Virus record (IMG/VR): IMGVR_UViG_3300025536_000005 | Span: 1-38,668 of that record | DNA length: 38,668 nt | Origin: a virus | Strand: one strand, 5' to 3' | Part shown: in pieces, positions 1-38,668 of the stretch | Layout of the letters: the number at the start of each line of letters is the position of its first letter | How positions within the stretch are numbered: position 1 is the stretch's first letter | Notes under the pieces: model-generated | Databases searched by the model: none | Told to the model about the DNA's origin: nothing | The model's input: the letters and a program-made list of their open reading frames with translations, nothing else | Position numbers and translations under genes: made by a program

Positions 1-127
1 CCTCCGACAGCGACTCGGCCGCACGCTGCGCGCGCTTGACCTCGGCGTCGGCCGCCTCGAACGGTTCGAGCTGCTTGCACAGGTCGTCGATTTCATCGTT
101 GAGCGCCTTGAACTCAGCCACGCGGCC
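1..127. repeat. Terminal direct repeat, copy 1 (identical to 38542-38668)
   Basis: Base-by-base comparison of both window ends: cctccgacagcgactcggcc...gaactcagccacgcggcc. Confidence 0.95.
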
Positions 128-268
128 GGTGTCGTCGCTCGACTTGAAGAACTCGACCTTGGCGAAGTCGCGAACCAACGGGTCGTCGGTCTTGGACTGC
201 TCGAGGACGGTCTTGAGGGTGTCGCGGCGGTTTGCGAGCTTGCCGCGCAGCTCCTTTACATCACTCAT
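1..268 (-). CDS. Major capsid protein, 5' part (N-terminal delta/scaffold-like coiled-coil domain); gene split by the linearisation point
   Basis: The ATG at 268-266 overlaps the protease stop (ATGA). It reads MSDVKELRGKLANRRDTLKTVLEQSKTDDPLVRDFAKVEFFKSSDDTGRVAEFKALNDEIDDL..., in frame with 37547..38668 through the overlap (268+995 nt = 421 codons). Confidence 0.85.
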   Translation of the reverse strand, partial: MSDVKELRGKLANRRDTLKTVLEQSKTDDPLVRDFAKVEFFKSSDDTGRVAEFKALNDEIDDLCKQLEPFEAADAEVKRAQRAAESLSE

Positions 269-990
269 GTGATTGCTCCTTGTGCGCGGTGGACTTCGGC
301 GCGCAGGAGTTCTGCAGCCATGTCCACCTTCGTGTTCTCTGACGGCTCGCTCGTCAGGACTTCGCGGAGCCTCTTGATCTGTGTGTCGAGTTCGGTCAGC
401 GCCTCGCGGGACGCCTCGCCGATCTCCTTGCCTTGCGATGCGCGAAGGGTCTTGACCTCTTCCGCGCGGTCGAGCACGCCGGTTATGTCGGTCACGACCG
501 ACTCGATGTGCTCGGAAAACTTCATGTCGCGGCCCTTGACGGCCAGCGTGCGGGTGCCGATGCCTGCGCCCAGCAGCACCGGGGAGACTTCGTGAACCTT
601 CACGCGCTTGAGCACCTGCACGCTCTCGCCCTCATGGACGCCGGGTTCGGCCTCGATCACGTCGAAGCCGTAGCTGTACTCCTGCAGGTCGCCCAAACCC
701 TTGATGACCGCGAACGTGTCGGACCCTGCCTGCGTGTCAAGGAAGAACTCTCCCTCGAACCACGCCTTCTGGTCGTCCTGGTGGATCGTCGCCTTGCCGA
801 CAGGCAGCGCGCCGTCCCATGACTTGTGGTTGTAGGCCGAGATGCGAACCTCGGCACCGTCAGCGAACGCGCCGGGCAGCGTCACGTCGCCGTCGTGATC
901 CTTGACGTTGAAGGTCGAGAAGACTGCGGTCACAAGACCCTTGTCTGCATCGGTGATTTTCAGCCCCTTGAGGGCCTTGGTGCGTGACAT
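265..990 (-). CDS. HK97-family prohead maturation protease
   Basis: 241 aa between the portal and capsid genes. Carries the FSTFNVKDHDGDV...ISAYNH...SYGF pattern typical of S78/U35 prohead proteases, with a C-terminal coiled coil. Confidence 0.8.
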   Translation of the reverse strand: MSRTKALKGLKITDADKGLVTAVFSTFNVKDHDGDVTLPGAFADGAEVRISAYNHKSWDGALPVGKATIHQDDQKAWFEGEFFLDTQAGSDTFAVIKGLGDLQEYSYGFDVIEAEPGVHEGESVQVLKRVKVHEVSPVLLGAGIGTRTLAVKGRDMKFSEHIESVVTDITGVLDRAEEVKTLRASQGKEIGEASREALTELDTQIKRLREVLTSEPSENTKVDMAAELLRAEVHRAQGAIT

Positions 991-1008
991 AGCTGCGGCT
1001 CCTAACCG

Positions 1009-3084
1009 TCAGAGGGATTCAGCGACTACGGGCGCCCACGAAAGTGAGCAGTTGGGGTGCGTCAGGTCTTCGCCGTCGGCATCCTCGAATGTGAACTCTT
1101 TGCCCGCGCGCTCTTCGCACTCGGGGTCGTGCTCGTCACCGATCCGCGCGTCGAAACAGAGCAGCGCGGTGACGTTGGGTGCGTCCTTGTACGCCTGAAC
1201 CGTTGAGGCGTTCTGCGCGTACTTGGTCTCGGCGCGAGCGATCAGCTCGGCGCGATACTTGGGGCCGGCGTTCACGAAGCGGCCGGCGGGCACGTCCTCG
1301 CGGATGCGACGTGCGATCTCCTTTGCGCCCTGCCCCTCTTCGCGGCCCTGCTCGATGGCACCGACGATGCGCTCGCGCGTCTCGTCCTCAATGTCCTCCA
1401 TGCCGAGCTTCGTGCCGCCTCGCGCGATGATCTCTTGGGCGGCCGGGTCGGGGATCATCACCCCGAGATCCATCACGCGGTTGATCGTGTCGACGGTCTT
1501 GGTTGCGGTCTCTTCGTAGTGGGCGCGGACGGGCTTCTTGACCTCGCTTTCGAACCAGTCGTTCGTCTTCAACTGGTCGAGCACGTCATCGGCGATGCTC
1601 GGGCCTGTGGCCTTGAGCGCCTTGGGGAGGTCTGCTTCGGTGACCGTGGCCTCGAAGGCTTCGGCCGCCATGTCGCCCAGCCGGTCGAATGCCTTTTCGA
1701 GCTTGGCCGTCAGTAGGCCGGTGAGCGCATCCGCGTCGCGGTCGAGCTCGTCCATCAATGCGTCGATGGCGATCCGGTTCTTGAACTTGGCCGGAAGGTG
1801 CGGGTTGGCCTTGAGCTTCGGTGGCGCGGCGGCCGGCGCATCGACAGCACGCTCGCCCTGCGGCACTTCGATGGCCGAGTACGGGCGCAGGTAGACCTCG
1901 TCCGACTCTTCGGCGTCAAGGCCGAGGGCGCGACGCGCTTCGGCAACCGTGCGGACGCCGTCCTTGACCTCGCGGCCCATGCGCTCGGAAAGCTTGTCCT
2001 TGTCTTCTTGCAGGACGCGGATGCCGGACGTGTCGAAGGCGAAGCGCCAGAGGTACGGGTCGTCCTCGAACATCGGCAAGAGCTGGAACCTGATCTCTTC
2101 GGCGATCAGTCCTTGCGTCGGGATGATGCACTCTTCGTAGGCCGCCTCGCGCGCCTCACTGAAGTTTGCGAAGGTCGAGCGGTCGAGTCCGGCGCCAAGC
2201 CCCGCGACGATCGCAGGCACGCCCAGCACGGCGGTGACGCGCTCTTCGGGGATGCGGCGAAGATCCTTGAGGTCGAGTTCCTTCGGCGAGAATCCGAACG
2301 GCTGCACGCGCGTCTTGCCCGATGTGACCAGCGGCTCGCCGCGCTTGTCACCGGTGAAGTTGGCTTGGACGTGCTCCTTGGCGGCGGCGGCCTCTTCGTC
2401 GGTCAGCGTGTAGTCGCCGTCCGGGGATATCACGAGGCCAGGCACGCCCATGTTCTTCAAGAGCTGCGCCGTGAAGTTGGCCGCCTCGTCATCGGTGAAG
2501 ACCTCGCGCAGCACCGACTTGAGCGGAGAGCGACCCTTGCGCGGGTTCTCGGGGTCGACGCCGTTGCGGAAGTGGATGACCTCGTCTGGCTCAAGCCGGA
2601 TGGCGATGCCGTTGGGCTTGTACTCGTAGTGCGTGATGAATTCGGTAGCGGTTCCCTTGGGCTCCATCACGTTGGCCGGCGTCCACCAAAGCTCGCGTGG
2701 CGTGCCGCCACGGTCGCGAATGACGATCATGTAGCCGTTGCCGTCGACGAACCAGTCAGCGATCACGGCCGCCCAGTTGGTCGCGCCCGAGTAGTACGGG
2801 TTCGGACGGGCCAAGAGTCGCAGCATCGGGTGATCGGGCTGCTTCTCTTCCTCGTCGCCCTCGACCTTCCAGAGCGTCGGCACGGCGGCAGGGAAGTTGC
2901 GGCCGATCCACTCAAGCGGCGCGACCACGGTCGAGCTGTTGGTGCCGTCGCCTACCGCACTCTGGTAGTCGAAGCGGCTGCCGGGAAGCCGAAAGAGGTT
3001 CCATGCGTTGCCACGACGGAAGACCATCTGGCCGAGTGCTTTCGCCCCGCGCGCTGGCGCTGTGAGGATCTGCCGTGCTTTCAA
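1009..3084 (-). CDS. Portal protein fused to a C-terminal MuF-like (SPP1 gp7-type) head morphogenesis domain
   Basis: 691 aa with a TTG start preceded by AAGGAGAG. The N-terminal ~420 aa are portal-like. The C-terminus carries AELIARAETKYAQN...DPECEE...THPNCSLSW, matching the MuF ARTE / D..C..C / HPNCRC signature. Confidence 0.8.
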   Translation of the reverse strand: MKARQILTAPARGAKALGQMVFRRGNAWNLFRLPGSRFDYQSAVGDGTNSSTVVAPLEWIGRNFPAAVPTLWKVEGDEEEKQPDHPMLRLLARPNPYYSGATNWAAVIADWFVDGNGYMIVIRDRGGTPRELWWTPANVMEPKGTATEFITHYEYKPNGIAIRLEPDEVIHFRNGVDPENPRKGRSPLKSVLREVFTDDEAANFTAQLLKNMGVPGLVISPDGDYTLTDEEAAAAKEHVQANFTGDKRGEPLVTSGKTRVQPFGFSPKELDLKDLRRIPEERVTAVLGVPAIVAGLGAGLDRSTFANFSEAREAAYEECIIPTQGLIAEEIRFQLLPMFEDDPYLWRFAFDTSGIRVLQEDKDKLSERMGREVKDGVRTVAEARRALGLDAEESDEVYLRPYSAIEVPQGERAVDAPAAAPPKLKANPHLPAKFKNRIAIDALMDELDRDADALTGLLTAKLEKAFDRLGDMAAEAFEATVTEADLPKALKATGPSIADDVLDQLKTNDWFESEVKKPVRAHYEETATKTVDTINRVMDLGVMIPDPAAQEIIARGGTKLGMEDIEDETRERIVGAIEQGREEGQGAKEIARRIREDVPAGRFVNAGPKYRAELIARAETKYAQNASTVQAYKDAPNVTALLCFDARIGDEHDPECEERAGKEFTFEDADGEDLTHPNCSLSWAPVVAESL

Positions 3085-3093
3085 GGTCTCTCC

Positions 3094-4386
3094 TTAGAGG
3101 AATCGCCAACTCGACTGCTTGCCGAGCATCAGGTCTGTGATTGCCCAGACCAGCGCGTCCAAGCGGTCAGGGGATTTCTCTTCGCCCGGAACCCATGTGC
3201 AGCATTCATCCTCAAGCTCAGGGAACGCTCCGACGTGGTGCACGCGGCCCTGTTCGTAGAGCGCGGAGACGGGCTGTGCGCGGGTCTGCTTGCCGCGCGA
3301 GGCGTTGACCGCCTTGTACGAAACTGTGGGGTCGACGGTGCGCAGAACTTCCTCGACCATCTCGCCGCCGTTGTTGACCTCGGCGACGATCCGGTCGGCA
3401 TCGTGGTTCTCGTAGGCGCGGACTGCGCGGGTGCCCCAGCCCTTGGGGGCCATGTGGCAGGTCTTGTCTGCGAGCACGTAGGCGTGTCCGTCAACGCCGA
3501 GCCCGGCGACCATGATGCCGGTATCGTCTGCGGTCGGGCCAGACGTTGCGGCCGGGTCGATCGCGACCACCACCACGGTCAGGTCAGGCGCACTCTCCAC
3601 GCGGAACGCATCGAAGTGCTTGCGCTTCCAGAGCGCGCCCGGTGTGTCGTCGAGTAGTTCGCCGTAAAGCTCCTGCCTGCCGAGGCGCGTGCCCTCGTAC
3701 TTGGCCTTCATCCGGTCGACGAACGCCTTGGGGTTGTGCGGGTTGTCGAACAGCGAGACGCCGTTGACCAGCGCGACGCCCACGGTCTCGCGCACCTCGC
3801 GGTACGCGGCGATCGACCGCGGTGTGGTGCTGGCGATCGAGTGCGGGTGTTCGCCCATGCGAAGACCGAAGGCCGCTTGATCCCATGCGTCTTTGAGCTG
3901 GGGGTTGGCGGCCATCTCTTCCCACCAGTCGATGTGCCGGTTGCCGCCGGCACGCAGACGGTCGACGTCGCGCGGGGTGTAGGTGCCGAGCACCAGCGCC
4001 TCGGAGCCATTGGGCCAGACGAGCTTTGCGCCGCCCGGTGCCGATGCGAGGAACCTCACGTCCGGGTCGATCGACTGGATGCCCGATGGGCCGGTGATGC
4101 AGGCCTCTACCGCGTCACCGAACGTCGGCGCGATGATGCGCCCGCGGTGGCCGGGGTTGGCGCGCATGTACCCGGCGAAGTACCGCGAGCACGCTTCGGT
4201 CTTGCCAGCGCCACGCCCTGCCTCGAGCAGCCAGAGATCCCAGTCCCCGTCGGGCGGGTGCTGATGCGGCTCTAGCTTCGGGCGATCCTGCGGCTCCCAC
4301 GGTGGCGGGTCGAGCAGGTCTGCGGCGAAGGCGAACGGGTCAGGCTGCCTTGCCTCCGTTGATAACGGTGAAGTTCTTGCGGACAA
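3094..4386 (-). CDS. terL: Terminase large subunit
   Basis: 430 aa with a Walker A motif LLEAGRGAGKTEA and a C-terminal nuclease-like acidic region. Positioned immediately upstream of the portal gene. Confidence 0.9.
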   Translation of the reverse strand: MSARTSPLSTEARQPDPFAFAADLLDPPPWEPQDRPKLEPHQHPPDGDWDLWLLEAGRGAGKTEACSRYFAGYMRANPGHRGRIIAPTFGDAVEACITGPSGIQSIDPDVRFLASAPGGAKLVWPNGSEALVLGTYTPRDVDRLRAGGNRHIDWWEEMAANPQLKDAWDQAAFGLRMGEHPHSIASTTPRSIAAYREVRETVGVALVNGVSLFDNPHNPKAFVDRMKAKYEGTRLGRQELYGELLDDTPGALWKRKHFDAFRVESAPDLTVVVVAIDPAATSGPTADDTGIMVAGLGVDGHAYVLADKTCHMAPKGWGTRAVRAYENHDADRIVAEVNNGGEMVEEVLRTVDPTVSYKAVNASRGKQTRAQPVSALYEQGRVHHVGAFPELEDECCTWVPGEEKSPDRLDALVWAITDLMLGKQSSWRFL

Positions 4387-4933
4387 CCTTCTGCACCTCC
4401 GGGGTCAGCGGCACGTCGAGGTCGGCGAGGATTCCGCGGACGACCTGCGCCATGAGCTGACCCTGCTCTTCGGCCATGCGGACGCGGCGCTCTTCGATGC
4501 CGACTGCGATGCACGTCTTGGCGACGTCCACGAGCCGGTCACGCTCGCTGGCAAGCATCTGAATCCAGATGTGCGGCGTCTCTTCGGGGAGTGCGCCGTT
4601 GCCGCCGCCCTTGAGCGTTCGCATGGCGCTCTCGTCTGACAATCCTTGAACCTGATCGTTGAGGAACGCCACCCAGCCGGCCGTGCGATGGAGTTCTTCG
4701 ACCAGCGCCTCGTGCGGATCGATCACCCGTGAGAGGGCGAACTTCTCAACGGCATCGCGCGCCTGCTGCTTCTTGGCCGCCTTCTCGTGGTTAGGCGTGC
4801 AGCCGCCGTGCAACTTGCACGAGCCATACCCGACGTGATCGGTGCCGTGCCCTGCCGGAAGACCGCACTTCTTGCCGCTCCGGGTCTTTGCGCCGCATCG
4901 CTTGTGGCCTTCGCTTTTTGGCTTGCCGCTCAT
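4340..4933 (-). CDS. terS: Putative terminase small subunit with N-terminal Cys/His zinc-ribbon-like motif
   Basis: 197 aa directly upstream of and overlapping terL. Contains CGAKTRSGKKCG...GSCKLHGGC followed by a helical domain. Confidence 0.55.
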   Translation of the reverse strand: MSGKPKSEGHKRCGAKTRSGKKCGLPAGHGTDHVGYGSCKLHGGCTPNHEKAAKKQQARDAVEKFALSRVIDPHEALVEELHRTAGWVAFLNDQVQGLSDESAMRTLKGGGNGALPEETPHIWIQMLASERDRLVDVAKTCIAVGIEERRVRMAEEQGQLMAQVVRGILADLDVPLTPEVQKVVRKNFTVINGGKAA

Positions 4934-4936
4934 GGC

Positions 4937-5122
4937 CTATCGCCTCTGAAGCGCGTACCTGCGCGGTGTCGAACGGAAGGCGACGCGGTTGATGTTGAGC
5001 CCGCGGTACGGGTTCTTCACCGACGAATCGGACGGGTTCTCTTCGACCACCGGACTGACATACCGCCCAAGCGCCGCCCTTCCCCCACGTCCGAGGGCGT
5101 TGTTTCCTGAACCGAGTTTCAT
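4937..5122 (-). CDS. Hypothetical 61-aa protein
   Basis: ATGA overlap with the upstream gene stop. The frame is moderately GC3-rich and ends 3 nt before the terS start. Confidence 0.35.
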   Translation of the reverse strand: MKLGSGNNALGRGGRAALGRYVSPVVEENPSDSSVKNPYRGLNINRVAFRSTPRRYALQRR

Positions 5123-5427
5123 GTGTCAGTAGTGCGAAGTGCTGCGGCGGCTTCAAGCAGTTCTTCGGGGGATGCTTCGGCTGTGTCCGGTATCAGTTCT
5201 TGGACTTTGGCCTCGGCCCGTTTCTTGGCGGCGAGGGATTCGAGCTTTTCGGCTTCGCGGATCACGGCGTCGTCTTGTGGGACGGTGACGCCTTTGGCGA
5301 GCTTGGCGATCTGTCGGTGCAGGCCATCGATGCGCTTCCGGTCGCCAGCATCCTCGGCTGCGGCGAGGGTCTTGCCCAGCGCCTCGAAGCGTTGAAGCTG
5401 CTGCTTAGTGTTTAGGTTCTGCGCCAT
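5119..5427 (-). CDS. Hypothetical helical protein (102 aa from MAQNLNTKQQ)
   Basis: The frame is GC3-rich, with AGGA 7 nt upstream of the ATG at 5427. Contains a copy of the LAA box (GAATCCCTCGCCGCCAAGAAA). Confidence 0.55.
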   Translation of the reverse strand: MAQNLNTKQQLQRFEALGKTLAAAEDAGDRKRIDGLHRQIAKLAKGVTVPQDDAVIREAEKLESLAAKKRAEAKVQELIPDTAEASPEELLEAAAALRTTDT

Positions 5428-6206
5428 GTGAGGTCCTGTATGTCGAATTCGTAGTGCCAAGTCTCGCCCGGTGGGATAACGGGTGGGCCGGTGTCGAATG
5501 TTGCCGGGACCCCGTACGGATCAAGCGGGTCAGCATCCACCAGAAGGTTGTCCGTTCCGCTGGTGTTTGTGTAGCGAGCAACGGCACCGAGTCCTGCGGG
5601 GATTTGGTTGTAGACCTTGTTGGTTGCGTGTCCGGCGAATCGTTGCCATGAAAAGTCTGCTGGTGTGAGCGTCACGTCGCCAGCGGAAAGATCGGCCTCG
5701 TAGGAGGCGTCTGCCACACAGGAGAAACCGCTGAAAGACGCATAAGCACCAGAAGTCAGCACGGTGCCGCCGTCGATGAACTGGATTCCACACGAGCCGT
5801 CTGGGGCGTTCAGCGCCCCGCTGACAGGTGTCAGGTATATCTGCTGGTTCCCCCCGCCCTCGTCGCCTATGACATCAACGTTGATCGGCTCGGTGAAGGT
5901 GTTTTCGCCGTCTTGCTGCGCCCAGTTGGTTGCGTCACGCTCGGTCGCCTCGGTGTTGACCGGATCGCCTGCGGCGTGGGCGGTAGCGGCAGTCCCTACC
6001 AGCGTGATCGTTGTGCCGCTGCGGCTTGCGGCGTTGAAGGGTTTGGTGTTGGGGGACGCTCCGACGGTGAAGCTGAACGGGCCGGTGGTCGGCATCTCGG
6101 TGCCGGGATCGCTTGTCAGCAGAACCGTGCCGTCGCCGATGTCGATGTCGGCGGCGAGCGTCGTGGTCGGATCGGTGGGGCTGTTGGCGTACTTTCTGCG
6201 GGCCAT
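5412..6206 (-). CDS. Tail-fibre-like / minor tail protein, displaced from the tail module
   Basis: 264 aa. The N-terminus LAADIDIGDGTVLLTS...GPFSFTVG...GTTITLVGTAATAHAAGDPV matches the conserved N-terminal motif of actinophage minor tail/fibre proteins. The rest is rich in beta-strand-type residues. Confidence 0.6.
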   Translation of the reverse strand: MARRKYANSPTDPTTTLAADIDIGDGTVLLTSDPGTEMPTTGPFSFTVGASPNTKPFNAASRSGTTITLVGTAATAHAAGDPVNTEATERDATNWAQQDGENTFTEPINVDVIGDEGGGNQQIYLTPVSGALNAPDGSCGIQFIDGGTVLTSGAYASFSGFSCVADASYEADLSAGDVTLTPADFSWQRFAGHATNKVYNQIPAGLGAVARYTNTSGTDNLLVDADPLDPYGVPATFDTGPPVIPPGETWHYEFDIQDLTWRRT

Positions 6207-6445
6207 CAGATCAGTCGCAACGCTTTCGACCGGTCGTGCCAGTCATGCACGACCAGCGCGACGCCTGCACCGAACGAGAACCCGCAGAGCAGCAGGCCGC
6301 AGAGGAAACCGTGGATCCGGTATCTGTCGAATAGCCAGAGGCGGCGGCTGCCGTCCTCGGTGTGTTGGAGGGTCAGGAAGTTCATGCGGCGAGCGGTGCG
6401 ATAGAGGTCGCGGCGCGACAGCGTGAATGTTCCGGTGGAGAGCAT
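6206..6445 (-). CDS. Small membrane protein (79 aa, C-terminal TM GFLCGLLLCGFSFGAGVALVV)
   Basis: Start moved to MLSTGTF at 6445, preceded by AAAGGAG. The stop overlaps the next start (TGATG). Confidence 0.5.
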   Translation of the reverse strand: MLSTGTFTLSRRDLYRTARRMNFLTLQHTEDGSRRLWLFDRYRIHGFLCGLLLCGFSFGAGVALVVHDWHDRSKALRLI

Positions 6446-6458
6446 TTCGCGGCTCCTT

Positions 6459-7046
6459 TCAGCGGCCCAAGAGCCGCAGTTCACACCGGCTGATGAGCTC
6501 GGCGCGACCGATCGAGTCGGTCGGGAAGTTGAGCGGGTTGAGGCCGACCTGCCGGGCGCCAGCACCCGTGTAGTCGATGCCGCGTCCGCTGATCGCTGGC
6601 CCCTTGTCGATCACGCGCAGGATGCCCTTGGTGCCTGCGGCCGTGACGCGCACTAGTCGCCTCGCCCATCGAAGGGCGCGCGGCGAGTTCCATCCGGTAG
6701 TTGCGGCGTACGGGTTGATCGCAAGGCCAGGGTCAGCGGTTGAGTAGCCGTAGGCCGTGCCACCTGCGCCCTCGGCCGGCGGGCCGAAGACCGAGATCCC
6801 GGCGACGACCACGTCGTCGGGTCGCTTGCACTCGCGTACGCGCTTGTAGACGAGTGCCTTGAGCTTGCGGTACGGCGCGATGCAGACGGGGCGGCGCTTG
6901 ATCTTGTTGCGGTCGATCTTGCGCTTCGTGACCGTGCGGTTCACTCGCAGCAGGTTGTTCCACTTGGCCGCGGGAACGGTGCGGCAGCCCTGCTCTACAG
7001 GGCGAAGAGGTTCAGCAGTCGCGCCAATCGCCGTGCCGGTGAGCAC
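6459..7046 (-). CDS. RlpA-like double-psi beta-barrel (lytic transglycosylase-like) wall hydrolase; the true start probably lies upstream of 7046
   Basis: LVRVTAAGTKGILRVIDKGPAISGRGIDYTGAGARQVGL matches the RlpA/DPBB pattern. The frame stays open to 7202 and encodes a TM helix (LALFCALALALIGIYVGAHVLTG), but contains no ATG/GTG/TTG upstream of 7046. Confidence 0.6.
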   Translation of the reverse strand: MLTGTAIGATAEPLRPVEQGCRTVPAAKWNNLLRVNRTVTKRKIDRNKIKRRPVCIAPYRKLKALVYKRVRECKRPDDVVVAGISVFGPPAEGAGGTAYGYSTADPGLAINPYAATTGWNSPRALRWARRLVRVTAAGTKGILRVIDKGPAISGRGIDYTGAGARQVGLNPLNFPTDSIGRAELISRCELRLLGR

Positions 7047-7601
7047 GTGCGCGCCGACGTAAATACCGATGAGGGCGAGGGCAAGGGCGCAGAAGAGCGC
7101 CAGTTCTTTGCGTGTGAGGTTGACACGTCGGATGCTTCCTCCAATGCAGGATTTCCACCCGTCCGAGATTGACGGTCGGCGGGTGCTCGACCCTCTACCG
7201 CGTCAGGCGGAAAGAGGGGGAGGGCATCCGTGCCCGAACGCTGGGGAGCGCGCTCGTCCTGAAGTCTTCGCGGCGCGACCCGCGCGATGATGTGTCGCGC
7301 GGGTACCGGCCGTCAGGTGCGACGGGAGTGGCCTGAACCGCTCGCCGTTGCTTCTCGGTGTTTACACCGAAGGGAAGATTCGCGGCCCACGGAAGTCCTA
7401 AGTCTCGTGACGATCGCCAACCCCCGGTTGAAGCGATCTGGCCGCTGGTCCGCTCGGTTCACCATCCGGGCGGAGTCTTTTGAAGAGGATGCCCGATTTA
7501 CGGCAGACGGGTATACAGCACGCACTTTCGCTACGCCGAATATCTGGGCGATGCGCGACACCGGGCGGACTTCGATAATCCGTGATGCGGCGGACGGAAA
7601 A
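7047..7601 (-). other. Long non-coding/leader region with several GC hairpins (possible late promoter or cis-regulatory RNA)
   Basis: No GC3-rich frame on either strand. Hairpins at 7222-7235, 7280-7302 (8-bp GC stem) and 7355-7370. GGAGGA SD at 7142-7137. Confidence 0.35.
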
Positions 7602-8273
7602 CTAGGCTGCATCGCCATCAGCTTCGATCAGCGCACGCAGCTCGGCGGCGGCGCGGTCTAGGTCTCCCAATGTGCGGCGAATGCGGGTGTCATGCTCGCC
7701 CTCTCCCAACGCTTCGACGGTCTGCTGCAATCGCTCGGCGTGTTTGCGCTGCTGCTCACGGCGTGCGGCCAGATCGTCAGCGATCATCGCGTCGACTTCG
7801 GCGCTCGGCATGACCGGCGCCTCACGGTCGAGGGCTTCGTCGGCGTTCTTCGTGTATCCGTGCGCTCGAGCGAGGAAGTTGTTGCCGCCTGCCGCCGGCA
7901 CTGGACGGTGCGGCCCGACACGCTCCCAGCGGATCAGCCACTTGTCGCCCTCCTGGGGCTCGGCGTGGGTGACGATGATCTTGATGCCCTTGCCATCCAC
8001 CGGTGGCAGCGGGTCGCCGCGCTCCCAGCCCTTCGGGTACTCGCGATACCGGAGAGTCGCCGTGGCGCCGACCGGATGCGGCGGACCGGACCTGCGGGCG
8101 CTGAACGTCTCGCGGTCGTGAATCTCGCCGTCCGGCTTTACGACGATCACGTTGCCGTTGACGAACCCGGTTTTGCTGACCGCGGGCTTCACGGTCTTGA
8201 GCTTGGCCATCCGCACGATCACCCACGGCTCGCCCTTGGCAACCGCGTCGTAGATTTCGCGGCGGACGATCAT
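7602..8273 (-). CDS. Hypothetical protein (223 aa) with C-terminal coiled coil
   Basis: Start MIVRREIYD at 8273 lies in an ATGA overlap. The frame is GC3-rich. Confidence 0.65.
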   Translation of the reverse strand: MIVRREIYDAVAKGEPWVIVRMAKLKTVKPAVSKTGFVNGNVIVVKPDGEIHDRETFSARRSGPPHPVGATATLRYREYPKGWERGDPLPPVDGKGIKIIVTHAEPQEGDKWLIRWERVGPHRPVPAAGGNNFLARAHGYTKNADEALDREAPVMPSAEVDAMIADDLAARREQQRKHAERLQQTVEALGEGEHDTRIRRTLGDLDRAAAELRALIEADGDAA

Positions 8274-8521
8274 GCGGCCTTCCGCCACTGCTCGGCCCCG
8301 GCATGAACGGCTTTGTACTCGTCGTGGTCGGCCGATGCGCTCGCGCCCTTCGGCTCAAATACGCGCCGCTCGACCAGCCCTTCGGCCAGCAGCGACTTCA
8401 ACCGATCGCGGACGTACGACTCGGCCATGCCGACCCCCAGCGCGATCTCATCGACGCGATACCAACCCCCGTTGTTGGCGAGGTAGGCAATGATGGTTGC
8501 GGCTTTGTCTGGCGCGCTCAT
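8270..8521 (-). CDS. Winged-helix DNA-binding protein (83 aa)
   Basis: MSAPDKAATIIAYLANNGGWYRVDEIALGVGMAESYVRDRLKSLLAEGLVERR. ATGA overlaps at both ends. Confidence 0.6.
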   Translation of the reverse strand: MSAPDKAATIIAYLANNGGWYRVDEIALGVGMAESYVRDRLKSLLAEGLVERRVFEPKGASASADHDEYKAVHAGAEQWRKAA

Positions 8522-8805
8522 CTGATCACCTTCCCGCACCGAAAACAAGTCGTCTTGCGGAGGCAGTACCGATCGAAGCGCGAGTCCTTGATCGCGTTGG
8601 CGCAGTTGCATCGCTCGGTGCTCGGCTTGCCGCGCATCGGTGACCGGCGGCGATCGATGTGAAGGTGTCGCGTCCAGTTGAAGGCTCGCTTGGTGCCGAT
8701 GCCGAGGATCGCTGCGATCTCTCGCGTCGAGTGGAACGGGCGAAGCTCGATCGCCATCTTCTTCTTCTCGTCGAGGGGCAGCGCGTGGAGGGCGATCTCG
8801 CTCAT
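8518..8805 (-). CDS. HTH protein with C-terminal Cys cluster (95 aa)
   Basis: STREIAAILGIGTKRAFNW is HTH-like, and CNCANA...CLRKTTCFRCG is a Cys cluster. ATGA overlaps at both ends. Confidence 0.6.
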   Translation of the reverse strand: MSEIALHALPLDEKKKMAIELRPFHSTREIAAILGIGTKRAFNWTRHLHIDRRRSPMRGKPSTERCNCANAIKDSRFDRYCLRKTTCFRCGKVIR

Positions 8806-9290
8806 GCCGCCGCCTTCTTTCCGTGGTAGCGCTCCCGCTGATGGGCGTTCCACCGCCTGCGGCCGTGCGGCGTCTTGCGCCATGTGTCGAACGTGTTGTT
8901 GCCCTGGGCGCGCTGGTTGGCCTGGCGGACGCGAGCGCGTTCTTTGCTGACCTCGTAGCCCTCTGGGTTCAGGTAGTCGTAGACCGTCGGCACGGCGACG
9001 ACCAGCACCTCGGCGATCTCTGCTGGCTTCATGCCGGCGGCTCGCATGGCACGAGCTCGTCTGGCTCGCAGTTCGCGCCGTTCGCTCCGTGAGAGCGGCT
9101 TGGATTCGGCCGGCGCATCGGTCGATGCCTGTAGCCGGTTGAGCCGTGCGCGGTAGTGAACGCGCGCCATGAGGTCGCCGCCGCCGAGATCATCGCGCGG
9201 CGGCTTGCCGCAGTTGTAACAGCGGACGGTGTTGTCGAGACGATCGCGGAAGAGCTGCGGCCCGTCGCACTTGCAGAGATCGGCCTTCAT
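8802..9290 (-). CDS. Zn-ribbon plus resolvase-type HTH DNA-binding protein (162 aa)
   Basis: CKCDG...CYNCG at the N-terminus and MKPAEIAEVLVVAVPTVYDYL as the HTH. Start at 9290 in an ATGA overlap. The upstream part of track ORF 8802..9560 is a different gene's frame. Confidence 0.65.
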   Translation of the reverse strand: MKADLCKCDGPQLFRDRLDNTVRCYNCGKPPRDDLGGGDLMARVHYRARLNRLQASTDAPAESKPLSRSERRELRARRARAMRAAGMKPAEIAEVLVVAVPTVYDYLNPEGYEVSKERARVRQANQRAQGNNTFDTWRKTPHGRRRWNAHQRERYHGKKAAA

Positions 9291-9556
9291 ACGTGCAGCC
9301 CCATCTGCTCGGATTCCTGTTCGGGCAATCCTTCGGTCAGAGCAGCGAGCCAGTCGTTGAACGCGGTCGCCCGGTCTTCGACGTCCGTGGCATGGTTGTA
9401 GGCGCGAGCCGCTGTTGCGAGATCGCGAGCCTGGTTGTCTGTGACCAGCACCTCGCCAACGTGTCGCTCGTCGGTGCATCGCTGCTGGCGGGTCGTGCGG
9501 GAGTATTCGCGATCGCCGAGCTTGCGACGGCCGCAGGTTTTGCAGATGGCGATCAC
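9287..9556 (-). CDS. Hypothetical 89-aa protein with N-terminal CxxC
   Basis: MIAICKTCGRRKLG.... ATGA overlaps at both ends. Confidence 0.6.
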   Translation of the reverse strand: MIAICKTCGRRKLGDREYSRTTRQQRCTDERHVGEVLVTDNQARDLATAARAYNHATDVEDRATAFNDWLAALTEGLPEQESEQMGLHV

Positions 9557-10788
9557 GCAACCGCCTCCGTCGAATGGTTCATCAACGGCGCGTCGTCACG
9601 GATGCGGTTGCGTGCGAGCTCGGCGTACTCGGGACTCAGCTCACAGCCGATGAACGAACGGTTGTGTCGAAGGGCGACCATGCCCGTCGTTCCTGATCCT
9701 GCAAAGGGGTCAAGCACCGTGTCGCCTTCGGCCGATCCCGCCAGCACACACGGCTCAATCAGGTCGGGTGGGAACGTGGCGAAGTGTGCGCCGCTGAATG
9801 GCTTGGTGCTGACAGTCCAGACGGAGCGCTTGTTGCGCTTCTCGAGCGCGCCGATTTCTGCGAGCCCGGCCTTGGTTCGGTGCCGCTCGTCGCCGGCCGT
9901 GTACGCGTCGGCGTACTTGCTGCGGTCCATGTTGCCGGGGCCATCAGGAAAGTTGGCCGGTTCCTTGATCGCCTCCGCGTCATAGAAGTACCGGCGCGAC
10001 TTGGAGAGCAGAAAGATGTACTCGTGCGCCTTGGTGCAGCGGTCCTCGACGGACTCGGGCATGGGGTTTGGCTTGTGCCAGATGATGTCTTGACGCACGT
10101 ACCAGCCGGTTTCCGTCGGGATCACCTTCGCCTCGCGGCGACCTGCAAGCGCGCAATCGATGCAGATGCGGTGCCCGTTTCGGATGGGCCAGAGGTCGGC
10201 GCGCATCTCTGTTTCGCATCCGCAGCACGTGGCAAATCCAGCGCGCAGGGCGAATGCGACCAACCAGGGGATCCCGATCAAGTCTTTCGGCTTCGACCCC
10301 GCGACCGGCGGACGCGGCCGAAGCGATGCTGCCTGGGCCTTCTGAACGGCTGCGGGATTTGAGAGCCGCGACTTGTCCCAGCCTTCGTCGCTGCCCTTCT
10401 GCCGAGCGTTGTACGAGTCGCCAAGGTTCAGCCAGACCGTTCCATCGTCGCGCAGCACACGGCGCACCTCGCGGAACACATCGACGACCGCTGCCACAAA
10501 CTCGTCGGGAGTGGGCTCGATGCCGATCTGCTGATCTATGCGAGTGGCCCCGCACTTGATGCAGGCCGAGCGCTCTCCACGCGTGACACGGCCGGCGAAT
10601 GACGCCTTGGCGTCGTGATCCGGCTTGACGATGGTGTGACCACATTCGGCGTCGCCACCATCCCATTCGGCCGTGCCGTAGTCGCGCAGCCCGAAGTACG
10701 GCGGGCTCGTCACGCACGTCTGCACCGACTGGTCGGCGAGCGTCTTCATCTGCTCGATGCAGTCGCCGGTGAGGATGCGCCAGGTCAT
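9553..10788 (-). CDS. DNA methyltransferase, beta-class (motif IV SPPY before motif I FAGSGTT); N4-C or N6-A
   Basis: VTSPPYFGLRDYG near the N-terminus, DIIWHKPNPMPES in the middle, and DPFAGSGTTG near the C-terminus. Confidence 0.9.
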   Translation of the reverse strand: MTWRILTGDCIEQMKTLADQSVQTCVTSPPYFGLRDYGTAEWDGGDAECGHTIVKPDHDAKASFAGRVTRGERSACIKCGATRIDQQIGIEPTPDEFVAAVVDVFREVRRVLRDDGTVWLNLGDSYNARQKGSDEGWDKSRLSNPAAVQKAQAASLRPRPPVAGSKPKDLIGIPWLVAFALRAGFATCCGCETEMRADLWPIRNGHRICIDCALAGRREAKVIPTETGWYVRQDIIWHKPNPMPESVEDRCTKAHEYIFLLSKSRRYFYDAEAIKEPANFPDGPGNMDRSKYADAYTAGDERHRTKAGLAEIGALEKRNKRSVWTVSTKPFSGAHFATFPPDLIEPCVLAGSAEGDTVLDPFAGSGTTGMVALRHNRSFIGCELSPEYAELARNRIRDDAPLMNHSTEAVA

Positions 10789-11405
10789 GCCGCCACCAGA
10801 TGCGACCAGGCGCGTCCTACACGAATGCGCGCAACATGTCCGGCGGAAAGTCCATATCGATCGGCGAGAGTCTCCGTCGGCTCGTCTGACTTGATGATCT
10901 CCCGCGCCTGCGCCTCGCTGATCTTCGCAATCGGATGGGCCTCGCCAGTCCGGGGCCAGTTCTCTTGCGCGGCGCGCATGATCTCTCCGATCTCAAGGCG
11001 GCGCTCCGCATGGTCTGGCGAGTGCGAGAAACAGAACTTCAACCCCGTGACCGGATCGCGTCGGCAGCCGTTGACCGAGCACTTGCGCGGAGGCCGAAGC
11101 GCGACGTTCATGCGGCCGAACTCGTTACGAATGGCCGCCCGTGCCGTGGCCGGGTTCGCGTAGCCCATCGCCTCCCAAACGGCTTCCGCGATCTCGGGAA
11201 TGTTGTGGCCCTGCGCGTAGGCTTCGACCACCTGAACGCGGCGAAGGTCTGTCCACTTGGATCGCTTGCCGTCCGATCGTCCCGGCTTGCGCACGACTGC
11301 CGAGAGTTCTACCTTGATCAACTCGCCGTCGCAATGGCGGCACCGCCGGTCGCCGGTGTAGACCGTGAGAGATCCGCAGGACTGGCAGGATGCTCGCTCG
11401 ATCAC
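10785..11405 (-). CDS. Zn-ribbon / HTH DNA-binding protein (possible transcription regulator)
   Basis: CQSCG...CRHCDG at the N-terminus. C-terminal KISEAQAREIIKSDEPTETLADRYGLSAGHVARIRVGRAWSHL is HTH-like. Confidence 0.65.
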   Translation of the reverse strand: MIERASCQSCGSLTVYTGDRRCRHCDGELIKVELSAVVRKPGRSDGKRSKWTDLRRVQVVEAYAQGHNIPEIAEAVWEAMGYANPATARAAIRNEFGRMNVALRPPRKCSVNGCRRDPVTGLKFCFSHSPDHAERRLEIGEIMRAAQENWPRTGEAHPIAKISEAQAREIIKSDEPTETLADRYGLSAGHVARIRVGRAWSHLVAA

Positions 11406-11989
11406 GCCCCCGCCCCCTCAATCGGCACGTAGTACCAGAACGTCGACCCCTCGATCGAGAACCGGAACTCGTGGGTGAACTCACCGAACCCAGCGGGGTA
11501 GCTCGGCAGGCCAGCAACCTTCCGAGCGTCCAACGCCTCGACCAACTCGATCCCGTCCTTGTTGTGGACGTCGCAGCCCGGCACCAGGTTGGCCGACATG
11601 TCGAGGATCTGTTGGAGGGTGATCGTCTCGTGGGCGACAATGTCGTCGCGCCGGAACAGTTGCGCGAGTGTGGCCGCCGCGCCGTTGCGCGTCGTCGGAA
11701 CCCAGAACTCCGAACCATGTTCACGGCAAGCGCCGTGCGGGTAGGTGTCGCGGATCAGTTCTTGACTGATGATGTGGCAGCGCTGCGGCTTGTCCCCGCA
11801 GTCACCCTCCATGAACCCGAGCAGTAGGCACCTTGCTGATCCGGTGAGTTCGGACTGCACCGATGCGTCGGCGCTCATCCTGGTCTGCTCGCGCTTCTTT
11901 TGGGCGAGGGGTTTGCGGACGGTGCCGAACGGTGCCTTCTGCTTTGGTTGGCGCTGGCCGGGTGCGCCTCTGCTGGATGCGACGCTCAT
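11402..11989 (-). CDS. Hypothetical Cys/His-rich protein (195 aa; may start at internal M38)
   Basis: Frame is GC3-rich in the C-terminal 150 aa. Contains CLLLGFMEGDCGDKPQRCHIISQ. ATGA overlaps. Confidence 0.55.
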   Translation of the reverse strand: MSVASSRGAPGQRQPKQKAPFGTVRKPLAQKKREQTRMSADASVQSELTGSARCLLLGFMEGDCGDKPQRCHIISQELIRDTYPHGACREHGSEFWVPTTRNGAAATLAQLFRRDDIVAHETITLQQILDMSANLVPGCDVHNKDGIELVEALDARKVAGLPSYPAGFGEFTHEFRFSIEGSTFWYYVPIEGAGA

Positions 11990-12189
11990 TCACACCACCC
12001 CGGCCCAAATCGTTCAGATCGACAGGCGTTCGACTGGGCTTCGCGGAATCGAGCGACCGCAGATGATTCCTTTCGGTGGTAGCGACGGGCGAGTACGCGG
12101 AGCGCGTGCGCGGCCACCATGCCGCTCCGGCCGAGCGCATTGATGCCCGACGCGATTCGCTCCACGGCTTCGGGGTTCACGCGAGTCAT
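11986..12189 (-). CDS. Hypothetical 67-aa protein, first gene next to attP
   Basis: ATGA overlap with the next gene. The first half is GC3-rich. Confidence 0.45.
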   Translation of the reverse strand: MTRVNPEAVERIASGINALGRSGMVAAHALRVLARRYHRKESSAVARFREAQSNACRSERFGPGWCE

Positions 12190-12318
12190 ACGCGCGCCAT
12201 ACCCGCGCCCACTTTCAGGCGCTTTTCGTCGCTTCTTGATGCGGCCGGATTCGGTGCTGAATCGCAGGCGGGAAGCGGGTTTACTGATGGGCGACGAGCG
12301 TGGGCCGGATGCGCTGAA

Positions 12319-12365
12319 AGGCGCTCATAATCCCTAGGTCGCAGGTTCGAGTCCTGCCCGGCCCA
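12319..12365 (+). other. attP core: 3' portion of a tRNA with CAU anticodon (Met or Ile2), from the anticodon loop to the discriminator base
   Basis: CTCATAA anticodon loop (12324-12330), AGGTC variable region, T-arm GCAGG-TTCGAGT-CCTGC, acceptor 3' strand CCGGCCC plus A. No D-arm and no complete anticodon stem. Lies 66 nt from the 3' end of int. Confidence 0.7.
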
Positions 12366-12430
12366 TCCCATTCCCAAGCGGTATTCGGCATGTTCCCCAG
12401 TCGCACGCACCACTGGGAATCCTACCAATG

Positions 12431-13504
12431 TCATACCACGGACAAAGCCTCGGCAATCGCTTTTGCGGGGTCGAAGTCCACGCCGCGCTCCAAGTCTGCG
12501 AAGACGTGCGCGTAGGTGTCGAGCGTCATGGTCGGCGCGTGACCCAGCTGGGCCGCGACGTAGGTGACGGGCTCGCCGGCATGGATCAAGAGGCTTGCGA
12601 ACGAATGGCGCAGCGTGTACGGGGTCGCTGTGATCCCGGCATCCCTCGCCGCGGGCGCGAAGATTCTGCGCGTCCAGTTCTGATAGTCGGTGTCGCGCCA
12701 CGGCTCCCCGTCGAAGCGCGGGAACAGCAGCCCGCGCCGCCCCGTCGCCAGCATCCACTCGCGCAGCTCCGATCCGAGCGGGGCCAGTAGGTCGACAGAT
12801 CGCACCTGCCGCGTCTTGGTTGCCTTGATGCGGCCGTTGGATACCGCCTGCTCGATCAGCAGGGTTTTCTTCTTGACGTGCTGGTCGGTCAGCGCCAAGG
12901 CTTCGCCCGGTCGGAGTCCGGCATAGGCGAGTAGGCGCGTCAAGACTTGATCCTCCGGGCGATCCATCTGGCGAACGATCGCTTCGACCTGCGCCGGGGC
13001 CAGTGGCCTCACTGACGGTTTCGGATCGGCGGTCGGCATCGGGATCGACGCTGCCTGATTGCCCCGGACGTATCCCCATTCGATTCCTCGGGCCAGAATC
13101 GACCGTAAGAGTGACAGCGCCCTGCGGCGCCCATCCGCGCTCACGCCTTGACGCTTCAACGTCGCCAGCCAATCCTCGATTACCGGAGCCGTCACCCGCA
13201 CGACCGGCGTTGTCCCCAGATACGGATTGATGTGCAGGTTCCACGTTCGCACGTAGCGGTTGCAGGTCGCAGGCTCGCGGTTCTCCCAGCGGCGGGTCTT
13301 GCACTCGTCGGCCAGCACTCCGAGCGGTTTCTTGCCAGCGTCGATCTGCGCAAGCTCCCCCATCTGCCGAGCATGAGAGACGTGCGCCGCCCATGCGCTC
13401 GCCATCGGCTTCTTGTCGAAGCTGCGTTGGCGCAGGTTGCCCGACTCGTCGCGCCACCTAACTCGCCACCTTCCCGAGGGCAAACGTTTGGGCTGCGGGG
13501 TCAC
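12431..13504 (-). CDS. int: Tyrosine integrase
   Basis: 357 aa carrying RPGEALAL, LRHSFAS, LGH and TYAHV (the R..HxxR..Y catalytic pattern). Adjacent to the tRNA fragment and xis. Confidence 0.9.
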   Translation of the reverse strand: MTPQPKRLPSGRWRVRWRDESGNLRQRSFDKKPMASAWAAHVSHARQMGELAQIDAGKKPLGVLADECKTRRWENREPATCNRYVRTWNLHINPYLGTTPVVRVTAPVIEDWLATLKRQGVSADGRRRALSLLRSILARGIEWGYVRGNQAASIPMPTADPKPSVRPLAPAQVEAIVRQMDRPEDQVLTRLLAYAGLRPGEALALTDQHVKKKTLLIEQAVSNGRIKATKTRQVRSVDLLAPLGSELREWMLATGRRGLLFPRFDGEPWRDTDYQNWTRRIFAPAARDAGITATPYTLRHSFASLLIHAGEPVTYVAAQLGHAPTMTLDTYAHVFADLERGVDFDPAKAIAEALSVV

Positions 13505-13715
13505 GCGGCAAATCTACCTTCTTGCGGCGGTCTGTCAAGTGAGACACCTTGCGCGACTCGATCCATGCCAGGGCGTCGTCCGGGTCGATGCGCCATCCGT
13601 TGCCGATCTTCGCCGCCGGCAACTTGCCCTCCCCGATCTCATGGCGCACGGTTTCCTCGCGGATCTTGAGCTTGGCCGCGAGATCTTTGACCGTCATGTA
13701 GTCGGGGACGCTCAC
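13458..13715 (-). CDS. xis: Excisionase-family HTH DNA-binding protein
   Basis: MTVKDLAAKLKIREETVRHEIGEGKLPAAKIGNGWRIDPDDALAWIE is typical of the MerR-like Xis family. Directly upstream of int, overlapping it by 47 nt. Confidence 0.7.
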   Translation of the reverse strand: MSVPDYMTVKDLAAKLKIREETVRHEIGEGKLPAAKIGNGWRIDPDDALAWIESRKVSHLTDRRKKVDLPRDPAAQTFALGKVAS

Positions 13716-13915
13716 CCCTCGGCCCTCCCTTTGGATGGGTCAAACAGTTCGGTTTTCTTTGTGTCGATGCGTCCTTTGCGGCGGCAGATTTTGCGCTTCA
13801 TTCGGGCGGTGGCTGACTTGCGGGTCAGGCCGTATGCGAACAGCCCCTCAAACCCGAACCGCGCATACGCCTCCCAGCCGATGATGATTCGCTTGGTTTC
13901 GATGCGATACATCAC
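13712..13915 (-). CDS. Hypothetical basic 67-aa protein
   Basis: Start overlaps the upstream stop (GTGATG). GTGA overlap with xis. Confidence 0.55.
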   Translation of the reverse strand: MMYRIETKRIIIGWEAYARFGFEGLFAYGLTRKSATARMKRKICRRKGRIDTKKTELFDPSKGRAEG

Positions 13916-14736
13916 TCACTCCCTTCGGAGAGGTAGTTACGGGCGGCGGCGGCATCACGCTCCAAGTCGGCAAGCACCATCGCATCCACACCGTCGCGTT
14001 CCCACACCGGATCGACCGCCGCACGTTCAAGGCAGGCGCTCGCCGATGCTTCCAGTTCCCTTAGTAGTTGGTTGGCTTGATCGGGGTTTGGTTTATCGAC
14101 TTCGGCTACGCCTACGTCCGGCGTCCCTGTCGCGTTCCCTTCGTCGGGGTTTGCTCGCGTGGCGGTTCGGATTGTGACTTCGACCGGCTCCATGAAGTTG
14201 AACACTGACCCGCCCGGGCCAGCCGCGCCCAAGTCCCACTCGCCGAGTCCCGCGAGATTTGGGTCGCCTTGGATTCCGCCTAGTACGAGCTGACTCCCGT
14301 GCTGGTCGCTCTCGTGATCCATGCGCTCCGCGAGAAACGTCACCGCCACGCGAGAGTCGTCGGCAGGGGTCACCACTTCGGACGCGCGACCATAATCCTT
14401 TCCGTTTGCTGCCCCACCCTCTGGGAGGGGTTCGGGGGAGGGTGTGTCGATGGGTTCACGGTTCTCTGGGTGTCCGGTGTCCAGCGGGAGACTGCGAATC
14501 GTGATCTCGACTTGGCCCATTTCCTCCGCGAAGCGCAGGGTGTCCAGTCGGCGTTCGTCGGCCTCGATCACTGCCTCGGCGTAGTGGCGGTTCGATCCGT
14601 CTCCGTAGCGGCGAAGGACTGCATTCACGATCCCGCCGTTGAAGCGCACGACCGGATTCAACGGATCAACGTCTTTCAAGTCTGGGCGAGTGGCTTCGCC
14701 GCCTGTCACCTTGTCATTCGGGATCGCGTCAGTCAT
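13912..14736 (-). CDS. Hypothetical acidic protein (274 aa)
   Basis: Start moved to ATG 14736 (MTDAIPNDK), preceded by AAAGGAAC. 8-nt ATGACTGA overlap with the upstream gene. Confidence 0.65.
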   Translation of the reverse strand: MTDAIPNDKVTGGEATRPDLKDVDPLNPVVRFNGGIVNAVLRRYGDGSNRHYAEAVIEADERRLDTLRFAEEMGQVEITIRSLPLDTGHPENREPIDTPSPEPLPEGGAANGKDYGRASEVVTPADDSRVAVTFLAERMDHESDQHGSQLVLGGIQGDPNLAGLGEWDLGAAGPGGSVFNFMEPVEVTIRTATRANPDEGNATGTPDVGVAEVDKPNPDQANQLLRELEASASACLERAAVDPVWERDGVDAMVLADLERDAAAARNYLSEGSE

Positions 14737-14905
14737 TGGGGGTTCCTTTCTTGGTGGCGGCGAACTGGCGCTCGACTCGCTTTCCGCACTTAGGACAGGT
14801 CGGGAAGTCGGGCCGTCCGTTGAAGTAGTCGTGGATCGTGTTTGCCCAGCGGACTTCTTCGGGGGTGATCTCCACACAGCACTTTTCGCAGACGTAGTTC
14901 CTCAT
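14729..14905 (-). CDS. Zn-ribbon protein (58 aa)
   Basis: MRNYVCEKCC...CPKCGKRVERQFAATKKGTPND. ATGA overlap at the start. Confidence 0.6.
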   Translation of the reverse strand: MRNYVCEKCCVEITPEEVRWANTIHDYFNGRPDFPTCPKCGKRVERQFAATKKGTPND

Positions 14906-15180
14906 GCGTCCTTCCCTTCTGTGGCCGCGTCTTCGTCGAAGTACCGCTTCGACCAGTCTGGTTCGGTGAAGCCACGCTCCAACGATCCGACCAATTCCTT
15001 GAAGTTCTTGCGCCCGATCTGTTTCGCCAGCGAACGGAGCGTCAGCCGCCCTTTGTGGCAAAACTCAACTTGGCCATGCTCCATCAGCCGAGCGAAGCGG
15101 TAAACGTCCGTGACGCCGACAATCTTGATCGTCAGCACCGGCTCGCCGAACTCGTTTTGTGTGACGCGCTTTTCGATCAC
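14902..15180 (-). CDS. Hypothetical 92-aa protein
   Basis: GTG start in a GTGA overlap (VIEKRVTQNEF...). GC3-rich. Confidence 0.55.
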   Translation of the reverse strand: MIEKRVTQNEFGEPVLTIKIVGVTDVYRFARLMEHGQVEFCHKGRLTLRSLAKQIGRKNFKELVGSLERGFTEPDWSKRYFDEDAATEGKDA

Positions 15181-15497
15181 GACGCCTTCCCTTCTGTGGG
15201 TGGATTTGATGTGGTGGCGGCAAGCGGCGTCCATCCGGACGGCTGCTCGTCGTAAGTGCCGAGGCCATACGGAGTCACCGGCCAGCGGCGAACGATCTCT
15301 TCCTTACCTGCATCCGTCGCGCTGATGATCTGCTTGTCGTGGTGAATCGTTGCCCAACCCAATCGCTCAAGCTCGCGAGCGGCCAGCCGGTCATCTTGGC
15401 TTCGAATGTGCGTCCAGCCGTACTTGTGCTGCGCAATGGCCCAAAGCAACTCGGCCATTGCCTCGGTGAACTCGATGACTTCTTCAAGGCCGCTCAC
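15177..15497 (-). CDS. Hypothetical 106-aa protein
   Basis: GTG start in a GTGA overlap (VSGLEEVIEFTEAM...). The N-terminal extension of the track ORF is Arg-rich junk. Confidence 0.55.
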   Translation of the reverse strand: MSGLEEVIEFTEAMAELLWAIAQHKYGWTHIRSQDDRLAARELERLGWATIHHDKQIISATDAGKEEIVRRWPVTPYGLGTYDEQPSGWTPLAATTSNPPTEGKAS

Positions 15498-16333
15498 GAC
15501 CCGCCCCCTTCTGATTGCTCGGACGCAAGCGGGTTCGGGACGTTGCCCAGCCCGTAGCAAGTCGTGCAGGCGTTCTTCCATGTGCGGCCCAGGCCTATTG
15601 CATCTGGGTATCCGTCGCCGGCGCAATCGGGGCATGTGATGGTGGCGGCGACGGCTGTGCCGAACACGTCCTCGGCATCGGAAAGGAACCGGGCGCAAGC
15701 CTTGGAACCGTTTTCGTGCGCAGCGATGATGCGGCGAATCCAGATCGGCTCCGTTCCAAACTCGTCAGCAAGATCGGCGGCGGTCGGTGCGTCTTCGCCC
15801 TTGAAGTATCGCTCGGCAATTTGGGCCGTTAGACGGCGTGTCGGCTCCGAGTACCCGCGAGGATGGATCGGGTTTTCTTCGTCGCCGGTGTTGGACAGAC
15901 GATCTCCACCCTCCGCCGCTTCTGACCCCTCCGATACTTGGGGGTTGTTGGAGAGGGCGGCGGCGAGGTGGCGGAGTGCGTCTTCGTGCCGTTCGTGGGC
16001 CTTGCTCTGAATAGCCGTGCCCTCGTGATCGGCGCGAGCCTGTCGGAGTGCGTCGCGTGTCAGCACCACGGCCTCCGCCGCCCCCCGTAGCTCTGACTGC
16101 TGGGATTGGGTGTGGTTGATCCAGTGGCGGGCTTGTTCGTCAAGTACGCCGACAAGATCAACGGCTTCGTCTTCGTTCTCCGCATGAGCGACAACCTTGC
16201 GCGGTCGGAGCGTGACCTGCCACTCCGGGTCGTTTGGCAGCAGGATTGCGTAGTAGAACTCGCCTTCGACCAAACCGACGGGCTTGATCTTCGCCGCCTT
16301 GTCACCCTCGATGCGTTCGTTCTTCTCACTCAT
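15494..16333 (-). CDS. Hypothetical 279-aa protein with C-terminal DnaJ-type zinc finger (CPDCAGDG ... CTTCYGLG)
   Basis: Start MSEKNERIE at 16333 (ATGAGTGA overlap). Contains two CxxCxGxG motifs. Confidence 0.65.
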   Translation of the reverse strand: MSEKNERIEGDKAAKIKPVGLVEGEFYYAILLPNDPEWQVTLRPRKVVAHAENEDEAVDLVGVLDEQARHWINHTQSQQSELRGAAEAVVLTRDALRQARADHEGTAIQSKAHERHEDALRHLAAALSNNPQVSEGSEAAEGGDRLSNTGDEENPIHPRGYSEPTRRLTAQIAERYFKGEDAPTAADLADEFGTEPIWIRRIIAAHENGSKACARFLSDAEDVFGTAVAATITCPDCAGDGYPDAIGLGRTWKNACTTCYGLGNVPNPLASEQSEGGGS

Positions 16334-16514
16334 GGTCAGGCTCCCAAATCGGAATTGGCGAGACCAGAACCTTGACCACGGCATAGCGGCGAAGTCCTCG
16401 CTTGGACTTCTCGACGTAGTGGTGCGGCCCGTCTTTGTCGCCGCCAACGGCAAGCCAGCGGTTGTGTGCGCCTCTTGCGGTGAAGTGACGGCCGACGATC
16501 TCGGTTGTGTTCAC
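16326..16514 (-). CDS. Hypothetical 62-aa protein
   Basis: GTG start preceded by GGAGG. GTGA overlap with the upstream micro-ORF. Confidence 0.5.
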   Translation of the reverse strand: MNTTEIVGRHFTARGAHNRWLAVGGDKDGPHHYVEKSKRGLRRYAVVKVLVSPIPIWEPDHE

Positions 16515-16636
16515 GACTTGCCTCCAATCCAGAACACGGGCTTACGGTGGAGCAAACAGATCGCCCCGTCGCCAAACAGGAGCCACGCCATAAGACATTC
16601 GATGCAATGGGTTGGCTTGTACTCACTCACTCCCAT
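16511..16636 (-). CDS. Micro-ORF, 41 aa (MGVSEYKPTHCIECLMAWLLFGDGAICLLHRKPVFWIGGKS), not in the ORF track
   Basis: ATG at 16636 lies 10 nt upstream of the preceding stop. It ends in a GTGA overlap with the next gene. GC3 is higher than in the competing frame. Confidence 0.4.
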   Translation of the reverse strand: MGVSEYKPTHCIECLMAWLLFGDGAICLLHRKPVFWIGGKS

Positions 16637-16805
16637 CACCTGCTTCTGGGGTGGCGGCGAGCTTTTCGACCTCACGGGAAAGCCGTCCGATCTCGTTGTG
16701 CATCGCCCTCATGACTTGCCACGCGGCGTACTTCCATGAGTCGTCGTCAGACTGGTTCGTCCAGCCGAGTGTGTCGATTGCGTTCTGCAACTGGTTACTC
16801 ATCAT
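16623..16805 (-). CDS. Hypothetical 60-aa helical protein
   Basis: MMSNQLQNAIDTLGW...REVEKLAATPEAGDGSE. The start overlaps the upstream TAA. Confidence 0.55.
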   Translation of the reverse strand: MMSNQLQNAIDTLGWTNQSDDDSWKYAAWQVMRAMHNEIGRLSREVEKLAATPEAGDGSE

Positions 16806-17196
16806 CCCCGTCCTCTCTGGTGGTGGGGTTGGCGGCGAGGGCTTTGGCGTAGGCGGCTTCCATCGCCAGTTCTTCTTGTGTCGGTTCTGCTCCGTCGATC
16901 TTCCTCGCGACGGCGCGAAGGGCGATTGCAGCGAAGTCGGTGCTGACCAAGCCAAGGCCGTCGGGGTGCTTGAGTCCGTCTGCGACCGTCCGCAAACGAT
17001 TCGCCGCATCCCGCCCCCGTTCTTCTGCTTGGGATTGGATGCGGGCTGCCTGTGTGTCGATGAAGGCGATTGCAGCTTTCGCCGCGTCCTCTGCGGCCTC
17101 TGGCGGCGCACCGCACATGAAAACGAACTCGCCGTTGCTGAAAACCGAGCCGTTCTCGATGGTCAGGTTCAACCCCGTCTGTGTGTTGGGGGTCAT
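16795..17196 (-). CDS. Hypothetical 133-aa protein
   Basis: Start MTPNTQTGL in an ATGA overlap. GC3-rich. Confidence 0.6.
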   Translation of the reverse strand: MTPNTQTGLNLTIENGSVFSNGEFVFMCGAPPEAAEDAAKAAIAFIDTQAARIQSQAEERGRDAANRLRTVADGLKHPDGLGLVSTDFAAIALRAVARKIDGAEPTQEELAMEAAYAKALAANPTTREDGDDE

Positions 17197-18212
17197 TGGT
17201 TCTCTCCGTTCTTGGGATTGGCGGCGAAGATGTCGGCCAAATCTTCGGCCAAATCTTCGATGTCCGTGTAATGCACGTCGCTCAATCTGGGCCTTCGCAA
17301 GCACCATCCGTCGCCTGTTCGCAAAATCGTCGCCTTCACACCATCGTTCCCTGCGGGTTGGGTCACGTACTGCTCGGTGCAGTTGTCGATGAGGGTTTTT
17401 AGCTCGGCGGCGAAGTCCCCCGCGATGTTCCCGCAGCGATCTAGGGCGCGGTCGTACTCGCTCCACGGTCGCGGCTTGGGTGCGCGTCGCCAATCCGCCG
17501 CTAACCGCTCCAACCGTTCACGAAACATGTCCAGCTCAAAGATCGTTCCGGTTGGCTTCGGGCCTTCTGGGGTGGGGTTGGTGGCGGCGGGGGGATTCAG
17601 CTTTCGTGTGAGGGTCAAAATCTGTTCCACGTTCAATCGCCGCGTCGTTCGAGAAACGTTGTCGGGAGCCTCGCGCACGTACTCATTGGCCAACGCTTCG
17701 GCCAACATGCACAAATGCAAAACGTCCAATTTCTCCGCCGCCACATCACCCCTTTCCCCTTCGGAGGAGGCTTCTAGGGCTTGGGTGAGCGTCGGGGCAT
17801 TTGCGAACTCGGACACCGCGTAGGCGTCGTCATCGCACTCCGGATACAGCAGTACACCGCCGTCCAGATATTCAACCTTGAACCCCGCGCCGTCCGTTCT
17901 GTGTGGCTCGGCGGGAGTCTCGGCCACCCGCGCCGCCAACTCATCAATCCTCCGCCGCTCATCTGCTCTTGCTTGTTGCTTGACCTGATCGAGCGCGTGA
18001 ACGATCCATCGAGCGTTTGCGAGGCCGCAGTTGACGTAGCCACGGGGAGCAAGCGTGATCGTGCCCACACGGTCGTCCAGGGCTTCGTCGCCACTTCCGA
18101 AGCGCCACGTTGTACCGCCGATGTGGTGGGCGGCGAAGTGGTCGCCTTCAACGTCCAGTTCTCGGCTTTCGGGGGTGTTGGCTTTCACAAAGTCATTCGA
18201 TGGGGTGGTCAT
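17193..18212 (-). CDS. Hypothetical 339-aa protein (possibly a fusion of two ancestral small genes)
   Basis: Long GC3-rich frame with a GAGGA SD. An internal boundary-box copy sits at 17561-17600. Confidence 0.7.
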   Translation of the reverse strand: MTTPSNDFVKANTPESRELDVEGDHFAAHHIGGTTWRFGSGDEALDDRVGTITLAPRGYVNCGLANARWIVHALDQVKQQARADERRRIDELAARVAETPAEPHRTDGAGFKVEYLDGGVLLYPECDDDAYAVSEFANAPTLTQALEASSEGERGDVAAEKLDVLHLCMLAEALANEYVREAPDNVSRTTRRLNVEQILTLTRKLNPPAATNPTPEGPKPTGTIFELDMFRERLERLAADWRRAPKPRPWSEYDRALDRCGNIAGDFAAELKTLIDNCTEQYVTQPAGNDGVKATILRTGDGWCLRRPRLSDVHYTDIEDLAEDLADIFAANPKNGENQ

Positions 18213-18215
18213 CGC

Positions 18216-18389
18216 TCAGTCCTCGCGGTCGTCGTAGTCAGGCTCGATGTACTGGAAGTCACAGCTCTCGTCCTCGCACTTGCCGGCGTCGTCTATGTAG
18301 TCGCCGCACTTGGGGCAGACTTCGGGATCGGGTGGGCCTTGGGTTTTCCATGCGTCGTAGGAGGCGGGCATACGGATGGGGTCGCTCAT
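18216..18389 (-). CDS. Acidic Zn-ribbon-like micro-protein, 57 aa (MSDPIRMPASYDAWKTQGPPDPEVCPKCGDYIDDAGKCEDESCDFQYIEPDYDDRED), not in the ORF track
   Basis: AAAGGAAGC SD with very high GC3. It overlaps the GC3-poor tail of 18259..18699. Confidence 0.6.
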   Translation of the reverse strand: MSDPIRMPASYDAWKTQGPPDPEVCPKCGDYIDDAGKCEDESCDFQYIEPDYDDRED

Positions 18390-18699
18390 TGGTTGCTTCC
18401 TTTAGTTGGGCGGCGAGGGATTCCAGCCTTTGGTATGTGTAGTGGTAGGTCGCGTACTCAGCGCCCTTGGCGTTCAAGTCAAGCTCGCGTTCCTTCGCCG
18501 CCGCCGCTTCAACCATCTCCACAACTTCTTCAAGCGTCTGCTCTCGGATGGATTGGATGGTGGCGGCGAGGTTGTTCAGGTCGCGGGAAACGCCAGCGAG
18601 GTCAATCGCCTGCGGTTGCTTCGCCGCTACATCCACAACTGCTGAAAGCCTTTTCAGTTCGTCGGCAATCCGGTCGCCGCTCAATGCCTTCTCACTCAT
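18259..18699 (-). CDS. Hypothetical helical protein; the last ~43 codons look like read-through after loss of the ancestral stop
   Basis: MSEKALSGD.... The frame is GC3-rich up to ...LAAQLKEATNE, followed by a CGA-rich, Arg-rich tail. Confidence 0.6.
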   Translation of the reverse strand: MSEKALSGDRIADELKRLSAVVDVAAKQPQAIDLAGVSRDLNNLAATIQSIREQTLEEVVEMVEAAAAKERELDLNAKGAEYATYHYTYQRLESLAAQLKEATNERPHPYARLLRRMENPRPTRSRSLPQVRRLHRRRRQVRGREL

Positions 18700-18998
18700 G
18701 CCTCAGGGGTTCCTTTCTGGGTGGTGACGCAGTCGGGCGAACAGTGAAAAGTCCAATGTCCGCGTGGGCATATCCCCGTCAGCGACAGGAAGTTTTCAAG
18801 CGTCAACTTTCCCGCGAAAACATCGGACGCCTCTTGAAGTTGGGCGCGAAGTGTGCGACCGTCGAAGTCACTCCAATCGCCACGCCACGCGGAGCCGAGC
18901 AAGCACAAAGCCTCTTGCCCCGCCGCCACAACTTCCACATCCAAGTCCTTCACCACTTCCACACCATCTGACATTTCCTTACCTCCTGGGGTGGTCAT
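18696..18998 (-). CDS. Hypothetical 100-aa protein (alternative start MSDGVEV at 18974)
   Basis: ATGA overlaps at both ends. GGAGGTAAGGAA lies upstream of the second ATG. Confidence 0.55.
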   Translation of the reverse strand: MTTPGGKEMSDGVEVVKDLDVEVVAAGQEALCLLGSAWRGDWSDFDGRTLRAQLQEASDVFAGKLTLENFLSLTGICPRGHWTFHCSPDCVTTQKGTPEA

Positions 18999-19636
18999 GC
19001 CGCAGTCCTCGATTCCTCGGCCGGCTGGATTCGGTCACGAAGCTCGGCCAGGGCTTCGTCACGGTTGGTGGGGTCGACGGGTTCGGCGAGCTCAAGTTCC
19101 TCGCGCGCGACTACAGCTGTAGAAGTTGCAGTGATGGGTAAAGAATCTTTTGGTTGTGGAGATTCGTAAGACGAAGACGAAGTAGAAGACGAAGGGCTTG
19201 GATTCTGCTGGCCGTTTGCTTCAAGCGAATCCGAAGCACTGCTACCCCCTCTGCTTGCAGCCGATGCCTGTCCGCCCTTGCGTCCGGCTTCGGCTTTTGC
19301 CGCTCTGTAAGCGATTTGTTTGGCCCGCTCTTCCTCCATGCGGGGATTGACGTACTTGTCTGGAAGTGCAAAAAATTTCGGCAAAAGCTCTGGCCAAATG
19401 CGTGAGAATTTGTGGGGGCTTATTCCCAAAATCCTTCGAATCTTTTTCTCATCAAGCGGAATTCCGATGTTGATCCAGGCATAGCCGAGCAGCGTGATGT
19501 AAGCGCCGCGTTCTTCGAGGGTCATGTCTGCCGTGTCATTCAAGAAGTCTCCGAAGTAGAACTGGACTGCGGGTGCCTCGTACACGCTCACGCCCCCCGC
19601 TCGAACGGCCATGTCGCGCCCTTGGATGAGTTGCAC
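18995..19636 (-). CDS. DUF1376-family protein (phage replication-associated / replisome-organizer-like)
   Basis: FYFGDFLNDTADMTLEERGAYITLLGYAW matches the DUF1376 signature. Codon usage is atypically AT-rich, with a Ser-rich linker. Confidence 0.65.
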   Translation of the reverse strand: MQLIQGRDMAVRAGGVSVYEAPAVQFYFGDFLNDTADMTLEERGAYITLLGYAWINIGIPLDEKKIRRILGISPHKFSRIWPELLPKFFALPDKYVNPRMEEERAKQIAYRAAKAEAGRKGGQASAASRGGSSASDSLEANGQQNPSPSSSTSSSSYESPQPKDSLPITATSTAVVAREELELAEPVDPTNRDEALAELRDRIQPAEESRTAA

Positions 19637-20100
19637 GACTTGCAGGCTGGCCGCAAGTTCGCTGGCCAGAGCGACCCGCCGGCGGCGATCGGCTTCACGT
19701 GGTCAATCGCCTCGTACGGCTTCTTGCGGCAGATCCAGCAGAGTCCGCCGTAGAACGCCACCCGCCACGCGATCTGCTCCGGCGTGGCGAATCCCGACGC
19801 CGCCTCAATGCGGCTCTTGCGGTTGAGTTGCCAACAGCCGAATCCGATCTTGACGAACCGCATGCTCACCACGAAGTGCCGTTTGTTTTCGCGAATCAAT
19901 CGCGTGCGCACAAGCCGACGGGTGAGCTCGTCCAGGTCGTCGCCGCGCGTCCAGTCGCGAACCACCGTGTGCGGTACGCGGCTCTCGCGCCTTTGCGAGC
20001 ACCACGCGACCATACGGAGATAGAGATTCGCCGCGTCTTCACCAACGTCCAGAACCTCTGGGCGTTCAAAGAACTGATCGTCCACCTTGAACCAGCCCAC
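19588..20100 (-). CDS. HNH endonuclease domain protein
   Basis: C-terminal CWICRKKPYEAIDHVKPIAAGGSLWPANLRPACKSCNSSKG. Confidence 0.8.
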   Translation of the reverse strand: MGWFKVDDQFFERPEVLDVGEDAANLYLRMVAWCSQRRESRVPHTVVRDWTRGDDLDELTRRLVRTRLIRENKRHFVVSMRFVKIGFGCWQLNRKSRIEAASGFATPEQIAWRVAFYGGLCWICRKKPYEAIDHVKPIAAGGSLWPANLRPACKSCNSSKGATWPFERGA

Positions 20101-20102
20101 GC

Positions 20103-20459
20103 CTACGCCCCCATGCCCCGCGACTCGTACGACGTCTGTGCTCGGAGTAGCGATTGTCCGATGGTCGCGCGAGCGATCAGCGACTTCTGTGCGAGTGCCA
20201 GACCCTCGTAGGCGGCCTCCGCTTGGACGAACTCGCGGTAGAGGTCGGTGTTCTCGATCTGCAGGAGCGCCTGCGCGTTGCGGGCGTCTGAGTTCTTGCC
20301 GTCGGCTTCGAGTAGTGCCTGCGCCCGCGCTACGTCGCGCTCGCGCTTGAGGCCGAAGTAGGCGGTGGCTGCTCCCGAAAGCTCGCGTTCGTTTTCTTCG
20401 AGCTGCGATTCGACTTCGGCCAGACGTTCCATGACCTGCTGCGGAGAGAGAAGGGTCAC
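20103..20459 (-). CDS. Hypothetical coiled-coil protein (118 aa)
   Basis: GC3-rich. ATGA overlap upstream. Confidence 0.6.
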   Translation of the reverse strand: MTLLSPQQVMERLAEVESQLEENERELSGAATAYFGLKRERDVARAQALLEADGKNSDARNAQALLQIENTDLYREFVQAEAAYEGLALAQKSLIARATIGQSLLRAQTSYESRGMGA

Positions 20460-20689
20460 GCGCGCACCGGCTTTTCGTGCCTGACGTCGAGGGTCACTTC
20501 ACCGGCCAGGACTTCGCCGGGGTCGAGCCGGTCGCCGCTCCGGCGCTCACGCACGACCACGCTGCCGTCGATCGCCGCGTAGTTCTCGATGAAGCAGCCG
20601 AAGCACCAGAGCTCGGGGTCGCCGTCGTTGCCGGGTAGCCAGTCGATCACGGCGTCGCGGTTGCAGTTGTTGCAGGTGGCGCTCGTCAT
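20456..20689 (-). CDS. Zn-ribbon protein (77 aa; CNNCN ... CFGCF)
   Basis: ATGA overlaps at both ends. Confidence 0.6.
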   Translation of the reverse strand: MTSATCNNCNRDAVIDWLPGNDGDPELWCFGCFIENYAAIDGSVVVRERRSGDRLDPGEVLAGEVTLDVRHEKPVRA

Positions 20690-21498
20690 GTGCGCACCGC
20701 CAACGACTGGACCTGCTCGATCTTCACGCCGGGGATTTCGAGCTGCGACGGATCGCTGTGCTGACGGATCACCTTGGCGATCGCCTTCTCGTCAACGATC
20801 AGGTACTCGCGGGGCACTTGCATCGGATCGGTGATCGTGTGCTTCCACGTCTTGCGCACCGATGCGCTTGCGCCGTTGTCGGCCTTGATGGTCGACGCCT
20901 GCTTGAGCGGTTCGACGGCCGGCGCGACGGTCTTGACTTCGGCGGCGACCGCGAGGTTGCGTTCTGCGACCTTGGCCGCGGCCTCGTTGCCGGACGCCTC
21001 GGCCTCTGCCAATTGCTGCGCGGCTTCGGCTGCGATCTTGCGCTGACGCTCGTCTTCGAGTTCCTGCTGACGCTGACGCTCGGCTTCGATGCGAGCGTTC
21101 TCTGCGTCGATCTCGGCCTGCACCTTGGCGCGGTAGTCGAGGATCTTCGGCTCGAGCACGGCGCGCGCGTCGGTCAGCGGCTGGATGATCGCCTTGAAGT
21201 AGGCGTCGATCTCCTTGCCCCACTTGATGATCGGGGCTTTGAGTTCCTTGCGCCGCGCCTCGGCCTCTTTTGCGAACCGCGTCAGGTCGCCGATGCACTC
21301 GGCGGCTTCGGTCGCGTCGGCTTCGGTGGCGATCTCCATCGTGTGTGCGGCTTCGATGTACGGGTTGATGGTCACCGCGCGTTCGGCGCGTTCGTGCTCG
21401 AGCTTCTGCGGCTCGACGATCTCGACCTGGGCCGGCGGCGGCGGAGCTGCCGCGGCCGTGGCGCTTGCCGCGCCTGCTTTCTGGAATTCGTCGGTCAT
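20686..21498 (-). CDS. Siphovirus Gp157-like coiled-coil protein (270 aa)
   Basis: Start MTDEFQKAG at 21498 in an ATGA overlap. The C-terminus VRKTWKHTITDPMQVPREYLIVDEKAIAKVIRQ...IPGVKIEQVQSLAVRT resembles the Gp157 family end, from memory. The upstream 220 aa of track ORF 20686..22161 are out-of-frame junk. Confidence 0.5.
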   Translation of the reverse strand: MTDEFQKAGAASATAAAAPPPPAQVEIVEPQKLEHERAERAVTINPYIEAAHTMEIATEADATEAAECIGDLTRFAKEAEARRKELKAPIIKWGKEIDAYFKAIIQPLTDARAVLEPKILDYRAKVQAEIDAENARIEAERQRQQELEDERQRKIAAEAAQQLAEAEASGNEAAAKVAERNLAVAAEVKTVAPAVEPLKQASTIKADNGASASVRKTWKHTITDPMQVPREYLIVDEKAIAKVIRQHSDPSQLEIPGVKIEQVQSLAVRT

Positions 21499-22376
21499 GC
21501 TGCAACCTCCACGGGTGTCGGCGCAGAGATCGCGAAGTTGCGGTACTGGCCATTGAGGGAAACGGTCAGGTCGAAGGGCTTGCCGACAAGTGCGGCCAGC
21601 GATCCTCCTACGGGCGGCTCGATGCCGCCGCAGATGTGCTCGACGAACTGCTTGTAGTCGGGTCGCCCCGGTTCGAGCCAGAGCTTTTCGCCTGCGTCCT
21701 GTTTGTTGGGGTTGGTGTTGGCGACGCCAGCGATCAGGACGATCTTGTCCTTGCCCTTGGCGTTCACCCATGAGGCGTCGCGGACGGTGGCCGAGAATGG
21801 AGCGCCTTCGGGCAGGACGCCCATCTGTAGGTTGTCCTCGGGTCGCGAACCACCACCGAGGCTGTCGCCGTCGTGAGGGATCTCTTCGGCAGCGGTCGCC
21901 TCGAAGCCGGCCAGCTTCACAACGAACCCGAGCGGGCCGCGAAGGGCTCGCGAGATCGCGCGGGTCTGGGCCATGCCGAGCAGCGCGTAGTCGGGGCGAG
22001 AGTTCCACGTCGACTCGTCGCGCGAGCAGATCGCATCGGCGCGACCGATCACGCGGCCGTCCATCGTCCTGGCCTCGGCTGTTGCCATCCAGCCGTTGCC
22101 GATATTCTCGGTGTGCGTTACCACGCCCGACACGCCGACCATTGAGCCGAGCGTCTGCCACCCCTCGACGTTGACGTATTCCTTGCGCTGGATGTTGGCG
22201 ATCATGCCGCCGCCCCGTAACACGTCGGTCAGAGCTGACGCGACTTCCTTCGCCTTCTCAAGTGACTCGACTGGATCGGTGGCGAACAAGTTGCCCGCGG
22301 GTGCCACGGCTACTGCCGTGCCTACCTCGACTTCCGGCATTTCGACCACTTCAGCATCTACGATTGTTTCATTCAT
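21495..22376 (-). CDS. Putative ssDNA-annealing / recombination protein (ERF/Rad52-like signature)
   Basis: KEYVNVEGWQTLG...DYALLGMAQTRAISRALRGPLGF resembles the conserved SSAP C-terminal helix. Sits next to the Gp157-like gene. Confidence 0.4.
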   Translation of the reverse strand: MNETIVDAEVVEMPEVEVGTAVAVAPAGNLFATDPVESLEKAKEVASALTDVLRGGGMIANIQRKEYVNVEGWQTLGSMVGVSGVVTHTENIGNGWMATAEARTMDGRVIGRADAICSRDESTWNSRPDYALLGMAQTRAISRALRGPLGFVVKLAGFEATAAEEIPHDGDSLGGGSRPEDNLQMGVLPEGAPFSATVRDASWVNAKGKDKIVLIAGVANTNPNKQDAGEKLWLEPGRPDYKQFVEHICGGIEPPVGGSLAALVGKPFDLTVSLNGQYRNFAISAPTPVEVAA

Positions 22377-22421
22377 TTTCGAGTCCTCCTACGACTCGGG
22401 GGTGGACAGAGAAGCCGCGAC

Positions 22422-22829
22422 TTAGCTCGCGGTTTTCTCGTTTGTGGGGAACTGGAAGATCTCTGCGCTCGGCGCGTCGACGGCGTACAGGCCGATGCGC
22501 TCGCGCTGCTGCTGGAACGCCATGCCACGCGCGAACGCCTCGGCGATTGCCGCTTCGTGCTCGTCGAGCGAGACGGAGAAGTTGGTGCCGCTCGGTCGGC
22601 TCGGCCCCGACCGAGCGGCGTCGTTCCGCCATGAACGATTTGTGATCAAGCGCTGGGGGGCGCTCTTGATCGCGGCTATTCCGTTGGCCGCAAGTTGACC
22701 CGCCGCGCCATGTTGGTCGTGCGCGACGGGGATTGCGCGAGACAAGGTCAGACCTCGCACGATTTTGGGGAGCGCGTGGAAAAGGCTGTAGCCGATGCCG
22801 ACGATCGCGAATGCCTCGATGGGGGTCAT
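22422..22829 (-). CDS. Hypothetical protein with N-terminal TM segment (135 aa)
   Basis: MTPIEAFAIVGIGYSLFHALPKIV. ATGA overlap upstream. Confidence 0.55.
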   Translation of the reverse strand: MTPIEAFAIVGIGYSLFHALPKIVRGLTLSRAIPVAHDQHGAAGQLAANGIAAIKSAPQRLITNRSWRNDAARSGPSRPSGTNFSVSLDEHEAAIAEAFARGMAFQQQRERIGLYAVDAPSAEIFQFPTNEKTAS

Positions 22830-23218
22830 GCTGCCTGCCTTTCGTCGGATGGTGCGCGGAAGTGACCGAGGCTTGTGATCTGCCAGAGGGTCACCTTGGA
22901 CGCGCGCTTCTTTCCTGGTTTGCGGACGGTGGCGGTCTTGCCGGTGTCGCGAATGAGCGACTGCTTGACAAGTTCGTTCGTGCGCGAGCGGACGGTCGAG
23001 GCTTCGAGTTGCGTCTCGCCTGCCAACTCACGGCGGCGGTTGACGGCCTTGCACATGTCGTCGTGCGTGAACGGCCCGAGCGTGTCGGCGATCGAGAGGA
23101 TCATGCGCTGGATTGCGTCGCGGTCGACGGTGGCCGGCGCGGCGTGTGAAGTCTCGGGGTCGGTGGCGCGAGCGACCGGCTCGTCGAGAGCGTCGAAGAG
23201 TGATGGCGCGTCGTTCAT
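22826..23218 (-). CDS. Winged-helix DNA-binding protein (130 aa)
   Basis: DPETSHAAP...ILSIADTLGPFTHDDMCKAV...VRSRTNELVKQSLIRDTGK...TLWQIT. Confidence 0.6.
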   Translation of the reverse strand: MNDAPSLFDALDEPVARATDPETSHAAPATVDRDAIQRMILSIADTLGPFTHDDMCKAVNRRRELAGETQLEASTVRSRTNELVKQSLIRDTGKTATVRKPGKKRASKVTLWQITSLGHFRAPSDERQAA

Positions 23219-23484
23219 CCGTCGACCTCCCCGAAGTGGAACGACTGCATCTGGTCGGTCAACCCTTGCGCCGCGTCGGTCAACTTCTCGTCGCGTGTGA
23301 CCTTCACGGCGGGGAACAGATTGGTGACCTCGACCTCAAGGCGCGTGTATGAATCGAGAGCGGCCTCGGCTTCGTTCATGGCGCGGATCAGCCGATCCTG
23401 TTGAACCGCGAGCGCCTCGTCGTAGAAGTATTTGGCATCGGCCAGATTCGAGTCGGTGGCCTTGGCTGTGGCGACGATGGTCAT
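23215..23484 (-). CDS. Hypothetical 89-aa helical protein
   Basis: Start MTIVATAKA in an ATGA overlap. Confidence 0.55.
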   Translation of the reverse strand: MTIVATAKATDSNLADAKYFYDEALAVQQDRLIRAMNEAEAALDSYTRLEVEVTNLFPAVKVTRDEKLTDAAQGLTDQMQSFHFGEVDG

Positions 23485-23690
23485 AACCGACCCCCGCTCT
23501 CGCGTAGGCCGAACTTGCGAGTGGCAATCTGCGCCAGCGTGGTCGGCGGGTTGCATGTGTCACACAACGTCCGACCGTCAACCTCTGACACTTCGTTTGC
23601 TCCGACCTCTTCGCCGCACTCGTCGCAGTCGATGTAGTCGGGGGCATCGTCGAGGAACGGCATCGCAACGCCTTCGGGGAAGTTGCTCAT
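23481..23690 (-). CDS. Zn-ribbon protein (69 aa; CDECG ... CDTCN)
   Basis: Start MSNFPEGV at 23690 in an ATGA overlap with the RHH gene stop. Confidence 0.6.
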   Translation of the reverse strand: MSNFPEGVAMPFLDDAPDYIDCDECGEEVGANEVSEVDGRTLCDTCNPPTTLAQIATRKFGLRESGGRL

Positions 23691-23890
23691 GCTGCCTTCC
23701 CCTGTGCTGCGGCTTCGGCCTCGGCGGCTTGCTCGGCGGCGATCCACTCGCGGACGACACGCTGGCCCTGCTTGCCCGGTGTGCGATCGTGCCGCTCGCG
23801 GGAAAGCCGTGTGAACTCGGCGTGCTCGGTCTCGGTGAGCGAGACTGTCAACGTCCGTGTCCGTGTGATTGCTGATTCCGTGGTGTGCAT
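23687..23890 (-). CDS. Ribbon-helix-helix (CopG/Arc-like) protein, first early gene (Cro-like position)
   Basis: TLTVSLTETEHAEFTRLSRERHDRTPGKQGQRVVREWI. Divergent from the repressor gene. Confidence 0.55.
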   Translation of the reverse strand: MHTTESAITRTRTLTVSLTETEHAEFTRLSRERHDRTPGKQGQRVVREWIAAEQAAEAEAAAQGKAA

Positions 23891-23897
23891 GTTTTAC

Positions 23898-23926
23898 ATA
23901 GTACAGGATGCTCGGACGTTTGTCAA
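23898..23926 (-). promoter_or_regulatory. Early (lytic) promoter, apparently leaderless
   Basis: The minus strand reads TTGACA-17 nt-TACTAT, then 7 nt to the ATG at 23890. Confidence 0.6.
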
Positions 23927-23963
23927 GTGTTTTTTCAACATAGTTTAGAAAACCCTGCAAAAG

Positions 23964-23992
23964 TTGCACATTCTGGGAATCGGGTTTACGCT
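23964..23992 (+). promoter_or_regulatory. Repressor promoter, apparently leaderless
   Basis: TTGCAC-17 nt-TACGCT, then 8 nt to the ATG at 24001. The TGCAA-N3-TTGCA inverted repeat at 23956-23968 overlaps the -35. Confidence 0.5.
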
Positions 23993-24000
23993 GGTCACCC

Positions 24001-24357
24001 ATGGAAGACGACCCGAGACAATGGATCGCGCACGTCTGCCGTACGGCGCGCGAAGAGTGCGGCGTAGGCCGCGCTGAGATCGCCACGCAAGTCGGCCGGC
24101 AGTCTGACGCCGTGCGCAACTTCGAAACCCAGCGCGGCAAGTGGTCGCCGATCACCGGCCAGATGGTCGCCGCCTACGCCGAGCTGACCGGCATCCCAGC
24201 ATGGGAGCTATGGCAAATGGCTATCGATCGTTGGAAGGCGTCACAAGCCGAAGACCAGGACGACGATCAGGCTCATCTTCCTCCGGGTCGCCGTCCAAGT
24301 CCACCGCCAGCGCCACGAAGTAGTCGCGCCAAGGATCGCCAACAGGCAGGGTCGTGA
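24001..24357 (+). CDS. XRE-family HTH repressor (CI-like)
   Basis: GVGRAEIATQVGRQSDAVRNFETQRG is the HTH. Beyond about codon 95 the frame becomes GC3-poor and Pro/Arg-rich. Confidence 0.75.
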   Translation: MEDDPRQWIAHVCRTAREECGVGRAEIATQVGRQSDAVRNFETQRGKWSPITGQMVAAYAELTGIPAWELWQMAIDRWKASQAEDQDDDQAHLPPGRRPSPPPAPRSSRAKDRQQAGS

Positions 24358-24415
24358 TGCGGTATCGCACCGTCGCGAGTACGTCTTCAATTGCCTCCCG
24401 CTGGCGACGCGGCAC
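24221..24415 (-). CDS. Small acidic protein (64 aa from GTG 24415), convergent with and overlapping the repressor 3' end
   Basis: GGGGGAGG SD 6 nt upstream of the GTG. GC3 is high through VPRRQREAIEDVLATVRYRITTLPVGDPWRDYFVALAVDLDGDPEEDEPD. Confidence 0.4.
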   Translation of the reverse strand: MPRRQREAIEDVLATVRYRITTLPVGDPWRDYFVALAVDLDGDPEEDEPDRRPGLRLVTPSNDR

Positions 24416-24460
24416 GGTTGACCTCCCCCGTGTGAGCACATTTGCGCGGCCGTCCGATTA

Positions 24461-24485
24461 GGAACCTATAGGTTCCGTTTTGTTA
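24461..24485 (+). terminator. Perfect 16-bp palindrome GGAACCTATAGGTTCC followed by GTTTTGTTA: terminator of the repressor transcript and/or an operator
   Basis: 6-bp stem, UAUA loop and a U-rich tail on the plus strand. Confidence 0.45.
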
Positions 24486-24497
24486 CGCGCGGGTAGG

Positions 24498-24526
24498 TTG
24501 AAAAACGGTTGCGACGGGTGTACGGT
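24498..24526 (+). promoter_or_regulatory. Promoter of the moron gene, apparently leaderless
   Basis: TTGAAA-17 nt-TACGGT, then 6 nt to the ATG at 24533. Confidence 0.45.
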
Positions 24527-24532
24527 GGCGGC

Positions 24533-25012
24533 ATGAGGTACCTGGTTGCAGCGATCGCCGTTCTCGCACTCGCCCCGTCGTCGGCCGGCGCAGTCGAGTT
24601 AGTCAACCCCGACGGGTCTCGCGCGGAGCCTTACCAGACGTGGGCGAACTCGGCACGGGTGCCGCTGCCAGCCGGTCGCTTCGTTGTTCATCGCGACACG
24701 AGCATCTGCGGCTACGCCGTCGACCCATCGGGATGCGCGCATCCGGACGGTTGGATCGCAATTGCCCGTGACACGTATCCGATGGAACCCAGGCACACCT
24801 TCCTCCACGAGCTCGGGCACCACTTCATCTTTCAGGGGCCGGAGTGGAAGCGGGCTTGGTTCAAGACCGTCTTCCCAGACACGTACGGCGACGAGCGATT
24901 CGCCAACGTCTACGCCGAGTGCGCGGTGTCGCCATATCGCCCGCGACCAGCAACTAGCGCCTACAAAAGCCGCTCGTTCTATCGCCGTCTCTGCCGGATC
25001 ATCGCGGCATAA
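24533..25012 (+). CDS. Secreted HExxH protein (putative Zn-metallopeptidase), moron
   Basis: Signal peptide MRYLVAAIAVLALAPSSAGA, with HTFLHELGHHF (HExxH). On the plus strand between the terminators. The track start at TTG 24509 is less likely. Confidence 0.6.
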   Translation: MRYLVAAIAVLALAPSSAGAVELVNPDGSRAEPYQTWANSARVPLPAGRFVVHRDTSICGYAVDPSGCAHPDGWIAIARDTYPMEPRHTFLHELGHHFIFQGPEWKRAWFKTVFPDTYGDERFANVYAECAVSPYRPRPATSAYKSRSFYRRLCRIIAA

Positions 25013-25044
25013 AAAACGCCCCCGACCAGTCGGCCGAGGGCGTT
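25010..25044 (-). terminator. Intrinsic terminator of the late/lysis operon
   Basis: The minus-strand RNA AACGCCCUCGGCC-GACU-GGUCGGGGGCGUU forms an ~11-13 bp stem including two G-U pairs, followed by a U-run (6 U's counting the two stem-terminal U's). On the plus strand the wobbles become C-A mismatches. Confidence 0.7.
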
Positions 25045-25069
25045 CAATCAACGGGTACTGCGTGAGCGT

Positions 25070-25294
25070 TCAGAGTACCGCCTGCGACAGATGTCCACCG
25101 AGCAACAGCGCGAGCAGGCACCACGGCAGGGTCGACGGCATCCGAATCACCGTGCTCTGCGGTTTCGCTGCGGTTTTGCCGCGACGAACGTCCGAGGCGT
25201 AGGCGCGGCAGGCGTCCGAATGGTAGAGGGCGTTAGGACGCCGCCCCTCCATCGACTCGCCGCAGCCGCATGCGCATACTCGATCAGCGAACAT
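25070..25294 (-). CDS. Tail-anchored Cys-rich protein (74 aa), last gene of the lysis cassette
   Basis: CACGCGESMEGRRPNALYHSDACRAYA zinc-finger-like N-terminus and a C-terminal TM LPWCLLALLLGG. Confidence 0.55.
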   Translation of the reverse strand: MFADRVCACGCGESMEGRRPNALYHSDACRAYASDVRRGKTAAKPQSTVIRMPSTLPWCLLALLLGGHLSQAVL

Positions 25295-25490
25295 CGCCCG
25301 TGATCTCGTCGTTGGGCGTGCCGACCTCGAGCTGCGTGGTGCGCGGCGTGAAGTAGGACACGATTGTCGTCAGCACGCCGACGATCGCAACCGCCACTTC
25401 TGCGGGGATCTCGACACCGAGCTTGAGCGCGCCCCACACGAGGATGGTCGTCAGCGCTGCGGTCAATCCGGTCGGGTGTTGGGTAGCCAT
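25284..25490 (-). CDS. Holin-like protein (68 aa, two TM segments)
   Basis: LTAALTTILVWGALKLG and AVAIVGVLTTIVSYF. AAAGGAG SD. Directly downstream of the endolysin. Confidence 0.55.
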   Translation of the reverse strand: MATQHPTGLTAALTTILVWGALKLGVEIPAEVAVAIVGVLTTIVSYFTPRTTQLEVGTPNDEITGDVR

Positions 25491-25501
25491 ACTGGCTCCT
25501 T

Positions 25502-26152
25502 TCAGTTCGGGTAGTCAGGCACGGCGATCCCGTGAACCTGCGAATAGGGGCGGAAGCGCCGGTAGACGCCGCCGCCGTTGGACTGCGAGCCGCCGCCGCC
25601 CTCGGGCGAGGTGTTGCCGCCGTAGGTGATGTAGCCACCGGCGACGCGCTTGGCGATCAGCTCAACGTGTACGCCTCGGGCGAAGAGAACGGCGACGTCG
25701 CCGGCGCGACCTTCGCGTGGCCCGCGCCAGAGCTTGAAGCCGTTGCGACCGGCCTTCGCGTCATCTTCGATGTTGGCGACCGACGCGACGCGGTGAGTGA
25801 CGGCGACCCCCGCGTACGCCAGCGCGCGGCCGACGAACACGCCGCACCACGCGAGGCCCACGAGCCAAGCGCCGAAGAACTTTTGCCAGATCGTGATGTT
25901 GCCGCCGCGGTTGGAACCCGGCGGGCTCTCGACGGTGCCGACCTGCGCAGCCGCCCAGCGGCGAGCGATCGTTCGCGGGTCGCGCGATCGGGCAAGCGCC
26001 TGGCGCAGTCGCGCGAGCGTTCCGCGCTGACGGGCGAGCAGACGGCGAAGCCGAGGCGCGCGGCGCCCGGCCTTCGCGTGTGAGATCACGCGCGATCGAG
26101 TCTTGGCTACGCGAGACTCTTGATCGCTGACGCGACGCTTGAGGGATGGCAT
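25502..26152 (-). CDS. Endolysin, CHAP/NlpC-P60-like peptidase with a basic coiled-coil N-terminal extension
   Basis: ESPPGSNRGGNITIWQKFFG...LAWCGVFVGRAL...GDVAVLFARGVHVELI...YGGNTS (Cys/His catalytic pattern). GGAGG SD. Confidence 0.7.
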   Translation of the reverse strand: MPSLKRRVSDQESRVAKTRSRVISHAKAGRRAPRLRRLLARQRGTLARLRQALARSRDPRTIARRWAAAQVGTVESPPGSNRGGNITIWQKFFGAWLVGLAWCGVFVGRALAYAGVAVTHRVASVANIEDDAKAGRNGFKLWRGPREGRAGDVAVLFARGVHVELIAKRVAGGYITYGGNTSPEGGGGSQSNGGGVYRRFRPYSQVHGIAVPDYPN

Positions 26153-26182
26153 GTGGACCTCCGGTGGGGTTGATGGTGCGGG

Positions 26183-26413
26183 TCAGAACAGAAACTTGAG
26201 TACCGCCGAGACCGGCTTCACAGGGTCGCTCGGCAGTTGCGCCACACTCGACGGGACGAATCGCAGCGCCGTGATGTAGAGCCCGAGCGCAGGGAATCCG
26301 TACTTGCAGATCGTCTCCACCTTCGCCATGCGTTCACGCAGGTCACCGATCGGATCGCCCTGCGCCTCCTGCGCTCTTTGCTGCTTTGGGTTCACGCGAC
26401 GGACTCCTTGCAT
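26183..26413 (-). CDS. Hypothetical 76-aa protein with one hydrophobic segment (possible holin-like/lysis accessory)
   Basis: YGFPALGLYITALRFV. AAGAGGG SD. Lies between the tail and lysin genes. Confidence 0.45.
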   Translation of the reverse strand: MQGVRRVNPKQQRAQEAQGDPIGDLRERMAKVETICKYGFPALGLYITALRFVPSSVAQLPSDPVKPVSAVLKFLF

Positions 26414-26514
26414 AGACGCCCTCTTTCAGCGATACTGCGGTTTGTCATCGACGGCCCTTTCGTCGGTGGCTTGTGCCCGTCCTCGATGTTTCACGCATCG
26501 GGGGCGGGCCTTGA

Positions 26515-28119
26515 CTACCGAACGCGGCGGGTGCGGCGTTCGGTGATTACTTGATCGAGCAAAGCGTCTGCGTCCTGTGATTCGCCGTCGACCGTGACCG
26601 TGGCGATCTTCGTGTTGCCGTCGTACTGCATCTCGTGTACGAGCAGCGGCACTCCGGTCGGATTGCCCTCTTCGTCTTCGACGAGAATCGTGTCGCCGTC
26701 CTTGATTTTGAAGGCTTGGTGCCAGTTGCCGGCGTAGTCGCGGACGTGCCCGCGGATCGTGATCTTGCCGGGGCGGCGGCGACGGTTGAGGCGCGCAAGC
26801 ACCAGCTCGCCGTAGCGAATCGCGCCCTCTTCGCTGTCGGGGTCGGGAAGTTGGATCGGCTCCCAGTCGTCGATGCCGTGGCGGTTGGCGGGGATCGCGG
26901 GGTCGTCGTCCGCTAGGCGGGGCTCGTCGTCAGGCGTGATGATCGTCGAGCGCCCCGTGGAGACGTTCTGGTACGAGACGATTACCCCGTTGACGACCCG
27001 TTCGGTGGCCGGGCCGGCGTACCGCACGCGCACGCCCTTCTCGTCGAGTCGCACGCGCCAGACGACGGTCTCGGTGTCGAAGTCCTCGAACGTGAGGATG
27101 CGGCCAGGACGCACGGCGAGATTGCGGCCCTCGTACTTGTTGAGCCGCAGCCAGAAGTCGTAGGGGTCGATCAGTCCGAACTCGACGGCGTGCTCGACGA
27201 TGTGTGTCGACGGCGTGAGGTTCGAGGCGTCGAGCAGCGGGGCGTAGAGGGCGGCGCTGTGGGCGATCATGTCGGAAGCGAGGAATCCGTCGCCCTGGTT
27301 GGTCAAGCCGTGGTCGCCGATCGTTGCGGCCTTGGTCAGGTAGCGCTTGGCCCCGTCGCTTGGAGTCGTGCCGGTCGTATTCGCGCAGAGGGCGGTCGCG
27401 ATGAACGCTCGCGCGACGGATGCGGTAGCCGTTCGATCGGTGCTGTCGAGCGTCGCCGACTCGCGCTCGAACGTGCCGGTGCCGGTGGTCAGGTCTGCGA
27501 CCACGTCGGCGAAGTCGAATCGCGCTGCTTCATAGCCGCCAGGAATGTTCACGTTTGCGCCCTTGTATTCGACGCTGACCGCCTTGGCGCCGGGTGGCGC
27601 GATGTAAACCAACTCAGCGATCGCAGAGCCGTCGACCGCGCTGCTCGGCAAGGTGAAGGTCAGCGCATCAGGGCCGACGTTCGCCCCTATCGCCTGCGTG
27701 TCAAAGGTCGACCGAAGTTTGCGCAGCTCTTCAAGAGCCTGCCAATGGGTCAGGTCTGCGTCGCGGTAGAGGAACGGCGACATCGGCCGATCTCGTGCGT
27801 GACTCATCCACGAGCCAGCCTGTACGCCGATCCGGTGCCGTTCCGCGTCGACGTCGTGCGCGAGCTGCGCGACGCGCGCCTCCCAGACAACCTCACCGGC
27901 GAGTGTCACATACCGCAGCGTGTCGTAGAGGCCGAGATCCGGCCAGTCGCCGGGTTTGCGGGCAAGCACGCATCCGCCCTGCGCGCATCCCTCCATGATC
28001 TTGTGACCGAACTTCATGTCCATCGGTCGGTCGCCGGCGTTGCGCGCGTCTGCGTCCCACCTGTAGGTTCGGCCTTCGGCGGTCTCGATCTCTGCGTGGA
28101 GTTCGAGCGGCGGCCTCAT
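26515..28119 (-). CDS. Tail tip / tail-associated (Tal-like) minor tail protein
   Basis: 534 aa, second gene after the tape measure. ATGA overlap with the upstream gene. Confidence 0.55.
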   Translation of the reverse strand: MRPPLELHAEIETAEGRTYRWDADARNAGDRPMDMKFGHKIMEGCAQGGCVLARKPGDWPDLGLYDTLRYVTLAGEVVWEARVAQLAHDVDAERHRIGVQAGSWMSHARDRPMSPFLYRDADLTHWQALEELRKLRSTFDTQAIGANVGPDALTFTLPSSAVDGSAIAELVYIAPPGAKAVSVEYKGANVNIPGGYEAARFDFADVVADLTTGTGTFERESATLDSTDRTATASVARAFIATALCANTTGTTPSDGAKRYLTKAATIGDHGLTNQGDGFLASDMIAHSAALYAPLLDASNLTPSTHIVEHAVEFGLIDPYDFWLRLNKYEGRNLAVRPGRILTFEDFDTETVVWRVRLDEKGVRVRYAGPATERVVNGVIVSYQNVSTGRSTIITPDDEPRLADDDPAIPANRHGIDDWEPIQLPDPDSEEGAIRYGELVLARLNRRRRPGKITIRGHVRDYAGNWHQAFKIKDGDTILVEDEEGNPTGVPLLVHEMQYDGNTKIATVTVDGESQDADALLDQVITERRTRRVR

Positions 28120-30164
28120 GTTGTGCCGATGGGGTTGCGGTAGCGGGGGCGGTAGCGGATCGACATCTCGTGCTCGTCGTCGACCACGTTGTCATCTGCC
28201 AGCACCAGGTCACGCCGGCGCAGCTTGGAGACGACCCGAGTGACGGCTGACTGGTCGCCCGCTGGGGGAATGAAGAGCCGCGAGCCACGTACGTTGTCGG
28301 GCTCGCCCAAGAATGTCCCGGTCGGGTCGTAGCGCTCGACGCGATCGTGCGAGATGATGGCCGACTGGTCGGCGAAACAAACCGCGCCCATCGGTTCGAT
28401 CGCGTATCCAGCGAGGCCGTCATATTGACGGGTGCCGGCCGACGCACCAGATTGCTCGTCATAGACGCCGACCGACCCGGATGCGAGTCCGCCGCCCGAT
28501 GCGAAGACAGAGTTGCGGAAGTCTAGGTCGGCGTACTCTGGCGGGAGCAGGTCACCAGCGGAGTCGTACACGTTGACGAAGTATTCGCCGGTTTCGTAGA
28601 CCTCGATCTCGATGCGCAGCGCATCCCCATAGTGCGTCACGGTGAGCGCGCTGGCCGCGGAGGTTACATTCGACCAAGATCCGGCGAGCTTGCGGCGGAT
28701 TTTCAGCCTCCGCACACCCGCCGCGTTTTCAATCCCGACGACGGCGAAGTTTGAAATGTCGCTGTACCGAAATATCGCCCCTCGGAAGAAGTCGGTGTTG
28801 GTCGTGTAGGGCAACAACGTGAGCGCAACGAACGTGTTAACGATTGCGGGGCCGGAGGTCAACGCGCGCCCGGCACCTGCCGAGTCCGACGTTGCCGCGC
28901 GTTGCACCCGATCATTCGTCGTGTCGATCGTGAAGTCATCGGTATCGCCTGCCCCCACGTATGCGGAACCGACGTCCGGCGACTTGCCGGTCGCGTTACC
29001 AGCCGACTGCGTGTAGCCGTCCTCAACGGCAACTGCGATGGTGGTTGGGGCGACCCTCGGTGAGCGGATGCGGATCAGTCGCTCCGCTGGCATCACCTCG
29101 GCATAGTCCATCTCGACGGCTTCGGTTCCGGTCGTGGTGCGAACCTGGAAGATCGCCTCCCATCGCTGCGTTCCGGCTGACGCCTCTTCGATCGTGACGG
29201 TTCCGAAGTCCACCTGGACCCAGTCATAACCGAGCGCTACGCCCGGTTGATCAATCCAATCGCCATACGTGAACTTGCCGTCGCCCACGCGCCATGCCAT
29301 GCGCCATTGGACGTCGCTTCCGTCAACAGCGTAAACCCGCGCTGCTACTCGCTTGGTTCCGACGTGGTCTGCACCGGAGGTTCCGCAGATCGTTTGGACT
29401 GACGTACTCGCGGTGAGCGCCGCCACATTCGCCGAGTATTTTCCTGCCGCGCCGCTTCCAGAAGACGTCCCGCTGAACCCGGTCACGGAAAGCCCGGACG
29501 CAAGATTGAGGATCACGCTCGATGGTGAGTCCGGGTCGTATCCGTACTGCTCGACCCCGACCTCGCAATAGCGACGAGCCACGCTCTCGACTTCGGTGAC
29601 CGTCATCTCCCCTTCGGCATCCACGTCGCCGGGCACGTCCTCGAGCTCGGCCTCAAGAATTGGATCGGTGCCGCTGACCACGACGGGCGTCGACCAGTCG
29701 CCGTAGAAGAACGGTCGGCAGATCATCGTCACGACCACGATCGGCGACTTGTGATACCAGCCGACGTCCGCCCCCGACATCTCCTGCGGCACCTCGGCGA
29801 TCTCGCCCTCGAGCAGAAAGAAGTACGACCGCTCCGACGCACCCTCGGGTCGCCACGCGCACTCAAGCCCCTCCGACCCGCGCTTAGCCGCGTCGTCGAT
29901 CTTCTGCTGCAAGCGGTGGAGTTGATCGAGGGCCGCGTCCATCGAGGCACCGTCGTCGATGCGCAGGCGTAGCGCCATGTTCATGGTGTCGGCCTTCGCC
30001 ACACCCAGCGGCACGGCCCCGTCAGAATCCTCCGCGGAGACCAGGTCGATGCGCTTGCGGGCAGGTCGGTAGTCGAGCCCCGCGAACATATACGGACCCC
30101 AAGTCACGTCGATCGGGTTCTCGTCGTTGACTCCGAAGATGAACTCAAGTGGTCGGTCGCTCAT
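28116..30164 (-). CDS. Distal tail (Dit-like) minor tail protein with a long C-terminal extension
   Basis: 682 aa immediately after the tape measure. The N-terminus MSDRPLEFIFGVNDENPIDVTWGPYMF is typical of siphovirus tail proteins. Confidence 0.55.
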   Translation of the reverse strand: MSDRPLEFIFGVNDENPIDVTWGPYMFAGLDYRPARKRIDLVSAEDSDGAVPLGVAKADTMNMALRLRIDDGASMDAALDQLHRLQQKIDDAAKRGSEGLECAWRPEGASERSYFFLLEGEIAEVPQEMSGADVGWYHKSPIVVVTMICRPFFYGDWSTPVVVSGTDPILEAELEDVPGDVDAEGEMTVTEVESVARRYCEVGVEQYGYDPDSPSSVILNLASGLSVTGFSGTSSGSGAAGKYSANVAALTASTSVQTICGTSGADHVGTKRVAARVYAVDGSDVQWRMAWRVGDGKFTYGDWIDQPGVALGYDWVQVDFGTVTIEEASAGTQRWEAIFQVRTTTGTEAVEMDYAEVMPAERLIRIRSPRVAPTTIAVAVEDGYTQSAGNATGKSPDVGSAYVGAGDTDDFTIDTTNDRVQRAATSDSAGAGRALTSGPAIVNTFVALTLLPYTTNTDFFRGAIFRYSDISNFAVVGIENAAGVRRLKIRRKLAGSWSNVTSAASALTVTHYGDALRIEIEVYETGEYFVNVYDSAGDLLPPEYADLDFRNSVFASGGGLASGSVGVYDEQSGASAGTRQYDGLAGYAIEPMGAVCFADQSAIISHDRVERYDPTGTFLGEPDNVRGSRLFIPPAGDQSAVTRVVSKLRRRDLVLADDNVVDDEHEMSIRYRPRYRNPIGTT

Positions 30165-30173
30165 CGTCTCTCC

Positions 30174-32423
30174 TTACGGCAGCGCGATCGTGCCGTCGCC
30201 CGCGGTCAAGCGGCGCCCGCCGACCCCGACGTTGCCAATTCGTTCGTTCACCGCGTCGGCCAGCGCGTCGATCGCGCCCGCCGTGCCCGACTGGTTGAGC
30301 GCGTCGATCGCGTTGACCAGTCGATCGAGTCCTGGGATCGAAGGCGCTCCGGCGCCCGCGCCCTGCACGCTGGCCGCCGCCTGGATGCTTGGCCCGATCG
30401 TGCTGACGTTGTCGTAGAGGCCGGTCAGCTCGGTGTCGATGCCGGCCTGCAAGCCGCTGATGATTGCGCGGCCCTCGGGAACCAGCAGCTTGCGGTCGTA
30501 GTCGATCGGCCCCTTGAGGCTCTTGATCTTGTTGGCGACCTTGCCGACGGTGTCATAGACCTTCGAGAGCAGCGAGTTGATGCCGTCGAGAAAGCCCTGA
30601 ATCACAGCCTTGCCCGCGCCGGTGAGCAGGTTGTCGAGATTCCCAAGCGCCGACTTGAGCTTGCCGGGAATCTTCCCTACAGCATCGACAGCATCATCGA
30701 TCCGATTTGAGATAGCGGACTTGAAGTCGTCGAACGCCGAGCGCGCTTTGCCAACAACCGCACTCGCCAGAGACGAGAGCGCGGACGCGGCTCGACCCGG
30801 CAGTCCTCGGATGAAGCCGACCACGTCGTTGATCCGATCCGAGACGAACGTCTTGACGGTGTTCCACGCCGAAGACGTCTTCGTCTTGACGGTGTTCCAT
30901 CCGGTCGAGATCTGGTTGCCGATCCACGTCAGGGCGCTCGACACAGCGGACTTGATGTCCTCCCAGCGATCCGAGAGGAACGTCTTGATCGAGTTCCAGA
31001 CCGATTCGGTCTTGGCCTTGATGTCGTCCCAGTTCTTGTAGATCAGCGCCGCGAGCGTGCCCAGGGGGCCGCCGATGAGCGTTCCGATGATGTACGGCCA
31101 GTATTCGGAAAAGTAGCTTTTCAGGCGATCCCAATTGGCGATGATCAGGCCGACCGCGATGACCATCGCCGCGACGATCCACGCGACCGGCCCGAGCCCG
31201 ATGATCCACGCGAGCGCCATCTGTGCGCCGGCCACCATCGCCGCGACCCCAATGCCGGCGATCAGCAGCGCCAGACCGATCAGAATCGGCTCGACGATCG
31301 GCCAGTTGTCGAGCAGGAACTTGAGTCCCTTATTGACGCCGTCGAAGATTCCGGTGGCGACGGGTTCGAGCTTCACCTTCAGCCGGTTCTTGAACTCCTG
31401 CCAGTTCTCCGAGAGGTCTTTGGTTTCGTCGGACGCTTTGCTGATCGAGCCGTCGCCGTTGCGAAAAACTTTGATCATGTCGTCAAGTTCGAACCGGCCC
31501 TGGCTGATGGCTTCGGCCATGTCCGCGCCAGCGCGTTTGCCGAACACCTCCATCGCGAGACCCGTCCGCTCGGCGGCCGGGATTCCCTTGTCCGAGAGAA
31601 CCGCGAAGATTTCGCGCAGCTTTCCGGCGGGTGTCTCGGCGTTCACGCCAAGCTTTTCGAGTTTGTCGGCGAGCTTGTCGGTTGGCGAGTTCAGGTTCGC
31701 CAGAGCCATCTTCAAGCCCGGCACCATCGTCTGGGTGTTGACGCCCGCCTTTTCGAAGACGCCGAACATCGCCGCCGATTCCTCAAGACTGAATCCAAGC
31801 TGGCGCAGCGGCGATCCGAACTTCTGCACGCTGCTCGCCAGATCCGAGACCGAGATCCCGGTGTCCTGGCTGATCGCAAAGAAGCCGTCAAGCGTGTCGG
31901 CCATCTTGCCGGTCGGCACCTCCCAGTCGACGAACGCCTTGGATACCGATTCGATGTTGCCCGACAGATCGGTTCCGGTCAGCCGCGAAAGTTCGACCAT
32001 TTGACCGGCGATCTCTTGCAGCACCGGCCCCGTCAACCCGAGCCGCTGATTGAGTTCGCCGACGGCAGTCGCAACAGTGTCGGCATCGGCCGGCACCGAA
32101 GCGAACACCGCGCGGAAGTCGTCTTTCAAGCCTTCAAGCTCGTCGCCAGTCGCCCCGGTGGCTACGACGATCTTGTCGTAGGCCGAGTCGAATTCCTCGC
32201 CCAGCTTGTAGAGCGCGGCACCCGCGACCGCTACACCTGCGACGACGGCGGCCCCGGCGACGACCATCCCCGCCTTGAAGTTGCCGCCCATGACCTGCGA
32301 GAGCTTCGTGCCGAGCGCAGAGAAAATGCCGTTGGTCTGTGTGTCCATCGCGGAGAGCGCGGCTTGGAGCGGCCCAGCATCTGCGTCGAGTTCAAGGATC
32401 GCCTTGCCGAGCGATTCCGCCAT
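30174..32423 (-). CDS. Tape measure protein
   Basis: 749 aa, helical and Gly/Ala-rich, with a central TM-like block and an 11-aa periodic W-x-x-V/I-K repeat. Follows the G/GT chaperone. Confidence 0.9.
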   Translation of the reverse strand: MAESLGKAILELDADAGPLQAALSAMDTQTNGIFSALGTKLSQVMGGNFKAGMVVAGAAVVAGVAVAGAALYKLGEEFDSAYDKIVVATGATGDELEGLKDDFRAVFASVPADADTVATAVGELNQRLGLTGPVLQEIAGQMVELSRLTGTDLSGNIESVSKAFVDWEVPTGKMADTLDGFFAISQDTGISVSDLASSVQKFGSPLRQLGFSLEESAAMFGVFEKAGVNTQTMVPGLKMALANLNSPTDKLADKLEKLGVNAETPAGKLREIFAVLSDKGIPAAERTGLAMEVFGKRAGADMAEAISQGRFELDDMIKVFRNGDGSISKASDETKDLSENWQEFKNRLKVKLEPVATGIFDGVNKGLKFLLDNWPIVEPILIGLALLIAGIGVAAMVAGAQMALAWIIGLGPVAWIVAAMVIAVGLIIANWDRLKSYFSEYWPYIIGTLIGGPLGTLAALIYKNWDDIKAKTESVWNSIKTFLSDRWEDIKSAVSSALTWIGNQISTGWNTVKTKTSSAWNTVKTFVSDRINDVVGFIRGLPGRAASALSSLASAVVGKARSAFDDFKSAISNRIDDAVDAVGKIPGKLKSALGNLDNLLTGAGKAVIQGFLDGINSLLSKVYDTVGKVANKIKSLKGPIDYDRKLLVPEGRAIISGLQAGIDTELTGLYDNVSTIGPSIQAAASVQGAGAGAPSIPGLDRLVNAIDALNQSGTAGAIDALADAVNERIGNVGVGGRRLTAGDGTIALP
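30849..30899 (-). repeat. 33-nt-period direct repeat inside the tape measure gene (CGTCTTGACGGTGTTCCA twice)
   Basis: Copies at 30849-30866 and 30882-30899. Encodes WNTVKT twice. Confidence 0.8.
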
Positions 32424-32424
32424 G

Positions 32425-33116
32425 TCACACCTCCTTTACCGGGATACCGAGCGCCGCGAGATCGCTGCGCGTTGCCTTCTTTGCCTTCTGTCTTGCGCCG
32501 GATTTGCGCTTGAGTTCGCCGACGTACCGCCGCCGGTCTTGAGGTTTCATCTGACCGCTGTTGCCCGCGGTCGTGGCTTCGACCGATCGGAGCTGCTGCA
32601 TCGCTTCGATGCGCGGCATCGCTGCCATGTAGGCGCGAAGCTTGACCATCGGGAGGCGAAACCACGCGGCAGGGTCGCCGCCGTAGAACGCTTGTAGCTG
32701 CGCTACCGCGAGGCCGATGTCTTGCGCTTGCTCTTGCCCCGGCTCGCCTCCACCGACTTCAACAGATCGGGGGAGGCCAGCAAAAAAGCCTCAAGGATCT
32801 TCACCTTCGCTCCGTCAGAGAGTTCGTCGAAGGCTTGATCCTCAAGGCTTGGAAGCATGAACCGAACGAGCCGAGATATCGCGTGAGCGAGCTTCTTGGC
32901 TTCGGCCGGCGTGATGTCGTTCGCTCGCTTCTTGTCGTCGAGCGTCTTGATGATGTCGCCGTAGCGGGCGATCTCTGCCTGCTGATCGAGATCAAGGTCT
33001 TCGACTTCGACTATCGGATAGAGCTTGCCGTCCGGCTCGCCCGACCAGCGCAGCAGTATGTCCTTGCGCTGCGCGGCGAGTGTTGAGAGTTCGAGGATCG
33101 GTGCGTCAGTTGTCAT
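32425..33116 (-). CDS. Tail assembly chaperone frameshift product (gpGT-like, ~230 aa) via a -1 shift at 32787-32781
   Basis: The -1 frame is open from the slippery site through track ORF 32425..32649. Frame arithmetic checked: 336 nt + 357 nt. Confidence 0.65.
32703..33116 (-). CDS. Tail assembly chaperone (gpG-like)
   Basis: 137 aa from MTTDAPILEL. Lies between the major tail and tape measure genes and contains the slippery site. Confidence 0.7.
   Translation of the reverse strand: MTTDAPILELSTLAAQRKDILLRWSGEPDGKLYPIVEVEDLDLDQQAEIARYGDIIKTLDDKKRANDITPAEAKKLAHAISRLVRFMLPSLEDQAFDELSDGAKVKILEAFLLASPDLLKSVEASRGKSKRKTSASR
32781..32787 (-). other. -1 programmed frameshift slippery heptamer U UUU UUG
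   Basis: The minus strand reads GAG GCT TTT TTG CTG in the zero frame. Confidence 0.65.
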
Positions 33117-33306
33117 CGTGTGACTCTGCCTTTCGGGGCTGTGTCTGAATCGTGATTCCCGCGTCACGGCAGAAAGCTTCGAGTTCTTCGGCCTTCTGCA
33201 TCAGCTCGCGGGCTTTCTGGCGCGAGGCGGCGGCCGAGCGCTTGTGCACCCGTGCCGCCGCTCGCAATTCGTCCGCCGCCTGTGCAACTGCTGTGGCGTC
33301 GGTCAT
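33106..33306 (-). CDS. Hypothetical 66-aa helical protein
   Basis: GC3-rich. Lies between the major tail and chaperone genes. Confidence 0.5.
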   Translation of the reverse strand: MTDATAVAQAADELRAAARVHKRSAAASRQKARELMQKAEELEAFCRDAGITIQTQPRKAESHDDN

Positions 33307-33310
33307 GGGG

Positions 33311-33898
33311 CTAGGACGCGGCTGCGGTCTGCTGCGTCAGGCGGTACGGGTTGCCGTCGCCTGCCACGTCGAGCGCGGTGAACGTCAGCTCGAGTCCTGC
33401 CGGCTCGCCCTTGTTGAACACCGGCTCCGGCTCGCCGCTCTGGTAGCACGAGTCGACCTCGAACTGACAGGCGAGCGAGTCGTTGACGCTTGAGATGCCG
33501 CGCGCCAAAAGCGCGAAGTTCGCCACTTGCAGACCGCGGCGGAGCGGGATCTTCTTGGTGCCGGGCACGCCCGAGCTCGCGGCCACGGTCGTGATCGCGG
33601 CGTCGTCGAGCACCTTGGCGACCTGCTCGGGGGTCAGGTCGACCAGCGTGAAGCTGATCTCCAAACCCTCTTCGGTGCGGAACGCCTTGCGGGGCACCGT
33701 GTCTCCGGCCGGGGTGAACGTCTCGATGCTCTGCGGGAGCGAGACGGTCACGCCGTCGTCGCTGTAGTTCTTATCGCCCGAGGTTCCGAGCTTCGTCCAG
33801 CTTCCGCCAGGCGACTCGTCGACGTCGGGGAACGCGGTTCCCACGGCGGCGAGGTAGACGGTCAGCGGAGCCGCGACGATTTCGTATGGGGCTGCCAT
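33311..33898 (-). CDS. Major tail protein
   Basis: 195 aa in the position upstream of the chaperone. Composition is rich in beta-strand-type residues. Confidence 0.65.
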   Translation of the reverse strand: MAAPYEIVAAPLTVYLAAVGTAFPDVDESPGGSWTKLGTSGDKNYSDDGVTVSLPQSIETFTPAGDTVPRKAFRTEEGLEISFTLVDLTPEQVAKVLDDAAITTVAASSGVPGTKKIPLRRGLQVANFALLARGISSVNDSLACQFEVDSCYQSGEPEPVFNKGEPAGLELTFTALDVAGDGNPYRLTQQTAAAS

Positions 33899-33901
33899 GT
33901 C

Positions 33902-34114
33902 CTATTTCTCCTTCTTGGTCTGCCCCGCGCTGCTCGCCGTGGGCTTGGTTTGCTTGGCTTCGGGCTCCGCGACCTGCGAAACCGGAATCTCTGGGTCAGC
34001 CAGCAGGCGCTTGCCGACCGCGTCCGGCACGTCTGCCGTCCTGCCGCCGCCGATCTTGATGTCCTCAACGATCAGCGTGTGATGCGCGTCGGCCTCGTAC
34101 TTGACTTTCATCAC
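33902..34114 (-). CDS. Hypothetical 70-aa protein
   Basis: AAGGAGG SD. The start overlaps the upstream stop (GTGATG). Confidence 0.5.
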   Translation of the reverse strand: MMKVKYEADAHHTLIVEDIKIGGGRTADVPDAVGKRLLADPEIPVSQVAEPEAKQTKPTASSAGQTKKEK

Positions 34115-34314
34115 GCCTCCTTTAGGCTGTGTGTGTGCTGCTTGATCGCTCCGAAGAGCCGATTCACGACTGCGTCGATCCGAACTGCCCGCACAGGCAC
34201 CTGCCTGCGGCTGATCACTTTCGGATTCACAACCCGCTGTGCGCCGAAGCGTTCATCGGGAGCGACGGGTCGGAAGTTCTGTGTTCGCTGCATCGCGGCC
34301 ATGCAGGGCCGCAC
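34111..34314 (-). CDS. Hypothetical 67-aa basic protein
   Basis: The frame is GC3-rich. The start codon is uncertain. Confidence 0.4.
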   Translation of the reverse strand: MRPCMAAMQRTQNFRPVAPDERFGAQRVVNPKVISRRQVPVRAVRIDAVVNRLFGAIKQHTHSLKEA

Positions 34315-34324
34315 CGCGGACTGA

Positions 34325-34753
34325 CTACACCGCCGAGAGTTCCCCGACCAACACCTGCCAACTAGAGAAGGTGAACGGCCAGTCGGTGTCGGGGTCGCGC
34401 AGCGGGATTGCGCCGCCGGACGAACGCGCCCAGTGCAGGACGCAGTCGCCGTAGACCGTTCGGCGCAACTGCTTCATGGCCGGGTGAACCGCAAGGTGCA
34501 GATCCTCGGCAAGGAACGGTGTCGCCGCGTAGCAGAGGACGTCGACGCGAATGTCGCCGTACTCCTGGAATCCCTGCCCGATCACGTCGAGGCCGCCGGC
34601 TCGCTTGACGACGATCGACGCTTCGGGCATCGAGTCGCATTCGTCTTCGGGCAACTCGCTGCCGAACACGCGCTCGCCGACCTCTTCGGCAACGGTCGTG
34701 TCGGCCTTCAAGTGCTCAACGAGCGCGAGGATCGGTGACGGTGCTGTGCTCAT
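34325..34753 (-). CDS. Tail terminator / tail completion protein (DUF3168-like)
   Basis: 142 aa. Position and size fit, with an RVFGSELPE...IVVKRAGG pattern. Confidence 0.5.
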   Translation of the reverse strand: MSTAPSPILALVEHLKADTTVAEEVGERVFGSELPEDECDSMPEASIVVKRAGGLDVIGQGFQEYGDIRVDVLCYAATPFLAEDLHLAVHPAMKQLRRTVYGDCVLHWARSSGGAIPLRDPDTDWPFTFSSWQVLVGELSAV

Positions 34754-35079
34754 GTTCCCAAGTTCTTCCTGATCTGCTCGGCGAGATTCGGGTAGTGCTT
34801 GTCGGCCTGGGGTCGCAGGAAGCCGTAGCCCTCAAGCAGCTCGACGTAGAGCGCGTATTCGACGGAGAACGATCCCCACTCGCCGACCATGCGGGTGCCG
34901 ACGGTCTCGGCAGGCTTGGATCGGATCGAGCCTTCGAGCACGCCGGTGCGGTTCTCAAAGGCGTGTTCGGTCTTGGCGTCGATCACGCACTTGGCGAGGA
35001 TCTGATCGATCCCGAGCGCCGTTGCCTTGCCGACTTCCGAGAAAACCTTGTCGCCCTCCCATTGCACCTTGCTGGCCAT
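34750..35079 (-). CDS. HK97 gp10-family head-tail joining protein
   Basis: NRTGVLEGSIRS...GSFSVEYALYVELL matches the gp10 family pattern. Confidence 0.6.
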   Translation of the reverse strand: MASKVQWEGDKVFSEVGKATALGIDQILAKCVIDAKTEHAFENRTGVLEGSIRSKPAETVGTRMVGEWGSFSVEYALYVELLEGYGFLRPQADKHYPNLAEQIRKNLGT

Positions 35080-35423
35080 CAGACCGCCTCGATCAGTAGC
35101 TCCATGTGGTCGGATCGCCGGGCGACGGATTCGATCCGCATCGGCCCCGCGTAAAGCTCGGTGCCCTGCCGGTCGGTGACGGACGCGATCCGGTCGAGCG
35201 TTGTGACGTCGGTGTCCAGCGGCACGATCATCCGGCGGTCGTTGACCGCGACGGTCTTCTCGCCGTCGGTCGCCTCGCGGCCGGAGGTCTGCCAGATGAA
35301 GCAGGGAAGGTCGTCGATGTGAGGCCGCCAGTCCGGCGTGCCCTTGCCGCCGAAGGGGTCGCGGTTGGTCTGCATCTGGCGCTCGACGGTGGCCCGTTGG
35401 CGCATCCGCTGGCGCGCGCTCAT
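35079..35423 (-). CDS. Head closure / head-tail adaptor protein
   Basis: 114 aa: RQRATVERQMQTNRDPFGG...WRPHIDDLPCFIWQTSGRE...DRRMIVPLDTDVTTLDRI. Confidence 0.6.
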   Translation of the reverse strand: MSARQRMRQRATVERQMQTNRDPFGGKGTPDWRPHIDDLPCFIWQTSGREATDGEKTVAVNDRRMIVPLDTDVTTLDRIASVTDRQGTELYAGPMRIESVARRSDHMELLIEAV

Positions 35424-35953
35424 ACGATCAGGTTCCCCCGGCGCGGCGCGAGCGTTGCGATCAGCTTCTCGCGTTCGGTGCGGTAGTCGAGGGACTGCGA
35501 TGACGTGTCTCCGACCCGCGTACTGCCGGTGGCGTCGTACTCGATCGAGAGCAGGCAGACCTTGATCGTCACTTCGTCTCGCTCGTCCTGATCGTCGATG
35601 GGCGTGTACGTGACGACAACCTTCGGCGCCCAGTAGTCGGCGCGGTTGGTGCCAGACGCAAGGCGCTCGATCGTGCGGCCTCCGTTGCGAATGTCGTAGT
35701 CGCCGGAGACGAGGGTCTGCGTGGTCGTGCCACGCGGGTAGTCGGTGTGCTCGACGATCGTCACAGCCTGAGCAGTGTCGATCGGGCGAGCAATGTCCAA
35801 GATCCTCGACCCCCCGCGAAGCTCCACCGAACCGGACGCGATCGTGCCAAAGCGCTGGGCGATCTCGCCCTGCACGTCGTCAATGAGCGCGGTCATCTCG
35901 GTGTCGGTCAGATCGGTCTCTGACCTCTCGCGGAGTCGGTCGAGGATTGCCAT
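35420..35953 (-). CDS. gp6-like head-tail connector protein
   Basis: The N-terminus MAILDRLRERSETDLTDTEMTALIDDVQGEIAQRFG is typical of the family. Confidence 0.5.
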   Translation of the reverse strand: MAILDRLRERSETDLTDTEMTALIDDVQGEIAQRFGTIASGSVELRGGSRILDIARPIDTAQAVTIVEHTDYPRGTTTQTLVSGDYDIRNGGRTIERLASGTNRADYWAPKVVVTYTPIDDQDERDEVTIKVCLLSIEYDATGSTRVGDTSSQSLDYRTEREKLIATLAPRRGNLIV

Positions 35954-35956
35954 CGG

Positions 35957-36277
35957 CTACTTGGACTTGGCCGGTGTGCGCGGCTTTTTCTTGGCCGGTG
36001 TGCGCGGCTTGGGCGCGGGCTTGGCAGGTGCCTCTTCCTTGGCCGGCTCTGCCGCGGGCTGTTCCGCCGGGTCGATCAGCTTGCCGTCGGCGTCGATCAG
36101 TCCGACCTCGCGTGCGCGGTCGTACGTGATCGTGGCACCTTCGGCGCCCAGCAGGAACGCTGCGGACTTGTCGCCCACCTCGACGATCTGGCCGTCCGCG
36201 TCGAGGTAGAGCCGACGCGGCAGGCGCACCTTGCCGTTCTTGACGGGGTCCGGCCCCTGGATGATCTCGAGTCCCAT
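35957..36277 (-). CDS. Hypothetical 106-aa head-module protein with a Lys/Pro/Ala-rich, H1/HU-tail-like C-terminus
   Basis: Start MGLEIIQGPD at 36277. The C-terminus is EPAKEEAPAKPAPKPRTPAKKKPRTPAKSK. Confidence 0.6.
   Translation of the reverse strand: MGLEIIQGPDPVKNGKVRLPRRLYLDADGQIVEVGDKSAAFLLGAEGATITYDRAREVGLIDADGKLIDPAEQPAAEPAKEEAPAKPAPKPRTPAKKKPRTPAKSK
35966..36010 (-). repeat. Tandem direct repeat, 21-nt identical units at a 24-nt period (CTTGGCCGGTGTGCGCGGCTT)
   Basis: Copies at 35966-35986 and 35990-36010. Encodes KPRTPAK twice. Confidence 0.85.
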
Positions 36278-36279
36278 GA

Positions 36280-36621
36280 TCAGATCCTCGCTGCGGCCAT
36301 CGTCAAGCCGGTGATGTTCGAGAACGTCACCGCGATCTTGCCGTCCGCGTTGTTGTAGATTTCCCGGGGGAACGGGCCGATGTGCTTGTCGCCGGTTGTC
36401 GCCGGGACCGTGACCGTCAGGTCGCCGACCGCCAGACCATCCACCGTGTTCGGGGTGGCGATCGTGACGGTGCAATCCGTTGCGCCGGACTTCTTGATGT
36501 GGAGGATCGTCTTGCCGTCGTTGGGCACCAAGTAGGTGTCCGAGACGGAGAGCGATCCGGTGTCGGTCAGGTCGATGCCCGTACGGGTGATCTCCTGAAC
36601 TGTGACTGCTACGTCTGCCAT
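36280..36621 (-). CDS. Hypothetical beta-rich head-associated protein (113 aa)
   Basis: GC3-rich. Downstream of the capsid gene. Confidence 0.55.
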   Translation of the reverse strand: MADVAVTVQEITRTGIDLTDTGSLSVSDTYLVPNDGKTILHIKKSGATDCTVTIATPNTVDGLAVGDLTVTVPATTGDKHIGPFPREIYNNADGKIAVTFSNITGLTMAAARI

Positions 36622-36630
36622 GTGGCCTCC

Positions 36631-36894
36631 TTAGGTCACAAGGACACGAGTGTCCGCTGGGGTTGACTGGATTGCCGACGTGGTGATCGCGTTGAGCGCG
36701 ACACCGGGCGGCAGGTCGAACGTCGCCTCGCCGGAAGTGGCGGCGACGTGGTAGCTGGTAGCCACCACTGCCGCCGCGCCGATCTCGACGTAGATCGCGT
36801 TCGGGCCGAGGTTCTTGAGCTTGACCGTCCGATGCTGATCGGGGTCGGCTGCGACTACCTCGGTGGTCGACGTGTTGACCGCGACGGCAGCCAT
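36631..36894 (-). CDS. Hypothetical beta-rich head-associated protein (87 aa)
   Basis: GC3-rich. Confidence 0.55.
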   Translation of the reverse strand: MAAVAVNTSTTEVVAADPDQHRTVKLKNLGPNAIYVEIGAAAVVATSYHVAATSGEATFDLPPGVALNAITTSAIQSTPADTRVLVT

Positions 36895-36895
36895 A

Positions 36896-37453
36896 TCACG
36901 TCTCGTAGAAGTCCACGATCACGGGCGAGCCGTCGAGCGTGGAGCTGAGGGTGATGACGTTCTTCTCAACCTCGTCCGAGTCGACGACGACCGTCGGGTG
37001 CGTTGACTCGCGAACGCCGTTGAACGTGACCCGGACGACCGTGTCACGCGAGATCGGAGCGTCGAGCCCGAGCTTTGCGCCCGTGCCCACCGCCGTGGTC
37101 GCGCCGGTGCCGTCGTGCGCCGGGATCGTGATGCTGGTCACGGTCTTGAACGCCTTGACGCCGGTCACGGTTCCGGTCGTGTTCACCGTGAACGCCGGAA
37201 GCGTCTCAGTGATGACCTGGTCGTGAATGTTCGTGCCGACCACTACGACGGAGATCGCCTTCACGTCGCCCGCCGTGCCGCCGGCCGTGGCCGTCAGACA
37301 CCGAGGAACGTCCGGGTTGGTGATGCCAGTCGTGATGACCTGCTGCGCTCCGTTGTCGGTGACCGCTGCCTTGACGGCGGTGGTCGCGCCAACGGCCGGC
37401 GAGCCGATCGCCAACTGCCTGATGCGACGCTGTGCGCCTTCGATGATTCCCAT
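36896..37453 (-). CDS. Hypothetical structural protein (185 aa; possible decoration/cement protein)
   Basis: First gene after the capsid gene. Thr/Val/Gly-rich. AAAGGAG SD. Confidence 0.55.
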   Translation of the reverse strand: MGIIEGAQRRIRQLAIGSPAVGATTAVKAAVTDNGAQQVITTGITNPDVPRCLTATAGGTAGDVKAISVVVVGTNIHDQVITETLPAFTVNTTGTVTGVKAFKTVTSITIPAHDGTGATTAVGTGAKLGLDAPISRDTVVRVTFNGVRESTHPTVVVDSDEVEKNVITLSSTLDGSPVIVDFYET

Positions 37454-37480
37454 CGTGCTGTTCTCCTTTGCTTGGGGTCA

Positions 37481-37504
37481 GGGGCCAGCCGTAAGGCCAG
37501 CCCC
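37481..37504 (-). terminator. Strong hairpin just downstream of the capsid gene (attenuator / RNA-stability element)
   Basis: The minus-strand RNA GGGGCUGGCC-UUAC-GGCUGGCCCC forms a 10-bp stem with two G-U pairs. There is no U tract. Confidence 0.5.
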
Positions 37505-37546
37505 CTCCCTCATGCTTCGTGGCTTAGAAGCCAGTGACGTTGCAGA

Positions 37547-38668
37547 TCAAAGACCTGTAACTGTGCAGAACGCGGCCGGGCGGTACACGACGAACGCGCA
37601 GCGGATGTCCGCGCGGATCGCCTGCTTGCCCTTGATGAAGTAGTCCGAGTGCGAGTCGGTCACCTTCATCTCGATGCCGCGGCGGATGGAGAGTTCGCTG
37701 AACTGCGCGAAGTCGCCGACCAGCGCGGTGTTCTCCGTGATGGCGTCGGACAGGGTCACCGAGATACCCCAGATGCGGGCCGGGCCTGCGTCCGAGGGGC
37801 TACCCCAGATGTAGACGCCGTCAGCGGTGCGCAGCAGGCGAACCGGCTGCCAGTCGTTCGGGTGGAACACGGCGGCACCGGGCGTTGCGCGTCCGGTGAC
37901 GAGCACCTTGTCCATCGCCTTGTAGACGGCGTCCGGCGTCGGGTCGGAACCCTTGGCCTGCGTCTGCGTGCCCGAGACGTCGAGGAATCCCGAGAGGTTC
38001 GGGCTCGTGCCGTCACCGACGAGGATCTGGCCGTCGAGGCGCTGCTGCACCATGAACGGCAGGCGGCGGCTGATGTAGCTGTTCGCCTGTCCCACGTCCT
38101 CGAGCTGCTCGTCCGTCACCGGGAGCCAGACACCGATCTTCTCGACCGGCGACGTGCGCTCGGTGAGTGCCAGCGCGGCCTCTCCGTACGTGCCGGCCTC
38201 CGCGACCTCTGCGGCGTTGTTCGTGAAGGTGGTCTCCTCCATGTACTTGACGGCCGACTGGTTGGTCGTGGTGGTCGGGATCAGGTCAGTGACCTGGATC
38301 GGACGAGTCGCGTAGTCCACGACGCGGCCGGTGCGGGTGACCTCCGAGTCCCAGCCTGCGCCGGTCTCGAACAGCGTCTTCTGCATGGCCTTGATATCCA
38401 TGTCGATCTCGATCGACTCGCCGCCCATGCGGAGCGCCTTCTTGCCCGAGGTCTCCCAGATCATCTCTCCGAGGGACTTGACGGGGGCGTCCGCGGTGCG
38501 AGCCTTCGCGCCCGGCGTGACGTGGCCGGGGTGACCCTCGACCTCCGACAGCGACTCGGCCGCACGCTGCGCGCGCTTGACCTCGGCGTCGGCCGCCTCG
38601 AACGGTTCGAGCTGCTTGCACAGGTCGTCGATTTCATCGTTGAGCGCCTTGAACTCAGCCACGCGGCC
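37547..38668 (-). CDS. Major capsid protein (HK97 fold), 3' part; continues across the circular junction to the ATG at 268
   Basis: The 371-aa track ORF shows typical HK97-type MCP features (TRPIQVTDLIP, ...GDFAQFSELSIRRG...). The apparent GTG start at 38662 is internal. Confidence 0.9.
   Translation of the reverse strand, partial: GRVAEFKALNDEIDDLCKQLEPFEAADAEVKRAQRAAESLSEVEGHPGHVTPGAKARTADAPVKSLGEMIWETSGKKALRMGGESIEIDMDIKAMQKTLFETGAGWDSEVTRTGRVVDYATRPIQVTDLIPTTTTNQSAVKYMEETTFTNNAAEVAEAGTYGEAALALTERTSPVEKIGVWLPVTDEQLEDVGQANSYISRRLPFMVQQRLDGQILVGDGTSPNLSGFLDVSGTQTQAKGSDPTPDAVYKAMDKVLVTGRATPGAAVFHPNDWQPVRLLRTADGVYIWGSPSDAGPARIWGISVTLSDAITENTALVGDFAQFSELSIRRGIEMKVTDSHSDYFIKGKQAIRADIRCAFVVYRPAAFCTVTGL
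38542..38668. repeat. Terminal direct repeat, copy 2
   Basis: Identical to bases 1-127. Confidence 0.95.

Follow-up and report, generated by a model that had tools for sequence, protein, structure and literature searches.

A block of small genes with similar coding tails

Why should about 15 small genes of unknown function, lying in a row on the minus strand of a temperate phage, end in coding tails of the same style? Within the window (the whole 38,668-nt stretch of DNA analysed; genome G+C 63%), most genes of this block carry such a short tail, which also holds the ribosome-binding site and the start codon of the next gene. A preliminary description of the locus had placed recurrent junctions of this kind between positions 14729 and 18998. 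The gene map has a minus-strand junction at each coordinate listed there, but the range was too short, the element going on down to 13709. The junctions discussed below are as follows, each tail being given up to its stop codon.

18987-18998, minus strand: start word of G2, ATGACCACCCCA (MTTP), repeated at the G5 start
18696-18735, minus strand: junction G2/G3, GTCACCACCCAGAAAGGAACCCCTGAGGCATGA; tail VTTQKGTPEA, without an LAA box; its AGAAAGGAACCCC is repeated at 14739-14751
18386-18417, minus strand: junction G3/G4, box CTCGCCGCCCAA, then CTAAAGGAAGC and ATGA; the upstream frame has no stop here
17193-17228, minus strand: junction G5/G6, box TTCGCCGCCAAT, then CCCAAGAAC, GGAGAG and ATGA; tail FAANPKNGENQ
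16803-16839, minus strand: junction G6/G7, box CTCGCCGCCAAC, spacer CCCACCACC, then AGAGAGGACGGGG and ATGATGA; tail LAANPTTREDGDDE
16623-16661, minus strand: junction G7/G8, box CTCGCCGCCACC (16650-16661), then CCAGAAGCAGG, ATG/GTG starts and TGA (16623-16625); tail LAATPEAGDGSE
16302-16335, minus strand: junction G9/G10 and the first 10 codons of G10, CCATGAGTGAGAAGAACGAACGCATCGAGGGTGA; its CATGAGTGAGAAG is repeated at 18688-18700
15494-15524, minus strand: junction G10/G11, GTCCGAGCAATCAGAAGGGGGCGGGTCGTGA; tail ..ASEQSEGGGS
15178-15224, minus strand: junction G11/G12, CTTGCCGCCACC ACATCAAATCCACCCACAGAAGGGAAGG CGTC GTGA; tail LAATTSNPPTEGKAS
14734-14764, minus strand: junction G13/G14, box TTCGCCGCCACC (14753-14764), AGAAAGGAACCCC (14739-14751) and an ATGA-type G14 start with an 8-nt overlap
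13910-13953, minus strand: junction G14/G15, GCCGCCGCCGCC..CCGAAGGGAGTGAGTGATG; tail AAAARNYLSEGSE; its GGGAGTGAGTGA is repeated at 16623-16634
13709-13740, minus strand: junction G15/xis, ACCCATCCAAAGGGAGGGCCGAGGGGTGAGCG; tail ..DPSKGRAEG, SD, GTGA overlap and first codons of the HTH_17 gene

One of the tails proposed earlier, LAAQLKEATNE, is wrong: in ORF 18259-18699 the frame continues as aat-gag across the ATGA and stops 131 nt later, within the next gene. The clustering of the box word YTCGCCGCC, that is [CT]TCGCCGCC, in a stretch of about 4 kb was borne out, as nine of its 12 minus-strand copies in the genome fall within 14764-18570. Every one of the 12 is in frame, being read xTC GCC GCC; six further copies lie on the plus strand, and by reading frame the word counts 18, 0 and 1. 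No copy was found in regulatory intergenic (operator) regions. The word CGCCGCCACC occurs five times inside the block and nowhere else. Likewise, the four pairs of 12- to 15-mers quoted in the preliminary description were all recovered where it had put them, together with a fifth 12-mer pair, ATGACCACCCCA at 18201-18212 and 18987-18998; most copies of these pairs stand at an equal offset from the start codon.

Tails compared with gene interiors

Could Ala-rich proteins, GCC codon bias and post-hoc choice of a motif account for this pattern? LAA is a common tripeptide, and with 227 exact same-strand repeats of 12 nt or more in the genome, words of this length often recur by chance. We nonetheless consider chance and composition an extremely improbable explanation, being contradicted by permutation, positional and interior-control tests. 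Among the 14 tails, LAA or AAT is found in four, AA in eight, TCGCCGCC in five and TCGCCGCCA in four. At the discovery level, the enrichment of the box in tails gave P<=0.0004 against random interior windows and persisted against codon shuffles (P<=0.0014). Across seven loci, 24 of 76 in-frame xTC GCC GCN words lie 8-18 codons before a stop (expected 7.1%, P=2.6e-10). Among junction windows of these loci whose flanking genes are non-homologous, 58 pairs had an exact word of 12 nt or longer in common and 20 pairs one of 14 nt or longer; interior controls gave 4-7 and 0-2, respectively. Five repeat pairs have both copies in junction windows of the present block, where about 0.13 would be expected by our own arithmetic from the repeat counts.

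A second possibility, also raised in the preliminary description, is a shared peptide motif: many early proteins would carry an added [LF]AA[T/A], placed 9-15 residues before the C-terminus and read by some factor of host or phage (a protease, a chaperone or the ribosome tunnel, for instance). The peptide is indeed retained through some synonymous changes (GCT, GCA, CTT), it stands within a narrow range of distances from the C-terminus that peaks at 11, 13 and 14 residues, and it lies within tails that are disordered both by composition and in AF2 models. The strong codon-level bias speaks against it, since GCC-GCC is the codon pair in 65% of tail boxes defined by the peptide [LFIVM]AA but in 23% of those elsewhere (P=8e-6); the box is conserved at the DNA level, not at the peptide level alone. 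Moreover, several junction families lack LAA altogether (..NPSKGRAEG, ..VTTQKGTPEA and ..IWEPDHE), and the same tails are found on enzymes of known fold, a D12 methyltransferase and an RNA ligase, which suggests an add-on that goes with the position and not with the protein. We therefore hold a peptide signal to be quite unlikely.

Same junction DNA beside different genes in relatives

The metagenomic relatives L105/L106, L108, L110, L009 and L008 have pre-integrase blocks with the same tails, made of [LF]AA[T/A], a hydrophilic spacer, SD and stop/start. They are only a handful, mostly short-read metagenome contigs (Logan, MEGAHIT) in which mis-joins at common words are possible. Conservation of the boxes at the nucleotide level was found in them: junction stretches of 19-57 nt, 95-100% identical, adjoin otherwise unrelated genes, including those of an ASCH protein, a D12 methyltransferase and an RNA ligase. 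For example, G15, the D12 methyltransferase and two small ORFs have 19-32 identical nt in common. The 32 nt of junction G15/xis are 100% identical to the D12 methyltransferase tail (L105:5137-5168), and 27 nt of it are 100% identical to L110:12113-12139, the tail of a 51-aa gene before the RNA ligase gene; the proteins flanking this junction in the window, L105 and L110 are unrelated. The tail LAAT(T)SNPPTEGK is common to G11, the ASCH-domain protein and an unrelated 110-aa protein (DNA 89-97% identical): 35 nt of junction G11/G12 match the tail of the ASCH-domain gene of L110 at 97% and that of L105 gene 2088-2420 at 89%, and between the three proteins the match is confined to the tails. The ..SEQSEGGG tail of G10 recurs on P0005 (L108) and P0006 (L105/L106), with 18-21 nt of junction G10/G11 being 95-100% identical to theirs despite C-terminal halves that differ from each other and from that of G10. 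Junction G14/G15 matches L110:11700-11741 at 95% over 42 nt, but the proteins encoded by the gene bodies have 35% identity. The 21 nt at 16647-16667, in junction G7/G8, match the RNA-ligase gene tail of L110 at 95%, and the 17-mer CTCGCCGCCACCCCAGA is common to this junction and the tail of L108 gene 3406-3627. Junction G9/G10 is 97% identical to L108 and L110, and the sequence of junction G3/G4 is identical in L006 and L007.

Design of the translation start alone might also make tails alike. Each tail would then be shaped independently by an accessible G-poor region, the SD, the overlap and the 63% G+C, with LAA as the helix end before a disordered tail, so that the likeness would be convergence with no role in recombination. 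Several features agree with this, namely a position-specific C-rich, G-poor tract (40-49% C and 17-23% G at -36..-19 from the start) followed by a purine SD (87% purine and 1% T at -12..-7), the disorder-type composition of the tails and the depletion of GCG in tail boxes. In the low-confidence AF2 model of G6, the last helix is predicted to stop at the second Ala of LAA, with Asn-Pro next and tail residues 123-133 at pLDDT <50. In addition, in the more distant L009 tails of this style differ in sequence, and exact boxes are few. Convergence cannot, however, yield 27-57 nt at 95-100% identity between unrelated genes, including rare A-ending codons (ACA TCA AAT CCA). Predicted folding of the junctions is not reduced and is no different from that of gene interiors, GCC is favoured even among non-GCG codons, and the G11 model puts the box inside a disordered tail of 35 residues rather than where a helix ends. 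Start design alone thus appears unlikely, though less so than a peptide signal. A shared translational-coupling element, another role suggested earlier, holds in the ordinary sense of an SD and an overlapping stop/start at each junction, but no box-to-SD hairpin was found there. Nor are these overlaps and purine SD blocks peculiar to this stretch: 4-nt overlaps with purine SD also occur at 7602-11405 and 20103-23851 and are ordinary genome-wide.

Probable insertions, exchanges and fusions at junctions

Four further features bear on what happens at the junctions.

14902-15180, minus strand: G12, a 92-aa cassette with the direct repeat CCACAGAAGGGAAGG on both sides (15185-15199 and 14910-14924)
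14692-14924, minus strand: exchanged block, comprising the SD/start part of junction G12/G13, the whole of G13, junction G13/G14 and the first 45 nt of G14
15912-15968, minus strand: fossil junction in G10, CTCGCCGCCGCC..GGAGGGGTCAGAAG (LAAALSNNPQVSEGSEAAE)
17569-17589, minus strand: internal box in G5, CGCCGCCACCAACCCCACCCC; PPAATNPTPEGPK

L110 has no G12, and a single hybrid junction, whose left half matches the G11 tail and right half the G12 tail, leads straight into its G13 homologue. Judged by this comparison, G12 is an insertion or deletion with the 15-mer repeat at either end. G13 itself (14729-14905, minus strand) encodes a 58-aa zinc-ribbon-like protein, and the 233 nt at 14692-14924 match L110:10766-10998 with one mismatch. 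Identity collapses on either side, the downstream neighbour being 35% identical in protein and the upstream genes unrelated; on the alignment, this is a recently exchanged block. Its left edge is CCACAGAAGGGAAGG and its right edge falls on GGCGGCGAAG, an inverted copy of the box.

The boxes inside two larger genes, G10 and G5, correspond, in the alignments, to gene ends or homology starts in relatives. The G10 fossil junction is 98% identical to L105/L106 over 57 nt and 100% to L108 over 32 nt, and two homologues terminate here, P0007 (129 aa) with ..LAAALSNPSEGGQG and L009 gene 11714-12070 (118 aa) with ..TAALLSDPNGKGGDDE. Homology of G5 begins at or just past its internal box, at residue 206 for P0003 (L009) and residue 219 for P0002 (L008), with no match found for its N-terminal 205 residues; 21 nt of the box are 95% identical to the L108 tail FAAFAATNPTPRGETDR. 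Mosaic breakpoints at junctions, which the preliminary description had put forward for checking, were detected on alignment with relatives, as seven of 13 high-identity patches touch positions -30..-1 of a start (2.8 expected, P=0.008). About half of the patches and many HSP ends fall within genes, hence exchange is not confined to junctions.

A cis-acting DNA or RNA site for a phage or host protein could also mark these places, whether stoperator-like, like the cluster K start-associated sequences or a Chi-like hotspot (plus strand GGTGGCGGCGAR). The orientation and clustering of the box word, the restriction of CGCCGCCACC to the block and the end of the 233-nt block at an inverted box would fit such a site. 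Against it stand a conserved core of merely about 9-11 nt, a box-to-start spacing that varies from 25 to 44 nt, several junction sequences with no single consensus, the confinement of the word to one reading frame, its absence from operator regions and the lack of any nameable binding protein. A protein-binding site is in our view rather improbable, on a par with the peptide signal.

The tails are probably in-frame junction linkers that couple translation and offer short homology for cassette exchange, a mechanism inferred from its end products. The stretch 13709-18998 would be a minus-strand array of small gene cassettes, consecutive ones joined by in-frame linkers of about 30-50 nt. Each linker would comprise a C-rich box, usually YTC GCC GCC ACC/AAC, read [LF]AA[T/N]; a G-poor spacer whose codons give residues typical of disorder (P, T, N, Q, S, E, G, K); an SD made of purines only; and a stop that overlaps the start of the following gene, as ATGA, GTGA or more extensively. 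Since the start region of the next gene is supplied by the linker within the previous tail, a cassette between two linkers would be translationally coupled to its neighbours. Linkers that recur in direct orientation, within the genome and among co-circulating relatives, and that preserve the frame could serve as short homology; recombination at them would replace, delete, insert or fuse cassettes with expression kept intact, and repeated exchange may in turn maintain their likeness. They look like connectors at which genes swap, fuse or get lost. Breakpoints near gene ends would likewise result from random recombination followed by selection for junctions that work. Of the four roles proposed in the preliminary description, microhomology for cassette shuffling is the best supported, by identical junction DNA between unrelated genes, the indel at the 15-mer repeat and internal boxes that align with gene ends in relatives. 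The phage's own annealing protein invoked there is not established: none was identified in the window, where the only related match is to PHROG 'exonuclease', for 20686-21498.

Comparison with known systems

The SAS/ESAS of cluster K mycobacteriophages have one 13-bp consensus (GGGATAGGAGCCC) 3-7 bp before the start (Pope et al. 2011, PMC3203893). Like the present elements, they are limited to non-structural genes, keep one orientation, adjoin start codons, include the SD and accompany diverse gene families (PMC3203893); the present ones are longer, form several sequence families and reach 25-45 nt into the upstream gene. Cluster A stoperators, too, are short, asymmetric repeats that point one way with respect to transcription and often lie close to where genes end, but the present core is too short and degenerate and has no known repressor link. 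The preliminary description had drawn a likeness to both 'in concept, though not in sequence'; the SAS consensus is absent here and the stoperator consensus is not enriched.

Ordinary translational coupling, with overlapping ATGA stop/start and internal SD, has its features at every junction, but alone it does not account for near-identical junction DNA of 20-57 nt between unrelated gene pairs. Integron cassettes with attC likewise are small, lack promoters, stand in arrays and carry at the 3' end a sequence associated with recombination. However, no attC-like imperfect inverted repeat or hairpin was found at the junctions, the sole integrase is a tRNA-type phage integrase, and exchange here would go by homology rather than being site-specific.

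Linker or boundary sequences at lambdoid module joints were reportedly described by Clark et al. in 2001. The present linkers make a dense series at nearly each junction of one block, are translated as tails and have the common format box-spacer-SD-overlap. Both are conserved boundary sequences between unrelated genes, and the lambdoid ones, flanked by unrelated genes in different phages, were proposed as targets of homologous recombination (PMC2327257; PMC3974807).

The promoter-early stem-loops (PeSLs) of T4-type phages are short repeated regulatory sequences, all oriented alike, that lie among the small genes (mostly ORFans) of a hyperplastic region, and recombination between copies explains insertions, deletions and replacements among close relatives (Arbiol et al. 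2010, PMC2839356; Comeau et al. 2014, PMC4122927). The present linkers likewise recur in a single orientation at the boundaries of small genes, most of them ORFans. A PeSL lies between genes and combines a promoter with a terminator stem-loop, whereas neither promoter nor terminator was found in the present linkers, which provide SD and stop/start and keep the frame. By this comparison, the linkers resemble T4 PeSLs and lambdoid linker sequences but sit inside coding tails.

Genomic setting of the early gene block

The window represents the complete genome of a temperate phage, with nearly all genes on the minus strand. Its assembly is circularly closed, with an exact 127-nt terminal direct repeat (window 1-127 and 38542-38668) and a unique length of 38541 nt. 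Two other assemblies of this genome, L006 and L007 (one JGI contig and one ENA contig), are 100% identical to it over 12 kb and so give no signal of population-level variation. Among deposited phages (INPHARED) no DNA match was found, near or distant, and the capsid protein is only 53% identical to the best deposited phage record. The block under study lies between replication-type genes (DUF1376, HNH) and the excisionase/integrase pair, and comprises about fifteen consecutive genes, named G1 to G16, whose proteins match no Pfam or PHROG family at a useful E-value. The features discussed below are:

13709-18998, minus strand, block of small early genes
18259-18699, minus strand, G3
18216-18389, minus strand, G4, encoding a CxxC protein
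17193-18212, minus strand, G5
15185-15219, minus strand, tail of G11
14902-15180, minus strand, G12
14729-14905, minus strand, G13, zinc-ribbon-like
13709-13740, 32 nt preceding the excisionase gene
12302-12365, plus strand, tRNA-like sequence
20686-21498, exonuclease-like gene
21495-22376, upstream neighbour of the latter

The host is uncertain, because one protein of the window is labelled by NCBI as coming from a Sphingomonadales MAG, whereas the closest integrases (nearest 68%) belong to Actinomycetes and Solirubrobacterales MAGs. A related prophage (L012) sits in an Actinomycetes MAG, and the best named relatives of the capsid protein infect Sinorhizobium. The tRNA-like sequence adjoins the integrase gene and was recognized as an Rfam tRNA with 29 bits, at threshold, ARAGORN calling no tRNA there; it is probably an attP core that reproduces the 3' portion of a host tRNA. 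The integrases of the relatives are likewise followed by tRNA-derived sequence. The exonuclease-like gene matches a PHROG annotated 'exonuclease' (E=2e-18) and its neighbour only a family of unknown function; the two could form a phage recombination pair, and family matches identified no annealing protein in 20686-22376.

Sequence signature of the junctions

The preliminary description had proposed that successive genes of the block are joined by a recurrent kit made of a box read as LAA, a purine-rich Shine-Dalgarno (SD) block and an overlapping stop/start. The observation is confirmed, and it extends to a phage lineage. Every position at which a copy had been placed is a gene junction, the count of 9 out of 12 in-frame YTCGCCGCC words falling inside 14764-18570 is exact, and the four repeated 12-15-mers are present where they were quoted; a fifth pair, ATGACCACCCCA, marks the beginning of G2 and of G5. 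Words of this kind are not unusual as such: the genome contains 227 exact repeats of 12 nt or longer with both copies on one strand. Five pairs, however, have both copies in junction windows of the block, for about 0.13 expected, and mostly at an equal offset from the start codon. The enrichment of boxes in gene tails holds when compared with windows drawn at random from the interior of these genes (P<=0.0004) and survives codon shuffles (P<=0.0014) in a discovery-level test that scores every tripeptide or every 7-9-mer by how many tails contain it and retains the highest score. Moreover, 14 [LF]AA tripeptides are found in the 1952 codons of the block versus 13 in the other 9744 codons, and CGCCGCCACC has five copies in the block and none elsewhere in the genome.

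Along the minus strand, in the 5' to 3' direction, a junction comprises four successive parts: the box, usually xTC GCC GCC ACC or AAC; a T-poor, C-rich tract located about -36 to -13 from the next start (32-49% C, only 17-23% G); a purine block (36% A, 51% G and 1% T at positions -12 to -7 of 15 junctions); and the overlapping stop/start. Stop/start overlaps of 4, 8, 11 or 14 nt at 14 of the 15 junctions of 13709-18998, together with an SD-like purine block 5-12 nt before the start, identify them as translationally coupled junctions. Overlaps are common elsewhere in the genome too and, like the SD blocks, are present throughout the early genes; by themselves, the ATGA/GTGA overlaps and the purine SD therefore represent ordinary translational coupling.

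The tails are rich in Q, N, T, E, G, S, K and A and nearly devoid of C, M, W, V, Y and F, a composition of the disordered-protein type. In single-sequence AF2 models of low to moderate confidence, the last helix of G6 ends at the second Ala of LAA and is followed by a low-confidence tail, whereas G11 is folded up to residue 71 and has its box embedded in a disordered tail of 35 residues; a helix C-cap, which fits the former and not the latter, was thus discarded as a general explanation. Nor are the junctions less structured than gene interiors (MFE of -23.5 versus -24.4 kcal/mol, P=0.48). Pairing of the box with the SD to enforce coupling was rejected, as no consistent or recurrent hairpin was found at the junctions, and the Rfam 15 covariance models matched none of them, their sole match being the tRNA-like sequence.

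Alanine codons indicate at which level the box is conserved. Over the block (13912-18998, minus strand), 18 of the 45 Ala-Ala pairs are GCCGCC and 14 are GCGGCG; pairs using the same codon twice amount to 33/45 for 13.6 expected, versus 56/150 for 48 expected outside the block, and the boxes account only partly for this bias. Codon duplication by slippage was rejected as the source of GCCGCC, the excess being confined to Ala (P=0.06 for other doublets), and so was a GCSGC restriction or methylation word, since GCCGCC is enriched in a single reading frame. When boxes are defined by the peptide alone ([LFIVM]AA, 8-18 residues from the end), GCC-GCC is used in 65% of them versus 23% elsewhere (P=8e-6), and GCG is nearly absent; conservation therefore acts at the DNA level and not on the peptide alone. 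The [LF]AA anchor encoded by TCGCCGCC may still have a role as a peptide, and the box may also be a binding site.

Junction DNA shared with related phages

A search for homologues of G5, a full HMMER scan using G10 and contig look-ups led to five related early regions (L008, L009/L010/L012, L105/L106, L108 and L110), these relatives being few, short-read contigs whose joins are taken as assembled. A genome scan with the integrase returned one related prophage (L012, which corresponds to L009), the other hits being unrelated integrative elements; scans of viral contigs returned only distant relatives, without the box, and the metagenome scan distant fragments only.

In each related region, the excisionase or integrase gene is preceded by a block of small genes with the same tail format, as exemplified by the C-termini ESLAATQDTTK, LERLAATESDAPDE, GDFAATPERTDTRAE, NSLAATPERNKDE, KYFAATTNPSKGRAS and EKPAATPSPPTGEGE, each directly followed by the stop. 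In-frame xTC GCC GCN words located 8-18 codons before the stop amount to 24/76 for 7.1% expected (seven loci, P=2.6e-10). Compared with the relatives by short-word BLAST, the block is a patchwork of 18-233-nt stretches with 93-100% identity, set in a background that either is unrelated or shows about 35% protein identity. The 32 nt preceding the excisionase gene recur unchanged in the tail of a D12 methyltransferase gene of L105, and 27 of them in that of a 51-aa gene preceding an RNA ligase gene in L110. Similarly, the G11 tail resembles the ends of two other genes, with 97% identity for an ASCH-domain gene of L110 and 89% for an unrelated gene of L105 coding for 110 aa, and the G10 tail is also found on P0005 (L108) and P0006 (L105/L106), whose C-terminal halves differ from that of G10. 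Pairwise comparisons of proteins with common junction DNA confirmed that only the tails match. As in boundary or linker sequences, stretches of 19-35 nt with 89-100% identity thus join unrelated proteins.

Among 164 junctions, 58 pairs without homologous flanks share exact words of at least 12 nt versus 4-7 in interior controls, and 20 share words of at least 14 nt versus 0-2. Judged from their DNA, the junctions form a family of related sequences that recur inside a genome as well as among genomes, whichever genes they join; they contain the start region of the downstream gene and run, in frame, through tails of predicted disorder. Another junction family, tandemly repeated within one genome, is represented by GCGGGGAGGGGGAGTGA, found at three consecutive junctions in L110 (13185-14088) and L108 (3620-4529), with tails ending in GGEGE, SGEGE and TGEGE.

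Insertion or deletion of a gene, putative fusions, and breakpoints

In L110, a single junction, ctcgccgccacatcaaatccacccacagaagggaaggacgcATGA, leads into a gene with 100% identity to G13. In the window, the left half of this junction lies at the end of G11, followed by G12 and then by the right half before G13, and the 15-mer CCACAGAAGGGAAGG is present in two direct copies around G12. G12 is therefore an insertion or a deletion bounded by a 15-mer direct repeat. The 233-nt identity block covering G13 starts on the 15-mer that borders G12 and ends 45 nt into G14; its right edge (14692-14703) falls on GGCGGCGAAG, an inverted copy of the box, which is either a coincidence or a hint that the box core may be a preferred crossover point.

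Internal boxes were also found in larger genes. Residues 22-138 of G10 align with an entire 118-aa gene product of L009, ending in TAALLSDPNGKGGDDE, and residues 1-132 with the 129-aa P0007, ending in LAAALSNPSEGGQG; the internal LAAALSNNPQVSEGSEAAE of G10 (15912-15968) is 98% identical in DNA to P0006, the preceding sequence being different. G5 is chimeric: its residues 206-283 show 42% identity to P0003, a 280-aa protein of L009, and its residues 219-282 show 77% identity to the central part of P0002, a 539-aa protein of L008. Both homologies start at or just after an internal PPAATNPTPEGPK box; nothing before this box has a match, and no relatives were found for the rest of the protein. As internal boxes coincide with the ends or starts of homologues, the larger genes of the block seem to have arisen by fusion of cassettes across a linker or, conversely, those of the relatives by fission. 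The internal LAAT of G3 (18570) was rejected as a fossil junction, its L110 homologue ending about 8 residues out of register.

The preliminary description had also suggested testing whether mosaic breakpoints coincide with the boxes. In the alignments, 7 of the 13 high-identity patches touch positions -30 to -1 of a start for 2.8 expected (P=0.008), but about half of the patch ends are intragenic. Selection alone would likewise favour breakpoints near junctions.

Comparison with known systems

Conserved boundary sequences are known at the module joints of lambdoid phages. In integron cassette arrays, each cassette ends with an attC hairpin and an IntI-type integrase is present; at the junctions studied here there is no conserved inverted repeat or hairpin, and the integrase of the window adjoins a tRNA-like putative attP. 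The cluster A stoperator occurs as many copies of GGTGGMTGTCAAG in one orientation; two matches with at most two mismatches were found for 1.5 expected, neither of them in the block. Start-associated sequences (SAS) of cluster K phages have a 13-bp consensus, GGGATAGGAGCCC, located 3-7 bp before start codons (PMC3203893), for which no match with at most two mismatches was obtained. T4-type PeSLs are repeated promoter-terminator cassettes that mediate ORFan shuffling (PMC2839356; PMC4122927). The region 13400-19700 has two promoter-like sites (1.0 expected) and three terminator-like sites (7.8 expected), none of them at a junction, and no consistent hairpin was found at the junctions. PeSLs, lambdoid boundary sequences and SAS are the closest described systems; the junctions reported here differ from them in being translated and frame-keeping, in comprising several sequence families and in having coupling rather than transcription as their job.

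A proposed role in gene exchange

Among the roles suggested in the preliminary description, microhomology for cassette shuffling is the best supported, by the shared linkers and the G12 indel. We propose that the linkers, besides coupling translation, would serve as short homology for cassette exchange, deletion or fusion, and that exchange would in turn keep the linkers alike. It is rather unlikely, in our opinion, that this amounts to a dedicated cassette-exchange system, in which the in-frame box TCGCCGCC (LAA) and the SD/start word would be the two ends of a 'plug' acted on preferentially by the phage recombination functions (the exonuclease-like gene and its neighbour) or by a Chi-like host pathway. 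If it were so, the pre-integrase block would be a homology-driven analogue of an integron, where any gene between two linkers could be captured, expressed by coupling, fused or discarded.

Whether phage mosaicism results from random illegitimate joins sorted by selection or from homologous exchange at conserved boundaries is a long-standing question, and to our knowledge few conserved boundary sequences have been clearly documented. In the present accessory block, such a sequence is found at nearly all junctions; it is placed inside a coding tail, keeps the frame and includes the next ribosome-binding site, and in several related phages unrelated genes are joined by the same junction DNA. If exchange does occur at the linkers, the question becomes directly testable in this lineage, and the swapping, fusion and splitting of ORFan genes, enzymes and domains without loss of expression would be explained.

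Consequences for annotation

A short conserved C-terminus found on unrelated phage proteins may represent junction sequence and not a functional part. LAAQLKEATNE, initially given as a C-terminal tail, is not one, as the ORF of G3 passes that ATGA in another frame. G3 runs 131 nt into G4 past the ATGA junction (18386-18389), and this extension is Arg-rich and out-of-frame-looking; the read-through looks like the result of a 1-nt slip in the junction gcaaccaATGA. The junction sequence is identical in L006 and L007, where the gene caller used skipped G3. Outside the block, a 21-nt unit, AAGCCGCGCACACCGGCCAAG, is present twice, 3 nt apart, at 35966-36010 and encodes a KPRTPAK peptide repeat at the C-terminus of the gene 35957-36277.
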